Source of the DNA: an uncultured Actinomycetota bacterium
GTDB lineage: Bacteria; Actinomycetota; UBA4738; HRBIN12
Length of the DNA stretch: 64,000 bases
NCBI GenBank assembly: GCA_963762015.1
Contig: CAVXJL010000007.1
Coordinates: forward strand, 408-64,407
Direction: 5' to 3'
The notes below the pieces were generated by a model, which worked only from the letters and a program-made list of their open reading frames with translations, was not told where the DNA came from and made no database searches. The stretch's first letter is position 1, and each line of letters opens with the position of its first letter. This document shows positions 1-64,000 of this stretch, in pieces. The translations under genes were made by a program, and so were the position numbers.

Positions 1-216
1 ACGACGCCGACCGAGTTCGTGACACCGCTCGTCGTCCTCACGATCGCCGCGATGCTCTCCCTCCAGTTCTGGCCCCGCGGGTTCGGCCTCCGGCTGCAAG
101 CGGGACTCTCCCGACTCAAACCCGTGCCGCTCGGGTTCGTCTTCGCGATCACTCTCCTGGTGATCGTGATCTTGGGCCCGGCCGGCGTGGCTCCCTTCAT
201 CTACTTCCAGTTCTGA
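1..216 (+). CDS. MBOAT-family membrane O-acyltransferase, C-terminal fragment (gene begins upstream of the window)
   Basis: The frame is open from nt 1. The translation is a hydrophobic TM stretch ending ...GVAPFIYFQF, a C-terminus typical of AlgI/DltB-type MBOAT proteins. An SGNH hydrolase gene follows 14 nt downstream. Confidence 0.6.
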   Translation, partial: TTPTEFVTPLVVLTIAAMLSLQFWPRGFGLRLQAGLSRLKPVPLGFVFAITLLVIVILGPAGVAPFIYFQF

Positions 217-229
217 TAGGCAGGAGGAG

Positions 230-1322
230 ATGAGCCAGGGACGCGGGGACCACGCCGAGCCGCACGTTCCATCAGGGAGATCGCTCCACGGACGCCGGCT
301 GATGCCGGCGGGACGGGTCCTCATCGTCATCCTCGTGACCCTCCTCATGTGGACGATGCTGTACGCACCGACGATGAAGCGGGCCGCCGAGGCCTCGCCG
401 CTCGGGACCCGGCGCTCGGTGTCGCTCGCACTGCTCAGGCCGCTCGCCGCAGTGAGCGATTGGATCGGGATCAACGAGCTCGCCGACACGATCGAGCGCG
501 CCGTCGGGAGAGACCCGGGCAAGCCGGGCGGCGCGTTCGTTCCGCCACCCGAGGACATCCCGGTCACCCCGGAAGACCCGGACGAGGATCCCGATGGCGG
601 GAACGGCGGCACGGACGGACCGGACGGCGGGTCCGCCGACGATCCCATCCGCACGCCGACCCAGAGCCGGAAGCTCCGCGTGGCGATCGTCGGAGACTCG
701 CTCGCAGCGGGATTGGGCTACTACGCCGAACGCGTGTTCCGCCCGCGGCTCGTCAAGGTGTCTCGTCAGGGCCGCATCTCCACGGGCCTCGCACGCTCGG
801 ACTACTTCAATTGGCCGTTCACCATGCGCCAGATCGTCGATAGCTTCGATCCCGATCTCGTGATCGTGATGCTCGGAGAGAACGACCACCAGTCGATCCA
901 GTCGGTGCGCGGGAGGCGCGTCGCGCGCGATCGGGACGAGCGCATGGCCGCCCGCCTACCGCGATCGCGTCCTTCGGATGATGCGGATCGCGACCTCCGA
1001 CGGGGCGAAAGTGGTGTGGGCGGGACTGCCGATCCCGGCCAACCCCGATCTCCTCGTCCACTCGGAGCGGCAGAACGACATCTTCAGGTTCGCGGCGAGC
1101 CTCGTGGACGGCGTCGCCTACTTCGACTCGTGGGCGCGCTTCCGCGAGCCGGGCGGCGGGTACACGGCGTACTTCCGGGAAGGCAGGCGCGTGATCCTCA
1201 TCCGGGAGGGCGACGGCCTCCACTTCAACGCGATCGGCTACACGATCCTCGCGCGAGAGATCGCGAAGCTCGCCGTCGACGAGCTCGGGCTCCCTCCGAG
1301 GACCTTCGAGGTCTCGCTCTAG
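230..1322 (+). pseudogene. SGNH/GDSL-type hydrolase (DUF459-like) with one reading-frame break
   Basis: N-terminal TM anchor, block I VAIVGDSLAAG and block III GENDHQ lie in frame 2 (ORF 230..). The continuation ...AIGTSAWPPAYRDRVLRMMRIATSDGAKVVWAGLP... and block V DGLHFN lie in frame 0 (ORF 978..1322). The frame switch is around 905-935. This is either a true frameshift or a sequencing error. Confidence 0.65.
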
Positions 1323-1326
1323 GCGC

Positions 1327-2730
1327 CTAGGAGGACGAGTCTTCCCCGGGGATCGCCACGTCCGGCACCTCTGCCATCGCCGCCACGACGTCTTCTTGCA
1401 TGTACTCGACCTCGGGGAGTCGACCGTTCAGGTAGTCGTCGTACGCCTTCATGTCGAACGCGCCGTGGCCGGAGAGGCCGAACAGGATCACGCGCTCCTC
1501 GCCCGCGTCCCGAGCCTCGATCGCCTCGTCGATGGCGCCGCGAACGGCGTGCGCCGACTCGGGCGCCGGCACGATCCCCTCCGTGTGCGCGAACTGCAGG
1601 GCGGCGTCGAACACCGCGTTCTGCGAGTAGGCCACGGCGTCCATGTGACCGTGCTTGACCAGGAGGGACAGCGACGGCGAGTCGCCGTGGTAGCGCAACC
1701 CTCCCGCGTGCACGGGGGCGGGGACGAACGTATGGCCGAGCGTGTACATCGGGAGCAGCGGGGTCATCATGCCGGTGTCCGCGAAGTCGTACGCGAAACG
1801 ACCCTTCGTGAGTGTCGGACAGGCGGCCGGCTCGGTGGCCAGGAACCGGGTGTCGGGGGTGGAGCCCGACAGGCGATCCACCATGAACGGGTAGGCCAAC
1901 CCCGCGTAGTTGGAGCCGCCTCCCACGCAGCCGATCACGATGTCCGGCCGATCTCCGGCGAGCTCCATCTGCGCCTTGGCCTCCAATCCGATCACGGTCT
2001 GGTGAAGGAGCACGTGGTTCAACACCGAGCCGAGCGAGTACTTGATCGCGCCGCCGGAGGTCGCGGCCACCTCGATCGCCTCGCTGATCGCGATGCCGAG
2101 CGAGCCGGTCGACTCCGGGTCCGCGTCGAGGATCGTCTTGCCCGCTTGCGTCGTCGGGGACGGCGACGGGACGACCTCGGCACCGAACGTCTCCATGAAG
2201 ATGCGGCGGTACGGCTTCTGCTCGTACGAGGCCTTCACCATGAACACCTGGCAGTCGATCCCGAAGAACTTCGCCGCCATCGCCAGGGCGGATCCCCACT
2301 GCCCGGCGCCCGTCTCGGTCGCCAGACGCTTCGTCCCCGCCTCCTTGTTGTAGAAGGCCTGCGCGATCGCGGTGTTCGGCTTGTGACTACCGGCCGGCGA
2401 GACCCCCTCGTACTTGAAGTAGATGCGCGCGGTCGTCTGGAGCGCCTTCTCCAGACGAACCGCCCGGTGCAACGGCGACGGCCGCCAGAGGCGGTAGACG
2501 TCGAGCACCTCACCCGGGATGTCGATCCACGGGTCGGTCGAGACCTCCTGCAGGATCAGCGACTCCGGGAACAAGGGCGCGAGGAGATCGGGCGTCACCG
2601 GCTCGTGGGTGCCGGGGTGCAGGGGCGGAAGAGGCTGCATCCCGGCCTGCGCGATCGACGGCATGATGTTCAGCCAGGCCGTGGGCAGCTGGTCCTGGGA
2701 CAGATCGAAACGGGTGGTCGGGTCGGTCAT
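1327..2730 (-). CDS. trpB: Tryptophan synthase beta-like PLP enzyme, TrpB2 type (stand-alone)
   Basis: Intact 467 aa ORF. PLP-lysine motif [14 protein letters not shown] loop and the long TrpB2-style N-terminus ([16 protein letters not shown]). No trpA or other trp gene is adjacent. Confidence 0.85.
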
Positions 2731-2797
2731 CGGGGAAGCCTCCTCGTTCTCCGGAAGAGGGCGAGCCTACCCCGCGACGCGACCACCGGAGCCAGTC

Positions 2798-2828
2798 CGG
2801 GCAGCCGACCGTTCCGGACGGCTGCCCG
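2798..2828 (-). terminator. GC-rich hairpin directly after the Rieske gene stop codon
   Basis: CGGGCAGCCG (2798-2807) pairs with CGGCTGCCCG (2819-2828) around an 11-nt loop, abutting the TAA stop at 2830-2832. No clear U-tract on the minus strand, so this may be an I-shaped terminator or only a stabilising hairpin. Confidence 0.3.
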
Positions 2829-2829
2829 C

Positions 2830-3153
2830 TTATCGGTTCGGCTGCTCGGCGACCTCGACCCAGCCGTCCACCAGGCGAGCCTGGTGGACGGCCACGGGAT
2901 CTTGGGCGGGACCCTCCAGCGGCTCACCGGTCTCGACGTCGAAGACGCTCCCGTGACAGGGGCACTCGACGGTGGAGGCTCGGTCGTCGAACGATCCCTC
3001 GGAGAGCGCGCACCCCGCATGCGTGCACTCGTCCGCGAAGGCGAACAGCCGTGCCTCCACGTGCGCGATCGCCACGCGACCTGTGGACAGGTCGAACGCC
3101 CGCACCTCTCCTTCGGGGATCTCCGCGATCGACCCGACCCGAACGAAGTCCAC
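2830..3153 (-). CDS. Rieske [2Fe-2S] ferredoxin-type protein
   Basis: CTHAGCAL...CPCHGSVF (CxH...CxxH). GTG start at 3153 (VDFVRVGSIAEIPEG). The upstream part of the 237-aa ORF is Arg/Pro-rich off-frame text overlapping the neighbouring gene. Confidence 0.8.
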   Translation of the reverse strand: MDFVRVGSIAEIPEGEVRAFDLSTGRVAIAHVEARLFAFADECTHAGCALSEGSFDDRASTVECPCHGSVFDVETGEPLEGPAQDPVAVHQARLVDGWVEVAEQPNR

Positions 3154-3155
3154 CG

Positions 3156-3844
3156 CTACGCCCGCACGAGCGCCGACCAGCCGCGTTGGAGCGCCGTCAC
3201 GGCTCCGAGGGTCGCGAGGATGATGAGGACGGGAGTCATCGCACCCGGGACGAGCAGGCCGATCATCAGTGCGAGGAACCGCTCGAGCCGCTGGAAGAAC
3301 CCTTCGGTGAGCTGCACGCCCACGGCCTCCGCTTCCGCTCGGATATGACTCACCGACAAGCTCACGACGAGCGTGAACAGCGCGAGGGCGGCGTCGAGCC
3401 GCTTCCCGTCCTCGGCGAGCGCCCAGAAGAGACAAGCGAACAAGATCGCGTCCGAGACCCGGTCGAGCACCGAGTCCATGAACGCGCCCGACCGCTTCTG
3501 CTGTCCGTGGTGTCGGGCGACCGACCCGTCGAACACGTCGCACAGCCCGCCGCGAGCAGCGCCCAGCCCGCGGCGAACCACTCCCCGAGGATGATGAGCG
3601 TTCCGGTGAGGATGTTCAGGAGCAACGCCAGCAGCGTGAGATGCCACGGCCGCACCCTCGCCCAGATCAGGAACGCGAGGATCGCGCGGTAGGGCCACTG
3701 GAACATCCATTGGATCGCGCCACCGGCCGCCGATCGGTTCTTCCGAGGCTTCGGGAGGTCGCGGACCTTCGGAGCCTCGCGCTCGACGTGCGGTCTCGAG
3801 CGATGCCCGGTGGCCGCGCGCCGACCCATCAGCTCCGCGCTCAT
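3156..3844 (-). pseudogene. CDP-alcohol phosphatidyltransferase with one reading-frame break
   Basis: The N-terminal TM part (...WPYRAILAFLIWARVRPWHLTLLALLLNILTGTLIILGEWFAAGWALLAAG) is in ORF 3362..3847. The catalytic motif DVFDGSVARHHGQQKRSGAFMDSVLDRVSD and the C-terminal TMs are in ORF 3156..3710. The switch is near 3545-3565. The ATG at 3844 overlaps the greA stop (TGATG). Confidence 0.7.
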
Positions 3845-4380
3845 CAACCCACGAACGGTTCGAACCCGACCACGGTGTACTCGAAGCTTCCGCCGGGAGC
3901 CTTCACCAAGACCTGCTGATCCTTGGATGCGCCCAACAACGCCCGACCGAGCGGGGAGGACGTGGTCACGGTGCGGGCGCCGGGCGCCTTCTCCTCGCCG
4001 TGCTCGGCGAGGAGGTAGGTCTCTTCGTCGTCGTCGTCGTCGACCGCACGGACCGTCACGAGCATGTGCGGGACGATCCTGTCCGCGGCGACCGGAGCCT
4101 CGATGATCTCGGGATCCCGGAGCGCCTCCTTCAGTCGGCGGATCTGGGACTCCATCAAGCCTTGCGCATCCTTCGCCGCGTCGTATTCGGCGTTCTCGCG
4201 GATGTCGCCGTGCTCGCGAGCGACCTTGAGTCGCTCGGACATCCGTTCCCGGCCGGTGGTCAGCAGCTCCTCGAGCTCTGCCTTGAGCCGGTTGTACGCC
4301 TCGAGCGTGAGCGACGCGGTCGGCTCTTGTCCCGGCTTGCGCTTCGGGCGGGCCTTGATCTCTTCGGGCAGTTCGGGCAT
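3844..4380 (-). CDS. greA: Transcription elongation factor GreA
   Basis: 178 aa. N-terminal coiled coil with GDIRENAEYDAAKDAQ and a C-terminal FKBP-like domain (SPLGRALLGASKDQQV). Confidence 0.9.
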   Translation of the reverse strand: MPELPEEIKARPKRKPGQEPTASLTLEAYNRLKAELEELLTTGRERMSERLKVAREHGDIRENAEYDAAKDAQGLMESQIRRLKEALRDPEIIEAPVAADRIVPHMLVTVRAVDDDDDEETYLLAEHGEEKAPGARTVTTSSPLGRALLGASKDQQVLVKAPGGSFEYTVVGFEPFVG

Positions 4381-4454
4381 GCGTTCGAGTCTACTGAACG
4401 GGCTATCCTCGCCCGCATCCGAGAGAGCGGGTCCAGAGAGGAGGAGCGACGGGC

Positions 4455-5240
4455 ATGGGGCGGCTCGAGAACAAGGTGGCGCTGATCACCGGCGGCGCGA
4501 GCGGGATGGGGATGGTCGCCTCGCAGCTGTTCGCGTCGGAAGGGGCGAAGGTCGTGCTGACCGACGTGAGCGACGACGCCGGCGAGCGGGTCGCCGAGCA
4601 GATCCGCGCCGACGGCGGCGAGGCGACCTACGTGCACGCCGACGTCGTCGAGCGAGTCCGAGGCGCGAAGCGATGGTGGACGACGGCGGTCGAGACCTAC
4701 GGCGGACTCACGATCCTCTACAACAACGCCGGGGTGATGCTCGACGACGACGGCTCGGTCCACTCCACCGACGAGGCCGATCTGGGAGAGGACGCTCGCG
4801 ATCAACGTGATGGGCGTCGCGCACGGGTGCAAGTACGGGATCCCCGCCATGATCGAGTCCGGAGGCGGCTCCGTCATCAACGTGGCCTCGTTCGTCGCGT
4901 GGATGGGCGCCGCCACCTCCCAGACCGCCTATACGGCGTCGAAGGGAGCGGTCCTCGCGATGACTCGCGAGATGGCCGTCGAGTACGCCCGGAAGGGAGT
5001 GCGTTGCAACGCCCTGTGCCCCGGCCCGATCGACACGCCGCTGCTCGCGGAGCTGCTCTCCGACCCCGACCGGCGCCAACGCCGGTTCGTCCACATCCCG
5101 ATGGGCAGGCTCGGGACAGGCCGAGGAGCTCGCCAAGGCCGCCCTGTTCCTCGCGAGCGACGACTCCAGCTACATGACGGGCGACATCGCTGATCGTCGA
5201 CGGAGGGATCACGGCCGCGTACGTGACTCCCGAGGACTGA
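4455..5240 (+). pseudogene. Short-chain dehydrogenase/reductase (SDR) with several frame breaks
   Basis: TGGASGMG, NNAG and YTASK motifs. Coding sense moves between frames: ORF 4455.., ORF 4807.., then ...GQAEELAKAALFLASDDSSYMTGD in a third frame, then LIVDGGITAAYVTPED ending at TGA 5238-5240. Breaks are near 4790-4810, 5105-5115 and 5190, and possibly a compensated pair near 4640-4690. Confidence 0.7.
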
Positions 5241-5637
5241 GTCCGAACGCCCCGGGGATACGCTCGACGCATGGTCGATCTCCTCGCCACCGGGCACACC
5301 TGGCGTGGCGGCGGCGGCCCGATCACGCATGACGCCGTTGGTCGGCGTCCTCCTGTCCGTCGTGCTCGCTCGTTGGGCCTGGGGCTTCGGCTCTCGCCGC
5401 CGATGCTCGGCGGTCTGCATCGTCCTCGGGACGTTCTTCGCGATCGCGCGCGGACGAGTGGGGGCTGACGTTGACGACCGCCGCGTGGCTCGTCGGCGCG
5501 CTCTTCGTCGCCGGCCACATCCGGCGCACGCGAGGAGCCTTCGGCCGCAACTCCTCAGATTGACAGCGGACGCGCCGGCTGGGGCTCAATATCGCCGGTG
5601 GGCCCGCGTCCGCGGGCTGAGAGGGGGGTCGTGACCA

Positions 5638-7203
5638 GTGTCTGAACGACGCAAGGTCGGCTCGGTCAGCTACCGAGAGGTCGGCCAGGACTACTTCGAC
5701 CAACGAGGGCTGAAGCGGCACGCGGGGGTGTTCGCTCTCTGGTCGCTCGGCGTCGCCGCCGTCATCTCGGGCGACTTCTTCGGCTGGAACTTCGGACTCG
5801 GCGTCGGGTGGCTTCGGAGGTCTGCTCGTCGCCACGGTCGTGATCACGATCATGTACTACGGCCTCTGCTACTCGATCGCGGAGATGTCCCCCGCTCTGC
5901 CCCACACCGGCGGGCGCGTACTCGTTCGCCCGTTCGGCGATGGGCCCGTGGGGAGGCTTCATCACCGGTCTCGCGGAGAACATGGAGTACGTCATCACGC
6001 CGGCCGTGGTCGTCGTCTCGATCGGCGCCTACATGGGCGTGATCATGACCGAGCTCTTCGATCTGACGACCACAGCCGATCTGGAACACCCCGCCGTTCT
6101 GGTGGGCGGTGTTCTACCTGATCTTCGTGGGCCTGAACATCGTCGGCATCGAGGCCACGATGCGCTTCACGATCATCATCAACATCCTGGCGCTCCTGAT
6201 CCTCGGCTTCTTCTTCGTGACCGCCATCCCGAAGTTCGACGCCAACCTGCTCTTCAACATCCCGGAGGGCGGCGGTGAGTCGCTCGCCGAACGGAGGCGG
6301 ACCGTTCCTGCCGTTCGGGATCTCGGGGATCTTCAAGGCGCTTGCCGTTCGCGATCTGGTTCTATCTCGCGATCGAGGAGCTCCCGCTGGCGGCGGAGGA
6401 ATCGATGGACCCGGCACGAGACATCCCGAAGGCGACGATCTGGGGGATGACCACGCTGCGTCATCACCGGCGTGCTCGTGCTGCTCCTCAACCCGGGCGT
6501 CTCGGGAGCCAACGAGACCGGCGCGACGCTCGAGCCGCTGTTCCTGGGCTTCTCCGACATCTTCCCGAACTCCGACCTCGCCGCATTGTTGGCGTTGATC
6601 GCGGTCGTCGGGTTGGTCGCCAGCTTCTTCACGATCATCTTCGCCTACGGCCGCAACATCTTCTCGCTGTCGCGGGCCGGGTACTTCCCGCAGTGGATGT
6701 CGGTGACGAGCCCGAAGCGGAAGACGCCGCACGTGGCGTTGATCCTGGGAGCCGTCGTCGGCTACATCCTCGCGTACGGGATCTACAAGTTCGGCTACGA
6801 CGAGGCGGGAGCCACCACGGCACTCGGCGCGGCGCTCCTGACGATGGCGGTGTTCGGCGCGGTCATCTCCTACGCGATGCAGTGCCTGTCGTTCATCGTG
6901 CTCCGGCGGAAGCTCCCGAACATCAACCGTCCGTACCGGAGCCCGCTGGGTGAAGCCGGCGCAGCGGTCGCCGGCATCATCGCGGTGGTCGCGTTGATCT
7001 CGCTGTTCACGATCAGGGACTACCGGTTCGGCGTGATCGGAACGGCCATCTGGTTCGTCCTCGGCCTGATCTACTTCGCCGTCACCGGACGGAACCGCCT
7101 GGTCCTCTCACCGGAGGAAGAGTTCGCCATGACCCAGGGCGAGGCCGGGCACCCGGAGAGCCAGGGGTACGGCCAGACGCACGTCGGGGAGGTCAAGGAG
7201 TAG
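5638..7203 (+). pseudogene. eat: Ethanolamine permease-type APC transporter, broken into at least 7 frame segments
   Basis: A continuous permease sequence can be read across ORFs 5638, 5840, 5940, 6109, 6275, 6342 and 6472..7203 (SGDFFGWNFGLGVG / GFGGLLVATVVITIMYYG...HTGG / AYSFARSAMGPWGGF ...). The frame index rises by +1 at every junction. The first two junctions are at GGG runs (5806-5808, 5912-5914). Confidence 0.75.
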
Positions 7204-7231
7204 GGCATCCCCGCGTCTCATCGGACCGACC

Positions 7232-7263
7232 GCGGGGCGGTGGGCGAACGCCCACCGCCCCGC
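7232..7263 (+). terminator. Strong GC hairpin after the permease gene
   Basis: GCGGGGCGGTGGGCG (7232-7246), AA loop, CGCCCACCGCCCCGC (7249-7263). It is followed by CCGTCTTC and then the GAGGAGGAG RBS of the next gene. Confidence 0.5.
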
Positions 7264-7282
7264 CCGTCTTCGAGGAGGAGCC

Positions 7283-8665
7283 GTGCAGCCGCAGGGCATG
7301 ATCGACGCGAAGCAACTCGAGGAGCTCGCCGATGCCGGCGAGATCGACACCGTCCTGTGCATGTTCACCGACTTCCAGGGCCGGTTCGTCGGCAAGCGGA
7401 TCCTCCCTCACTTCTTCCTGGAGGAGGTCCTCGGGGACGAGGGCCTGCACGCGTGCCTCTACCTGATCGCGATCGACATGGAGATGGAGCCGCTGCCCGG
7501 CTTCGAGTACGCGAGCTGGGAGACGGGCTACGGCGACTTCAAGATGATCCCCGACATGTCGACGATGCGGCTCGTGCCGTGGCTCGAGAAGACGGCGATG
7601 GTGATCTGCGACGTGGCCGACGAGCACACGAGCGAGCTCGTCGAGGTCGCGCCGCGAACGATCCTCCGCCGGCAGGTCGAGCGTGCGAAGGCAGCCGGCT
7701 ACACGTTCAAGACTGGGTCCGAGCTGGAGTTCTACCTCTTCAAGGAGTCCTACGAAGAGGCGGCCGCGAAGCGCTACCAGGGTATGCAGCCCTCGTCCCC
7801 GTACATCATGGACTACCACATGCTCGCGACCACCAAGGACGAATGGCTCATCCGTCAGATCCGGAACGGGATGTTGGCGGCGGGCATCCCGATCGAGTTC
7901 TCGAAGGGTGAGTTCGGTCGCGGCCAACACGAGATCAACGTCACGTACGCGGACGCGCTGACGACCGCCGACTACCACGCGCTGTACAAGCACGGCACGA
8001 AGGAGATCGCCGCCATGAACGGCGCCGCGATCACGTTCATGGCGAAGTGGACGATGGACGAGGCCGGCTCCTCGTGTCACATGCACTCGAGCGTGTGGAA
8101 CGAGGACGGATCCGAGTCGCTGATGTGGGACGACGACGACGCGAACCACATGAGCCCGACCTTCAAGCACATGCTCGGTGGACTGATGTCGACGGCTCGA
8201 GAGATGGCCTGGATGTACGCGCCGTTCGTGAACTCGTACAAGCGCTATCAGCTCGGCTCGTGGGCACCGACCGCGATCCTCTGGAGCCACGACAACCGCA
8301 CCTGCGGGTTCCGAGTCGTCGGGGAGCACCAGGGCAACCGCGTGGAATCGCGGCTCCCGGGCGGCGACGTGAATCCGTACCTCGGCTACGCGGCGACGAT
8401 CGCGGCCGGCCTGCACGGGATCCAGAACGAGGTCGAGTGTCCTCCGCTGTTCGAAGGGAACGCCTACGAGTCGAAGGATGCGGAGAGGGTGCCGCCCTCG
8501 CTGCACGAGGCGATCGCCGAGATGGAGCGCTCCGAGGTGATGCGAGAGGCGTTCGGCGACTTCGTATACGGGCACCTCTTGAACATGGCGCGCCAGGAAC
8601 AGATCATCTTCGACAACCAGACCGTGACCGACTGGGAGCTGATCCGGTACTTCGAACGAGGATAG
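7283..8665 (+). CDS. Glutamine synthetase-family ligase (GlnA3/GlnA4/PuuA-like gamma-glutamyl-amine synthetase candidate)
   Basis: Intact 460 aa ORF. GTG start 3 nt after the GAGGAGGAG RBS. GS catalytic-domain text (EFSKGEFGRGQHEINV, GSSCHMHSSVW, NRTCGFRV). Sits directly downstream of the ethanolamine-type permease. Confidence 0.85.
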   Translation: MQPQGMIDAKQLEELADAGEIDTVLCMFTDFQGRFVGKRILPHFFLEEVLGDEGLHACLYLIAIDMEMEPLPGFEYASWETGYGDFKMIPDMSTMRLVPWLEKTAMVICDVADEHTSELVEVAPRTILRRQVERAKAAGYTFKTGSELEFYLFKESYEEAAAKRYQGMQPSSPYIMDYHMLATTKDEWLIRQIRNGMLAAGIPIEFSKGEFGRGQHEINVTYADALTTADYHALYKHGTKEIAAMNGAAITFMAKWTMDEAGSSCHMHSSVWNEDGSESLMWDDDDANHMSPTFKHMLGGLMSTAREMAWMYAPFVNSYKRYQLGSWAPTAILWSHDNRTCGFRVVGEHQGNRVESRLPGGDVNPYLGYAATIAAGLHGIQNEVECPPLFEGNAYESKDAERVPPSLHEAIAEMERSEVMREAFGDFVYGHLLNMARQEQIIFDNQTVTDWELIRYFERG

Positions 8666-8701
8666 GGATGAAGCTCCGGGCGCTCGGGTAAGGGTACGTC
8701 C

Positions 8702-9112
8702 GTGAGGAAGACGGGTCTCATCGCGGTGACCGTCGTCGCCGTGATCTTCGTGGGGTGCAGTGAAGGAGACCTGCGGGATCTCGCGGATGAGACCGAGCAG
8801 GCGCTCCAGGACGCAGGAGAGGCTCTGGCGGACCTGGCCGATCGGGCCGAGGGACCGATCCGTGAGGCTGCGGACGGTGCCCGGGAAGCCGCCGAGGAAG
8901 CCCGGGGGGCGAGCGAGGAGTTCCGCGAGAACCCCACCACGGAGACCCGGCAAGCCCTCCGCAGCTCGAAGCGCCGGCTGGACGACGTGTCGCGTGAGCT
9001 CGAGGGATTGATCGACCAGGCACCCCAAGGGGTCCGGTCCGTCCTGCGTCAGGCGCTCGATTCCCTGACGGAGCTGCGGCGACGGATACAGAGCCAGCTC
9101 GGGAGCTCGTAG
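8702..9112 (+). CDS. Small helical lipoprotein, function unknown
   Basis: Signal peptide with lipobox (VIFVGC), then an Ala/Glu/Arg-rich helical sequence. 136 aa. Confidence 0.6.
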   Translation: MRKTGLIAVTVVAVIFVGCSEGDLRDLADETEQALQDAGEALADLADRAEGPIREAADGAREAAEEARGASEEFRENPTTETRQALRSSKRRLDDVSRELEGLIDQAPQGVRSVLRQALDSLTELRRRIQSQLGSS

Positions 9113-9128
9113 TCGGCGGCAGGCTGGA

Positions 9129-10655
9129 CTACGACCCTTTCTCGAACACCGGGACCAGCGCGAAGTAGAGCTCTCGGTAGCGGCGGTAGGCCGCGTCGTA
9201 GGCATCGCTGGCGTCGGCATCCGGCTCGTGCTCGTCGGGTCGGAACGACACGAACGCCTCGACCGCATCCGGGACGGCCGCGTGGACGCCGGAGCCGACC
9301 GCGGCGAGGATCGCGGCCCCCGTGGCGGTGGTCTCCACGCTCTCCGGGACGCGCACGGGCAGACCGGTCACGTCGGCCTTGATCTGGCGCCAGAGCGGTC
9401 CTTTCGCACCCCCGCCCACGATCGTCAGCCGACGGACGTCGAGCCCTGCCGCTTTCATCGCCTCGAGGATGTCGCGGAGCGCGAACGCGCTGCCCTCGAG
9501 GATCGCGCGGGTCATGTGGTCCCGGGTGTGCGCGAGCGTGAGCCCGTAGAAGACACCGCGCGCCGCGCCGTTCCACTCCGGGGCCATCGCCCCTTGCATC
9601 GTGGGGAGGAAGACCACGCCATCGCTCCCCGCAGGGATCTGCGACGCCTCCTCGCTCAGCTGGTCGTAGGCGTCGCCCAGCCCCTTCTCTTCGTTCCGTC
9701 GCTCCTCGAGAGCGAACTGATCGCGCCACCACCGCAGGTTGCCTCCGGACACGAAGCCCGGGTTCTCGAGCAGCCACGCGTCCGGATCGGCATGGGGATG
9801 ACACTCGACGAGCATCGTCGGGTCCTCCCGCGGCTCGGCGCTCGCCGCACATACCGGTTCCGCGGTTCCCACGACGTCGCACACCTCGCCGGGCTCGAAG
9901 ACGCCGGCGCCGAGCGTGGCCGCCATCTCGTCGCCGCAGCCGATCGCGACCACCGTGTCAGCAGAGAGTCCACTCGCGTGGGCGAATCCTGCGGTGACGC
10001 TCCCGATCGCCTGCGTGGCGTCGCCCAACTCGGGGAGCATCGTCGGATCGATCCCGGTCGCGTCCAGCGCCTCGGTCGACCACGTCTTCGTCCGAGGATC
10101 GAGCAGAGCGAGCGACGATGCGTTCGAGGGATCGACCGCCGCGACTCCGGTCGTGTGACGCAGGACGTAGGAGCCGGGCGACATGAGCAGGGATGCTTCG
10201 CTCCAGACGTCGGGCTCCTCGTCGCGGACCCACAGGGCCTTGAACACCGCGTGGGACGAGTCGAGGTTCGCCCCGGTCGCGCGATAGAAGTCCCGGGGCG
10301 AGATCCGCTCGGCGAGGGCCGCCGCCTGCGCTTCGGCCCGGCGATCCATCCAGATCAGGGCGGGGCGCAGGCGGCGGCCCTCGCCGTCGCACACCACCAT
10401 CCCGTCGAGCTGGGAACCGAAGGACAGCCCTCGGATCGAGGACGGACCGTCGGGGCACTCCGCGACGAGGCGCCGACACGTCGTCTCGACGGCGGCCGTC
10501 CACAGGTCCGGTTCCTGCTCGGCCCACCCCGGATGCGGGAAGGACAGGTCGTACGCCTCGTACGCGGAGGCCACGAGCTCCCCGTCGGCCGAGTACAGGG
10601 CGGCGTTCGTCCCCTGGCTGCCGACGTCGCAGCCGATCACGTACGGACCGCTCAC
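9129..10655 (-). CDS. FGGY-family carbohydrate kinase (xylulokinase-like)
   Basis: 508 aa. N-terminal GCDVGSQGTNAALY and C-terminal GGGAKGPLWRQIKADV motifs. Confidence 0.85.
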   Translation of the reverse strand: MSGPYVIGCDVGSQGTNAALYSADGELVASAYEAYDLSFPHPGWAEQEPDLWTAAVETTCRRLVAECPDGPSSIRGLSFGSQLDGMVVCDGEGRRLRPALIWMDRRAEAQAAALAERISPRDFYRATGANLDSSHAVFKALWVRDEEPDVWSEASLLMSPGSYVLRHTTGVAAVDPSNASSLALLDPRTKTWSTEALDATGIDPTMLPELGDATQAIGSVTAGFAHASGLSADTVVAIGCGDEMAATLGAGVFEPGEVCDVVGTAEPVCAASAEPREDPTMLVECHPHADPDAWLLENPGFVSGGNLRWWRDQFALEERRNEEKGLGDAYDQLSEEASQIPAGSDGVVFLPTMQGAMAPEWNGAARGVFYGLTLAHTRDHMTRAILEGSAFALRDILEAMKAAGLDVRRLTIVGGGAKGPLWRQIKADVTGLPVRVPESVETTATGAAILAAVGSGVHAAVPDAVEAFVSFRPDEHEPDADASDAYDAAYRRYRELYFALVPVFEKGS

Positions 10656-10679
10656 GGAACGCCTACTCCTCGCACGCGT

Positions 10680-11735
10680 TCATGGCATGACGACCATCTT
10701 GAGACCCGTGCCGGCGCGGATCGTCTCGAACGCCTCGGCGATCTTCTCGAGCGGCCACCGGTGCGTGACGACCTTCGCGAGCTCCGCCTGCTTCCGGTCG
10801 AGGTAGTCCATCGTGATCCGGTACTGGCGATGTGTAGCGCCGTAGGCGCCCAGCACCGACAGTTCCTTGTAGTGGAGCTGGTTCATGTCGAGCGGGCTCA
10901 CGGGGTCGTGCTTCGGCAGGCCGGCGAAGTACACGACCTTCGCGCGCTTCGACGCCATCTCCAGCGCGGCCTGCTGCGCCGGCTTCGCCGGCGCCGCGAC
11001 GCTCACGCGCTCCGCACCGACGCCGCCGGTCCGCGAGAGGACCTCCTCCACGCCGTTGTCCTCACCGGCCACCCACGCGTCGTCGACGGCCTGTCCGATG
11101 GCGTCCAGGGCGATCTCGAGACGCTCCGCGGACACATCCGACAGGTACACCTTCGAGGCGCCCCGGTCGCGCGCCATCACGGCCTGCCAGCACCCGATCG
11201 GCCCCGTGCCCAGGATGACGACGGTGTCGCCGAGCCTGATGTCCAGCTGCTCGATCCCGTTCAGGGCGCATGCGAACGGATCGGCCACCGTCGCGAGGTC
11301 GCTCGGGAGCTCCCGCGGGAGCGGGATCAGGTTCTTCGTCGCGATCGGCGGCACGCCCGCGCGATCCGCGTAGGCACCGGGGAACGGGGCGTACCCGTAC
11401 AGGAGATGGTCCTCGCAGAGGTTCTGGAAACCCTCCAAGCACCACCGGCACTCGCCGCACGTGAGGATCGAGCCCAGGAAGACCCGGTCGCCCTTCGCGA
11501 CACCGGGGGGAAGATCGGCTTCCGCACCGACTTCCTCGAGGACGCCGACCGGCTCGTGACCTAGCTGCCACGGCACCGGTGCCTTCGGGTCGCCGTTGAA
11601 GAACGTCCGCGCGTCCGTGCCGCAGATCCCGCACGCCTCCACCCGCAGAACGGCGCCGCGCGGGTCGAGCGATGGCTCCTCGGCGTCCTCGCGGACCTCG
11701 ATCGCGTTGACGTCGGTCATGAACGCGGCGCGCAT
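10680..11735 (-). CDS. Zinc-dependent alcohol/polyol dehydrogenase (MDR family)
   Basis: GICGTD, GHEPVG and GTGPIGC motifs. ATG at 11735 (MRAAFMTD) overlaps the stop of the upstream aldolase gene (TGATG). Confidence 0.85.
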   Translation of the reverse strand: MRAAFMTDVNAIEVREDAEEPSLDPRGAVLRVEACGICGTDARTFFNGDPKAPVPWQLGHEPVGVLEEVGAEADLPPGVAKGDRVFLGSILTCGECRWCLEGFQNLCEDHLLYGYAPFPGAYADRAGVPPIATKNLIPLPRELPSDLATVADPFACALNGIEQLDIRLGDTVVILGTGPIGCWQAVMARDRGASKVYLSDVSAERLEIALDAIGQAVDDAWVAGEDNGVEEVLSRTGGVGAERVSVAAPAKPAQQAALEMASKRAKVVYFAGLPKHDPVSPLDMNQLHYKELSVLGAYGATHRQYRITMDYLDRKQAELAKVVTHRWPLEKIAEAFETIRAGTGLKMVVMP

Positions 11736-12556
11736 CAGCCGGCGAGCTCTTCCTGCAGCGCCGCCACTGCCTTGTCGGCGCTCCACCTCTCCCGGATCAC
11801 GCGCGCGAGCGCGCGCGTGATCGCCTCAGGCGACCGGTGCATGAAGATGTTCCTGCCGACCGAACAGCCGATCGCGCCGGCGGCGACCGCCTGCTCCATC
11901 CGCGTGAGCAGCTCCGCGTCCTCCAGCCGAGAACCACCTGCGAGCACCACCGGAACGCCGTTCGCGGCCTCGACCAGCTTCGAGAACGAATCGGCTTCGC
12001 CGGGCCAGTTCGTCTTCACGATGTCCGCGCCGAGCTCGGTGCAGAGCCGGACATTGCGCCTCAGGTACTCGAACCCGTACTGGTCTTTGAGCTCCTCGAC
12101 ACTCGCGTACGTCGTCGGGAACTCCGCCTCGGCGATGAACGGCATGCCCAGCGCGGCGCACTCCCGCCCCACGCCGGCGAGGATCTCGATCATCGAGGAC
12201 TCGGTGCCACCGCCGAGGGCGGTGAACAGGACGACGGCGTCGGCCCCCAGGACGAGCGCTTCCTCGACCTCCGCGATCTGCACGATCTCGGGCCTGTCAC
12301 CGTCGGGGCTCGCGGAGGCCGAGAGCAGCAGGGCGAGGGAGGTCGTCGGGGAGAACGCGGGCTCCGCGATCCTGATCATCCCCTTGCTCATCATGATCAC
12401 GTTGGCGCCTCCCGCGATGGTCTCCGCCGCGCGGGTCGTGATGTCCGCCAGCGGTTCCAGGAACGTCGGGGAGGTCATCCCGTGGTCCAGGGCACAGATC
12501 ACCGACACCCCTGCCGGGTCGATCACGCGCTTCAGCCGCATCGCCTTGCCCGTCAT
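11735..12556 (-). CDS. Class I aldolase of the DhnA/FbaB/LsrF family
   Basis: Schiff-base lysine context DIVKTNWPG and TIM-barrel aldolase text (ALDHGMTS, VVLAGGS). ATG at 12556 is preceded by a GAGGAGG RBS. Confidence 0.8.
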   Translation of the reverse strand: MTGKAMRLKRVIDPAGVSVICALDHGMTSPTFLEPLADITTRAAETIAGGANVIMMSKGMIRIAEPAFSPTTSLALLLSASASPDGDRPEIVQIAEVEEALVLGADAVVLFTALGGGTESSMIEILAGVGRECAALGMPFIAEAEFPTTYASVEELKDQYGFEYLRRNVRLCTELGADIVKTNWPGEADSFSKLVEAANGVPVVLAGGSRLEDAELLTRMEQAVAAGAIGCSVGRNIFMHRSPEAITRALARVIRERWSADKAVAALQEELAG

Positions 12557-12685
12557 CCGTGCCTCCTCGTTCCTATTCACCCTCAGATGGCTCGCTCGCG
12601 CCCGAAGTGTGCCAGAGGGCGCCCGGTCTCGCGACCTCTCAGTGTCGGCCCAGTGAGACAAGGGGTCGGGCTACACTCCCGGACG

Positions 12686-13402
12686 ATGGCGGTCATCCTC
12701 TTCGTTCGATGCGACGCCTCGGAAACGTTCGGGGTCGCACCCGCAGCCGTGGAGAGCGCGGGTGGCACGGTCGCTGTGTGGAACGCGCTCGACGCCACGG
12801 ACCCGAGACCGTCGCTCGACGACATCGGTGGGATCGTCGTGTTCGGCTCCACGTTCAACGTGGAGCATGCCGATGAGCAGCCCTTCATCAAGGAGACCGC
12901 CGACCTCATCCGAGAGGGGCTCGAGCGCCGGATCCCGTTCCTCGGCGTCTGCTTCGGAGGGCAACTCCTCGCCTGGGCGCTCGACGCGAAGGTCGGCGAG
13001 GGTCCTGCCCGGGAGATCGGCTTCGAACCGATCCATCCCACCGACGATGCTGCGCACGATCGACTCTTCTCCCACCTCTCGGACGGCGACCTGGCATTCC
13101 AGTGGCATGGGGACGCGTTCGAGCTCCCCGCAGGAGCGACGTTGCTCGCCACGGGTGATCAGGTTCCCAATCAAGCGTTCCGCGTCGGAGAGCTGGCGTG
13201 GGGCACACAGTTCCACTGCGAGGTGAACCTCTCCGAGCTCGACTTCTGGCTCGACGAGTTCGCGAAGGAAGGCGATCTCCGGTCGGAGTGGGGGAAAAGC
13301 TCGCAGGAGGTTCGCGATGAGGCCGAGCGGTTCATGGCCGAGCACGAGAGCCGCGGAAGTGAGGTGTTCGCACGTTTCACGACGCTGGCCGCGGGCGAGT
13401 AG
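12686..13402 (+). CDS. Class I glutamine amidotransferase-like protein
   Basis: Nucleophile elbow FLGVCFGGQLLA and His-Glu pair in GTQFHCEV. ATG at 12686 (MAVILFVR). Confidence 0.8.
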   Translation: MAVILFVRCDASETFGVAPAAVESAGGTVAVWNALDATDPRPSLDDIGGIVVFGSTFNVEHADEQPFIKETADLIREGLERRIPFLGVCFGGQLLAWALDAKVGEGPAREIGFEPIHPTDDAAHDRLFSHLSDGDLAFQWHGDAFELPAGATLLATGDQVPNQAFRVGELAWGTQFHCEVNLSELDFWLDEFAKEGDLRSEWGKSSQEVRDEAERFMAEHESRGSEVFARFTTLAAGE

Positions 13403-13433
13403 GCGCCGAAGACCCCTCGCTACACTCGACGCC

Positions 13434-14219
13434 GTGGCCGAGCACCGGTACCGACCCCTGATCGCGGTTGTCGCCTACCACTTGGCCGGCGATCGCGTCG
13501 CGCGATGGCCGGAGGGGGGGTACGGCGTCCCGAAGCCCTATCTCGACGCGCTCCGGCGGGCGGGCGCTCGCACCGCGATCCTGTCGCCCGGCGAGGAGGG
13601 AACCTCGGAGGAGATCCTCGAGCCGTTCGATGGCTTGCTGCTGGTCGGCGGCGGCGATGTCGATCCTGAACGCTACGGGGCGGAACGGGACGACCATCTA
13701 TACGGCATCGAGCCCGATCGCGACGAGTTCGAGATCGGGCTGCTCCACGCCGCGGACCGGCTCGCGATGCCGACCCTCTGCATCTGCCGGGGGATGCAGG
13801 TGATGAACGTCGCCTTCGGAGGTGCGCTGCACCAGCATCTCCCGGACCATCCCGACCTCATCGAGCACGGCGTGCCGCTCGAGGGAACGCAGACGATCCA
13901 CGACGTGACGGTGGAGCCCAGAAGCCGACTCTCCGCGGTGACGAAGGCGGGCACCCTCGCGAGCGCGTCGCATCATCACCAAGGGATCGACCGGCTGGGC
14001 GAGGGACTGGCCGTCACCGGGCGGAGCCCCGACGGCCTGATCGAAGCGATCGAGAGGATCGTGCCCGACCCGCACGACACACGAGCGCCGTGGATCGTCG
14101 GAGTGCAGTGGCACCCGGAGGAGACCGCGGAAGACGACCCCGCCCAGCAGTCGCTGTTCGACGCACTCGCGCGGCGCGCCCATCGAGCGGTTGAGGCCGG
14201 AGCGACCGTCACGACGTGA
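13434..14219 (+). CDS. Gamma-glutamyl-amine hydrolase, PuuD/peptidase C26-like amidotransferase
   Basis: LLVGGGDVDPERYG, catalytic Cys in LCICRGMQVMNVAFGG, and VQWHPE. GTG at 13434 chosen because it does not overlap the upstream gene. Confidence 0.8.
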   Translation: MAEHRYRPLIAVVAYHLAGDRVARWPEGGYGVPKPYLDALRRAGARTAILSPGEEGTSEEILEPFDGLLLVGGGDVDPERYGAERDDHLYGIEPDRDEFEIGLLHAADRLAMPTLCICRGMQVMNVAFGGALHQHLPDHPDLIEHGVPLEGTQTIHDVTVEPRSRLSAVTKAGTLASASHHHQGIDRLGEGLAVTGRSPDGLIEAIERIVPDPHDTRAPWIVGVQWHPEETAEDDPAQQSLFDALARRAHRAVEAGATVTT

Positions 14220-15438
14220 CGGCCGACCCCTGCGGGATCCCCTCTTCTTCCTCGAGCCGTAGGAACAGACCCGACCGTGGCTTCGGATCGAAGTAGGTGG
14301 CCTTCGCCGGCATCTGCTCGTGGCGATCCGCCACCTCGACGAATTGGTCGAAGGTCGGAGGCATGAGCGTGAACGCCGCCCCGCCGTCCTCGTCCACCCG
14401 CCTCGTCAGCTCTCCGAGTGGGACCGCATCTGACACGAACTCGAGGCCGGGGTCTCCCGCTTCCCCGAACCCGAAGATGGGCTCCAAGACTTCGCGGTGG
14501 AGCCGGGAGACGTCGAGCGATTCCACCCCCACCACCGCCTCGCCCCGAGACGGCACGAGCCGAAACCAACGGCCCTCCACGTAGAGCCCGAAGACACCGC
14601 GATCGACCGGCTGGGTCCCGCCTTCCTCCACGGTCAACCGCTCGCGTAGCCGCGAGAGCAGTTCGTCGACGGTCATCGCTAGCGGGCCCACGATCCGCCG
14701 ATGGAACCCGAGCATCCTCAGGGCGTCTTCGGGGAAGAGCACGGCCGGCACGCCGGCGCCCTCCGGCCGTCCGGCCCGCTCCCAGAGCTCGACCGAGGCC
14801 ATCGCTCGGTGATGCCCGTCCGTGATGTACAGCCGCTGTTGCTCGAGACGCTCTCGGATCCGTTCGATGGATTCCTGGTCGTCGATCCGCCACACGCTCT
14901 GCTCGAGATCACCCGTGCCGAACCTTCGGAGGGGGATCCTGTCTGTCGTCGCCTCCACGATCTTTCGGATGTCGTCGTCCTCGCGAAACATCAGCGCGAC
15001 CAAAGTCGAGCGAGCGCCCAGTCGAGCGAGGTGCAACCCGAGCGCGTCGACCCGTTCGGGCTGCACGCCCTCGTGGCCGAGGACACGGCCGTCGACGAAC
15101 GCCCGCGGCGGCACCTCGCCCACGATCCCGGTCTGCTCGTGGTCTGCGGCACGCAACCGGTACACGTAGAGCGCGGGTACGGGGAACCCCTCGTACAGCC
15201 CGGCATCGAGCAGGCGATGCAGTGCCGCCGCGTTCGCCTCGTCGAGCGCTTCGGGATCGACCTCCTGACCATCCATCGCATCGTCCGGCGTCCTCGACAC
15301 GTGCAACCACGAGTACGGACGCTCGGCGAGGATCGCGGCCCGTTCCTCGCGCGAGAGCGCGTCATGCATCGGGGAGACGACGTGATCGGCCCACTCGGCA
15401 CGAACGATCAGAGCCGGGAACGGCTCGAGCGTACTCAT
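14209..15438 (-). CDS. DUF1015 family protein
   Basis: 409 aa with the family-typical N-terminus (FPALIVRAEW...VSPMHDALS). The start overlaps the serC stop (ATGA). Confidence 0.8.
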   Translation of the reverse strand: MSTLEPFPALIVRAEWADHVVSPMHDALSREERAAILAERPYSWLHVSRTPDDAMDGQEVDPEALDEANAAALHRLLDAGLYEGFPVPALYVYRLRAADHEQTGIVGEVPPRAFVDGRVLGHEGVQPERVDALGLHLARLGARSTLVALMFREDDDIRKIVEATTDRIPLRRFGTGDLEQSVWRIDDQESIERIRERLEQQRLYITDGHHRAMASVELWERAGRPEGAGVPAVLFPEDALRMLGFHRRIVGPLAMTVDELLSRLRERLTVEEGGTQPVDRGVFGLYVEGRWFRLVPSRGEAVVGVESLDVSRLHREVLEPIFGFGEAGDPGLEFVSDAVPLGELTRRVDEDGGAAFTLMPPTFDQFVEVADRHEQMPAKATYFDPKPRSGLFLRLEEEEGIPQGSAVTS

Positions 15439-16514
15439 CCGTTCGCGTCCCGGAACCCCGCCATGAATCCGACGAGCGTCTCCACGCCCTCGTCCGTCAT
15501 CGCGTTGTAGATGCTCGCCCGGATCCCACCGACGCTCCGATGTCCCTTGAGGTTGACCAGGCCTTCCTGTTCCGCCCCCTTCAGGAACGCCGAGTCCAGC
15601 TCGTCGGACGGCGTGCGGAACACCACGTTCATGTGCGAACGGTGGGCGGGCTCGACGGGTGAGTGATAGAAGCTCTCGCTTTCCGCGATCGCGTCGTACA
15701 CCGCTCCCGAACGACGTGCGGCGCGCTCTTCCATCGCCACGACGCCCCCTTGGTCACGCATCCAGCGCAGCACCTTCCCGGTCACGTAGATCGCGAACAT
15801 GGGAGGCGTGTTCATCAAGCTGTTCTTGCTCGCGTGCGCCTCCAGGCTGAGGTAGCTGGGGAGCTCGGGGTTCAGCCCTTCGAGCATCGACGTCCGGACC
15901 ACCACCACGGCGAGCCCGGCGGGGCCGAGGTTCTTCTGTGCGCCGCCGTACACGAGGTCGAACCGATCCCACGGGATCGGTCGGCTGAGGTAGTCCGACG
16001 ACATATCACCCACAAGGGGAACCTCCACCTCGGGGAACAGGGCCATCCGGATCCCCTCGATCGTCTCGTTGGACGTGACGTGGAGGTATCGGGTGTCCCC
16101 TGAGATCTGCAGCTCCTCATCGGAGGGCATCCGCGTGAACGAGAACGGTTCACCGTCCCATGCGGCGTATGTCTCGCCCCAGACACCGGCATCTTGGAGC
16201 GCGCCTTTGGCCCAGGTACCCGATCGCACATAGCCCGCCCGCTCTCCCCGGCTGAGCAGGTTCATCGGCACGATCGCGAACTGGAGCGTCGCACCTCCTT
16301 GCAGGAACAGGATCGAGAAGTCGTCGGGCACGGCGTAGTTCTCGCGGAAGAGGGACAGCGTCTCCTCGTGGACCGCCTCGTATTCAGGGCTCCGATGACT
16401 CATCTCGATCACCGACATCCCGGAGCCCTGGAAGTCGAGGAGCTCGGACTTCACCTCCTCCAGCACGGACAGAGGGAGGGTGCACGGACCGGCGCAGAAG
16501 TTGTGAACCCTCAC
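15435..16514 (-). CDS. serC: Phosphoserine aminotransferase
   Basis: NFCAGPCTLP N-terminus and PLP lysine in GGAQKNLGPAG. 359 aa. The GTG start overlaps the serA stop (GTGA). Confidence 0.9.
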   Translation of the reverse strand: MRVHNFCAGPCTLPLSVLEEVKSELLDFQGSGMSVIEMSHRSPEYEAVHEETLSLFRENYAVPDDFSILFLQGGATLQFAIVPMNLLSRGERAGYVRSGTWAKGALQDAGVWGETYAAWDGEPFSFTRMPSDEELQISGDTRYLHVTSNETIEGIRMALFPEVEVPLVGDMSSDYLSRPIPWDRFDLVYGGAQKNLGPAGLAVVVVRTSMLEGLNPELPSYLSLEAHASKNSLMNTPPMFAIYVTGKVLRWMRDQGGVVAMEERAARRSGAVYDAIAESESFYHSPVEPAHRSHMNVVFRTPSDELDSAFLKGAEQEGLVNLKGHRSVGGIRASIYNAMTDEGVETLVGFMAGFRDANG

Positions 16515-17728
16515 GACCGGCCCCGGTCCCTCGGGATCGCCGAGACGTGGATCACGTCGTCGAGTCCCTGGAGGGCGGCCAGCAGATCAGGGCCGACGTC
16601 GCCGACGACGTCGATCGTGGCGACGGCTGCGTTCCGCCCCTCGAAGACGCGATTCTCCATCTGCTCCACGTTCAGCTCGCGGCGTCGCAGGATGTCGAAC
16701 ACGCCCGCCAGCACGCCGACACGGTCGAAGTGCCTGACGTGGAGGGTGTGGGTGCCGAGCCTGGTGGGCGCGAGGTTGACGCAGTTCACGATCTCGCCGC
16801 GGACGAACGCATCGATGATCTCGACAACCCCTTCGGCGACGGCCTTCTGGGCTTGCGCGGTCGATGCGCCGATGTGATGCGTCCCGACGACGTTCGGATG
16901 CTGGGCGAGTTTCGAGGACCATCCCGTCGAACCCGAGCCCGGCTCATCGGGGTAGACGTCGAGACCCGCGCGAAGCGCGCGGGTCTCGAGCGCATCCAGG
17001 AGCGCGGCCTCGTCCACGACGTCACCCCGAGACGTGTTGAGCAGGATCGCGCCTTCCTTCATCCGACCGAGGAGGCGAGCGTCGAACAGAGACTCGGTGT
17101 TGGGAGCGGCGGGGAGGTGGATCGACACGATGTCGGAGGTCGCGACGAGATCCTCGAGCGAGTCGATGAGCTCGATGTCGAGCGCCCTGATGCGCTCCTC
17201 AGCCACCTCGTTCCGGTCCTTGCGGATGGCCCGCACCTCGAGCCCGAACGCCGTCGCGCGCTCCGCGACGGCGAAGCCGATCTCCCCGAGCCCCACGATG
17301 CCCATCACCCGTCCGAACAGGCCGTCGGCCTTCGAATACGTGGCCTTGTTCCACGACCCCGTCCGAAGGTCGGCCACGTTGTCAGGGATCCGCCGGTCGA
17401 TCGCCAGGAGCAGCCCCATGGTGAGCTCGGCAACGGCGATCGCGTTGCGGCCCGGGACGTTCGTGACGTAGATCCCCACCTCCGATGCCGCCCCCACGTC
17501 GATCGTGTTCGTACCGGCTCCCGCGCGCACGATCACCTCGAGGGCGTCGGCGGCCTCGATCGTGGCCGCTGTCACTTTCGTGCTCCTCACGACCAGGACC
17601 TCGAAACCCCCGATCCGACCGGGGAGCTCATCGGCGGAGAGATTGGGCTCCGAGACGCACTCGTGCCCACGCTCCGTCAACACATCGACGGTGGAGGGGT
17701 CGATCGAGTCGGCCAAGAGCACCCGCAT
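16511..17728 (-). CDS. serA: D-3-phosphoglycerate dehydrogenase with C-terminal ACT-like domain
   Basis: 2-hydroxyacid dehydrogenase fold, NAD motif GIVGLGEIGFAVA, HIGAST, and a C-terminal regulatory domain. 405 aa. Confidence 0.9.
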   Translation of the reverse strand: MRVLLADSIDPSTVDVLTERGHECVSEPNLSADELPGRIGGFEVLVVRSTKVTAATIEAADALEVIVRAGAGTNTIDVGAASEVGIYVTNVPGRNAIAVAELTMGLLLAIDRRIPDNVADLRTGSWNKATYSKADGLFGRVMGIVGLGEIGFAVAERATAFGLEVRAIRKDRNEVAEERIRALDIELIDSLEDLVATSDIVSIHLPAAPNTESLFDARLLGRMKEGAILLNTSRGDVVDEAALLDALETRALRAGLDVYPDEPGSGSTGWSSKLAQHPNVVGTHHIGASTAQAQKAVAEGVVEIIDAFVRGEIVNCVNLAPTRLGTHTLHVRHFDRVGVLAGVFDILRRRELNVEQMENRVFEGRNAAVATIDVVGDVGPDLLAALQGLDDVIHVSAIPRDRGRS

Positions 17729-17954
17729 GCCCTAGGAGCTAAGCAGAACGGGCTGACGAGGAACAAGCCTGTCCACTCCGTCCGAAGGGCCCGGCCTCCC
17801 CCGGAGTGACGGCGGTTGGTCCGGAGGGACCATCTCTGCCTAGCGCGAACGCGCCCCCGATGCTATACAGACGACCATCGAACTGAGTGGGGATTCAAAG
17901 CAGACGGGGTCTGGGGGGACAGGCGGGTCTCCGATGAGGAGATCCTGCTGATTT

Positions 17955-17988
17955 TCTCTGGGCGCAACCGATCTCTGGGCGCAACCGA
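17955..17988. repeat. Perfect 17-bp tandem direct repeat (2 units)
   Basis: TCTCTGGGCGCAACCGA at 17955-17971 and again at 17972-17988. It lies immediately upstream of the RBS and start of the peptide-SBP gene. Confidence 0.9.
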
Positions 17989-18003
17989 AAGGTGTGGGAT
18001 GAG

Positions 18004-19815
18004 ATGAGGAAGAAGGGTCAGAAGGTCATCGGGTCATTCGCGCTCGCACTCGTTCTGGGGATGATCCTCCAGGGGGCAGCGATCGGCCAGGACGCGAGTC
18101 CGTCCGCAGACGGCGCAGAGGATGAGAAGGTGAGCTTCACCGTCGGTACCACCAACGACGCGATCACCTTCAACCCGATGTTCATGCTCGAGACACCTGA
18201 GTACGCCACGGCGGACCTGATGTGGGAGACCTTCCTCGGCTGGGAGCAGGAGGACTTCGACACCACTGGCCACCTCGCGACCGACTGGGAGCAAAGCGAC
18301 GATGGGCTGACCTGGACGTTCAACGTCCGCGACGACGTGAAATGGCACGACGGGCAGCCGCTCACGGCGGGCGACATCGCCTACACGTTCAACTGGATCC
18401 TGGATCAGAAGGTCGGCAACTTCATCGACTACCTGCCCTACACGGAAGAGATCACGGCGCCGAACGACACGACCCTCGAGTGGAAGACCACGATCCCGAC
18501 GAGCGCTCCCGTCTACCCCCCGTACGTCTACATCATGCCGGAGCACGTTCTCAGCCAGTACGACAAGAAGTCCGACTTCAAGAAGTGGAAGGGGTTCCCG
18601 GATCCGATCGGGTCGGGACCGTTCAGGCTCGTGGAGTGGCGCCGCGGCGACTTCTGGCGCCTGGAGGCGAACCCCGACTACTGGGGAGGCGCCCCGAAGA
18701 TCGACGAGTTCGTTTTCCGGGTCTTCCAGAACGAGGATGCGGTGATCGAGGCCCTGAAGCAGGGCGAGATCGATTTCGCGGACGAGCTCAGCGCCAACCT
18801 CTTCGACTCGATCACCGACGAGTCGAACATCACGGCGAACGTAGGGAGTCCTTCGTACTTCATCCAGATGAGCTTCAACCAGTGCACAAACGAGGTGGCG
18901 TACTGCAAGGACACCGGCTTCAACCACCACCCCGCGACGCTGGACCCGGACTTCCGACTCGCGGTCGAGTACGCGATCGATCGTGAGGTGCTCGTCGACC
19001 GGGTCAAGCTCGGCTATGGGACACCGGGCGCGACGGTCATCATGCAACCCAAGTGGCATCAAGACCCTCCCGAGTTGGTCACCCACGACCCGGACGAGGC
19101 CAACCGCATCCTCGACGAGGCCGGCTACGCCGACACCGACAACGACGGGATCCGGGAAACGCCGGACGGCGAGCCGATGGAGTTACGGTTCATCGTCCGA
19201 ACGGAGTCTCCGGAGACGGTCGATGCCGGTGAGTTCATCGTGGAGTGGCTCCGCGATATCGGGGTGTCGCTCAAGACCGAGGCCGTCAACGACAACAAGC
19301 TCACCGACACCTGGTACTCGAACGACTACGACATGTACATCTGGGGCTGGGGCGTCGAGCCTGATCCGAACTTCCAGCTCTCCACGTATACGACCTCGCA
19401 ATGCGGGGTCTGGAGCGACACGTGCTACTCGAACCAGGAGTACGACCAGCTCTTCCAGGAGCAGCAGCGCGCCCCGTCCTTGGAGGAGCGGGAGAGCCTC
19501 GTGGCGGAGATGCAGGAGATCCTCTACAACGATCGGCCGGAGATCGTCTTGTGGTACGAGAACTATCTCCAGGCATATCGCAGCGACCTGTGGACCGGGT
19601 TCGTGAAGCAGCCAACCGAAGGGGGCACGATCCTCTTCCAGTACGGCTACTACTCCCTGCTGAACATCCAGCCGGCCTCCGAGGGCGCGGGCACCGACGC
19701 GGGCGACGGGGACGGTGGCATGTCTCCCCTCGTCTGGATCGCGATCGCCGCGGTCTTGATCGTGATCGTCGGCGTGGTGGTCACCAGGAGGCGAGGCGCC
19801 AACGAGGAGGCTTGA
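18004..19815 (+). CDS. ABC transporter substrate-binding protein, family 5 (peptide/nickel type), with C-terminal TM anchor
   Basis: MRKKGQKVIGSFALALVLGMILQGAAIG signal peptide without a lipobox Cys. Family-5 SBP body. C-terminus GDGDGGMSPLVWIAIAAVLIVIVGVVVTRRRGANEEA. ATG 18004 is preferred over GTG 17992 because of AAAGGTG upstream. Confidence 0.85.
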   Translation: MRKKGQKVIGSFALALVLGMILQGAAIGQDASPSADGAEDEKVSFTVGTTNDAITFNPMFMLETPEYATADLMWETFLGWEQEDFDTTGHLATDWEQSDDGLTWTFNVRDDVKWHDGQPLTAGDIAYTFNWILDQKVGNFIDYLPYTEEITAPNDTTLEWKTTIPTSAPVYPPYVYIMPEHVLSQYDKKSDFKKWKGFPDPIGSGPFRLVEWRRGDFWRLEANPDYWGGAPKIDEFVFRVFQNEDAVIEALKQGEIDFADELSANLFDSITDESNITANVGSPSYFIQMSFNQCTNEVAYCKDTGFNHHPATLDPDFRLAVEYAIDREVLVDRVKLGYGTPGATVIMQPKWHQDPPELVTHDPDEANRILDEAGYADTDNDGIRETPDGEPMELRFIVRTESPETVDAGEFIVEWLRDIGVSLKTEAVNDNKLTDTWYSNDYDMYIWGWGVEPDPNFQLSTYTTSQCGVWSDTCYSNQEYDQLFQEQQRAPSLEERESLVAEMQEILYNDRPEIVLWYENYLQAYRSDLWTGFVKQPTEGGTILFQYGYYSLLNIQPASEGAGTDAGDGDGGMSPLVWIAIAAVLIVIVGVVVTRRRGANEEA

Positions 19816-19870
19816 GTAGAAGCGCCTGAATGGAGTCCGAGAAGGAGAGGGAAGGGATCCGACACCGGGG

Positions 19871-20857
19871 GTGGGGACGCGTCAATACGTCATCCGGAAG
19901 ATCCTTCAGGCATTCCTCACGCTGGCCGCGATCTTGGTCTTCAACTTCTTCCTCTTCCGGGTGTGGTCGCCGGGAGATCCGATCACCTTCCTCACCCGCG
20001 GCCAGGGCGCCAACATCTCGCTCGAGGAGCGCGCCGCGCTGATCCATGAGTACGGGCTCGACAAGCCGGTCTTCGGGCAGTTCACCGAGTACCTGAAGGA
20101 CACGGTCACGGGCAAGCTGGGCGTGTCGAGCTTCTACCAGGGCGAGGCGGTGACGTCGGTTTTCTGGCGGTTCCTCCCACCGACCCTGTTGCTGGTCGGG
20201 ATCTCGACCGTCATCTCCATGGTGGTCGGCATCTGGATGGGGATCCGGTCGGGCTGGCGACGGGGGAGCGGCTTCGACCGATTCTCGATGTTCTTCTCCC
20301 TCGTCCTGTACTCGATGCCGGAGTTCTGGCTGGGCATGCTGCTGTTGCTGCTGTTCTCCACGGCCCTCGGATGGTTCCCGGTCGGCGGCCGCGTCTCGAC
20401 GAGCGTGAGCTCGATGGGCACGCTCGAGTACATCACCGACGTCGCCGAGCATCTCTTCCTGCCCGTGCTGACCCTCGCGCTGGGCTATCTGGGCGAGTTC
20501 TACCTCCTGATGCGATCGTCGTTGCTCGATGTCCTGGGGGAGGACTACATCACGACCGCCAGGGCGAAGGGGCTGCTCGAGCGGAACGTCCTGAATCGCC
20601 ATGCCGTTCGTAATGCCCTACTCCCGACCGTCACCCTGATCGCACTCTCGTTCGGGTACGTGATCGGAGGAGCGATCACCGTGGAGGTGGTGTTCTCCTA
20701 CCAGGGGCTCGGCCTTCTCACGTACACCGCGATCCTGGCGAAGGACTTCTGGCTGCTCCAGGGGTTGTTCCTGTTCTTCAGCATCGCCGTCATCGGCTTG
20801 AATCTCGTGTCGGACCTCGTCTATGCGTACCTCGATCCCAGGGTCCGGGAGGCCTAA
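19871..20857 (+). CDS. Peptide ABC transporter permease (DppB/OppB-like)
   Basis: 328 aa, 6 TM. Typical N-terminus YVIRKILQAFLTLAAILVFNF. Confidence 0.85.
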   Translation: MGTRQYVIRKILQAFLTLAAILVFNFFLFRVWSPGDPITFLTRGQGANISLEERAALIHEYGLDKPVFGQFTEYLKDTVTGKLGVSSFYQGEAVTSVFWRFLPPTLLLVGISTVISMVVGIWMGIRSGWRRGSGFDRFSMFFSLVLYSMPEFWLGMLLLLLFSTALGWFPVGGRVSTSVSSMGTLEYITDVAEHLFLPVLTLALGYLGEFYLLMRSSLLDVLGEDYITTARAKGLLERNVLNRHAVRNALLPTVTLIALSFGYVIGGAITVEVVFSYQGLGLLTYTAILAKDFWLLQGLFLFFSIAVIGLNLVSDLVYAYLDPRVREA

Positions 20858-20860
20858 CCG

Positions 20861-21823
20861 ATGCAAACACCACCGCTCCACGTCGGTGAACCACCCTTCA
20901 TGCCGATCATGGAAGGCGAGGAGCCGCCGCCACCGCCGGGGTCGCCGCGCCAGATCACGTGGGCTCGTCGGCGAGCCGCGCTCCGTCGCTTCTGGGTCGC
21001 CTTCCGGAACGACAAGATGGGCGTCGCCGGACTGTCGATCCTCGTGTTCTTCCTCGGCGTCGCGATCTACGCGGTCTTCGCCGATAGGACCGGCCTCAGC
21101 ATCACGGAGGCCATCGGACCCCGGCTCGATCCACCGAGCCTGGAGTACCCGTTCGGCACCGACGATCAGGGTCGGTCGGTGCTGACCCTCACGCTCCACG
21201 GCTCGAAGATCTCACTCCTGGTCGGCCTTTCGGCGACCGTCATCACGATGGTGATCGGCTCTGCCGTCGGTCTGATCGCCGGCTTCCGAGGTGGGTGGGT
21301 CGATCAGCTCCTGATGCGGATCACGGACTGGGGGCTCGTGATCCCATGGCTGATGCTGGCGATCTCGCTCGCGTCGATCTTCGGGCAGTCGTTGCTCATG
21401 ATCATCCTTGTGATCGGTCTCACCACGTGGCCGAGCACCGCGCGCCTCGTCCGCTCGCAGACCCTGTCGGTGAAGGAGCGCCCCTACGTCGAACGGGCAC
21501 GTGCCCTTGGAGCCTCCAACTGGCACCTCGTCACCCGGCACGTGTTGCCGAACGTGATGCCGGTGATCATGGCCAACACCGTCCTGATCGTGGCGATCGC
21601 GATCCTGTCAGAGACCGCGCTCTCGTTCCTGGGACTCGGCGATCCGCTCAGCAAGTCCTGGGGCTCGGTCCTCGAAAGGGCCTCGAGCGGGGGGGCCGCG
21701 ACCCAGGGGGCGTGGTGGTGGCTGGGTGCTCCGGGGCTCTGCATCGTGCTGGTCGTCCTCTCTTTCACGATGATCGGGTTCGCACTCGACCAGATCATCA
21801 ACCCGAGGCTGCGCGAACGATGA
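20861..21823 (+). CDS. Peptide ABC transporter permease (DppC/OppC-like)
   Basis: 320 aa. Typical FGTDDQGRSVL motif and a BPD-type transmembrane domain. Confidence 0.85.
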   Translation: MQTPPLHVGEPPFMPIMEGEEPPPPPGSPRQITWARRRAALRRFWVAFRNDKMGVAGLSILVFFLGVAIYAVFADRTGLSITEAIGPRLDPPSLEYPFGTDDQGRSVLTLTLHGSKISLLVGLSATVITMVIGSAVGLIAGFRGGWVDQLLMRITDWGLVIPWLMLAISLASIFGQSLLMIILVIGLTTWPSTARLVRSQTLSVKERPYVERARALGASNWHLVTRHVLPNVMPVIMANTVLIVAIAILSETALSFLGLGDPLSKSWGSVLERASSGGAATQGAWWWLGAPGLCIVLVVLSFTMIGFALDQIINPRLRER

Positions 21824-22809
21824 GCGTCCTATCCGTGCGGGACCTTCGAGTCTCGTACCGAACGTCCTCCGGCGACGTCCCGGCGGTCCGTGGCGTCGAC
21901 CTCGAGATCCCGAAAGGCCAGGTCCTCGGGCTCGCCGGCGAGTCGGGCTGCGGCAAGTCCACGATCGCCGCGGCGATCTTGAGATTGCTCCCTCGACGGA
22001 CCGTCATCGAGGGGCAGGTCCTCCTGAACGGGGAGGACATCCTGGCGATGTCTCCCCGGAAGCTCCGCGCGGTTCGCTGGGCGGGGGCCTCGATCATCTT
22101 CCAGGGCGCGATGCATGCCCTGAATCCGGTGAAACGGGTGGGGGATCAGATCGCGGAGGCGGTCGAGACCCACGGGCTCGCCCGCGACCGGGAAGCGCGC
22201 GTCCGTGCGGGCGATCTCTTGGAGGAAGTGGGCCTCCCTGCCCGACGGAGCAACGACTATCCGCACGAACTCTCCGGCGGCCAACGCCAACGGGTGATGA
22301 TCGCGATGGCGCTCGCCTGCGGGCCGGACCTCGTGATCGCCGACGAGCCGACGACCGCACTCGACGTCATGGTTCAGACTCAGGTCCTGTCGCTGCTCAA
22401 GCGGCTCCAGCGCGAGTTCGGGCTCGCGATGCTCTTCATCACACATGACCTGTCCGTCCTCGGCGAGGTGAGCGACCGGCTCGCGGTGATGTACGCCGGC
22501 AAGATCGTCGAGGAGGGACCGGCGCAGTCCGTCTTCCTCGATCCACAGCACCCCTACACGGGAGCGCTCGCGGCCGCGTTCCCCGCGATCGGGGATCGGC
22601 GTTTCCGAAAGCATCCATCCGGACTCGGCGGTGACCCACCCGATCCGCAGCGGATCCCGTCCGGCTGCCCCTTCCACCCGAGATGCCCCGTTGCCTTCGA
22701 GGCGTGTCCTTCGACCGTTCCGTGGCTCTTCGGGGCGGGTGCCGACCGGCGGGCCGCTTGCCTGTTGGTGGAAGGGGCCCTCGCCGAGGCGACCGAGGGT
22801 GCGAAATGA
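21820..22809 (+). CDS. Peptide ABC transporter ATP-binding protein (OppD-like)
   Basis: The ATG at 21820 overlaps the upstream stop (ATGA). Walker [10 protein letters not shown], signature LSGGQRQRV and the C-terminal oligopeptide-ATPase motif GCPFHPRCP. Confidence 0.85.
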
Positions 22810-23918
22810 CCAGGTCGCAGCCGGGACTCCCCGACGACCCGGCCTCCCCACCCATCCTCGAGATCCGGGACCTCTCCGTCACCTTCGCCGGGCGGATCGG
22901 CCTCCTCTCGGGCCTCCTGGGGCGTTCGGGATCGGAGGCGCGAGCCGTGGACGGCGTCAACCTGGAGGTCCGTCGGGGCGAGGTGCTCGCGCTCGCTGGC
23001 GAATCGGGGTGCGGCAAGACCACGATCGCGAGAACCGTGCTCGGGCTGATCAAGCCCAAACGTGGCCAGATCCTCTTCGAGGGCGAGCCATTGGGCAGGA
23101 ACCTCCAGGCGTACCGGCGACGCGTGCAGATGGTGTTCCAGGACCCCACCGGCTCCCTCAATCCCCGGCAGACGATCTACGAAATCGTGGCCGAAGGGCT
23201 TCGGATCCGACTCGATCCACCGAGGGCCCGCGGGTGAGTCGGAGGAGGAGCTCGTGGCTCGGGCATTGAGCAGAGCCGGTCTCAGACCTCCGGAACGATT
23301 CTTCATGCTCTATCCACACGAGCTGTCCGGGGGTCAGCGCCAGCGAGTGGTGATCGCCGGCGCTCTCGTCCTTGAGCCCGAGCTGATCGTCGCGGACGAG
23401 CCCGTCTCCAGCCTCGACGCCTCAGTCCGCGGAGAGATCCTGAGCCTGCTCTTGAAACTCCGCGATGAGATGCAGATCAGCATCCTGATCGTCACCCATG
23501 ACCTGGGCCTTGCGTGGACGGTGGCCGATCGTGTGGCAGTCATGTACCTCGGGCGGATCGTCGAGACGGGGCCCGCCGAGGAAGTGTTGCTGCGGCCTCT
23601 CCATCCGTACACCCGGGCGCTCCTCGACGTGGTACCCGAGCCGGGGGGATCGATCGCCCCTACCTGATCGGCGAGCCTCCGGATCCGACGAACGTGCCTC
23701 CTGGCTGCAGGTTCCACCCGCGATGCCCTCGGGTCGCCGACCAGACCGCCGCGCGGCTCGGCGTGGAGGGCCTCTGCCGGGGCGAAGACCTCGGTTTGGT
23801 GGAGCTTCGCCCCGGCCACCTCGCGGCCTGTCACGTGGCGAACGTCGATCCCGATGCAGCAACGGGCCAGGGCGATTCCGGCGTCGAGGCGGCAGGTCCG
23901 GAAACGTCGCGCTCCTAG
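22806..23918 (+). pseudogene. Peptide ABC transporter ATP-binding protein (OppF-like) with two frame breaks
   Basis: Walker [10 protein letters not shown] lies in ORF 22683..23237. LSGGQRQRV and Walker B IVADEP lie in ORF 23062..23667. The C-terminal GCRFHPRCP lies in ORF 23514..23918. Breaks are near 23225-23240 and 23650. The ATG at 22806 overlaps the OppD stop. Confidence 0.7.
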
Positions 23919-23997
23919 CTCGGGGCAGCCGATGTGGTTCCCACGACGGAACTCGGCTCCCGCAGGTCGGCGTCGCGCGACCCGTCAGGGAGCGAGG

Positions 23998-24732
23998 TCA
24001 GGATCGCTCGACCCGCTCGACCTGCTCGACCTGCTCGACTTGCTCTACCGGATCACGCTCGTCCCGTTCGTCCCGCTCCTGCTCGGCGCGCGGTTCGGCA
24101 GGGACGTGATCTCCGTTGTTGCCCTTCAGCACACCGAGGATCGCCTCCATCTCGGAATCGGGCAGTCGCTGGTCGGGGTGCATACCCGTGGCACGCGCGG
24201 ATGCGAGCAGGGTTCTGAGGTTGGACTCGGCCATCTCGACCCGATGCTCCAGCTCCCGAGCGCGTTCCGCGAGGCCGCGGGCACGCCGCTCGGCCTCGGC
24301 GCGCATCTCCCTGTTCTGACGGGCTTCCTCTCGGGACGTCTTGAGCTGGGCACGGAGTAGGGACACCTCCTGACCCAGCTCGACCAGGCGATCCACGGTC
24401 GCCCGGCCCAGGTCCGAATAGGCCAGGCCACCACGACGTGCCGCGCCCGGATCCTCCGGCCGCTTCCGGGAGCGTCTGCCTCTGCGCTCGATCGTCTCCC
24501 GTTCTCCCTCCATGACCGGGGTCTGGTCCAGGAGGCGGTATGAACCACCGGCCGGCTCCAGGCGGCGCCGCGCCACCAATGCCCTCACTGCGCGCGCGAT
24601 CGACAATGGATCCGGGAAACCCAATTCCCTGCCAAGCTCCGCAGGAGTGGCTTCCAGCAGTTCCCCCTTCTCTGTGCGCTCCGCGACAGCGGCGAGGAAT
24701 GCATTGACGCGCTCGAGACTCTGCTCGTTCAC
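23998..24732 (-). CDS. Hypothetical protein: N-terminal winged-helix-like segment, central coiled coil, acidic repeat tail
   Basis: GTG at 24732 is preceded by GGGAGAA. 244 aa. The N-terminal section reads like a wHTH (ATPAELGRELGFPDPLSIARAVRALVARRRLE). The middle is Arg/Glu-rich heptad-like. The C-terminus is ...VEQVEQVEQVERVERS. Confidence 0.55.
   Translation of the reverse strand: MNEQSLERVNAFLAAVAERTEKGELLEATPAELGRELGFPDPLSIARAVRALVARRRLEPAGGSYRLLDQTPVMEGERETIERRGRRSRKRPEDPGAARRGGLAYSDLGRATVDRLVELGQEVSLLRAQLKTSREEARQNREMRAEAERRARGLAERARELEHRVEMAESNLRTLLASARATGMHPDQRLPDSEMEAILGVLKGNNGDHVPAEPRAEQERDERDERDPVEQVEQVEQVERVERS
24006..24050. repeat. 9-bp in-frame tandem repeat (about 5 units)
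   Basis: GCTCGACCC / GCTCGACCT / GCTCGACCT / GCTCGACTT / GCTCTACCG. It encodes the (VEQ)n tail of the minus-strand gene. Confidence 0.85.
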
Positions 24733-24811
24733 AGACGGATTCTCCCTGATTGTCAGGTCAACGCGCCAGTTGTGCGGAAGCACACCAAGTGAGGGCAGTA
24801 GGCTCCGCTCC

Positions 24812-25954
24812 GTGGATCCCCTTCCCCTGTCCGGTATCCGCGTCCTGGACCTCTCCCGGGTGCTCGCCGGGCCGCTTGCGACCCAGATCCTGGGCGATCT
24901 TGGCGCCGACGTCGTCAAGGTCGAGCGTCCCGGCGAAGGCGACGACACGCGTCAGTGGGGGCCTCCCTTCGTGGGATCGGACGCCGCCTATTACCTCTCC
25001 CTCAACAGGAACAAGCGCTCGGTGACGGTCGACCTCAAGACCGCGGAGGGAGTCGACGCGATCCGCCGGCTCGCGAGCGGTTCGGATGTCCTGATCGAGA
25101 ACTTCCGCCCTGGTCTCATGGCCGACGTCGGGCTGATCCCCGAGGATCTCCGTCGAACCACGCCCGGCCTGATCACGTGTTCGTTGACGGCCTTCAACGA
25201 CGAAGTGCCGGACGCCGCGCGTCGTCCGGGCTACGACATCATGGTCCAGGCATTGTCCGGACTCATGAGCGTCACCGGCGAGCCGGACGGAGAACCGGTG
25301 AAGGCCGGCGTGGCGCTCCTGGACGTCATCACGGGGTTGCAGGCCGCGATCGGCATCCTCGCAGCCCTCCACGAGCGGGCCCGAACCGGTCGGGGAAGAC
25401 ACGTGAGCGTGTCGCTCTTCGACGCCAGCGCCGCCGCCATGGTGAACCAGGCCGCCAATCACCTGATCGGGGGGATCGTTCCTGGGCCTATGGGCACGGC
25501 ACACCCGAACATCTGTCCGTACCAGGCGTTCCGTGCTTCGGACCGACCGTTCATCCTCGCGGCGGGGAACGACAGACTGTTCCGGCGAACCTGTGAGGTG
25601 GTCGGGCACGCGGAGTGGGCGGACGATCCTCGGTACGCGACGAACCAGGCGCGCGTGCGCCATCGCGACGAGCTCATCCCTCTCCTCCACGGGTCCTTCG
25701 CGACGAAGACCGCCGCCGAGTGGATCGAGGAGCTCGAAGCGGCTTCCGTTCCCTGCGCCCCGATCCGGGCGATGGACGAGGTCTTTTCCTCGCCGGAAGG
25801 CGCTGCGCTCGTGGAGTCGGTGTCCGACGACGCACGGGGGACGACACTTCGCCTCGTCCGAAATCCCATCCGATTCGACGGCCGGGCCCTGGACACGAGG
25901 CGAGCTCCGCCGCTGCTCGGGGAACACACCGACGAGGTCATGCGCGAGACGTGA
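24812..25954 (+). CDS. Family III CoA-transferase (CaiB/BaiF-type)
   Basis: GIRVLDLSRVLAGPLATQILGDLGADVVKVE N-terminus and a family-typical length from GTG 24812. Confidence 0.85.
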   Translation: MDPLPLSGIRVLDLSRVLAGPLATQILGDLGADVVKVERPGEGDDTRQWGPPFVGSDAAYYLSLNRNKRSVTVDLKTAEGVDAIRRLASGSDVLIENFRPGLMADVGLIPEDLRRTTPGLITCSLTAFNDEVPDAARRPGYDIMVQALSGLMSVTGEPDGEPVKAGVALLDVITGLQAAIGILAALHERARTGRGRHVSVSLFDASAAAMVNQAANHLIGGIVPGPMGTAHPNICPYQAFRASDRPFILAAGNDRLFRRTCEVVGHAEWADDPRYATNQARVRHRDELIPLLHGSFATKTAAEWIEELEAASVPCAPIRAMDEVFSSPEGAALVESVSDDARGTTLRLVRNPIRFDGRALDTRRAPPLLGEHTDEVMRET

Positions 25955-26788
25955 CCGCACTCGAACGATGGCGGGAGGGACTCGAGAGCTGGGCGATCCC
26001 GCCCGACATCGTCGCCGCCGCTCCCGAGTCCCCCTACGGCTTCCCCGCGGAGCTCTTCCGCACCCGCGGCGAGCGGACGGACGACCCGGCGGATCCCTCG
26101 CCGACCAGCATGCGAGCGCTCGAGGGACTTCCCGAGAGGGGTCGCGTACTCGACGTCGGCTGCGGAGGAGGCGCCACCTCGCTCCCCCTCGCCGGCCGCG
26201 CGGGCGTGCTGGTCGGCGTCGATGCGCAGGAGGACATGCTCGATGGCTTCCTGGCGAACGCCCGCGCGGCCGGCGTCGAGGCCGAAGCCGTGCACGGGCG
26301 ATGGCCCGACGTCGCCGACCGGGTCGGCCCGGTGGACGTGGCGGTGGCGGGGCACGTCCTCTACAACGTGGCCGATCTCGAACCCTTCGCGCGGAGGCTC
26401 GCGACCGTCGCTCGACGCCGGGTCGTCTACGAGCTCACCGAGCGCCACCCTCTTCGCTGGATGAACGATCTCTGGCTCCGGTTCCATGACGTCGAGCGCC
26501 CCGATGGACCGACGGCCACCGATGCGCTCGAGGCTCTTGCGGAGCTCGGCGACGATGTTCGGATGGAGCTCTGGTCGGCGCCTCCGCGAGGTGGAGGCTT
26601 CGATCGAAGAGCGCGATGCCGTCGCGCTCATCCGGCGACGTCTCTGCCTCGACGCGAGTCGCGACGACGAGCTGGTCGAGGCCCTCGGGACTCGGCTCGG
26701 AGAGCGCGATGGGCTCTGGAGCGCAGGGCCGGCGGATCAGCGCCTCGCGACGATCCTCGTCACGCGCGTCGAAGCCGGATCCTCGTGA
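25951..26788 (+). pseudogene. Class I SAM-dependent methyltransferase with one frame break near the 3' end
   Basis: The GTG at 25951 overlaps the CoA-transferase stop (GTGA). SAM motif RVLDVGCGGG. After ...VRMELWSAPP the sense continues in ORF 26486..26788 (REVEASIEERDAVALIRRRL...). The break is near 26585. Confidence 0.65.
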
Positions 26789-27365
26789 AGGACGCGTAGA
26801 TCTCGTCCGCGGGATCCTCGATCCGCTTCGGCTTGCTCGCCTCGGCATCGGCTCGTTCGGGGATCGAGAAGCGAAGCGTGGTCAGCGTCTTGAGGAATCC
26901 ACCCAGGTCTTGGGACCCCACCGGCCGCCGATCCCCTTCGCGGAACCGGAGATCGAGTTCGCCGGCGTCGCGGCGACCGAAGATGAGGACGACGACTCGG
27001 CGAGCCTGGACCTGCGCCGAGGGGAAATCGCACCTCGCGCCAGGCCGGAGTCGCGCGATCGCACGCCCCTCAACCCGACCGGACTCCGTGAGCCGGATCT
27101 GCCCTCGCGCGCGCCAGTCGCTCGTGCAGGAACCGCCGACGCGGTAGGTGTGTGTGGTCCGGCTCGACATCGTGAGCTGCCAGCGGACGAGCTCAGGCTC
27201 CGACGGGCTCGGGCTTGGGCTCCCGCTGGGAACGGGGCCCGCGTCACGCACGCCCGGCGGGAACGGGTTGGAACGCGATGCGATGAACGCGCCGACACCG
27301 GCGCATGCCAGGAGGATCCCCACCCACATGAGCGTCTTCGTCCATCCACGCACGGATGGCATCAT
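26760..27365 (-). CDS. Hypothetical membrane-anchored protein
   Basis: 201 aa. N-terminal TM (TLMWVGILLACAGVGAFIA), a Pro/Ser linker, then a beta-rich-looking domain with 2 Cys. No recognisable family. Confidence 0.5.
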   Translation of the reverse strand: MMPSVRGWTKTLMWVGILLACAGVGAFIASRSNPFPPGVRDAGPVPSGSPSPSPSEPELVRWQLTMSSRTTHTYRVGGSCTSDWRARGQIRLTESGRVEGRAIARLRPGARCDFPSAQVQARRVVVLIFGRRDAGELDLRFREGDRRPVGSQDLGGFLKTLTTLRFSIPERADAEASKPKRIEDPADEIYASFTRIRLRRA

Positions 27366-27387
27366 CTCGCAGCCGCGCGGGTCCTCT

Positions 27388-27795
27388 CTAGTAGCCGAGC
27401 CCGGTCAACAATGCCCGGAGCGTGAGCCCGAAGCTGATGAACGAGGCCCAGGCGAAGGGGACCCACGACCGAAGGGGCCGGTCGATCCCGATCACTCGCG
27501 CGTCGCCCGCCCTCGCCACCACGTGGGCGAAGACGAAGAGCAGCAGCGGAAGGTACCCGTAGACGTAGTGCAGGGTGCCCCCGAGGACTCCACCGGTTTC
27601 GAGGCGGCGTCCGAGAACGAGCAGGATGGTGCCGAGGAGCGCCTGCGCGCCGGCGACCACCTGCGCAACCGCGAGCCACATCCAGTAGCCGTCTCCGGGT
27701 TCGCGACGGGCGATCTTGGCCCCCAGTCCCCAGATCCACCCGAGGGCGAAGATCGCGACGACCGCGAACCCGATGACTCGATGCAATGCCGACAC
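27388..27795 (-). CDS. Hypothetical 4-TM membrane protein
   Basis: 135 aa with four hydrophobic helices and coding-like composition. No recognisable family. Confidence 0.55.
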   Translation of the reverse strand: MSALHRVIGFAVVAIFALGWIWGLGAKIARREPGDGYWMWLAVAQVVAGAQALLGTILLVLGRRLETGGVLGGTLHYVYGYLPLLLFVFAHVVARAGDARVIGIDRPLRSWVPFAWASFISFGLTLRALLTGLGY

Positions 27796-27829
27796 GGCGC
27801 GGATACTACGGACCCCGAGAAGCGAGGAC

Positions 27830-28555
27830 TCAGACCCTGGGGATGACGAACGCCGTCGCCAGCAGCGGCATCGCGACCGACAGGATCTTCAGCGCCGCCT
27901 CCGGCGCCGTCTTGATGTCGTCGGCTCCCATCGGTTCCGTGGTCCCGTCGCGCAGCGTGATGGTCCCCTCCGCGGTCGCGACGTGGCGCCGGAGGCGGCG
28001 CACGGGCGTGGAGAGGACGCGCTGAGCCGCGCTGATCGCGACACACGCCGCAGCGACCAGGACGGCCGCGACATCGATCGAGCCGTCCTGCGCGAACGCT
28101 CCGGTCAGCGCCGGGAACCCGCCCCACGCGATCGCGAACCACAGGTCCGAATGGAACCTGCCGCCGAACAGCTCGAGGTTGTAGGCGACGACGAGGAAGG
28201 CTCCGATGACGATGAAAGCCACCAGCCACGGCGAGACCTGCACGACCCCGATGACCCCCACCGCGCCGGCCGCGATGAGAGCGACGATCGCGAGACCCTG
28301 GAGCACCCGGTCGGGGATCGAGGTCCCCAGTGGACGGCCTCGCAGTTCGTCCAACGCATGCGCCGCGAGGCCCAGGCCCAGGAAGAAGCCGAGCAGGCTC
28401 ATGCCGAGCCGATAGAGATCGAGCTCGTGAACGGTCGTCGCTGCCCCGAGCGCGACGTACGACAGATGCCACAAGGTGTACGGGGGGTGCAGGAGCGTCC
28501 ACCAGTCTCGCCACCCACCCGGCGCGAGCGCGTAGAAAGCGGGACGATCGCTCAT
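27830..28555 (-). CDS. Hypothetical polytopic membrane protein, translationally coupled to the upstream methyltransferase
   Basis: The ATG at 28555 (MSDRPAFYALAPGG) overlaps the methyltransferase stop (ATGA). About 7-8 TM helices and a charged motif AAHALDELRGRP. The rest of the 583-aa ORF is off-frame text. Confidence 0.6.
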   Translation of the reverse strand: MSDRPAFYALAPGGWRDWWTLLHPPYTLWHLSYVALGAATTVHELDLYRLGMSLLGFFLGLGLAAHALDELRGRPLGTSIPDRVLQGLAIVALIAAGAVGVIGVVQVSPWLVAFIVIGAFLVVAYNLELFGGRFHSDLWFAIAWGGFPALTGAFAQDGSIDVAAVLVAAACVAISAAQRVLSTPVRRLRRHVATAEGTITLRDGTTEPMGADDIKTAPEAALKILSVAMPLLATAFVIPRV

Positions 28556-29268
28556 CCGTCCTTCACACCCCAAAGCACGACGGCCGATCCGAACAGGAAG
28601 GTCCGGGTGCGAACGTGACTGATGCCCGCCCTCTGGAACCAGCCGACCCATTCCTCCAGCGGATGGCTGCCGACGAAGCGCGAGATGTCCGGCCCCAGGA
28701 AGGCGACCGTGCGTGCCCACGCCGGCGACACGGCGGTCCCGATGACCCGCATCAGCACCCTCGTGTAGATCCACCAGCCGGCGCGAGCGACCGGCGCGCG
28801 CGGCACGTGGAACTCCAACATCGCGATCGAGCCGCCGGTCGCGACCACGCGAGTGAGCTCCCGCACCGTCTCGGCAGGGTCCTCCACGTATCGCAGGAGG
28901 TAGGTGAAGGAAACGGCATCGAAGGCTCCGTCGTCGAACGGGAGACGCTCCGCCTGTCCGAGGACGGGCGCGATGCGGTCGTCGAAGCCTGCCACCCGGT
29001 TCGGTTCTCGGCCCGCGCGAAGCATCGCCTCGCTCTGGTCCAGGGCCACGACTCGGACGTCGCTCTGTGCCGCGAGCGCGCGGGAAACGAGCTGCGTGCC
29101 GGCCGCGACATCGAGCACCCTCGATCCCGAAGAGACGTTTGTCCTCGACACGAGGAAGCGTCTCCATCGCCCGTCTTGTCCGATCGAAAGGAGCGCACCC
29201 ATCCGCTCGTAGTCGGAGGCGATGCCCGCGAAGAGCCTTTGCGCGAAGTGGCCGCGGTCGCGCCCCAT
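28552..29268 (-). CDS. Class I SAM-dependent methyltransferase (UbiE/MenG-like)
   Basis: ATG at 29268 (MGRDRGHFAQRLFAGIASDYERM), SAM motif RVLDVAAGTQ, FDAVSFTYLLRYV. 238 aa. Confidence 0.8.
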   Translation of the reverse strand: MGRDRGHFAQRLFAGIASDYERMGALLSIGQDGRWRRFLVSRTNVSSGSRVLDVAAGTQLVSRALAAQSDVRVVALDQSEAMLRAGREPNRVAGFDDRIAPVLGQAERLPFDDGAFDAVSFTYLLRYVEDPAETVRELTRVVATGGSIAMLEFHVPRAPVARAGWWIYTRVLMRVIGTAVSPAWARTVAFLGPDISRFVGSHPLEEWVGWFQRAGISHVRTRTFLFGSAVVLWGVKDG

Positions 29269-29285
29269 GAACCTGTCGATCCGCC

Positions 29286-30062
29286 TTAGGCCGATCCGAG
29301 GAACGTCGGTAGGTCCGCGAAAGACGCGAGAACATGATCGGGCCTGCCCTCGGGATGTTCCGCATCCCCTTCCCGATACTTCCCGGTCCGGACCAAGATC
29401 CCGGTGAGCCCCGCCGCTTGCGCTCCCAGGATGTCGTTGACGATGTCGTCGCCCACCATCGCGACACGATCGGCTTCCAGACCCAGCATCGCCAGCGCCG
29501 CGTCGAAGTAGGCCTTCTCTGGTTTCCCACAGATCGTCGCCTTCGTGTTCGCGGCCTCCTCGAGTCCGGCGATGTAAGCACCGCCGTCCAGCTCCCAACC
29601 TTCGCTCGTCTTCCAGAAGAGGTTCCTGTGCATCCCCACGAGTGAGGCCCCCTCCATCAGGCGTCGGAAGATCGCGTTCAAGGTCGCGTAGGTGAAGTCA
29701 TCGCAGGCACCTCCGATGACGATCACGTCGGCGTCCCCGACCGGCACGAGGTCGATGCCGGCAAGGTCCTCCGTCGCGTCTCCATCGGAGAGAACGAAGA
29801 CCTTCGATCCCGGGTGTGCGGCGCGCAGATTGGCGGTCGTCGCGACGACGGCGGTCACGATCTCCTCCTCCCCGACGTCGAATCCGCCATCCCGGAGCGT
29901 GCTGGCGAGGTCGGCGCGCGTCTTCGTGGTCGTGTTGGTGATGAGGCGGAACGGAACCGCGTCATCACGAAGGCGCTTCATCGCATCGACCGCGCCCGGG
30001 AGCGCCTCCCAGGAAACGGCGAGCACTCCGTCGATGTCCAGCAGCAGCCCCTCGATCGCCAC
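29286..30062 (-). CDS. HAD-IIA family phosphatase
   Basis: GTG at 30062 (VAIEGLLLDIDGVL gives the DxDG motif), TNTT, GKP and GDDIVNDI motifs. 258 aa. Confidence 0.8.
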   Translation of the reverse strand: MAIEGLLLDIDGVLAVSWEALPGAVDAMKRLRDDAVPFRLITNTTTKTRADLASTLRDGGFDVGEEEIVTAVVATTANLRAAHPGSKVFVLSDGDATEDLAGIDLVPVGDADVIVIGGACDDFTYATLNAIFRRLMEGASLVGMHRNLFWKTSEGWELDGGAYIAGLEEAANTKATICGKPEKAYFDAALAMLGLEADRVAMVGDDIVNDILGAQAAGLTGILVRTGKYREGDAEHPEGRPDHVLASFADLPTFLGSA

Positions 30063-30171
30063 GATCGGAGTCTCGCATGCAAGAGGGGCAGCGCCGCCTC
30101 CGGCAGGATCGGCCCGGCGATCCCGGAAGATGCCAACGAGTCGGCCGTTCGGGCCGGATACTTCCCACGTG

Positions 30172-30819
30172 ATGGTGGTCCTCATCGTGCTCGCCCTGGC
30201 GATCCTTGTCGGCTTCATCGCGGGCGGGAGCATCCGACCCTTCGAGCATCTCAAGGTGCGCTGGTGGGGGATCGCCCTTGCGGGCCTCGCCCTCCAGGGG
30301 GTTTCCCTCGCAAGTGACATCGGTCGCTCTGCCGGGTCGGCGTTGCTAGTGGGCTCCTATGCGCTGCTCCTGTTGTTCGGATGGGCGAACCGCCGGCTTC
30401 CCGCCCTCTGGCTCGTGATGGCGGGGCTCGTGCTGAACATCCTGGTCATCGGCGTGAACAGCGGGATGCCCGTGAGCGCGAGCGCCCTCGAAACGGCCGG
30501 TGCCCGCGCCGAGGGTCTCGGCGTGGGCACCGCGAAGCACCACCTGATGGGCCCCGACGACAAGCTGACGCCGCTGGGAGACGTGATCGGAATCCCGCCG
30601 CCCGTCGGCGCCGTTATCTCGATCGGCGACGTCCTGCTCTACGCCGGTATCGCGATCCTCGTCGTCGCGGTCATGCTCGGACGCTTCGACGAGGATCCCC
30701 CGGAAGCGGCTCCGCTCTTCCAGGGGTACCGGGGGAAGCACCTGCCTCCGGATCGCCGCTTCTCATCTCTGGCGCCTCGGCCGGCGGCTCCTGCTGCAAG
30801 AGGGACGTGGGGAACCTGA
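30172..30819 (+). CDS. DUF5317-like small polytopic membrane protein
   Basis: MVVLIVLALAILVGFIAGGS... with 5-6 TM helices. The 3' tail overlaps the convergent kinase gene by about 149 nt, so the true stop of one of the two may differ. Confidence 0.55.
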   Translation: MVVLIVLALAILVGFIAGGSIRPFEHLKVRWWGIALAGLALQGVSLASDIGRSAGSALLVGSYALLLLFGWANRRLPALWLVMAGLVLNILVIGVNSGMPVSASALETAGARAEGLGVGTAKHHLMGPDDKLTPLGDVIGIPPPVGAVISIGDVLLYAGIAILVVAVMLGRFDEDPPEAAPLFQGYRGKHLPPDRRFSSLAPRPAAPAARGTWGT

Positions 30820-32194
30820 CCGTGATCGTCGCGCCCGCACCGGGTGCGCTCTCGACCTCGAAGCGTCCACCACCCACCTGCGCGCGTTCCCGCATCATCG
30901 CCATCCCGAAGTGACCCTCGGGACCCGGAGCGCTCGTGTCGAAGCCGACTCCGTTGTCCTTGAGACTGAGCACGATGTCGTCGTCTTCCTCGCGAACCGC
31001 GATCCACATGTCTCTGGGCTGCGCATGTTTGAGGGCGTTCATCACGCCCTCGCGCGCGATGTGGTACACGAGCAGGGCGATCGGAGCCGGGAGCTGGATG
31101 TCCTCGACGTCGCGATGGAACCGGATGGATGAATCGCGACCGACCTCGTCGGTGAAGGACTCGAGCGCCTCCGCGAGACCTTTCGCGCCGAGCGGTGAAC
31201 GATGCAGATCTCGGATGAGCGCGCGGATCCGGTCCGACGTCTCTTGCTTCGACTGACGGATCTTGTCGAGCTGGAGGCTCACGTCCTCCATCTGACCTTT
31301 CGCGAGGAGCTTGCGTGCGACATCGACCTGGATAGAGAGACGGAACAACACCTGAGCGAGGTCATCGTGGAGGTACCCGGCGATCTGGAGTCGTTCATCG
31401 GCCCGTTCCTCCGCCATCGCGTTCGAAAGCGAACGAAGTACTTGCTCGCGATCCTGAAGTTCTTTGTGAGCCTCTTCGAGAGCCTGCGATCGGAAGAACA
31501 TCTGCCGCGCGAAAAGCAGTGGAGCAAGAATCGCTGGGAGAGCCCAGAAGGTCACTTCTTCGTACAAGAAGGCGAGGCTCAGCCCAACAAGACCGAGGCC
31601 AAAGTAGCTCACAAGGAACTCGCTTAAGCGCCCGATTCGCAGCTCTCGCGCCACCTGTTGGATGGGCACTCCGGTTCGAAGACTCACGAAGACTGCAACG
31701 AGGCCGCTATTGACTGCGTAGTCCACAAGCGACGCTCCGGCTGCTGCGAGCAAGAGGACGACTTCCGATCCGGGCTCGGATTCCCTGCCGAAGCCAGTCA
31801 ACCCGTGGAAGACAGCACTTGCAGCGAGGACCGATAGGGCAACCTGACATCGGTTGAACAGAGCGCGAAGAAACGATACTTCACCTCGGAATTCCCGTGG
31901 ATCTGACGCGCCGATCAAAGCCACAGCCGCGGACGCGGCCGGCTCGTACAGGAACGCCACAACCATGAGCAGCGGAAAGCCGACGCTTATCGTCAGGCCA
32001 CGCCAAGCGGGAACTGGGAGCAGCTCAACTAGTCCGATGAGGGCGGCCCAGAAGACCAGCTCGCCCCCGTATTCCCGGAACGCTGCGGGGTCGCGCGCGA
32101 TGAGGATCCCACCCCCCACCAGGGTAGGAACGATTACCAGAAGCTCGAAGGCGACCACCTTTCGCTGGTCGACCTTGGCCGGATTCGTCTTCAT
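30671..32194 (-). CDS. Sensor histidine kinase, HisKA_3 (NarX/DesK-type) with 7-8-TM N-terminal sensor
   Basis: ATG at 32194 (MKTNPAK). Polytopic N-terminal half, coiled-coil linker, H-box AGYLHDDLAQ, N-box MNALKHA, G1 DNGVGF. Confidence 0.8.
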   Translation of the reverse strand: MKTNPAKVDQRKVVAFELLVIVPTLVGGGILIARDPAAFREYGGELVFWAALIGLVELLPVPAWRGLTISVGFPLLMVVAFLYEPAASAAVALIGASDPREFRGEVSFLRALFNRCQVALSVLAASAVFHGLTGFGRESEPGSEVVLLLAAAGASLVDYAVNSGLVAVFVSLRTGVPIQQVARELRIGRLSEFLVSYFGLGLVGLSLAFLYEEVTFWALPAILAPLLFARQMFFRSQALEEAHKELQDREQVLRSLSNAMAEERADERLQIAGYLHDDLAQVLFRLSIQVDVARKLLAKGQMEDVSLQLDKIRQSKQETSDRIRALIRDLHRSPLGAKGLAEALESFTDEVGRDSSIRFHRDVEDIQLPAPIALLVYHIAREGVMNALKHAQPRDMWIAVREEDDDIVLSLKDNGVGFDTSAPGPEGHFGMAMMRERAQVGGGRFEVESAPGAGATITVRFPTSLLQQEPPAEAPEMRSGDPEAGASPGTPGRAEPLPGDPRRSVRA

Positions 32195-32301
32195 GAACGC
32201 CAATCTTGGCGTTCGCAGCTCTGAGCGCAAGCAGCCCAACGACCCCTACAGCATGTGTCGTACATGACGCCTACAGCAGTCTCGGTAGCTGTATCGGCGT
32301 C

Positions 32302-32330
32302 CTTGTCTATCCCCCGGCTGACGTCGATAT
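32302..32330 (+). promoter_or_regulatory. Sigma-70-like promoter hexamers upstream of the small ORF
   Basis: TTGTCT (32302-32307), a 17-nt spacer, then GATATT (32325-32330). This is pattern recognition only. Confidence 0.3.
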
Positions 32331-32418
32331 TCACCTCTGGAGTCCCCCAAATGGGGGGTTGGCATAGGTCAAAGGCGGGACTGCCTCGTTGGGCCCGTTA
32401 GAGGAGAGGGGGATCGGC

Positions 32419-32502
32419 ATGAAGGTCGTGCGACGGATTGCAATCGCGCTCGGCTCTCTGCTGGCTGTCGCTCTGGCCGGCGGCGCCCACTGGCGCGGCT
32501 AG
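32419..32502 (+). CDS. 27-codon small ORF encoding a signal-peptide-like or single-TM peptide
   Basis: GGAGAGGGGGA ends 5 nt before the ATG at 32419. Translation: MKVVRRIAIALGSLLAVALAGGAHWRG, TAG at 32500-32502. A canonical terminator lies 28 nt downstream. Too short for the supplied ORF track. Confidence 0.35.
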   Translation: MKVVRRIAIALGSLLAVALAGGAHWRG

Positions 32503-32529
32503 TCAGACCGAACTTCAGAGACTGAACAG

Positions 32530-32562
32530 AGGGGGCCTGAAGAAGGGCCCCCTTTTTGTTGT
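32530..32562 (+). terminator. Rho-independent terminator
   Basis: GGGGGCC (32531-32537), 8-nt loop, GGCCCCC (32546-32552), then TTTTTGTTGT. An A-rich stretch lies on the other side, so it may also serve the convergent kinase gene that ends at 32578. Confidence 0.65.
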
Positions 32563-32577
32563 GAGCCAATGGATGCT

Positions 32578-33987
32578 TCATGAATCCTTCGGGATACTTG
32601 CCCCAACCGTTGTTCCTGACCCTAGCCGTGAGTCGATAGACATATGGCCGCCGGCAGCCTCAAGCCGTTCTTTCATGATCTGCAGGCCAAAGTGCCTATT
32701 GCCATCCACCCTGAACCAATCGAACCCAGATCCATCATCGGTGACGCTAACGCGAACCATCGTTTCATCTGCCCAGAGGCGCACAGTGATCCGCGAAGCT
32801 TGGGCGTGCTTCGCAGAGTTGTGGAGAGCCTCGCGGATGACCTGGTATGCGAGTAGCTGAGCAAGAGGGGTGCTCTCAAACTCCTCTTCCACGAGATCCA
32901 CCGGGGGCGACCCAGCGGCCGCAAGCTGATCGACCAGCATGCGAACAGTTGGAACCAGCCCCGCAGCTCCAAGCGGGGATCGGCGAAGATCACCGAGGAG
33001 ATCCCGAATCGCTCGCTGTGCAGCATCCGTTGCGAGGAGCAGTTCAGGGAGATCATCGTCAAGTTCCAGTAGCCGTCCCGCCGCAAGATCTTGCTTGAGT
33101 ACCTGGCCCATGAGATGAACCTTGAAGAGAGACGGAAGAACCTCATCATGCAGCTCCCCGGCCAGGGCCAGGCGCTCGTCCTTTCGTTCCCGCGCGACCT
33201 CTCCAGCAGCGCCACGTAGTGCCGCATCTTTTTGGCGGATGCGCTCTGTGGCGTATAGGACCTGTTGGGTCTGACGAAACATCTCCCGAGCGAGCACAAG
33301 GGGCGCAAGGAACAACAGCAGTGCCCATACGTCACCCACCGCAACCGCGGCGGCAAGTGGAAGAGCAAGGAGGCCAAGAAGAAGGTAGCCAGCCAGGTAA
33401 TGAAGAGGTGACGCGCCGAACATCTTCTGGAGGACACCTCGCGGCGCCAATCGATCTTCAATCGAAACGGCGGAGGCCACCAGTACGAAATTGACGCCAG
33501 CATCAAGCAAGAGGGCAGCTGCACCAGGAAGTAGGACTCTGGGCCAGTCAAGGATGACTCCATCCAACATGTGGAAGAGAGCAGACCCCGCCATCACGCT
33601 TGCAGCCACTTGGCTCCGATTGAACACCGACTTCGCCAACGAAACGCCGCCCCTCAGCTCCCGTGGATCGAAGGAGCCGATGAAGGCGATCAGCGCCGCT
33701 TCGGTAGGAAGAAAGATCATTCCAGCGGCGAGGGTCACAGGAAACGACATGCTGACACTCACGGAACCCCACACGCGAACGGGAACGAGATCAACGGCAG
33801 CCACAATGGCTGCCCACAAACCCAGCTCTACGAGCTCGGCATCATTCCCAGCCAGACGAGCAGCCCCCGGAAGCGCAACGATCGCTGTCAGAAAACTCAC
33901 GGCCCACAGAAATGCCCTAGCCAGTGGTGGCTCGTGCGTACCAGCTTCTGGCTTACGGCGCCTCCTATGACTGATCGAGACCGACAT
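32578..33987 (-). CDS. Sensor histidine kinase, HisKA_3 type, paralog of the neighbouring kinase
   Basis: ATG at 33987 is preceded by GGGAGGAAGG. Same architecture as the 30671-32194 kinase and alignable by eye (GSFDPRELRGGVSLAKSVFNRSQVA vs GASDPREFRGEVSFLRALFNRCQVA). H-box AGELHDEVLP, G1 DDGSGF. Confidence 0.8.
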   Translation of the reverse strand: MSVSISHRRRRKPEAGTHEPPLARAFLWAVSFLTAIVALPGAARLAGNDAELVELGLWAAIVAAVDLVPVRVWGSVSVSMSFPVTLAAGMIFLPTEAALIAFIGSFDPRELRGGVSLAKSVFNRSQVAASVMAGSALFHMLDGVILDWPRVLLPGAAALLLDAGVNFVLVASAVSIEDRLAPRGVLQKMFGASPLHYLAGYLLLGLLALPLAAAVAVGDVWALLLFLAPLVLAREMFRQTQQVLYATERIRQKDAALRGAAGEVARERKDERLALAGELHDEVLPSLFKVHLMGQVLKQDLAAGRLLELDDDLPELLLATDAAQRAIRDLLGDLRRSPLGAAGLVPTVRMLVDQLAAAGSPPVDLVEEEFESTPLAQLLAYQVIREALHNSAKHAQASRITVRLWADETMVRVSVTDDGSGFDWFRVDGNRHFGLQIMKERLEAAGGHMSIDSRLGSGTTVGASIPKDS

Positions 33988-34130
33988 CCTTCCTCCCTCT
34001 TGGAAGATGCGGTCTCCCCGGCCACCGCGGGCCTAGCGAACGCTCGGAGTTGTAGCCCATCCGCCGTACGGCCCACAAGACTGACAAACTCGCCCAAGCC
34101 ACTCGTCGCCGGTCGTGCGAGACTCGGCTC

Positions 34131-34574
34131 ATGACCGCCGAACCTGACCAAGACCCCAAGAAGCGCCGATCGCCCTTCCGCGACGAGGTCTGGGGGGATG
34201 AACCCCAGGAGGTCGACGCCTCCGAAGTCGTCGAGGAACTGGAGACGTCGCAATCAGAGCTCGCTCGCAGATGGCACGACCACCCGACCATCGTCCCGTT
34301 CAAGATCGTGGCCGGCTTCATCGCTCGCAACGGCAAGCGCGTCGCGATCACGATCGCCGGCTTCGTGGTGCTCCTCGCCGGCTTGGCGATGCTGGTACTC
34401 CCCGGTCCAGGCATCATCGTGATCCTCGCCGGCCTCGCGATACTCGCCACCGAGTACGTCTGGGCTCAACGACTCCTGAGGATCGCGAAGGAGAAGGCGA
34501 ATCAAGCGAAGGACGCGGTCTTCAAGAAGAAGGAAGAGGAGGGAAAGACCGAAGAAGGCGGTGAGCAAACGTGA
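34131..34574 (+). CDS. PGPGW-motif transmembrane protein
   Basis: Contains AGLAMLVLPGPGIIVILAGLAILATEY and a Lys/Glu-rich tail. 147 aa. Confidence 0.7.
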   Translation: MTAEPDQDPKKRRSPFRDEVWGDEPQEVDASEVVEELETSQSELARRWHDHPTIVPFKIVAGFIARNGKRVAITIAGFVVLLAGLAMLVLPGPGIIVILAGLAILATEYVWAQRLLRIAKEKANQAKDAVFKKKEEEGKTEEGGEQT

Positions 34575-35488
34575 CTGGCGGCTCGATCCTGATCGGCACG
34601 TCGTCGTGGACGGATCCCACCCTGATCAAGGACGGGAACTTCTACCCGCCGGGTACCAGCTCGGCGGAGGGTCGGCTGAAGTTCTACGCCTCCCGATTCC
34701 CGCTGGTCGAGGTCGACTCCACCTACTACTTCCCTCCATCGGAGCGGAACTCGGAGCTCTGGATCGAGCGCACACCCGCCGACTTCACGTTCAACATCAA
34801 GGCGTACTCCCTACTCACGAACCACCCAACGAAACCGGAGTCGCTGTACGGCGACATCAGGGACGAGCTTCCGAAGGAGCTACTCGAGAAGCGACGCCTT
34901 TATCGAGACAAGCTCCCTGAGGACGCTGTCGACGAGGTGTGGGAGCGGTTCCGTCTCGCGCTCTACCCGTTGCACTCCGCCGGGAAGCTTGGCGCCGTCC
35001 TGTTCCAGTTCCCTCAGTACTTCACGATCTCGAAGAAGAACAAGGCCTACATCGAGGAGGCTTTTACACGCCTCCCCGACTACCGGATCGCCGTGGAGTT
35101 CCGGCACAAGTCCTGGCTGGAGGAGCGCAACGTGGAGGAAACCCTCTCGTTCCTCGAGGAACGGAACCTTCCTCTCGTCTGTGTGGACATGCCGCAAGGC
35201 TTCGACTCATCGATGCCGCCGATCGCGGCGGCGACCGCCGACGACCTGGCGATGGTGCGATTCCATGGGCGGGATCCGAAGGCATGGCAGACGAAGAGCG
35301 AGAGCGCGAGCGAGCGCTTCCGCTACGACTACGAGAAGAACGAGCTCCAGGAATGGGTCCCGAAGATCGAGGGTTTGTCGGAGGCGACACGCGAGACCCA
35401 CGTGCTGATGAACAACTGCTATCGGGACTTCGCGGTGCGCAACGCGAGGGACTTGGGTTCGCTGCTCGACCTGGATCTTCCGGCGTAG
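34571..35488 (+). CDS. DUF72 (UPF0759) family protein
   Basis: GTSSWTDP...FYP...RLKFYASRFPLVEVDSTYY. The GTG start overlaps the upstream stop (GTGA). 305 aa. Confidence 0.85.
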   Translation: MTGGSILIGTSSWTDPTLIKDGNFYPPGTSSAEGRLKFYASRFPLVEVDSTYYFPPSERNSELWIERTPADFTFNIKAYSLLTNHPTKPESLYGDIRDELPKELLEKRRLYRDKLPEDAVDEVWERFRLALYPLHSAGKLGAVLFQFPQYFTISKKNKAYIEEAFTRLPDYRIAVEFRHKSWLEERNVEETLSFLEERNLPLVCVDMPQGFDSSMPPIAAATADDLAMVRFHGRDPKAWQTKSESASERFRYDYEKNELQEWVPKIEGLSEATRETHVLMNNCYRDFAVRNARDLGSLLDLDLPA

Positions 35489-35505
35489 CCCGTAGGCTGC
35501 CGACG

Positions 35506-36663
35506 ATGGAGAGGCGCTGGAAACTCGTATCCATCGGCAGCATCCCGATCTACATCACCTTCCCCTGGCTCTTCTTCGCCGCCTTCATCGTCTGGGACAT
35601 CTACAACAGCCTGGTGGGGACGGGCGTGCTCACACGACAGCAGGCGTTCGGCTGGGCCCTCGCGAATGCCGCATTGTTCTACGGCAGCATCATCCTGCAT
35701 GAGCTCGCGCACGCGGTGACCGCGCGAGCCTTCCACTTGCCCGTGCATGGGATCACCCTCGTGTTCTGGGGTGGCTACACCGAGACCCACTCGAGCGAGC
35801 GAGGCCCGCTCGCCTCCTTCCTGATCTCGGCCGCCGGGCCCCTCACCACGCTGGCCCTCGGTGGTGCGTTCTGGCTCGGCGCCGCGACGACCGATGGAGT
35901 CCTTTCGGCGATCCTCCGCAGCCTCGCGTTCCTCAGCGTCCTCTTCGCGGGGCTGAACGCGCTCCCCGGCTTCCCACTCGACGGCGGCCGGATGCTGCTG
36001 GCGGTGATCTGGGGGATCACGAAAGACCGCTTCCTCGCCCTGAAGGTCGCCGGGTGGGGAGGAGTCGTCGTCGGCGGTGCACTCGCGCTCGTCGGTCTGC
36101 AGCTCCTCCGCAGCGGGAACGGCACCTGGATCTTCTTCGGGTTCGTCGGGTGGATGATGATCAGCCAGGGGTTACAGGTGGGCAAGCAGGCTCCCATCCT
36201 CAGGAACCTGTCCGAGGGACGGGTCTCGGAGGCGATGAGCCCTGCGCCGCCACCGATCCTCGCCGACACCACCTTGCTGCATGCCCTCGAGAGCCATCTC
36301 CGCGAGGACCGCTCGACGGAGTTCCCCGTCGTGGACGAACAGGGGCGCGTGATCGGGTCCCTGTCCTTCGGGACGGCGGCCAAGATCGGAGGACGCGATC
36401 CGACCCGGGGGGTACGGGAGGCCATGACCCCACGGGAGCAGATGCGATGGGTACAGCCGGATCTCACGCTCGATCGGGCACTCGAATGGATCGCCGGCAG
36501 CGGGCAGGCGCTCGTCCTCGACGGCGATCGGCTGCTCGGGCGGCTCACGACGAGGGACGTCGACCGGTGGTACCAACGGCGGATCGGCGGAGCCTCGGCG
36601 TCGGACGAGTCCGGCGCGGTGCCGCCCCGGCCCGATCTCGGGGGTGTCGGCGACTGGCGGTAG
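35506..36663 (+). CDS. Site-2 (M50) family metalloprotease with C-terminal CBS pair
   Basis: HELAH zinc motif, NALPGFPLDGG, then CBS-like repeats (EAMSPAPPPILADTTL..., REAMTPREQMRWVQPDLTL...). Confidence 0.85.
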   Translation: MERRWKLVSIGSIPIYITFPWLFFAAFIVWDIYNSLVGTGVLTRQQAFGWALANAALFYGSIILHELAHAVTARAFHLPVHGITLVFWGGYTETHSSERGPLASFLISAAGPLTTLALGGAFWLGAATTDGVLSAILRSLAFLSVLFAGLNALPGFPLDGGRMLLAVIWGITKDRFLALKVAGWGGVVVGGALALVGLQLLRSGNGTWIFFGFVGWMMISQGLQVGKQAPILRNLSEGRVSEAMSPAPPPILADTTLLHALESHLREDRSTEFPVVDEQGRVIGSLSFGTAAKIGGRDPTRGVREAMTPREQMRWVQPDLTLDRALEWIAGSGQALVLDGDRLLGRLTTRDVDRWYQRRIGGASASDESGAVPPRPDLGGVGDWR

Positions 36664-36673
36664 CATCCGCCCT

Positions 36674-39589
36674 GTGAGCCCCCCTTACTCCCCCGATGCT
36701 CAGCAAGAGGCCGTCCTGGCACATGGGACAGGTGCGCTCTTGGTGACCGGCGGTGCGGGCACCGGAAAGTCCTCGGTGCTCCGCGAGCGGTTCGCTCGGC
36801 TCGTGGAGGGTGGTGCGGACGCGGAGCGGGTGGCCCTGGTGGTGGGATCGCGGCGCGCGCGCCAGGTCGCGCGCGACGCGCTCATCGCGCGCCTCCCGTC
36901 GTCGCTCTCCAGCCTCCAGGTCCTAACGTTCCACGGTCTCGGCCATCTGATCCTCCGCGAGCGGTTCTCCGCGCTCGGCTACGCCGAGCCTCCCGAGGTG
37001 CTCTCGGCCGCGGATCAGTTCGCGCTCGTTCAGGATCTGCTCCAGGGGCAGAACCCGGCCGAGTGGCCCGCATACGGCCACCTCCTCACCCTGCGAGGGT
37101 TCGCCGATCAGATCCGTCAGTTCCTGTTGCGAGCGCAGGAAGCTCGCCTCACGCCGGAGGAGATCGAGACGAGGGCCGATGCGCGCGGCCTCACGGGCTG
37201 GCGCGAGCTCGCGCGCTTCTATCACGACTATCTGGACGTGCTCGACGCCGATCGCGTCGTGGACTTCGCTGCGTTGATCGGGCGCGCGGAGGCAGCGGTG
37301 TCGGCGGCGGACACTCCGCTGCTCGATCACCTGCTCGTCGACGACTACCACGATGCGACGTTCGCGCAAGAGGCGCTCGTGACCTCGCTTCGAGTGAACG
37401 ACCTGGTGGTGGCGGCCGATCCCGAAGCGCATGTCTTCTCGTTCCAGGGCACGACGGCCGTGCCCTCCCTTCGATTCACGGAAGTGTTCCAAGGGGCCAC
37501 GCACGTCGAGTTGGATACCCCGCATCGCGCTCCACGGCCGGTGCGCATCGATGCGTGGAGCGCGGCCCACACCTCGGAGGAGTACGCAGCCATCGCGCGC
37601 GAGCTCCGACGACTCCACGTGGACGAAGGCGTCTCATGGGGCGATCTGGCGGTGGTCGTCCGGCGACAGGGTGCGCACGTGGGAGGTCTGCTCCGTGCCC
37701 TGGACGACGCTCGGGTGCCCCGGATGGCTCCGGAGAGCGGCGTTTCCCTGGCTCAGGAGCCCGCCACGCGTCCGTTCGTGCTGGCGCTGCGTTGGCTCGT
37801 GGGGTCCGAGGACGAACGGAGCGGGTTGATCGAATCCGTCTTGACCTCGGATCTCGTTCGTCTCTCGCCGGCGGCGGCGCGCGGCCTCCTGCGCGTCGCG
37901 CACACCAGGACGGGTTCGGTGGCGAGGGCGCTCGAGTTCACGGACGGTCTCACCGCGCAGGAGGCCGCGCAGGTGGAGGAGGTTCGAGGAGTGCTCGATC
38001 GGGCCGCGGAAGACGTGGACCGCTCGGTGCTCGACACGTTCGCCACCCTATGGCGCGAGCTCCCGTGCTCACGCCGCCTCGTCGAAGGAGGCGATACCTC
38101 CGTCGACACGCGGCGCGAGCTCGACTCCGTCGTCGCCTTCTCGAGCGCGGTCGCGGAAGCAGGCTCGGCCGCCGATCCGTCGGTCGAGGCGTTCCTCTCG
38201 TCGGTGGATGCAGGCGAGCGAGGTCCCGGCTTCTCGGCGTGGGAACGCCGCGACGCCGACGCCGTGCAGGTCCTGACCGCCCACGGTGCCGCGGGCCGCG
38301 AGTTCCATACCGTGATCGTCGTCGGCACCGTGGAAGGCAACTTCCCGAGCCTGTCGCGGCCCGAGCCCATGTTCGATCTCGCCGCACTCGACCGGCTCGT
38401 CTCCCAGTCGGACCGCAATCGCGCCCGCTTGGAGGACGAACGCCGCCTGTTCCGGATGGTTCTCGGTCGTGCGCGCGAGCGCATCGTCTTGATGGCCAGC
38501 CGCGCCCACGCCGACGAGGCGTCGACGGGCTCGCGGTTCGTCGAGGAGCTGGGGATCAAGTGGTCACCGGTGCCGGATCCGGGGCTCGCGGAACCGATCT
38601 CGGTCCGCGAGGCCGCGGCCCTGTGGCGCAGGACGCTCGCGGACCGCGCCGTCTCCGGCGTCGAGCGTCTGGCTGCGCTCGAAGGGCTCGTCACGCTCGG
38701 CGTGGATCCGCGGCGCTGGTGGTTCCAGCGCGACTGGACGGACACCGGCCGCCCGCTCCACGAGCATCTCCGCGCGTCCTACTCCAAGCTCGACGTGCTG
38801 GACAACTGCGAGCTGCAGTTCGTCCTCGGCTCGGAGCTCGGGCTCGGACGCCCCGTCGGCTATCAGGCTTGGGTCGGGTCGCTCGTCCACCGGATCATCG
38901 AGGACTGCGAGAAGGGCGAGGTCACGCGCACGCTCGAAGCGCTCAACGCGGAAGTCGACCGGCGGTGGCGCCCCCAGGAGTTCCCGGCGAAGGCCGTCTC
39001 GGAGGCATGGCGCGCGCTCGCGAAGGGGCGGATGCTCCCCAACTGGTTCGAGCGCTACGGGGCCTATCCGGCATCGGCGACCGAGCGTGGCTTCGAGTTC
39101 GACTACGAAGGGGCATCGATCGTCGGCTACATCGACCGTATCGGGCCTGACCCGGCGGGGTTCCCCGGCGTCCGCATCACGGACTACAAGACGGGCAGCG
39201 CGGATCGCGCCCCCAAGGCGAACGAGAGTCTCCAGCTCGGCATCTACTACCTGGCCGTCCTCGAGTCCGAGGAGATGAAGGAGTTCCAACCGGTGTCCGG
39301 CGTCGAGCTGTCTTACTTGAAGGGCCACTGGCGGACCGGCGAGCTCGAGACCCGGGAGTGGACCGTGGGTACGCCCGACCGCGAGGAGGCGTACCAGAAC
39401 GTCATGCGCGAAAAGCTCTCGGGCCTCGTCGGCGAGCTGGCAAGGCTGAACGAGAGCGAGTCGTATCGACCCAACTACCAGGCCAACTGCTTCTTCTGCG
39501 AGTTCCAGTCGCTCTGCCCGCTCTTCCCCGAGGGACGGCCCCTGTTCGACGTGGGCGATCCCGCGATCGCGGTGAAGACCCCACGATGA
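36674..39589 (+). CDS. adnA: UvrD-like helicase / RecB-family nuclease subunit, AdnA-like
   Basis: Walker A GGAGTGKSS, UvrD-type helicase motifs, and a C-terminal PD-(D/E)XK domain (YIDRIG...ITDYKTG) with Cys motif C...CFFCEFQSLC. Alternative GTG start at 36644. Confidence 0.8.
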   Translation: MSPPYSPDAQQEAVLAHGTGALLVTGGAGTGKSSVLRERFARLVEGGADAERVALVVGSRRARQVARDALIARLPSSLSSLQVLTFHGLGHLILRERFSALGYAEPPEVLSAADQFALVQDLLQGQNPAEWPAYGHLLTLRGFADQIRQFLLRAQEARLTPEEIETRADARGLTGWRELARFYHDYLDVLDADRVVDFAALIGRAEAAVSAADTPLLDHLLVDDYHDATFAQEALVTSLRVNDLVVAADPEAHVFSFQGTTAVPSLRFTEVFQGATHVELDTPHRAPRPVRIDAWSAAHTSEEYAAIARELRRLHVDEGVSWGDLAVVVRRQGAHVGGLLRALDDARVPRMAPESGVSLAQEPATRPFVLALRWLVGSEDERSGLIESVLTSDLVRLSPAAARGLLRVAHTRTGSVARALEFTDGLTAQEAAQVEEVRGVLDRAAEDVDRSVLDTFATLWRELPCSRRLVEGGDTSVDTRRELDSVVAFSSAVAEAGSAADPSVEAFLSSVDAGERGPGFSAWERRDADAVQVLTAHGAAGREFHTVIVVGTVEGNFPSLSRPEPMFDLAALDRLVSQSDRNRARLEDERRLFRMVLGRARERIVLMASRAHADEASTGSRFVEELGIKWSPVPDPGLAEPISVREAAALWRRTLADRAVSGVERLAALEGLVTLGVDPRRWWFQRDWTDTGRPLHEHLRASYSKLDVLDNCELQFVLGSELGLGRPVGYQAWVGSLVHRIIEDCEKGEVTRTLEALNAEVDRRWRPQEFPAKAVSEAWRALAKGRMLPNWFERYGAYPASATERGFEFDYEGASIVGYIDRIGPDPAGFPGVRITDYKTGSADRAPKANESLQLGIYYLAVLESEEMKEFQPVSGVELSYLKGHWRTGELETREWTVGTPDREEAYQNVMREKLSGLVGELARLNESESYRPNYQANCFFCEFQSLCPLFPEGRPLFDVGDPAIAVKTPR

Positions 39590-42500
39590 GCGCGACCACG
39601 ACCTATCCGCAGGAGATCCTCGACGTGCTCGGCGGGCGACCTCCGACCGAGGAACAGTGGCGCGCGATCACGTGGCCCCTCGAGCCCTACGTGTTGGTGG
39701 CCGGCGCCGGTTCGGGGAAGACCTCGGTGATGGCCGCGCGCGTCGTTTATCTGGCGCTCGTCGCTCTCGGCCGTCTTCCCTCGGAACATCCGGGCGTCCT
39801 CCCGGGCAACGTCCTGTGCCTCACCTTCACCAACAAGGCAACGGAGAACCTGCAACGACGGGTTCGACGCGCGCTCGCCGGTCTCGACCTCCCGGACGGG
39901 GAAGAGCCGGAGATCACCAACTACCACGGGTTCGCGGCCCAGCTGCTCGAACGCCACGGTGTGCTGATCGGGATCGAGCCGAACCAGCGGGTCCTGACGC
40001 CCGCCCAGCGCGTCGAGCTCTGCGCGCGGGTTCTGGATCGGATGACGTTCGAGGTCGTGGAGGCCCAGCGATTGCCCGGCGTCGTCGACAGGATCCTGAC
40101 CCTCGACGACCAGGCTGCCAATCACTTCCGCTCACCGCAGGAGATCGTCGAATTCAACGAGCAACGGCTCGAAGAGCTGAAGGATCATCGATCGGATCGC
40201 GCGTTCGGATCGGCGAGGGAGCGTATCGAGCTCGCCAAGGCATGCGCGGTCTTCCGGGAGCTCAAGCGGGAGCTGGGCGTCATCGACTTCGGCGATCAGA
40301 TCGAACTGGCACTCAACATCGTCGAGCAGCACCCGGAGGTCGCCCGTCAGTATCGCGAGCGCTTCGCAGCGGTCCTGCTCGACGAATACCAGGACACCAA
40401 CGTGGCGCAGGCGCGGCTCATGGCGGGTGTCTTCGGGGACGGTCATCCGGTGACGGCGGTCGGCGACCCCGACCAGAACATCTACGCGTGGCGCGGGGCG
40501 TCGTTGTTCAACCTGCTCGAGTTCCCGAACCAATTCCGGAAGGCCGACGGTGACCATGCGACGAAGCTCCCCCTGTACACCAACTTCCGCTCGGGCGCCC
40601 GGATCCTGGAGGCGGCCGACGTCCTGATCGGACAGCTCCCGGCGCAGCAGCGTCCCGACCCTGACAAGCGGCTCGTCCCCTGGGAAGAGAACGGCCCCGG
40701 CGAGGTCCATGTGGCCCGCATCTCCGACGAGGTGAAAGAAGCGGCATGGGTCGCGGATCGCATCGTCGCGTTGCACGAGCACGGCGCGGCGTGGTCGGAC
40801 TGTGCCGTGTTGTGCCGCACCTCTCGACTCTTCCTTTCCTTGCAACAAGCTTTCAACGAGCGAGGGGTGCCCGCGGAGATCCTCGGGCTCGCAGGGTTGC
40901 TCAAGATGCCCGAGGTCGTCGAGGTGCTCGCCTACGCTCGCGCGACGCTTGATCCGCTGGCGAGCGTCGCGCTCGGCCGGATCCTCCTGGGACCGCGGTA
41001 CCGGGTCGGATTCAAGGACCTGGCGCTCGTCGCCTCGCTGGCCAAGAACAAGAGCTACGCCCTGCGCGAGGAGGACGAGGCCGAAGGCGAAGCCACCCCG
41101 TTCCTCTTCACGGAGGCGCTCGAGCACCTGGACGAGGTCGAGGGGATCTCGGAGGAGGGCCGGGCGCGCCTGGAGGAGTGCCGCCAGGAGCTGGCGGCAC
41201 TCCGGGTCGAGGCGCGCCGCCCGGTCGGTGAGTTCCTCGGTGAGATCATCCGGCGGACGGGGATCCTCACCGAGCTCGACGCCCAGTTGGACGTGGCGTC
41301 CGCGGCGACCGCCCGACGCAACCTCGCGGCGTTCCTCGACGAGGTGCACGCCTTCTCCCCCGTCCAGGGCGAGCTCACGCTCCGCGCGTTCCTCGAGTAC
41401 GTCGACGCCGTCGAGAACCTCGACAAGCAGGAGTGGTCGCCCGTACAGCCCTCCGAAGAAGACTCCGTCAAGGTCATGACGATCCATGTCGCGAAGGGCC
41501 TCGAGTTCGATCACGTCTTCGTCCCAGGCCTCGCGAACGGCCTCCTGCCCAACACGACGATCCAGCACAATCCGGCCGAGCGAGGCAAGTCCATGGACTT
41601 CGAGCTCCGTGGCGACGCCTCGTACCTCCCCCGCTACGACGGCAACCTGTCGGCGTTCAAGAAGGACCTGAAGAAGCAGGAGGAGTACGAGGAACGGCGG
41701 ACCGCATACGTGGCGATGACCCGCGCCCGCCGGACCCTGCACGTCACCGGCGCCCATTGGTACGCGGAGAACCTCCGCGCCAAGGAAGCCGGTCCGTTCC
41801 TCCGCGAGCTCAAGGACTGGGTCATGGAGACCAAGCACGCCACGTGGGACCCGGGTGCCGACATCGACGAGGAGAACAACCCGATCCTCGGATATCGCGA
41901 GCGATTCGTCCGGAACTGGCCGGGTCCCGCGCTCCCGGCCGGAACGGATGCCTTGTTCCCCGAAGGGTGGCGGCACGCCGCCGTCGTCGCGAGCGACGAC
42001 GGCGGCGTGCAGACGTCGCTCCTCGAGTCACTCGACGACGAGGAACGGGAGGCGTTGGTTCGGCTGACGAGCGACCGGCGTGGCCTCGCGCTCCATCTGA
42101 AGGAGCGCGAGGGGGCCGAACGGGCCGGGCAGGAGCTGGCCCCCCCGCGGTCCGTGTCGGTGGGGGGAGTGATCGATTACTCGCGGTGCCCGAAGCGCTT
42201 CTACTGGACATCGGTGCGGCCCCTCCCACGCTTCTCGGGACCGGCGGCACGGATCGGAACGGAGATCCACAGCTGGATCGAGCGCCGCTCCTCGGGCCAG
42301 GGCCAGCTCCTCGAGCTCGACGATGCCCCCGACCTCACCTCCGAAGAGCTCGCGGATCAGCCGAGCAAGGTCGATCGGCTGCGGCAGGCCTTCCTCGCCA
42401 GCCGGTTCGCGGGGAAGGTGCCGCTGTTCGCCGAGCGAGCCTTCCTCCTGCGGATGGAGGGGTTCGCGGTGTCGGGCCGGATCGACGCGGTGTTCGGGGG

Positions 42501-42843
42501 ATCGGTCGAGGCTCCGTGGGAGATCGTCGATTGGAAGACGGGTAAGCGCCCGGCGGCTGACGACCCTCTCGCGGGACTCCAGCTCGAGCTCTACGGGCTG
42601 GCGTGCATCGAGGTCTGGGGCAAGCGCGCCGAGGATCTCACGCTCACCTATCTGTACCTCGCCGGCGGCGAGGAGGTCTCCCACGCCATGGGCGATCCCG
42701 ACGGGGTGCGGGCTCGCGTCTCGGAGTCACTTCGATCGATCGGCGCGGGAGCGTTCGATCCGATCCCAGGCGCATGGTGCCACCACTGCGACTTCCTGTC
42801 CTTCTGCGAGGCCGGCCGCGCCTGGACGGCTCACGAGGCGTGA
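39586..42843 (+). CDS. adnB: UvrD-like helicase / RecB-family nuclease subunit, AdnB-like
   Basis: The ATG at 39586 overlaps the adnA stop (ATGA). Walker A GAGSGKTS, DEYQDTN, and a C-terminal nuclease (RIDAVF...EIVDWKTGK) with C...CHHCDFLSFC. Confidence 0.8.
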   Translation: MSATTTYPQEILDVLGGRPPTEEQWRAITWPLEPYVLVAGAGSGKTSVMAARVVYLALVALGRLPSEHPGVLPGNVLCLTFTNKATENLQRRVRRALAGLDLPDGEEPEITNYHGFAAQLLERHGVLIGIEPNQRVLTPAQRVELCARVLDRMTFEVVEAQRLPGVVDRILTLDDQAANHFRSPQEIVEFNEQRLEELKDHRSDRAFGSARERIELAKACAVFRELKRELGVIDFGDQIELALNIVEQHPEVARQYRERFAAVLLDEYQDTNVAQARLMAGVFGDGHPVTAVGDPDQNIYAWRGASLFNLLEFPNQFRKADGDHATKLPLYTNFRSGARILEAADVLIGQLPAQQRPDPDKRLVPWEENGPGEVHVARISDEVKEAAWVADRIVALHEHGAAWSDCAVLCRTSRLFLSLQQAFNERGVPAEILGLAGLLKMPEVVEVLAYARATLDPLASVALGRILLGPRYRVGFKDLALVASLAKNKSYALREEDEAEGEATPFLFTEALEHLDEVEGISEEGRARLEECRQELAALRVEARRPVGEFLGEIIRRTGILTELDAQLDVASAATARRNLAAFLDEVHAFSPVQGELTLRAFLEYVDAVENLDKQEWSPVQPSEEDSVKVMTIHVAKGLEFDHVFVPGLANGLLPNTTIQHNPAERGKSMDFELRGDASYLPRYDGNLSAFKKDLKKQEEYEERRTAYVAMTRARRTLHVTGAHWYAENLRAKEAGPFLRELKDWVMETKHATWDPGADIDEENNPILGYRERFVRNWPGPALPAGTDALFPEGWRHAAVVASDDGGVQTSLLESLDDEEREALVRLTSDRRGLALHLKEREGAERAGQELAPPRSVSVGGVIDYSRCPKRFYWTSVRPLPRFSGPAARIGTEIHSWIERRSSGQGQLLELDDAPDLTSEELADQPSKVDRLRQAFLASRFAGKVPLFAERAFLLRMEGFAVSGRIDAVFGGSVEAPWEIVDWKTGKRPAADDPLAGLQLELYGLACIEVWGKRAEDLTLTYLYLAGGEEVSHAMGDPDGVRARVSESLRSIGAGAFDPIPGAWCHHCDFLSFCEAGRAWTAHEA

Positions 42844-42847
42844 GCCC

Positions 42848-43282
42848 CTACTCGGGGGAACGAGACTCGAGGCGTTCGATCTGCTCGGAGAACCGTCGGT
42901 AATTCGCGGCCGGGTCGTAGCCCCCGAAGGCCACCCCGGGAACGGATCGTGCGACCAGGCCGGTCTCGGCACGCACGCGGACCTGCGCGACGGCTCGGAA
43001 CCACTGGAGGTCGCCGGGTTGCAGGACCGACTCGCCGCTCGTGCCCGGGTAGCGGAGGGAGGGATCGTCGACGACGACCGGCACCGGGCGGAACGCGCGC
43101 TCGATCGAGGCCTTGAGAGCGGGATCATCGGCCTCGACGACCACCCGGCCCTCGAGCCAGGTCGCCGAGGCCACGGAAGGGGGCAGCGGTGGTGGCGGAG
43201 GAGGCGGGCCCGGTTGCGGCGGAGCCGACGACGGCTCCACGGGTGCGGGAGGGTGGTGGAACTCGACGCGGAGCGGGCTCAC
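42848..43282 (-). CDS. Hypothetical protein with N-terminal polyproline tract
   Basis: 144 aa. Contains PPQPGPPPPPPPLPP. The start overlaps the stop of the upstream cNMP-binding gene by 4 nt. Confidence 0.5.
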   Translation of the reverse strand: MSPLRVEFHHPPAPVEPSSAPPQPGPPPPPPPLPPSVASATWLEGRVVVEADDPALKASIERAFRPVPVVVDDPSLRYPGTSGESVLQPGDLQWFRAVAQVRVRAETGLVARSVPGVAFGGYDPAANYRRFSEQIERLESRSPE

Positions 43283-43749
43283 CGTGCGAGCGAACGGTCG
43301 ACCCGCCGGACCATCCTCGCGAGCGATGCGAGGAGCGCCCGCGCGAGATCGGCGTCTTCCTTCACCAACCGAAGGAACGAGGCTCGGGTGAGCCGAAGGA
43401 GCGACAACGGTGTCTCGGCCACCACCGAGGCGGAACGAGGGCGACCGTCGAGCAACGAGATCTCGCCGAAGTGATCCCCGGGGATCAGCCTATGGACCGT
43501 CTTCCCACCGGACACGACCTTGGCCTGCCCCGAGACGGCGACGAAGAACGAGTCCCCCGGCTCCCCCTCCTGGATGACCGTATCCCCGGCGGCGAACTCG
43601 ACGGTGGAGGTCAGTCCCGCGATCTTCTTGAGATGCCGCTTCGAGAGCGACTCGAACAGCGGCACCGCCGCGATGACGGCATCGAGCTTCGCCTTCGCCA
43701 ACCTGACCTCCTCGGGAACGCAGCGGACCAAGCCTAACGGGTTCGACAT
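43279..43749 (-). CDS. Stand-alone cyclic nucleotide-binding domain protein
   Basis: 156 aa. Contains GDHFGEISLLDGRPRSASVVA (the FGE...R-S/T-A phosphate-binding cassette). Confidence 0.8.
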   Translation of the reverse strand: MSNPLGLVRCVPEEVRLAKAKLDAVIAAVPLFESLSKRHLKKIAGLTSTVEFAAGDTVIQEGEPGDSFFVAVSGQAKVVSGGKTVHRLIPGDHFGEISLLDGRPRSASVVAETPLSLLRLTRASFLRLVKEDADLARALLASLARMVRRVDRSLAR

Positions 43750-43801
43750 CCACGCGTGTCGGCGACCGGGGTTAGGGTCGCCGACACGAAGGAGTGGTGC
43801 C

Positions 43802-44410
43802 GTGAAGCGCTATGCGGACGACCTACTCCCCCTCATGTTCGACGTCCTCCCGGGACGGGAGGTCATCCGTCAGGGCGAGCCCTACCCGGATGCGTGGGTG
43901 GTTCGGTACGGGGCGCTCCTGATGGAGCTGGTCGACCCCGAGGGTCATCGGCTCGCGCTCGACGTGCTGGGGCCAGGAGATCTCGTGGGCGGTCCGTCTT
44001 CGTGGACGTCGGACGCATCGGTCCGTGCACTCGTCACGAGCGGACTGTTCGCGGCCGGGCCGATCGCCCTCCGCGACGGCCTGGCGCGGCGAGCCCGCCG
44101 CGCGGCGTGGCTCGCCTGCTCCGTCGCCTGGGACCGCATCGCGGATCGCCTGGCCGCCAGGCTCGAGGACCTCGCCGTTCGCTTCGGACGTCCGGTCCCG
44201 GGAGGACGATGTCTCGAGCTGCCTCTCACGCAGGAGCACCTCGCCGGGCTCACAGGGGCGACCCGCGAGAGCGTGAACCGGGCGCTCGCCGAGCTCGCGG
44301 CCACCGGTCGCGTGGAGAGGATGCGCGGACGCTACGTGATCCGTCCGGCGGTCTTCACGATCGAGACGTCCCTCTCATCCCTCGGCCTGCAGCATCGCCA
44401 GGGAGCATGA
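43802..44410 (+). CDS. Crp/Fnr-family transcriptional regulator
   Basis: GTG at 43802. N-terminal beta-roll-like effector domain and C-terminal HTH LTQEHLAGLTGATRESVNRALAEL. Divergent from the cNMP-binding gene. Confidence 0.7.
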   Translation: MKRYADDLLPLMFDVLPGREVIRQGEPYPDAWVVRYGALLMELVDPEGHRLALDVLGPGDLVGGPSSWTSDASVRALVTSGLFAAGPIALRDGLARRARRAAWLACSVAWDRIADRLAARLEDLAVRFGRPVPGGRCLELPLTQEHLAGLTGATRESVNRALAELAATGRVERMRGRYVIRPAVFTIETSLSSLGLQHRQGA

Positions 44411-45238
44411 GCTGCAATAGCGCGCCTTGCCCTTGACGGTGCGACCGCAGCGCTGGCATGTCCGAGGTGTCGATGAGATCCACGGGCCGTCGTCCGTCTT
44501 CCCGGTGCGCTCGGCCCGCCCTTCGTCGGCGAGCTTCAGCAGATGTGCCAGCACGGAGCGCGCCGCAAGCGGACGCACGTCCTTCGGATGGTCGACGTAG
44601 ATCACCTCGACCATCTCCGCGATCGTGCGCGGTCCGTCGGCGAGCGCCGTCAGCACCTGCGACTCCCGTTCCTCGCGATGCGCGAGGTACTCTCGGATCT
44701 TCTCTTCCGCTCGAACCACGACCGGCCCGTGGCCCGGGTAGATGGTCCGCGGACCGAGCTCCTCCATACGCGTGAGCGATCGCAGGTACTGCACGAGGTT
44801 GCCGTCCGGCGGATCGATGAAGCTGGTGCCTCGGCCCACCACCGCGTCCCCGGTGAACAGGGCGCCGCTGCCCGGCTCGAAGAACGCCAGGTGATCCGAG
44901 GTGTGCCCCGGCGTGTGGATCGCCGTGAGGTCGAGCGTGCCGGCGCGCACGCGTTGGCCGGCACGGAGGTCCTGCGCGCCGGCCAGGCGGTACGCATACA
45001 CGGGCGCGCCCACCATCTCGGCGAACGGGAGGGCGCCGGGCGCGTGATCGGGATGGTCGTGGGTGACCAGGATGGCGCCGACACGACCGGCCTCGCGCGC
45101 CACGTCGGCCAGATGCGCCGGCACGTCGGGCCCAGGATCGATCACGATGGACGGCTCGCTTCCGACGACCCACGTGTTCGTCCCCTCCAGCGTGTAGACA
45201 CCGGGGTTCGGAGCCAGCACCCTCGTGACCGCCAGCAT
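44375..45238 (-). CDS. MBL-fold metallo-hydrolase with C-terminal Cys4 zinc-ribbon-like tail
   Basis: THDHPDH motif, a winged-helix-like segment, then CQRCGRTVKGKARYCSSCS. Confidence 0.8.
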   Translation of the reverse strand: MLAVTRVLAPNPGVYTLEGTNTWVVGSEPSIVIDPGPDVPAHLADVAREAGRVGAILVTHDHPDHAPGALPFAEMVGAPVYAYRLAGAQDLRAGQRVRAGTLDLTAIHTPGHTSDHLAFFEPGSGALFTGDAVVGRGTSFIDPPDGNLVQYLRSLTRMEELGPRTIYPGHGPVVVRAEEKIREYLAHREERESQVLTALADGPRTIAEMVEVIYVDHPKDVRPLAARSVLAHLLKLADEGRAERTGKTDDGPWISSTPRTCQRCGRTVKGKARYCSSCSLAMLQAEG

Positions 45239-45882
45239 CAGTCCTGGAAGAAGACCGAGCGCGGCAACCGGCCGGCCTCGTCTTCGTGGGGCTCACGGGT
45301 GACGATCTGCAGGCCGAGCAGCTCCTCCGTGGTCCGACAGTGGGCGAGGGCGCTCATCGTGAAATGGGTGGGCCAATAGAACAGGATCTCCTCGGACTCC
45401 CAGGCCGACAGCAACGACCGCGGAGACGCCCACCAAGCTCTCGCCGCCTCGGCGCCGTCCGGGGTGGGAGCCGCCGCGCCGTCCATCCGGACGGCGTAGT
45501 ACCGCGCGTCGAAGCGAACCGGCACTTCCGCAGGCGCGATCCATCGGGCGACCTCCCGCAGACGCTCGGCCGGAGGCGGCGCATCGTTGATCGCGGCCAG
45601 GGGGCGAGCGCGATCGTCCGCGACGACGGCATCCCTGGCCACGGCGAGCCCCACCTCTTCGGCCAGTTCCCGGATCGCGGCAGCCCGGGACGCCTCCGTC
45701 CCGTCACCGAACCACCGCTCCGCGAGGGACGTGTCGGCCGGATCGACGGCACCGCCCGGGAAAGCCACGTACCCCGGGAGGAACCGATGGTCGAGGGTTC
45801 GTTCGATGACGAGCACCTCGGGTCCATCCGAGCCGTCGCGCACCCCGATGAGGGACGCCGCCTGCCGGATCTCCTCGCTCAC
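45238..45882 (-). CDS. NUDIX hydrolase
   Basis: GTG at 45882 (VSEEIRQAAS). Nudix box GGAVDPADTSLAERWFGDGTEASRAAAIRELAEEVG. The stop overlaps the MBL start by 1 nt. Confidence 0.75.
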   Translation of the reverse strand: MSEEIRQAASLIGVRDGSDGPEVLVIERTLDHRFLPGYVAFPGGAVDPADTSLAERWFGDGTEASRAAAIRELAEEVGLAVARDAVVADDRARPLAAINDAPPPAERLREVARWIAPAEVPVRFDARYYAVRMDGAAAPTPDGAEAARAWWASPRSLLSAWESEEILFYWPTHFTMSALAHCRTTEELLGLQIVTREPHEDEAGRLPRSVFFQD

Positions 45883-45921
45883 GGAACCCGATGCTACCCA
45901 CGAGCCCGTACGCTGAGGCTC

Positions 45922-46956
45922 GTGGATGCCCGCGACGCGGTCGCGAGCGCGATCCGGGACCACGGCCCGATCACGTTCGCCGAGTACATGGAGCTGGCGC
46001 TGTTCGGTCCCAGAGGCTTCTTCGAGCAGCCCCCCATCGGACCCGACGGCCATTTCGTGACCAGCCCCCATGTCCATCCGGTCTTCGCCGAGCTGCTCGC
46101 AAATGCGATCGTCGACCTGCACGCCCGGCTCGGCGAACCCCGTCCCTTCCTGGTGACCGAGGTAGGAGCCGGCGACGGGACGCTCGCCCGGCAGCTCGTG
46201 GAGCACCTGGGCGATCTGAACGTCGCGTACACGACCGTCGAGACGAGCCCGGGGGCTCGACGCGCGATCGAGACGATCCAAGGTGTCCGGGTCGCCGAGC
46301 GGCTGGATACCTCCCCACAGCTGATCCTGGCGAACGAGCTCATGGACAACCTGCCGTTTCGCCGTCTGCGTGGCACGGCTTCGGGGACGAAGGAGGTGTT
46401 GGTCGGGCTGGACGGGGAACGGCTCGTCGAACGCCTCGGCGATCCACCTCCCGGCGACTTCGTCGCCCTCGCCGATGGCGAGGAGGTCGTGCTCCCCGAA
46501 GGGGCGATCGCGTTCATCGAGGAGGTCGCCGCCCGGCTCGCCCACCCGGGCTACGCGATCCTGATCGACTACGGCGGGGTGGGCGAGCCGGGCGGCCCGC
46601 CCCACGGCTACCGGGCGCATCGGCCCGTGGAGGATCTCCTCGACCGGCCCGGCTCGACCGACATCACCTCCGGGGTCGACTTCGATCTCATGTCCAGACA
46701 TGCCGAAGCGCAGGGGCTGATCGCCTTTCCCAGCGTCACGCAGCGCCATGCGCTCACCACGCTGGGCTTCGACCGGTGGGTCCACGAACAGCTCCGCGAG
46801 CAAGCGGAGCTCCTCGACCGCCGGGAGGGACTCGAAGCCGTGAGGGCCTGGAGCGGGCGCAGCCGCGCCTCCTTGCTCGTAGATCCGTCCGCGCTCGGCC
46901 GCCTTCGATGGCTCGTCCTCGCGACGCCAGGCCTCACCGTGCCCTCCTGGGTCTGA
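45922..46956 (+). CDS. MidA/NDUFAF7-family (DUF185) SAM-dependent methyltransferase
   Basis: ITFAEYMELALFGPRGFF...HFVTSPHVHPVFAELLA, SAM motif VTEVGAGDGTLA, ANELMDNLPF, TDITSGVDF. Confidence 0.75.
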   Translation: MDARDAVASAIRDHGPITFAEYMELALFGPRGFFEQPPIGPDGHFVTSPHVHPVFAELLANAIVDLHARLGEPRPFLVTEVGAGDGTLARQLVEHLGDLNVAYTTVETSPGARRAIETIQGVRVAERLDTSPQLILANELMDNLPFRRLRGTASGTKEVLVGLDGERLVERLGDPPPGDFVALADGEEVVLPEGAIAFIEEVAARLAHPGYAILIDYGGVGEPGGPPHGYRAHRPVEDLLDRPGSTDITSGVDFDLMSRHAEAQGLIAFPSVTQRHALTTLGFDRWVHEQLREQAELLDRREGLEAVRAWSGRSRASLLVDPSALGRLRWLVLATPGLTVPSWV

Positions 46957-46968
46957 CCGAAATGGTCG

Positions 46969-47853
46969 TCAACCTGATTGACGAATACGCCCGCTCCACC
47001 GCACGAAGAGCCTGTACTGCAGCCAGAGGATCGAAGCGGTGAGCGCGAGCATCACGACCGTGGTCGCCGAGGCGTACCCGTAGCGCAGGTACTCGAACGC
47101 GTTGCGGTACGCGAACAAGGGAAGGTACGTCGTCGCGTACGGAGGCGGCCCGCCTTCCGTCACGATCAGGGCCGGCGCGAACGTCGCCTGGAGGCTGAGG
47201 ATCGTGTCCCGAGCCACGATGAGCAGCAAAGCGGGAGCCATCAGGGGAAGGGTGATCCGGATGAACCTCCCCCACGGGCCGGCTCCGCTGATCGCTGCGA
47301 TCTCGTAAAGCTCCTCACGCACCTGCCCCCGGGCGACGAGCGCGATCAGGAACCCCTCGCCCAGCTGGAACAGGCCCATGAGCACCACGCCCCAGCGGGT
47401 CGGTGTGGGCTGGGAGAACCACGCCGGCGTGGGGAGACCGGCGGCGCCCAACGCGAGGTTGAGTGGCCCGTGGAGAGGATTCAGGATCCAGAGCCAGAGC
47501 AGGGCGTATGCCGCGTCGGGGATCACCGTCGGGATGAGCACGGTGACGCGGCCGGCTGCCTGGAGACGCCCTCGTCGATGGAGGAGCAGCGCCAGTCCGA
47601 GCGCTCCGACGAGTCGCAAGGGCACTGCGGTCACCGCGTACCACAGCGAGTTCCGGAGGGAGATCCGGAAGACGGGATCGTCGATCAGCTCCCGGAAGTT
47701 GGCGAGTCCGACGTATCGGGGCGATCGCACGAGGTCCCATTCGGCGAGCGCCATCGAAAGCGACCCGAGCGCCGGAAGGAGGACCAGCCCGGAGACCCCG
47801 ACGACGAACGGCGTCGCCATGAGCCACAGGACACGGCGTTCCCCGGACTCCAT
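46969..47853 (-). CDS. Carbohydrate ABC transporter permease (MalF/UgpA-like)
   Basis: ATG at 47853. EAA-loop text EIAAISGAGPWGRFIRITLPLM. 6 TM. Confidence 0.85.
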   Translation of the reverse strand: MESGERRVLWLMATPFVVGVSGLVLLPALGSLSMALAEWDLVRSPRYVGLANFRELIDDPVFRISLRNSLWYAVTAVPLRLVGALGLALLLHRRGRLQAAGRVTVLIPTVIPDAAYALLWLWILNPLHGPLNLALGAAGLPTPAWFSQPTPTRWGVVLMGLFQLGEGFLIALVARGQVREELYEIAAISGAGPWGRFIRITLPLMAPALLLIVARDTILSLQATFAPALIVTEGGPPPYATTYLPLFAYRNAFEYLRYGYASATTVVMLALTASILWLQYRLFVRWSGRIRQSG

Positions 47854-49139
47854 CAGCCTTCCGCGCGAGCGAACTGATCTCGAGTCTGGGTCGCCAGCTC
47901 CACCGCGACCTCCACCGCCCGACCTCCGCCGTAGTAGGCCTCCTCGATCAACCCGTTGGCGGTGTCCTCGATCTCCGGCCACGTGGAGATGACGGGGACC
48001 GCCCGCAAGGACGGGATCTGATCCAGGAACACCTGCGCGTGGGCAGGGTCGGCGTCAGGATCGAGGAAGGCGTCGCTGGTCGCGACCGAGCGCAGCGACG
48101 GCACCGTGCGCCCAGCCTCTGAGGCGATGCGCTGACCCTCCGGTCCCAGGGCGAACTCCATGAAGCTCCATGCGGCATCTTTGTGGTCCGAGCCGGCGGT
48201 CATGCAGTAGGCATCTGAGTGCAGGACGGAAGCCAGCGAGCCGAACGACGGGAGGCCGGCCACGTCCCAGGCGAACCCATCGATCGTCCGGAACGTGGGA
48301 ACGACCCGCCGGGACTCCATCAGCATCGCCAGACGCCCGTTGATGAACCGGCTCTCGAGATCCTCCGACTCGGCTTCTTCATCCGTCGGCGTGACGCCGT
48401 CGACGGCGCGCAGATCGAAGAACCGCTGCATGGCGATGACGGCACGCGCGTCGAACGAGAAGCCCGTCGGGGACGACTCGTCGTCGACGAGCGTTCCCCC
48501 GTTCGACCACACGAACGGCGCGATGCGGATGATCTCCGGATCCACACCGAGGCCGTAGACGTCGATCGCCCCGTCCCTCTCGTCGTCCCGGGTGAGCTGT
48601 TCCGCAGCGCCCACCATGTCGTCCCAGCTCCAGCCGTCCTTCGGCAGCGCGACGTCGGCGGCCTCGAAGAGATCGGCGTTGTAATAGATGACCAGGCTCG
48701 AGACGTTCTGCGGGAGGCACATCTGCTCGCCGTCCCATTCGAAGGGCGTCATCGCGGTGTCGAAGAAGTCCTCCGATGAGAACGCATCTGCATCACGGAG
48801 ATACGGCCCGACGGGTTCCAGCGCGCCGCGAGCGGCGAACTGGCCGTAGTACCGGTAGTTCATGAGGAACAGGTCGGGGGGCTCGCCCCCGGCGACCGAT
48901 GTGGAGAGCCGAGCGATCAGCTCATCCCGTTCTGCGAAGGGGAGAAGCTCCGCGTCGATCTCATCCTGCGACGCGTCGAACGCATCGACGACGGCACGAT
49001 AGGCCTCGATCTCCTCCGGATCGCCGGCCACCATCACGGTGATCCTCGAGTGTTGATCGCCCGACCCGGCTCCACAACCCATCGCGACTACGACGAAGAC
49101 GACGACCAAGGCCGATCGGAGTCTCAGCTTTCCTCCCAT
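47853..49139 (-). CDS. Carbohydrate ABC transporter substrate-binding lipoprotein
   Basis: ATG at 49139. Lipobox VVAMGC. Family-1 SBP text (ITVMVAGDPEE..., PPDLFLMNYRYYGQFA). Confidence 0.85.
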   Translation of the reverse strand: MGGKLRLRSALVVVFVVVAMGCGAGSGDQHSRITVMVAGDPEEIEAYRAVVDAFDASQDEIDAELLPFAERDELIARLSTSVAGGEPPDLFLMNYRYYGQFAARGALEPVGPYLRDADAFSSEDFFDTAMTPFEWDGEQMCLPQNVSSLVIYYNADLFEAADVALPKDGWSWDDMVGAAEQLTRDDERDGAIDVYGLGVDPEIIRIAPFVWSNGGTLVDDESSPTGFSFDARAVIAMQRFFDLRAVDGVTPTDEEAESEDLESRFINGRLAMLMESRRVVPTFRTIDGFAWDVAGLPSFGSLASVLHSDAYCMTAGSDHKDAAWSFMEFALGPEGQRIASEAGRTVPSLRSVATSDAFLDPDADPAHAQVFLDQIPSLRAVPVISTWPEIEDTANGLIEEAYYGGGRAVEVAVELATQTRDQFARAEG

Positions 49140-49963
49140 CACCACCTCCTGGAGAAGACGAAACGTTGCGCGACGAATGCCGTTACCAGCACGGGCGCGA
49201 TCGCGAACATCGCCGCCGCCAGCATCAGTCCCTGGTCGGTCGGCGGGAGCTCTGCGAGCGAAGCGATACCCAGCGGAAGCGTGAACCAGCGCTCGTCGTA
49301 GATGTACATGAGCGGATCCAGGAAGTTTCCCCACGTGATCATGAACGCGACCGCTGCCGCCACTCCGACGACCTCTATCCGAAGCGGCATCGCCACGTGC
49401 CACCACGTCCGGAAGGGACCGAGGCCTGCCTCCCGAGCGAGGTCGTAGATCTCGCGCGGGATCGTGAAGTAGCTCCATGCGAACAGGAGGACGAGCAGAG
49501 GCGAGACACCGATCAGCGCCGGGGCCATCAGCGGCACCGGCGTGTCGGTGAGCCCGGACAGACGGAACAGCACGAGCCGGCCCACCAACAGTGCGGTCAG
49601 GGGGATCATCGCGGCGACCAGGGTGATGCCGAGGAGGAACAGCGCTGCTCGCCGGGGCAGCCGGGCGATCGCGAACCCGGCCCACGACGCGACGAGGGTC
49701 CCGGCCGGCACGGAGATCGCCGCCACGAGGAGCGAGTTGAGGGTCTGCCGGCGGAGGGAGGTGCTTCCCACCAGCTCCCCGTAGTTCGAGAGATCTGCTT
49801 CCGCTGGATACAGATCGATCGTGGTGGGTGGCGGCGTCCCTACCGGCCGGAGCGAACCGAGGAAGGCGAGCACGGATGGCGCCAGGAAGACTGCCAAGAC
49901 GAGGAGCACGCCGACCGTCGAGATCCCCGAGCGACGGTGATCTCGGATGGCCGGCCCTCCCAT
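49139..49963 (-). CDS. Carbohydrate ABC transporter permease (MalG/UgpE-like)
   Basis: 274 aa. EAA-loop text DLAREAGLGPFRTWWHVAMPL. Confidence 0.85.
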   Translation of the reverse strand: MGGPAIRDHRRSGISTVGVLLVLAVFLAPSVLAFLGSLRPVGTPPPTTIDLYPAEADLSNYGELVGSTSLRRQTLNSLLVAAISVPAGTLVASWAGFAIARLPRRAALFLLGITLVAAMIPLTALLVGRLVLFRLSGLTDTPVPLMAPALIGVSPLLVLLFAWSYFTIPREIYDLAREAGLGPFRTWWHVAMPLRIEVVGVAAAVAFMITWGNFLDPLMYIYDERWFTLPLGIASLAELPPTDQGLMLAAAMFAIAPVLVTAFVAQRFVFSRRW

Positions 49964-50088
49964 CGAGGGCAGCGTACCCTCGCGCCCACCTAGTTCCGGG
50001 GTGGCGCGACCTCAGGTGGCAGGGCTACGATTCACCATCCTTCAGACCGCTGGCACTGGCCGGGTCGCCCGGCCGTTGGGAGGGAACG

Positions 50089-51540
50089 ATGCACGCAAGG
50101 ACCGTGTCGGGTCTCATCACCGTGTTCGCGATGATCGTCGTGGCATCCGCCGTGACGCTGGCCGTGACGGCGCCGAGTGGCCTCCGATTTCCGGCTCGCG
50201 CTCCCGGCGGCGCCGAGGAGCGGTTGGAGCAACAGCTCACCACACAGCTCCGGATGGACGCCCTGCGTGCGGCGAAGGCCAACGGCACGTTCGGCCAACG
50301 CCAGCAGGTCGTCTTGGCCGCAGCGGCCGGATGGGCCGGCGAGCAAGTGATGAATGCCACGACCGATGACTGGGAGCCTGCGATCGCGGCCGATCCCAGT
50401 GCGCCGTTCGTCTACATGCTCACGACCCGTTACGCGCCCAAGCCGTGCCCCGGCAACTGCCCGTCACCCTGGACGGCGCTCGAGATCTCGTCCGACGGCG
50501 GGGCCACCTGGAGCCAGGGCGTTCCCCTGTGCCCCTGCAAGGGCTCCGCGCAGTACGACCCAATCATCGAGGTCGTCCCGAACACCGGGCACGTCTACGC
50601 CCTCTACATGAACGGCTTCGATACCGTCTTCACGAAGTCGACGAACCACGGCCAGACCTGGTCGACCCCCGTGCCGACATACGGAAGGGTCTCGTGGACC
50701 GACAAGCCGGTGCTCGCGACGAGCAACGATGGCCAGCACGTCTACGTGTCGTGGAACGGGCCGAACGCCGGCGACCCGTACGTCGCGCAGTCCCACAACG
50801 CGGGTGCCACCTGGACCCAGACGAAGCTCGTCGATGGCCCGAGGTACTTCTTCGCCTACGACGCGGACGTCCTGCCCAACGGCACCGTGGTGTTCTCGGA
50901 AAGCAGCATCCTCTACGGCGGTCAGGGCTCGACGCCGTCGGGCCAGGTCCAGCACCACGCGTTCGTTTCGTCGAACCAGGGTGCCTCCTGGCAGAACGTC
51001 GTCGTGGATTCCGTGGAGATCGGCGAGTCGTGCGTGGCGGCCGGGTGCTCTTCGGACTTCTACATCGGACACAGCGGCATCTCCGCCGACGCGGTAGGGA
51101 ACCTCGTGATGGTCTACGATGGGGCAACGACGCCGGGGGGCAAGCAGCTGGCCTTCTCTCGGCGCTCGACGAACGGCGGCTTGACGTGGTCGGCTCGCAC
51201 GACACTGTCGACACCCACCGAGCAGTCCACCGGCCCCGTCGTCGAGTCCGGTGCGAGCGGCGATGTGCGCGTGTGGTTCGCACAGACCAACGGAGGGAAC
51301 CACGACGCCTGGAACATCTGGTATCGGAGCTCGGTCGACGGCGGGGTGACCTGGGTGGCGCCCGTCAACATCTCCGATGCGACCTCGGGCGCCGCCTACA
51401 AGTCGGCCGCCGGGTTCCAGGAGTTCTACGGCGACTACGGCGAGATCGCGATCACCAACACCGGGAAGACGATCGGGGTGTGGGGCGAGGCGTTCAGCTA
51501 CACCGGGCCTGGAGGGGCCTGGTTCAACCGGCAGACCTAG
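50089..51540 (+). CDS. Secreted BNR/Asp-box repeat beta-propeller (sialidase-like fold)
   Basis: ATG at 50089 after GGGAGGGA. N-terminal signal/TM. Six Asp-box-like motifs: SSDGGATW, STNHGQTW, SHNAGATW, SSNQGASW, STNGGLTW, SVDGGVTW. Confidence 0.75.
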   Translation: MHARTVSGLITVFAMIVVASAVTLAVTAPSGLRFPARAPGGAEERLEQQLTTQLRMDALRAAKANGTFGQRQQVVLAAAAGWAGEQVMNATTDDWEPAIAADPSAPFVYMLTTRYAPKPCPGNCPSPWTALEISSDGGATWSQGVPLCPCKGSAQYDPIIEVVPNTGHVYALYMNGFDTVFTKSTNHGQTWSTPVPTYGRVSWTDKPVLATSNDGQHVYVSWNGPNAGDPYVAQSHNAGATWTQTKLVDGPRYFFAYDADVLPNGTVVFSESSILYGGQGSTPSGQVQHHAFVSSNQGASWQNVVVDSVEIGESCVAAGCSSDFYIGHSGISADAVGNLVMVYDGATTPGGKQLAFSRRSTNGGLTWSARTTLSTPTEQSTGPVVESGASGDVRVWFAQTNGGNHDAWNIWYRSSVDGGVTWVAPVNISDATSGAAYKSAAGFQEFYGDYGEIAITNTGKTIGVWGEAFSYTGPGGAWFNRQT

Positions 51541-52684
51541 AGCGCTCCGAAGCCCAGTCCGAGAACTCTTCCTTCACGGCGAGCTCGTCGGGCTCCTCGA
51601 CCTCCGCGAGCCGACGGAGCTCGGCGGCGGCAGCGACCGCGGCCTTCTCGGCTGCCGCCTGGTCGCGGAGCATCTGCGCGTACTCGGCCTGCGGGATGTA
51701 CACGGGCGTGGGGTAGTTCGAGTTGAGCGGCGGCGGTTCGGGTCTGGTCCTCTTGGGAGGTCCGTCGGAGGCTTCGGGATCGCCGATCGGCACCTCGACC
51801 AGCTCCGGGGTTCGATCGCGTCGGGAGCGCCGACCCGATCGGCGTGACTCGGTGGGGTCGACGTCGGGCGCGTCCTCCTGTACGACGGTGCCTTCCGGCG
51901 TGAGGCGAACCGCCTTCAGGGCGGCGCGCAATGCCTTCCGCTCACCACGCTGCTCTTTCCGTGTCGCACCCTCCGGCAGCGGATCGGGGGCGCGGGGTGC
52001 CGAGATCGGTGCCGAGATCTGTTCGGGGGCGGGCGGTGCCGAGACCTGTTCGGGTTCAGGCGTTCCCTCCGGCGTGAGCCGAACGGCCTTCAACGCTTGA
52101 CGCAGTTCCTTCCGCTCGCTCCGCTGCTCCTTCCTCGTGGGCTGGCCCGATCGCGCGTCGGCAGCCGGAAGGACCGGCACCGCGGGCTTCGGGAGATCTC
52201 CTCCCACGGCGCGCTCCTGGAGTCGATTCAGTTGATCGGCGGCGGAGAGCTCCTGCCCTTCGTCGCCGTACGGATCGAGCTCCGCGGGATCGAGGGTCCC
52301 GGGAAGGGTGATGCGCTGTTCGTCCTGGAGGACGAGAAGGATCCGTGCCTCGTTGTGACTCCGCTCGCCCATGAAGCCACTGACCAGATCCCAACCGAAC
52401 CGCTTGGTCCGAACGACGCTGACGATTGAGACGGCCTCGCGGGTCAACAGGAGGCCCGGTTTCGTCATGCGGAACACGAACAAGGTGGCTCCGAGCATGA
52501 CGAGGGCGCCGGCTGCACGCATCGGAGTCGACATCGGGGCGAGGAGGAACATGAGGGCGAGACCCATAGGGATCAACGCGTAGAGCTGCGACTCCAGGCG
52601 CCAGCCGCGAGCCCAGACTTCGAGCGATCCGTCATCCGCGAGGCGGGTGCGGAACGAGCCAACCTGTTCGGTCTCGGTATTCAT
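51524..52684 (-). CDS. Hypothetical membrane protein with PH-like N-terminal module and an internally duplicated basic segment
   Basis: 386 aa. Two TM helices followed by a bacterial-PH-like stretch, then the duplicated 26-aa unit TRKEQRSERKELRQALKAVRLTPEGT / TRKEQRGERKALRAALKAVRLTPEGT. Confidence 0.55.
   Translation of the reverse strand: MNTETEQVGSFRTRLADDGSLEVWARGWRLESQLYALIPMGLALMFLLAPMSTPMRAAGALVMLGATLFVFRMTKPGLLLTREAVSIVSVVRTKRFGWDLVSGFMGERSHNEARILLVLQDEQRITLPGTLDPAELDPYGDEGQELSAADQLNRLQERAVGGDLPKPAVPVLPAADARSGQPTRKEQRSERKELRQALKAVRLTPEGTPEPEQVSAPPAPEQISAPISAPRAPDPLPEGATRKEQRGERKALRAALKAVRLTPEGTVVQEDAPDVDPTESRRSGRRSRRDRTPELVEVPIGDPEASDGPPKRTRPEPPPLNSNYPTPVYIPQAEYAQMLRDQAAAEKAAVAAAAELRRLAEVEEPDELAVKEEFSDWASERSRSAG
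51888..52142. repeat. Two imperfect direct repeats of about 78 bp (in-frame, coding)
   Basis: About 51888-51967 and about 52063-52142. They encode the duplicated 26-aa unit of the minus-strand gene. Confidence 0.8.
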
Positions 52685-52734
52685 CCCCGGCTAGGTATCG
52701 GCCGGAAACCGACCGGGGTTGAGCGTGCCGGAGG

Positions 52735-53925
52735 CTATCTGTCGACGTCGCCGACGACGAAGAAGATCGAGCCGAGGATCGCGATCAGGTCCGGGACCAA
52801 CGTGCCCGGGAGCATCGCGGGGATCACGCTCACGTTGGAGAACGAAGCCGTCCTCATCTTGAGCCGATAGGGCTGCTTCTTGCCATCTCCGACGAGGTAG
52901 TAGCCCATCAGGCCGAGGGGATTCTCGGTCCGGACGTAGATCTCGCCCTCCATCTTCAGGGTCTTCGGGAGCTTCGGCGCCCGGAACTCACCCGGTGGAA
53001 GGCGGTCCATGCACTGCTCGATGATGTTGCAGGACTGCTTCATCCGCTCGACGAGAACCCAGAGGCGGTCGTAGCAGTCCCCCTTGAGTCCGACCGGCAC
53101 CTCGAACTCGACCTCGCCGTACTTCTCGTAAGGCTCGTCCTTCCGAGGATCCATCGCCACGCCGCTCGCCTGGAGCACCGGTCCGGACGTTCCGTAGGCG
53201 ATGGCCATCTCGGCCGGGAGGAGCCCGACGTCTCGGGTACGGGCGTAGATGATCTCGTTGCCCATGATCAGGGTCTCGAACTCGCCGATCCGCTTCCGCG
53301 TTTCGGCGAGCACTTCTGCCGAGCGCTTCAGGAAGCCACGGGGGAGGTCGTCCTTCAACCCACCGACCCGGCAGTACGAATGATGCATCCTCGCTCCGGT
53401 GGCGGACTCCATCAGATCCTGGATCATCTCGCGCTCGCGGAACGCGTAGAAGATCGGGGTCATCGCGCCGAGCTCGAGCGGATAGGAGCCGCTGAACATC
53501 AGGTGGCTCAGGATCCGGTTCCACTCGGCGAACATCGTCCGGATCCACTGGGCCCGCTCGGGCACCTCGATGCCCGCGAGCCGCTCGACGGCGATCGTCC
53601 AACCGAGTTCGTTGTTGAAGGCGCTGATCCAGTCGTGCCGGTTCATCAAGACGAGGACCTGACGCGCGTCGCGATACTCGGCCAGCTTCTCGGCGGCGCG
53701 GTGCATGTACCCGATGACCGGTTCCGCCCTGGTGATCACCTCGCCGTCGAGCTCGAGGATCACGCGAAGAACCCCATGCGTCGAGGGGTGCTGGGGGCCG
53801 ATGTTGAGGATCATCTCCTCGGTGGAGAACTCCCCGCTGGGAACCACCTCGACGTCGAGCCCGCCGCCCCGGATCATCGACGCGACCTGGGAGCTCTCGA
53901 ACGCGGCCTGCTCGCGGATGTCCAT
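52735..53925 (-). CDS. nuoD: NADH-quinone oxidoreductase subunit D homolog, isolated from any other nuo gene
   Basis: 396 aa. NIGPQHPSTHGVLR, IGYMHRAAEKL and C-terminal ...FFVVGDVDR. No nuoA/B/C/E... is adjacent. Confidence 0.85.
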   Translation of the reverse strand: MDIREQAAFESSQVASMIRGGGLDVEVVPSGEFSTEEMILNIGPQHPSTHGVLRVILELDGEVITRAEPVIGYMHRAAEKLAEYRDARQVLVLMNRHDWISAFNNELGWTIAVERLAGIEVPERAQWIRTMFAEWNRILSHLMFSGSYPLELGAMTPIFYAFREREMIQDLMESATGARMHHSYCRVGGLKDDLPRGFLKRSAEVLAETRKRIGEFETLIMGNEIIYARTRDVGLLPAEMAIAYGTSGPVLQASGVAMDPRKDEPYEKYGEVEFEVPVGLKGDCYDRLWVLVERMKQSCNIIEQCMDRLPPGEFRAPKLPKTLKMEGEIYVRTENPLGLMGYYLVGDGKKQPYRLKMRTASFSNVSVIPAMLPGTLVPDLIAILGSIFFVVGDVDR

Positions 53926-54019
53926 CCGCGCGTCATCCTAGCGGAGGCGCATCGGAACCAGTCCCCGCACTCCTGGCATCGATCGGAGGTGCCGCAGCCG
54001 AGGCGATAGGCTCCCGACG

Positions 54020-55465
54020 ATGGCCGTCGACATCCGCCGGAAGGTTCCCTCGGTGGATGCGCTCCTGCGCTCCGACCCCGCCCGGAGGGCTGCCTCATCG
54101 CTCGGCCGCCCTCTCTTGAAGCGAACGCTCGAAGAGGTGCTCCACGAGGTGCGGGCGGCGGCGGCTAAAGGCGAGGATCCTCCGTCCGAGGAGATCCTGT
54201 TGGCCAGAGCGCTCGGCCGTGCCTCTCATGCGGCGCAGGGGATGGTGCCCGTCATCAACGCCACCGGCGTCATCCTGCACACGAATCTGGGGCGGGCGCC
54301 GCTGCCCGAGCGTGCCGCGAGGGCAGCCGCACGAGCCGCCCGCAACTACACCGACATCGAGGTCGACCGGGAGACAGGCCGCCGCGGCAAGCGCGGTCGC
54401 CACGCCGAGATCTTGCTCACGGCGCTCACCGGGGCGGAGGCAGCGATGGTCGTGAACAACTGCGCCGCCGCGCTTCTCCTGGCTATGGCTGCGCTCTCCA
54501 AAGGGAAGCAGATCCTCGTCTCTCGCGGGGAGCTGATCGAGATCGGAGGAGAGTTCAGGATCCCCGACATCCTCGCCGCCTCTGGGGCTCGGCTCGCAGA
54601 GGTGGGCACCACCAACCGGACGAGGATCGGCGACTACCGCGCGGCGGCGACGGACAGGACCGGCCTGATCCTCAAGGTGCATCCCTCCAACTACCGCATG
54701 GTGGGCTTCACGGCGGCGACGTCGGCCACGGATCTCTCGGGGCTCGCCCGCAAGCTCGGGATCCCGTTCCTGTTCGACGTCGGGTCGGGGCTGCTGCATC
54801 ACGGACACGGTCATCCCGGCGACGAGCCGAGCGTCTCGGATGCGCTCGACCAGGGGGCCGACCTCGTCACGTTCTCGGCTGACAAGCTGCTCGGCGGGCC
54901 TCAAGCCGGCATCGTCGTCGGAAGGGCCGATCTCCTGGACCGGTTGCGCCGCCACCCGATCGCCCGAGCCGTTCGGATCGGAAGGATGCAGATGGCGGCA
55001 CTCGAGCAGGTCCTCGCGATCATCGCCACCGGACGGGAGTCGGAGATCCCCGTCTTCCGCATGCTCCGTGACTCCCCCGAGACGGTTCGGAGCAGAGCGC
55101 AGATCCTGTCCGAGACGATCGGCGGCGAGCTCGAGGGCGCGCGGGTGGTGCGCTGCGAGTCGGCGGTGGGAGGGGGCTCGATGCCGGGGACGGCCTTGCC
55201 GTCGTGGGGCGTTCGGATCCAGGTCCCCGACGCGCCGGCATTCGCGGCCCGCCTGCGCACAGGGACGCCGGCCGCGTTCTCGCGCGTCGAGGATCGGTTC
55301 ATCCTGCTGGACTGCCGAACGGTGACCGACGAGCAGCTCCCTCACCTCGCCCGAGCGGTGCACTACGCCCTCGAAGGCGACGAGGAGCACGGCCACGACG
55401 TCCATGGCGACGACCGGCACCAGGGGCCGAGCGACATGGTCGCCGACCACGACGTCGACGGGTAG
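54020..55465 (+). CDS. selA: L-seryl-tRNA(Sec) selenium transferase
   Basis: VINATGVILHTNLGRAPL and PLP lysine in FSADKLLGGPQAG. 481 aa with an unusual His/Asp-rich C-terminal tail. Confidence 0.9.
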   Translation: MAVDIRRKVPSVDALLRSDPARRAASSLGRPLLKRTLEEVLHEVRAAAAKGEDPPSEEILLARALGRASHAAQGMVPVINATGVILHTNLGRAPLPERAARAAARAARNYTDIEVDRETGRRGKRGRHAEILLTALTGAEAAMVVNNCAAALLLAMAALSKGKQILVSRGELIEIGGEFRIPDILAASGARLAEVGTTNRTRIGDYRAAATDRTGLILKVHPSNYRMVGFTAATSATDLSGLARKLGIPFLFDVGSGLLHHGHGHPGDEPSVSDALDQGADLVTFSADKLLGGPQAGIVVGRADLLDRLRRHPIARAVRIGRMQMAALEQVLAIIATGRESEIPVFRMLRDSPETVRSRAQILSETIGGELEGARVVRCESAVGGGSMPGTALPSWGVRIQVPDAPAFAARLRTGTPAAFSRVEDRFILLDCRTVTDEQLPHLARAVHYALEGDEEHGHDVHGDDRHQGPSDMVADHDVDG

Positions 55466-57340
55466 ATGACGGAGCTCCGCGTCGTGGCCACGGCCGGTCA
55501 CGTCGACCACGGCAAGTCTTCGCTGATCGTGCGACTCACCGGTATGGATCCGGACCGGTGGGAGGAGGAGAAGCGGCGAGGGCTCACGATCGACCTCGGC
55601 TACGCGTGGGGCGAGCTCCCGTCCGGGCGCGAGATCGGCTTCGTGGACGTGCCCGGGCACGAACGGTTCATCGCGAACATGCTGGCGGGCGTCGGGCCCG
55701 TTCGACTGGTCCTGTTCGTCGTCGCCGCCAACGAGGGGTGGCGTCAACAGTCGGAGGAGCACCTCGCGATCCTGGACGTCCTCGGCATCGCGGGCGGCGT
55801 GGTCGCGCTGACGAAGCGGGATCTCGTCGATGAGGACGAACTCGACCTCGCGGAGGAAGAGATCCGAGAGCGGCTCGACGGTACCGCCCTGTCCGATGCC
55901 CAGATCGTCCGCGTCTCGGCCGCCACCGACGAAGGTCTCGACCAACTCCGAACCGCCCTCGACGAGCTGTTGGCCCGCACGCCGGCTCCGCAAGAAGAGC
56001 GGGCCCGGTTATTCGTCGACCGCGTATTCACCATCTCGGGGGCCGGTACGGTCGTCACCGGCACCCTGGGGGGTGATGGCCTCGCCGTGGGCGACGACGT
56101 AGAGCTCTATCCGCACGGAAGGACGGCGCGGATCCGTTCGCTCCAGACGCACAAGCGGACCGAGGACCGAGCCGATCCCGTGAGCCGTGTGGCCGCGAAC
56201 CTCGCGGGGACCTCACGGGCGGATCTCGCACGGGGCGACGTGCTGGGACGAGCTGGTGCCTGGCGACCCACGACCGTCTTCGAAGGCGTCCTGCGCCCGG
56301 TCCGAGGCCTCTCGCATCCGATCACCGGTCGAGGCGCCTACAAGGTCTACGTCGGCGCGGCGGAGGCGGACGCCCGACTCCGGATCTTCGGGAGCACCCG
56401 GATCGAGGCCGGACGGGAGGCCTTCGTTCGGATCACGACGACGCGCCCGCTCGTGCTCGACGTCTTCGACCGGTTCGTCCTGCGCGAATCCGGCCGGCAG
56501 GAGACCGTCGGCGGCGGCTCGGTCTTGGATCCGGCGCCGCCGCGGCGCGCCGGGCCATCTCCTGAAGTTCGCCTGGCCCGGCGCGCCGCGGCGGCGCGCG
56601 ACGACCTCCCGGCGATCCTCGCAGACGAGCGAGGCGCGGTCCGAGCCTCGGACGCGCTCGCGCTCACGGGCTCGAGCGCCGGCGTCCCGCAAGCCGGCGA
56701 GTGGTTGCTCCGCGACGGGCTGCTCGGGGCGGCCGGCACCGCTCTCGTCGCGCATCTCGACGCGTTCCTCCGGGCACATCCGTTGGAGGAAGGAGAGCCG
56801 CTCGCGTCGGCTCGCCGCGCGCTCTCGGACTCGCTGACCGCCGTGAACGGCTCGCCGGATGCTCGCCTGCCGGACACCGGGCTGCTTGAGGCCGTCCTCG
56901 ACAGACTCGCCGCGGATGGAGTCATCACCCGCACGAGCGCGTCGGTCGGGCTGCCCACGCACCGCCCCGCCGACCGCGAGAAGGACCCGCTCGTCCAGCA
57001 AGTCGTCGCGGCGATCTCGTCCGAACCGGCGCAGCCTCCCACGGTGAAGGACCTCGTTTCGCGAGGGATCGGTCGCGACGCGATCGACGCGGCCGGCAGA
57101 GCCGGCCTCGTCGTCCGCGTCGCCCCCGATCTCGTGTTCACGCCGGCGCTCATCGAGCGGGCGGAAGAGATCGTCGCGAGGACCGGGGGCGAAGGCATCA
57201 CGGTGAGCGCGTTCCGCGAAGCCCTCGGGACCAGCCGGAAGTACGCCTTACCGATCTTGGAGTGGTTCGACTCGAAAGGGGTCACGCGGCGCGAAGGCGA
57301 CCTCCGGTTCCCCCGGTCCGCTCCCTCCTCTGGTTCGTAA
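55466..57340 (+). CDS. selB: Selenocysteine-specific translation elongation factor
   Basis: The ATG immediately follows the selA stop. GTPase motifs [18 protein letters not shown] and TKRD, followed by a long C-terminal winged-helix region. Confidence 0.9.
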
Positions 57341-57353
57341 CGACCGGTTCGTC

Positions 57354-57827
57354 CTACTCCGAGACCTCAGCCGTCACCGTGATCTCGATGCTCGCTCCCA
57401 GTGGGAGCGACGCCACCCCGACGGCCGCCCTGGCGTGCCGTCCGTTCGGCCCCAGCGCCGCGATCAAGGCATCGCTCGCCCCGTTCGCCACCCTCGGGTG
57501 TTCGACGAACTCCGCGTCCGCCGCGACGTACACGGTCAGCTGGAGCATCCGCGTCAGCCGATCGAGGCTTCCCCCCAGGTGGCTCCGCAGCGCCGACAAC
57601 GATTGGAGCGCCGCTCGAGCAGCCGCTTCCTGGCCCATCTCTACGGAAACGTGTACGCCGAGCTTGCCCGGATGGAGCAGCTGACCGTCGATCATCGCGA
57701 CCTGACCCGCGACGAACACCAACGACCCGGTCTGCGTCACGGGGACGTAGCTGGCGACGGGTTCGGGTGGCGGAGGCAGCTCGAGACCGAGCTCCTCCAG
57801 GCGCTGCAGCACCGCCGCGTCGTCCAC
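57354..57827 (-). CDS. RidA/YjgF-family protein
   Basis: 157 aa. Family-typical layout (LPPPPEPVASYVPVTQTGSLVFVAGQ..., C-terminal LPLGASIEI). Confidence 0.75.
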   Translation of the reverse strand: MDDAAVLQRLEELGLELPPPPEPVASYVPVTQTGSLVFVAGQVAMIDGQLLHPGKLGVHVSVEMGQEAAARAALQSLSALRSHLGGSLDRLTRMLQLTVYVAADAEFVEHPRVANGASDALIAALGPNGRHARAAVGVASLPLGASIEITVTAEVSE

Positions 57828-57910
57828 GGCGGCATCCTCTCAAACGAGAGCGTGGGAAACGAGGCGACAGCGGTCGCCCATCGGCGCTCTGGTTCGGAGG
57901 GAGGGCTTGC

Positions 57911-58183
57911 TCAACTTGCCTCGAGCGCTTGCCGTTTGAGCACCGCGCGCCGCTCGGTCTCGTTCAGGCCTCCCCACACCCCGTGGGTCTCCCGCGTGGC
58001 CAACGCGTAGTCGAGGCAGAGCTGCCGAACGGGGCAAACGGCGCAGATGCGCTTCGCGACGGCCTCTCGGGCCAGCTTCTCCCGGCGCTTCTCGAAGTAG
58101 CTCGGGGCGAAGTAGTACGCGGAGTCCTCACCGCGGCACGCGGCGAGTCGCTGCCAACCGGGCAACCCTTCGTCGAACGGCAT
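57911..58183 (-). CDS. whiB: WhiB-family (Wbl) transcriptional regulator
   Basis: 90 aa. Cys motif C-x(n)-CAVCPVRQLC and the G[VI]WGG turn (HGVWGG). Confidence 0.9.
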   Translation of the reverse strand: MPFDEGLPGWQRLAACRGEDSAYYFAPSYFEKRREKLAREAVAKRICAVCPVRQLCLDYALATRETHGVWGGLNETERRAVLKRQALEAS

Positions 58184-58275
58184 CTAACCGGTTGTTCGCA
58201 GGAAAACGGACTTGGGATTCCTCGTTCGTCCGGTGGATCGGCCCGCAACAGGTTCTCCAGAACTCCCCGGAACCT

Positions 58276-59604
58276 TTACGCGCCAGCGTGTTCCGAGGGA
58301 CCGAAGGGCTCCGCCTCGACCTGCAGGATCAGGCCGTCCACGCCTCGGACCCGGATCGACGTGCCGGCGTCGATCGGGTCCCCACTCGTCCGCCCCCGCC
58401 AGAGCGCCCCTTTGACGAACACCGGTCCATCCGGCGCAAGCCGACCCCTCGCCTCTCCCACGAGCCCGATCAGTCCGCGCTGGGTGCCCACGATCCTGTC
58501 GCGAGACTGGATCGCCACGGTGAGCGCGAACCCATAGAACAGGAGACTGGCGACGATCGCGCCCCCGATGAGCCAGGGACTGATCCGGATCGAGGGGTCG
58601 ACACCGGTCCACGCCAGCACCGACCCCGCGCCGAAAGCCGCCAACCCCACCCATGTCGGCCACGACAGGCTCCGCAGCCGAACGTCGAGCATCAAGAGTC
58701 CGATCCCGAGCAGGAGCAGGCCGAACCCGGGCCAGAACGGGACGGCCACAGTGAGCCCGTAGACGGCGAGCCCGACGAGCGCGAGTCCGCTGAACCCCGC
58801 GAAACCGAAACCCGGTTGCGTGAGCTCGAAGGCGAGCGCCGCGAGCCCGAGCACGAGCAGGAAGTAGACCATCGAAGGAGTGGCGATGGCGTGCAGCACG
58901 CGAGTGACCAGACCGGGCTCCTCGAACCGGATCTCGACGGTTCGCTCACTCGCCTCCGCCTGCGTCGTGGCCACCCGGGTCGCCAGCTCGACGTCTCCGC
59001 CCGGCGTCGGAACGGTCATCCCGTCCACCGCTGCCAGCAGCTCGGGGATCGTGTACGCGAAGACCTCGGCGATCCCGGCGTCGAGCGCGTCCTGGGCGGT
59101 GAGCGGTTCCCCGGCATCGGCGAGATCCGCATCGCGCCCGCGCAGCGCCAGCCAACCCTCGATCCTCGCGTCGAGCGCCTGCGGATCTCGGTCGGGATGC
59201 AAGACGTCCACCGGCAGGAGGGGGCCGGTCTGCGAACCGGGCGAGACCCCCGCGAGCGACGAAGCGAGCATCAACAGGAGTCCCGCGCCGCTCGCTTTCG
59301 CCGGCACGGGACCCACCCATGTCAACACCGGCACCTCGAGACGGGCGACGCGCTCGGCCAGAGCGATCCCGTCCTGGCCGAGCGCGCCGGGTGTATCGAG
59401 CTCGAGGACCACGACGGCACCCGCCCGTTCCGCCTCGGCCAGGCGCTCCACCACGTACCTCCGGAGCGGGCGATCGATCGGCCCGTCGACCTCGATCACG
59501 TGCACCTTCGTCGTCTCGGGGACCGCTCCTCCGGCTCGCGAGCCGGCCGCCACGATCGCGAGGACCGTGAGGACGACGAACGCGGATCGAGGGAGGGGAC
59601 GCAT
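58276..59604 (-). CDS. NfeD-family membrane-bound serine protease (long form)
   Basis: Signal peptide, ClpP-like domain (VIEVDGPIDRPL...LELDTPG), multi-TM region, and a C-terminal OB-fold (VFVKGALWRGRTSGDPIDAGTSIRV). Confidence 0.8.
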   Translation of the reverse strand: MRPLPRSAFVVLTVLAIVAAGSRAGGAVPETTKVHVIEVDGPIDRPLRRYVVERLAEAERAGAVVVLELDTPGALGQDGIALAERVARLEVPVLTWVGPVPAKASGAGLLLMLASSLAGVSPGSQTGPLLPVDVLHPDRDPQALDARIEGWLALRGRDADLADAGEPLTAQDALDAGIAEVFAYTIPELLAAVDGMTVPTPGGDVELATRVATTQAEASERTVEIRFEEPGLVTRVLHAIATPSMVYFLLVLGLAALAFELTQPGFGFAGFSGLALVGLAVYGLTVAVPFWPGFGLLLLGIGLLMLDVRLRSLSWPTWVGLAAFGAGSVLAWTGVDPSIRISPWLIGGAIVASLLFYGFALTVAIQSRDRIVGTQRGLIGLVGEARGRLAPDGPVFVKGALWRGRTSGDPIDAGTSIRVRGVDGLILQVEAEPFGPSEHAGA

Positions 59605-59664
59605 GGAGGGCGCATCGTATCGAGCAAGGGGCCGCGCGATCCGGCGTATCCTGGTCGGTACCCC

Positions 59665-62196
59665 ATGAGCGTGGATACCGGTCGCCGCCCGGCGGGACCC
59701 CCGCCACCGGGGGGCCGTCCGAGCCCCCGGCCACGCCGCGACCCCAGATCCGTGCGGGACCGGATCTCGTTCAAGCCGATCGCGGCGCTGCTGCTCATCC
59801 CGGTCATCCTCGCGACCGCGGTCCTCACGGCGGTGGTCCTCGCGCCACCCTTCGCGGTCACGGGCTTCGGGTTGAACGAGATCCGCTCGCGACTCGACGC
59901 TCTCGGGTCGGACTTCACACGGATCCCCAGGTTCCCCGAGCGCTCCACGATCTACGCGGCTGACGGATCGGTCCTCACCCGGGTCTACCTCGACAACCGC
60001 GAGATCGTGCCACTCAACGCGATCTCACCCGTCGCCCGGAAGGCGGTGCTCGCGATCGAGGACTCCGACTTCTTCGCGCACGGCGCGTTGGATTGGTCGT
60101 CGCTGTTCCGAGCGCTGATCGAGAACGCGCGAGCGGGAGAGGTCGTGCAAGGTGGCTCGACGATCACCCAGCAGCTCGTCGGCAGCACCCTCGGGCTGAA
60201 CCGATTCGACCAGAGCATCGAGGGGAAGCTGCAGGAGCTGGCGCTCGCGATCCGCGTGGAGCAGAAGTACTCGAAGGCGCGGATCTTCGAGCTGTACCTC
60301 AACCAGGTCTACATGGGGAACGGCGTCTACGGGTTCGGGACGGCGTCCGAGTTCTACTTCCGCAAGCCGCCACGCCAACTCACCCTGCTCGAGGGAGCGA
60401 CGCTCGCGGGGATGATCCGGGCGCCGGAGTACTACGACCCACTCGACCGGCCGAAGAAGATGCTCCTGCGCCGCAACGACGTCCTCAACCGGATGCAGGG
60501 ACTCGGTTGGATCCCCGAAGCGCGGAACGAGCGGCTCAAGGCGAAACGGCTGAAGCTGCCCGAGGACGCCGGGAAGGTGCTTCGACGGCATCCACCGTTC
60601 TTCGTCAAATACCTCACAGACCAGATCGTCGAGAACAGCTCGGGAGAGTTCGAGTCTCTCGGTCGCACCGAGAAGGCCCGGCGGCGCGAGCTGTACGAGG
60701 GCGGGCTCGACATCCACACGACGCTCGAGCCGGGGTGGCAGCGCTGGGCCCAGGACGCGGCGCGTCAGCCGCTCCGCGTGCCCATCTACCCTCCCTCCGG
60801 ATCGCCCGCTCCCGATGTCTCGATCGTCACGATCGACAACAGCTCCGGCGCGGTGAAGGTGATCCTGTCCGGGAGGAACTACCGGGAGGAGAAGCTCGAC
60901 CTGGCGACGACGGGCCATCAGCCCGGATCGGCGTTCAAGCCGTTCGTCCTCGCGGGTGCGTTCCAAAAGGGGATCCCCCCTACGCAGACGTACTCGAGCT
61001 CATCGCCGTGGTGCTCACCGCTTTGGGACGACGACGATCATTGCGTGGAGAACGCCGAGGGCAGTGGTCGGGGCAGCGTCGACCTCTGGACCGCGACCGA
61101 ACACTCGATCAACGTCGTGTTCGCGCAGCTCATCTTCGACGTCGGTGCGAGCGTGGTCGCGGACATCGCGGAGCGGATGGTCGGCATGGATCCCCGCACG
61201 GAAGGGTTGGATCCCGTCCCGGCGCTCGCGACCGGCTCGGTGGCCATCTCGCCCCTCGACATGGCCAGCGGCTATCAGACGATCGCCAACGACGGGAAAC
61301 ACTGCGAGCCCTACACCGTCCGATCGATCGAGCGCGACGGGAAGGTGCTGCACTCGCACGACCGCACGTGCGACCCCATCCTCAAAGCGGGCGACGCGCA
61401 TCTCATCACGGCGATGCTCGAGGCCGTCCCCGTCTCGGGAACGGCCGCGAGTGCCTTCGGTGGATGGGGCAGCCACCCCGTTGCAGGCAAGACGGGAACG
61501 GCCCAGGAGAACACGAACGTGTGGTTCGGCGGCTACACGAGGCAGTACACGACCGTCGTGTGGGTGGGCTCGCCCGGGAACCCGTATCCGATGGGACACG
61601 TCTTCGGCGGTACGATCGCCGCTCCGATCTGGGTGGATTACATGTCGCGGATCATGCGGGGTCTGCCTGCCGTCGGGTTCCCGGATCCCCCCAAGCCTCC
61701 CGAGGGCCCCGTGCCGAGCGTCATCGGGTTGAAGAAGAACCCTGCGAAGGAGATCCTCTCCGAGGCGGGATTCCGCGTGTCCGTCTCGATCGCGGACTCC
61801 ACCGCGCCCAAGGGGCAGGTCTTCAGTCAGTCGCCCGGCGGCGGGACCGTGACGGAGCTTGGCACGATGGTGACGATCCAGGTCTCGACAGGGGTGCCAC
61901 CCAAAGTCACGATGCCCCGCGTCGTCGGTCTGCGCGGCTTCAACGGCAAGCTCGCCCTCCAGGCGCTAGGGCTCGCGGTCAACACGGTGCTGGTCGAAAC
62001 GGAGAATCCCGCCAAGGTCGGGTACGTCATCGCCCAGGATCCCCAGAGGGGGACTCTGGTGCTCGAGGGATCCGCCGTCACGATCTTCGTCGGCGTTGAG
62101 CCCAAGGGCAGCGGTGGCGGTGGGAACGGCGGGGGCGATGGCGGCGGGGGCGATGGAGGAGGAGACGGCGGGGGCGATGGAGGAGGCGGGGGCTGA
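59665..62196 (+). CDS. Class A penicillin-binding protein (GT51 transglycosylase + transpeptidase) with two PASTA domains and a Gly/Asp repeat tail
   Basis: ATG at 59665. EDSDFFAHG and GGSTITQQL (GT51), SAFKPF (SxxK), KTGTA, two PASTA-like units, and the tail GSGGGGNGGGDGGGGDGGGDGGGDGGGGG. Confidence 0.85.
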   Translation: MSVDTGRRPAGPPPPGGRPSPRPRRDPRSVRDRISFKPIAALLLIPVILATAVLTAVVLAPPFAVTGFGLNEIRSRLDALGSDFTRIPRFPERSTIYAADGSVLTRVYLDNREIVPLNAISPVARKAVLAIEDSDFFAHGALDWSSLFRALIENARAGEVVQGGSTITQQLVGSTLGLNRFDQSIEGKLQELALAIRVEQKYSKARIFELYLNQVYMGNGVYGFGTASEFYFRKPPRQLTLLEGATLAGMIRAPEYYDPLDRPKKMLLRRNDVLNRMQGLGWIPEARNERLKAKRLKLPEDAGKVLRRHPPFFVKYLTDQIVENSSGEFESLGRTEKARRRELYEGGLDIHTTLEPGWQRWAQDAARQPLRVPIYPPSGSPAPDVSIVTIDNSSGAVKVILSGRNYREEKLDLATTGHQPGSAFKPFVLAGAFQKGIPPTQTYSSSSPWCSPLWDDDDHCVENAEGSGRGSVDLWTATEHSINVVFAQLIFDVGASVVADIAERMVGMDPRTEGLDPVPALATGSVAISPLDMASGYQTIANDGKHCEPYTVRSIERDGKVLHSHDRTCDPILKAGDAHLITAMLEAVPVSGTAASAFGGWGSHPVAGKTGTAQENTNVWFGGYTRQYTTVVWVGSPGNPYPMGHVFGGTIAAPIWVDYMSRIMRGLPAVGFPDPPKPPEGPVPSVIGLKKNPAKEILSEAGFRVSVSIADSTAPKGQVFSQSPGGGTVTELGTMVTIQVSTGVPPKVTMPRVVGLRGFNGKLALQALGLAVNTVLVETENPAKVGYVIAQDPQRGTLVLEGSAVTIFVGVEPKGSGGGGNGGGDGGGGDGGGDGGGDGGGGG
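62108..62193. repeat. GGC/GAT-rich in-frame microsatellite-like repeat
   Basis: Reiterated GGCGGGGGCGATGG(A/C)GG units. They encode the Gly/Asp tail of the PBP. Confidence 0.8.
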
Positions 62197-62197
62197 C

Positions 62198-62662
62198 CTA
62201 GCCCGCGGACTCCCGTAGTCGGACACGCACCTTCTCCTGCACCACCCTGCCGTCGACGCGACCCTTCGCCTTGCCCATGACCACGCTCATGACGGCGCCC
62301 ATCTCTTTCTCAGAGGTGGCGCCGGTCGACGCGAACGCCTCTTCCACCAGCGCGTCGACCTCGTCCTCGCTCAACTGCACCGGCGCGTAGCTCGCGATAG
62401 CATCTCGCTCGGCCCGCTCCTTCTCGACCAGTTCGTGGCGACCTGCACCCTCGAATGCCTCGATCGACTCGGCGCGCTTCTTCATCTCTTTCGACGCGAC
62501 GTCGCGAACCTCATCGTCGGAGAGCTCGTGACGGAGCTCTTTCTCCTTGTTCGTGACGGCGGCGGAGAGCATCCGGAGGGCGCCGAGCCGGACCTTCTCG
62601 CCGGCGCGCAATGCATCCTTCATCTCGCCGGCAAGTCGATCCTTCAGCGTCGGGTCGCTCAT
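62198..62662 (-). CDS. GatB/YqeY domain-containing protein
   Basis: ATG at 62662 (MSDPTLKDRLAGEMKDALRAGEKVRLGALRML). 154 aa, typical YqeY text. Confidence 0.8.
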   Translation of the reverse strand: MSDPTLKDRLAGEMKDALRAGEKVRLGALRMLSAAVTNKEKELRHELSDDEVRDVASKEMKKRAESIEAFEGAGRHELVEKERAERDAIASYAPVQLSEDEVDALVEEAFASTGATSEKEMGAVMSVVMGKAKGRVDGRVVQEKVRVRLRESAG

Positions 62663-62674
62663 TAGACTCCCCCC

Positions 62675-63556
62675 GTGCTTCCCGTGATCCTGACGATCGC
62701 CGCCGTGGGCGTCGCTTGCGTGGCGTACGGGATCTTCATCGAACGGTTCCGATACCGGGTGATCCGGCATCGCCTCGACATCCTACCGGCGGCCGCCGAG
62801 CCCCTCGTCGTCCTGCACCTCTCCGACCTGCATTTCGTGCGTCACGATCCGAAGAAGGCTCGCTTCCTCGCGACGCTGCCGACGCCGGACCTCACGGTCG
62901 TGACGGGCGACTTCCTGGCCGAACCCGAGGCGGTCGCCACCGCGGTGGAGAGCGTTCGGCCGGTCCGCGGCCGTCTCGCTTCCTGGTTCGTCCTCGGCTC
63001 CAACGACTATTTCGTCCCGGAACCGATGAACTACATCACCTACTTCTTGAAGCGCCGGCGCCGGCGCCGGCGTGCCCGTCGGGGCCGCGCCCCCGAGCTC
63101 GTCCGCGAGCTCGTCGCCGACGGATGGGCAGACCTCACGAACCTCCGCCGTGACGTGTCGCTCGGAGGCCTCGATGTCGAGCTGCTTGGCCTGGACGATG
63201 CGCACATCCGCCGCCACGACCTTCGCGTTGCTCCACGGCGAGCCGAGGATCGCTTCGGCCTCGCCGTGATGCACTCACCTGACTCCGCGCCGGAGGCGGC
63301 AGCGCTCGGCTACGGATTGATCGTCGCCGGGCATACCCACGGTGGGCAGGTGCAGCTCCCGTTCGTCGGTGCGCTGGTCACCAACTCCGCGATGCCGCGC
63401 AGGCTCGTCTCCGGCCTCATACGGATGGGGACCGCCGTGCTCCACACCTCGCGAGGTCTGGGCACCAGCAAATACGCTCCCTTCCGGTTCCTGTGCCTGC
63501 CGGAAGCGACGTACCTCGAACTTCGCCCTGCGGCTGCTCCTCCGACCACGCGTTAG
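62675..63556 (+). CDS. Membrane-anchored metallophosphoesterase (YkuE-like)
   Basis: N-terminal TM, then LSDLHF, GDF, GSNDY and GHTHGGQV motifs. Confidence 0.8.
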   Translation: MLPVILTIAAVGVACVAYGIFIERFRYRVIRHRLDILPAAAEPLVVLHLSDLHFVRHDPKKARFLATLPTPDLTVVTGDFLAEPEAVATAVESVRPVRGRLASWFVLGSNDYFVPEPMNYITYFLKRRRRRRRARRGRAPELVRELVADGWADLTNLRRDVSLGGLDVELLGLDDAHIRRHDLRVAPRRAEDRFGLAVMHSPDSAPEAAALGYGLIVAGHTHGGQVQLPFVGALVTNSAMPRRLVSGLIRMGTAVLHTSRGLGTSKYAPFRFLCLPEATYLELRPAAAPPTTR

Positions 63557-63567
63557 ACTGAAGAGGA

Positions 63568-63641
63568 CGGGACGTGGCGCAGTTTGGTAGCGCGCAGCGT
63601 TCGGGACGCTGAGGTCGCGGGTTCAAGTCCCGCCGTCCCGA
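63568..63641 (+). tRNA. tRNA-Pro (anticodon CGG)
   Basis: Hand-folded cloverleaf. Acceptor CGGGACG/CGTCCCG, D stem GCGC/GCGC, anticodon stem CAGCG/CGCTG with loop TTCGGGA, 5-nt variable loop, T arm GCGGG-TTCAAGT-CCCGC, discriminator A. No CCA is encoded. Confidence 0.85.
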
Positions 63642-63652
63642 CACCGATAGCC

Positions 63653-63690
63653 GAGAGGCGAGCCGAAAACGGCTCGCCTCTCATTTCTTC
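63653..63690 (+). terminator. Rho-independent terminator after tRNA-Pro
   Basis: GAGAGGCGAGCC (63653-63664), loop GAAAAC, GGCTCGCCTCTC (63671-63682), then ATTTCTTC. Confidence 0.7.
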
Positions 63691-63790
63691 GATGAGCAAC
63701 ACCGGGGGTTTGACGACCTATCGTGCCCCAAGTAGCCTCGGGTAACGGCTCCGGAGACGGAGCCTTTCATCTGTTCGAACAAAGGAGCTC

Positions 63791-64000
63791 ATGACCGGGA
63801 CGCGAACGCGGATCACACGGCTCGTCGTAGCCGTGCTCTTTGCGCTCCCCGTCCTTCTCTCCGTGCTCAGCCTCTCATCCCTCGCGGCACCGTCCGCACG
63901 GGAGGTCGAAGCGGCCAGACAGAGGCTCGCCGGACTCCAGCACGACTTCGAAGTACTCGCCGAGCAGTACAACGACGCGAAGTACCGACTCTCCCTCACC
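63791..64000 (+). CDS. Secreted coiled-coil protein, N-terminal fragment (resembles the N-terminus of actinobacterial RipA/NlpC-P60-type cell-wall hydrolases); runs off the window
   Basis: AAAGGAG RBS 5 nt before the ATG. Signal peptide ...LSSLAAPSA, then REVEAARQRLAGLQHDFEVLAEQYNDAKYRL. The catalytic domain is not visible, so the function is not established. Confidence 0.55.
   Translation, partial: MTGTRTRITRLVVAVLFALPVLLSVLSLSSLAAPSAREVEAARQRLAGLQHDFEVLAEQYNDAKYRLSLT

Follow-up and report, generated by a model that had tools for sequence, protein, structure and literature searches.

Does the 383-bp gap between two histidine kinase genes, measured from kinase 1 to kinase 2 in the 64-kb window (the whole stretch of DNA analyzed here), hold a gene of its own, and if so, what might so short a product do? 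The original prediction described a self-contained mini-gene with a signal-peptide-like product, lying between paralogous polytopic HisKA_3 kinases and equipped with a promoter, hairpin, ribosome-binding site, ORF and terminator. All of these elements are present, each within one base of its predicted position, and the arrangement recurs across the clade. The TTGTCT-N17-GATATT hexamers had been placed at 32302-32330; the hexamers themselves are right, and they lie one base further on, at 32303-32331. The features of the locus are as follows.

30671..32194, minus strand: kinase 1, with MASE9 sensor, HisKA_3 and HATPase_c (Pfam scan), divergent from the small gene
32246..32263, no strand: inverted repeat CTACAGCATGTGTCGTAC, an imperfect second copy of the next one and displaced from it by 25 bp upstream
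32271..32288, no strand: CTACAGCAGTCTCGGTAG, an inverted repeat of 18 bp (CTAC-N10-GTAG) whose start is 32 bp before the -35 hexamer
32303..32331, plus strand: promoter, with -35 TTGTCT at 32303-32308, a 17-nt spacer and -10 GATATT at 32326-32331, read from the sequence and conserved in relatives
32342..32358, plus strand: 5' hairpin or palindrome GTCCCCC-AAAT-GGGGGG, read from the sequence, conserved, with a predicted fold
32403..32413, plus strand: Shine-Dalgarno (SD) region GGAGAGGGGGA, read from the sequence, 5 nt before the ATG at 32419
32419..32502, plus strand: small gene (ATG, 27 codons, TAG) with product MKVVRRIAIALGSLLAVALAGGAHWRG, read from the sequence, with an ortholog in 62/62 loci
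32528..32565, plus strand: intrinsic terminator, a GC-rich stem at 32528-32555 followed by TTTTTGTTGT (terminator scan)
32578..33987, minus strand: kinase 2, with polytopic sensor, HisKA_3 and HATPase_c (Pfam scan), convergent with the small gene and monocistronic
34131-34574, plus strand: PGPGW-family gene beyond kinase 2

Judged by these sequence signals, 32419-32502 is its own transcription unit, with a promoter, 5' stem-loop, ribosome-binding site and terminator. The small gene and the two kinases form three separate transcription units rather than an operon, and the small gene is single-copy within the 64-kb window.

Conservation and coding signature of the small gene

Taken from the window alone, the evidence for the small gene is weak. 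An ORF scan of the window finds short ORFs in plenty in the G+C-rich region around it, and a generic sigma-70 consensus scan called no site at the small-gene promoter, which fell below threshold because its hexamers match at only 8/12 positions. Both observations suit the last reading offered by the original prediction, namely a chance ORF within a promoter/terminator region, or a non-coding small RNA.

Comparison with relatives lifts the small gene far beyond chance. The original prediction had proposed looking for a conserved short ORF between the kinase pairs of related genomes, and such an ORF, of 27-29 codons, occupies the equivalent place and orientation in all 62 related loci that carry the pair. 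Reading frame, length, start codon and stop are kept in 62/62, two of which, both from long-read assemblies, have single indels. Variation is concentrated at third codon positions (entropy across related loci 0.64/0.34/1.39 at positions 1/2/3), and pN/pS is 0.345 in frame as opposed to 1.35 and 2.0 out of frame. This codon-position pattern and the pN/pS values show that selection acts on the protein, the purifying selection for which a test had also been suggested. All 62 of the 62 copies have an SD-like core between -18 and -4, against a background of 24% at other ATG/GTG codons of the same intergenic regions. Rfam searches, of the gap at E <= 10 and of the whole window at the gathering score, returned chance-level matches and one tRNA only. 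Chance or a small RNA is thereby refuted as an account of the locus, and we give it a negligible probability. The comparative pattern instead identifies the small gene as a genuine, strongly conserved protein-coding gene with a product of 27 aa, and the mini-gene layout spans a wide clade of uncultured Actinomycetota. By mean pairwise distance (0.29 for the peptide, 0.48 and 0.63 for the two kinase sensor domains), the peptide evolves more slowly than the sensor domain of either kinase.

Regulatory sequences and gene neighborhood

The promoter is kept in 59/62 loci with the family consensus TTGTCC(CCC)-N17/18-GATAGT, the spacer measuring 18 nt in 45 loci and 17 nt in 13. Upstream of it, the CTAC-N10-GTAG inverted repeat has one match in the 64-kb window, where 0.09 would be expected. 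Its position relative to the -35 hexamer is -32 or -31 in about 50 of the 62 loci, while its distance to the start of kinase 1 varies among loci. We consider it a probable transcription-factor site. The second copy occurs at -57 in the window and in L001, L002, L052 and L064, and is confined to the window's own clade.

The 5' hairpin starts about 11 nt past the -10 hexamer, which places it right at the start of the predicted mRNA. It forms in both the minimum-energy and the centroid fold, and a C4-5/N3-5/G4-5 element with variable loops is found 9-13 nt past the -10 in 54/59 loci. Across the window, matches to the hairpin pattern are no more numerous than in shuffled sequence. Palindromes of the form C5-N4-G5 led us to consider a CsoR-type repressor, which we rejected: neither the window nor the loci contain a CsoR homolog, and the bases flanking the palindrome are asymmetric. 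At the other end of the transcript, the terminator is one of two terminator-like sites that the scan finds within 31900-32900, and the stop codon of the convergent kinase 2 is 12 nt away from it. At least 40 of 61 loci have a hairpin with a T-tract 45-55 nt past the small-gene stop, and the stems are unrelated in sequence.

The two kinases are paralogs, about 33% identical from roughly residue 45-54 through the catalytic domain. Homologs of kinase 1 are 60-93% identical across loci and those of kinase 2 are 35-90% identical. Kinase 1 matches MASE9 (PF20972) with 28.9 bits against a gathering cut-off of 24.3; kinase 2 has no Pfam MASE9 match at E <= 0.01. They share a hydropathy pattern of about 6-7 hydrophobic segments joined by loops of no more than about 20 residues, which leaves no room in either for a large extracytoplasmic domain. 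That much of the earlier description of these sensors as AgrC/ComD-like holds; the label is an analogy of topology only, the sensor domain being MASE9. For MASE9, the authors who defined the domain proposed that ligand binding takes place inside the membrane (bioRxiv 10.1101/2021.11.05.467447).

A peptide-first search came back to these kinases in ~90% of metagenome loci, with a divergent kinase 1 in 61/70 and a convergent kinase 2 in 56/61. Even where kinase 2 has drifted to about 35% identity, the kinase-peptide-kinase order is retained. In soil Actinomycetota, the peptide family almost always sits between two paralogous membrane-sensing (MASE9-type) histidine kinases. Among 80 peptide-derived loci, about 10 show no kinase in the stretch seen; several of these adjoin soluble regulators, so an adjacent kinase is not a strict requirement for the family. 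In mirror-tree and partial-correlation analyses the peptide tracks kinase 1 better than kinase 2, a difference confounded by phylogeny and perhaps by saturation of kinase 2.

Some members of the family are found as tandem pairs beside SARP-type (SARP/cyclase/AAA_16) regulators, and others as tandem pairs beside an OmpR-type response regulator. Direct repeats spaced by 11 bp lie upstream of the first small gene in these regulator-linked paralog pairs. In many relatives an OmpR-type two-component operon adjoins the kinase-peptide cluster. No response regulator, cognate or adjacent NarL-type, was found in the 64-kb window. The neighbors of the small gene are the kinases and DUF5317, HAD, UbiE, PGPGW and DUF72 genes, and the cluster is in conserved synteny with UbiE/MenG-type, UbiA-type and HAD genes.

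Anatomy of the 27-aa product

The family consensus is MK..[KR]RIAIALGSLLA[VI]ALAGGAH[WFY][KR]x. The 27-aa product carries a charge of +3 at its N-terminus and +1 at its C-terminus, and hydropathy analysis gives one hydrophobic segment, residues 3-24 at the threshold used. We predict a single-pass membrane protein with its N-terminus inside and its C-terminus outside. The sequence also has the n-h-c layout of a signal peptide, with a basic N-terminus, a 13-residue hydrophobic run and small residues, and a cleavable signal peptide would look much like its hydrophobic span of only 17 residues (I7 to A23) with a small-residue motif after it.

Conservation is high within this span. Core positions 7-19 are on average ~80% conserved, and among 35 peptide variants L11 is identical in 34, A16 in 33 and A10 in 32. 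Position 18 is A in 25/35 and M, V or I in the others. Arg6, A20-G21-G22-A23 (AGGA) and His24 are invariant in the family, the invariant residues clustering toward the C-terminus. Taken as a helix, the peptide has one face of small residues (A10, G12, S13, A16, A20, A23) that is distinct from its bulky face and is bounded by the invariant Arg6 and His24. In a signal peptide the hydrophobic region would be free to vary, with selection acting on the released part; the variation seen here does not follow that pattern. The conserved core and the small-residue face lean toward a membrane-resident helix that packs against a partner rather than a disposable signal peptide.

Scans of the 27-aa and 37-aa forms against Pfam and NCBIfam at permissive thresholds gave no match, and a PDB profile search with the peptide gave only a spurious 12-residue match. 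A 50-aa extended form, searched against a large protein database, retrieved 24 small ORFs, all unnamed, and nothing else; none was fused to a larger protein. Two long proteins in the peptide's clusters, a DNA primase and one other, lack the motif and are clustering artefacts. Database entries for the family are all "hypothetical protein", the gene having been called only sporadically, and a full-text literature search on peptide motif strings returned nothing relevant. Several known kinds of short peptide were considered and rejected. The leader is hydrophobic and free of acidic residues, unlike a double-glycine leader of the ComC or bacteriocin type; many members have KR in place of the RR of a Tat signal, and no cargo; and the L-A-G-G sequence lacks the cysteine of a lipoprotein. 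By these comparisons the family is new, being unnamed and unrelated in sequence to known families, but of a known kind.

Possible roles of the peptide

Small single-helix proteins that bind sensor kinases are a reviewed precedent (PMC12648545), and at 27 aa with one helix the product falls within the size range of such modulators (up to about 65 aa, one TM helix). The explanation we favor, tentatively, is that it acts as an accessory protein or modulator of the MASE9/HisKA_3 kinases, by a logic like that of MgrB or SafA. The protein would stay in the membrane as a single helix, with its basic N-terminus (K2, R5, R6) on the cytoplasmic side and the invariant A-G-G-A-H-[W/F/Y]-[K/R] end at the outer membrane surface. 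Its small-residue face would pack against a TM helix of one or both kinases and so shift their kinase/phosphatase balance. A transcription factor bound to the conserved CTAC-N10-GTAG repeat would control how much peptide is made, and the peptide would then serve as a feedback or connector element of the circuit, as MgrB and SafA are for PhoQ, and paralogs under SARP-type or OmpR-type regulators might feed other pathways into the same kinases.

Support for the modulator reading comes from the kinase linkage, which was found from both sides, by kinase-first and by peptide-first searches, and which outlasts the drift of kinase 2; from the slower evolution of the peptide than of either sensor domain; and from the conserved core and small-residue face. 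The kinases are plausible targets because both lack extracytoplasmic domains and MASE9 has been proposed to bind ligands in the membrane. Regulated expression is suggested by the fixed distance of the inverted repeat from the -35 hexamer and by the paralogs that lie beside regulators and carry direct repeats. The case for a kinase interaction is built from gene neighborhood and sequence anatomy. Several findings weigh against it: the small gene and the kinases are separate transcription units, some peptide loci lack a neighboring kinase, the short hydrophobic span and the small-residue motif after it would also suit a cleavable signal peptide, and the window yielded no cognate response regulator.

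MgrB, a close functional parallel, is a 47-aa single-helix protein that is made from its own small transcription unit and inhibits PhoQ in Enterobacteria; its contacts with the kinase are transmembrane and periplasmic, and because the pathway it acts on also controls it, the result is negative feedback (PMC12648545). The likeness lies in the small size, the single membrane helix and a small transcription unit for that protein alone. In sequence the two are not similar, and Pfam, which includes an MgrB model, gives no match to the 27-aa product. MgrB has a functional periplasmic tail with two cysteines, whereas only 3-4 residues follow the helix here, and mgrB does not adjoin phoQ, whereas the small gene lies between two kinases. 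Those kinases differ from PhoQ in class, being HisKA_3 kinases with a MASE9 sensor, and in phylum, and binding to them is a prediction. SafA (65 aa), UgtS (34 aa) and YoaI are connectors, made under one regulator to modulate the kinase of another pathway, PhoQ or EnvZ (PMC12648545). By analogy, the paralogs under SARP-type or OmpR-type regulators may feed MASE9 kinases. The family is not homologous to these connectors, and they are taxonomically narrow whereas it is deeply conserved; a connector role for it is putative.

The original prediction set a secreted peptide cue beside a membrane modulator, and our results lean to the modulator. For the cue, the ORF would amount to a signal peptide from which 4-7 residues, (GGA)H[W/F/Y][K/R]x, are released and sensed by the flanking kinases. 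In this Phr/SHP-like scheme, the inserted peptide would be cut either behind A20 or A23 (signal peptidase I) or at the AGGA kink (an intramembrane protease). Phr peptides in Bacillus, SHP/XIP in streptococci and AgrD/ComC come from very short precursors with a basic N-terminus and a hydrophobic stretch, encoded beside signaling genes, and the active part is the last few C-terminal residues. The n-h-c layout agrees with this, A20-G21-G22-A23 satisfy the -3/-1 rule at two possible sites, and the invariant residues gather at the C-terminus. The tiny gene is divergent from a signaling gene, just as shp genes are transcribed divergently from rgg, and the kinases have no extracytoplasmic domain. Against these points, the hydrophobic core is strongly conserved by position, which is unexpected for a disposable leader, and Met stands at position -3 in 7/35 variants. 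Pheromones usually diversify with their receptors, whereas the putative signal is near-invariant and barely varies between distant lineages even though the kinases have diverged to 35-60% identity. The receptors also differ, being cytosolic RRNPP/Rgg proteins or HPK10 kinases in the known systems and MASE9/HisKA_3 kinases here. No peptide exporter, processing protease, Opp-type importer or RRNPP-type receptor is conserved in the flanks examined; for the M50 protease that lies at a distance of 3 kb, the limited flank available per locus gave matches in only 11 loci. We think an exported cue unlikely, and doubt still more its full form, in which the product is a pro-peptide and the MASE9 kinases sense its C-terminal GGAH[W/F/Y][K/R]x or H[W/F/Y][K/R]x once this has been set free outside the cell.

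The peptide could also have a membrane role independent of the kinases, whose proximity would then reflect regulation and not binding. It might be a stabilizing subunit of another complex, contribute a metal, quinone or haem site through His24, the aromatic residue and the basic residue, or act as a stress effector that local regulators simply turn on. KdpF (29 aa), CydX and AcrZ are one-helix stabilizing subunits of membrane complexes (PMC12648545), and the product resembles them in size, single helix and predicted membrane residence. Invariance of His24 and AGGA is consistent with such a role, as is the conserved synteny with UbiE/MenG-type and UbiA-type genes, and tandem pairs beside SARP/cyclase/AAA_16 and OmpR-type regulators with direct repeats upstream are the usual picture of regulated targets. 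Since neither kinase is a DNA-binding protein, regulation alone hardly explains why the gene has kept so strictly to its place between the two through very deep divergence. In the flanks examined, no other membrane complex is conserved adjoining the gene; its conserved neighbors are kinases rather than transporter or oxidase genes, and no similarity to known small subunits appears in Pfam, NCBIfam or PDB. We regard a kinase-independent role as a minority possibility. A type I toxin-like peptide that damages or depolarizes the membrane when expressed seems highly improbable. Its 27-residue hydrophobic product, structured 5' end and own terminator would suit a toxin, and the small-residue face could support oligomerization. 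Toxin loci are patchy and mobile or multicopy, whereas this gene is single-copy, syntenic (HAD, UbiE) and follows the kinase pair clade-wide, and an SD-like core stands near the start codon of each copy. No antisense RNA gene, the partner expected of such a toxin, was noticed in the course of these analyses.

Were the modulator reading correct, control of kinases by small proteins, so far almost entirely a matter of Enterobacteria, would extend to Actinomycetota and to kinases that sense within the membrane, and MASE9 domains would gain, in the 27-aa protein, their first concrete candidate for a partner or ligand. Actinomycetota are known for small-molecule rather than peptide signals; the pro-peptide reading, if true, would bring peptide cell-to-cell signaling to the phylum along with a first identified MASE9 ligand. 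The conserved promoter and putative operator, together with the SARP-type- and OmpR-type-linked paralogs, amount to a compact regulatory module, open to experiment, in soil bacteria that are abundant and uncultured. Genes as small as 27 codons are routinely missed by annotation, and the small gene described here belongs to that overlooked class.

The small gene in the gap between two sensor kinases

The two paralogous kinases, both on the minus strand, are separated by an intergenic gap of 383 bp. Reading its sequence, we found each element of the mini-gene that the original prediction had placed there; the small gene diverges from kinase 1 and converges on kinase 2:

30671-32194, minus strand: kinase 1
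32303-32308 and 32326-32331, plus strand: promoter hexamers read from the sequence, -35 TTGTCT and -10 GATATT, with a 17-nt spacer
32342-32358: hairpin GTCCCCC-AAAT-GGGGGG
32403-32413: ribosome-binding site GGAGAGGGGGA, 5 nt upstream of the ATG at 32419
32419-32502, plus strand: 27-codon ORF encoding MKVVRRIAIALGSLLAVALAGGAHWRG
32528-32555: GC-rich hairpin followed by TTTTTGTTGT, detected as a terminator by a terminator scan
32578-33987, minus strand: kinase 2

A generic promoter scan of the window called no promoter at the small gene because its hexamers match 8 of 12 positions. Short ORFs are plentiful on both strands, and the evidence of the window by itself is not convincing.

Relatives provide a much stronger case. 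An alignment of kinase 1 homologs led us to 80 loci in species-representative genomes, which are all metagenome-assembled and nearly all labelled Actinomycetota or Actinomycetes (one record is titled Gemmatimonadales). The tandem kinase pair is visible in the 62 loci with a long enough contig, across a gap of about 250-730 bp, and every one of these (62/62) carries an ORF of 27-29 codons with the same placement and orientation. Two copies, both from long-read assemblies, contain a single-base indel. ATG is the start codon in 60 of the 62, and a Shine-Dalgarno-like core lies 4-18 nt upstream in all of them, compared to 24% of the remaining ATG/GTG codons in these regions. Among 59 distinct nucleotide sequences, variation falls mostly on the third codon position (entropy 0.64, 0.34 and 1.39 for positions 1, 2 and 3), and pN/pS is 0.345 in the ORF frame vs 1.35 and 2.0 in the other two. 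Rfam has no match. Together, these results refute the reading as a chance ORF or small RNA, and two of the checks that the original prediction had suggested, conservation in relatives and purifying selection, both came out in the ORF's favor. By these comparative signatures, the small gene is a real protein-coding gene. One related locus with a 729-bp gap (L058) has two copies between the kinases. Additionally, a single genome bin (assembly CAWGUD01; L017 and L070) holds two separate kinase-pair and small-gene loci, showing that the module can be duplicated as a unit.

Pfam, NCBIfam and the PDB hold no relative of the 27-aa protein, and a homology test against the named families of the first two failed; as far as sequence comparison goes, it is outside every named family. 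Database calls of the ORF are sporadic, as "hypothetical proteins" of 27 aa to 78 aa, and none of the database proteins with the peptide is a fusion to a larger protein. Several 90%-identity clusters (P0131, P0133-P0135, P0140-P0142) combine 28-aa and 37-aa peptides with unrelated longer proteins, a 607-aa DNA primase among them; the long members lack the motif, indicating a clustering artefact rather than fusion. Full-text literature searches for the motif returned nothing relevant.

Transcriptional signals and the link to the kinases

The promoter, TTGTCC(CCC)-N17/18-GATAGT, is kept in 59 of the 62 loci. In 54 of those 59, a C4-5/N3-5/G4-5 hairpin with a variable loop sequence begins 9-13 nt downstream of the -10 hexamer, putting it at the very start of the predicted mRNA (implied 5' UTR, 43-82 nt). 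We considered a CsoR-type repressor for these C5/G5 palindromes, which led nowhere. At the other end, at least 40 of 61 loci have a GC-rich hairpin and T-tract 45-55 nt past the stop codon; the stems are unrelated in sequence, so what is conserved is their position and structure. Upstream, an 18-bp inverted repeat begins 31-32 bp before the -35 hexamer in about 50 loci. Its spacing from the start of kinase 1 is variable, and it therefore belongs to the promoter of the small gene. It looks like a transcription-factor site, and from this set of signals the small gene is predicted to be an independent, regulated transcription unit. The window contains two copies of the repeat:

32271-32288: CTAC-N10-GTAG, the sole match in the 64-kb window
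32246-32263: second, imperfect copy

Both kinases contain HisKA_3 and HATPase_c domains (Pfam), and kinase 1 scores above the Pfam cut-off for MASE9. Galperin and Chou, in defining this domain, proposed that its ligand is bound inside the membrane (bioRxiv 10.1101/2021.11.05.467447). By hydropathy, each kinase has about 6-7 membrane segments, with connecting loops no longer than about 20 residues. Both thus lack a sizeable extracytoplasmic domain, in agreement with the polytopic sensors described at the outset. Kinase 2 is monocistronic; the next gene, divergent from it, encodes a PGPGW-family protein (34131-34574, plus strand), and a DUF5317 gene (29692-30819, plus strand) converges on kinase 1. 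Both products are small membrane proteins with no assigned function. The chromosomal neighbourhood is conserved: 76 of 80 loci have a HAD hydrolase, and 63 of 80 have UbiE. A search for an adjacent NarL-type regulator led nowhere, and the whole 64-kb window contains no receiver domain. Farther along, adjacent large plus-strand genes (36644-39589 and 39358-42843), each with UvrD-type helicase domains and a PD-(D/E)XK nuclease domain, look like an AdnAB/AddAB-like pair. Near about 24000-24060, the translations contain a short periodic repeat, reading VEQVEQVEQVERVE on one strand and STCSTCSTCS on the opposite one, which suggests that ORF 23998-24948 (minus strand) ends in a 9-bp tandem repeat.

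The association also holds in reverse. Scanning contigs from metagenomes for nothing but the peptide motif yielded 80 loci; where the contig sufficed, a divergent kinase 1-like gene lies on one side in 61 of 70 and a convergent kinase 2-like gene on the other in 56 of 61. This arrangement is kept while identity drops to about 35% for kinase 2 and 60% for kinase 1. Across 80 complete triples, the mean pairwise distance is 0.29 for the peptide, 0.48 for the kinase 1 sensor and 0.63 for the kinase 2 sensor (catalytic parts, 0.22 and 0.51, respectively), showing that the peptide is more tightly constrained than either sensor domain. A test for peptide-kinase co-evolution was confounded by phylogeny and led nowhere. 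In one locus (L101, 171-1235, minus strand), an ORF, probably an assembly chimera, starts like the kinase 1 N-terminus and ends as the C-terminus of an AcrB-type transporter. From these comparisons, we take it as shown that the small hydrophobic protein has a conserved gene of its own, transcribed separately and tied to the kinase pair by its place in the genome.

Other genomic contexts of the family

About 10 peptide-derived loci have no kinase within the recovered stretch. Five (L132, L146, L157, L158, L159) carry a tandem pair of small genes, one product ending HWR[A/V]G and the other HFKVN, divergent from a large soluble SARP-type regulator. Pfam finds Trans_reg_C, BTAD, TPR and guanylate cyclase domains in its two longest copies, and AAA_16 in one. 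Upstream of the first small gene in these loci are three (G)TTAG direct repeats with 11-bp spacing, an arrangement classical for SARP/OmpR-type binding sites. The short contig L155 carries a tandem pair and, directly divergent from it, an OmpR-type response regulator (40-1130 for the whole), 70-88% identical to one that adjoins kinase 2 elsewhere. Two sets of loci have the latter immediately past kinase 2, in divergent orientation:

30 genome loci among L012-L078, at about 2300-3100 in locus coordinates
8 metagenome loci: L100, L121-L123, L130, L142, L144, L160

Where ORFs were read, a HAMP-HisKA kinase that matches sCache weakly comes after this regulator, and the operons of L012 and L035 include an Rv2466c-like thioredoxin. 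The operon is absent from the window, whose own clade lacks it at that position. These regulator-linked contexts point to a recurrent coupling between the small protein and signalling genes, and they suggest that its expression is pathway-controlled.

Protein anatomy and possible modes of action

The family consensus is M-K-x-x-[K/R]-R-I-A-I-A-L-G-S-L-L-A-[V/I]-A-L-A-G-G-A-H-[W/F/Y]-[K/R]-x, with M1, R6, A20, G21, G22, A23 and H24 invariant and A10, L11 and A16 nearly so. From its charges (+3 N-terminal, +1 C-terminal) and the positive-inside rule, we infer an N-in, C-out topology. Three or four residues extend beyond the helix, leaving no folded external domain. On a helical wheel, G12, A23, A16, A20, S13 and A10 share one arc, bounded by R6 and H24, while I, L, V and W occupy the opposite arc. 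Close helix-helix packing needs a small-residue face of this kind. A double-glycine leader, a Tat signal and a lipoprotein were each rejected on the sequence itself.

We tentatively favor a membrane-resident protein that acts on one or both MASE9 kinases. It would stay in the membrane and change their action by packing its helix onto them, with its level set via the conserved operator; the regulator-linked paralogs could act as connectors. The model for this modulation is the logic of MgrB and SafA (reviewed in PMC12648545), and by analogy the protein may work like such small membrane modulators of sensor kinases, although phylum, kinase class, gene layout and depth of conservation all differ here. 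A membrane role independent of the kinases, with the small gene as a regulated target, is a less probable account. Somewhat less probable again is an exported, cleaved peptide cue. The n-h-c layout, the short hydrophobic span (17 residues) and the small residues at 20-23 are consistent with export. However, the hydrophobic core is conserved, the supposed signal is near-invariant across deeply diverged kinases, and processing or transport genes are absent from the flanks examined. A type I toxin is unlikely because synteny is strict.
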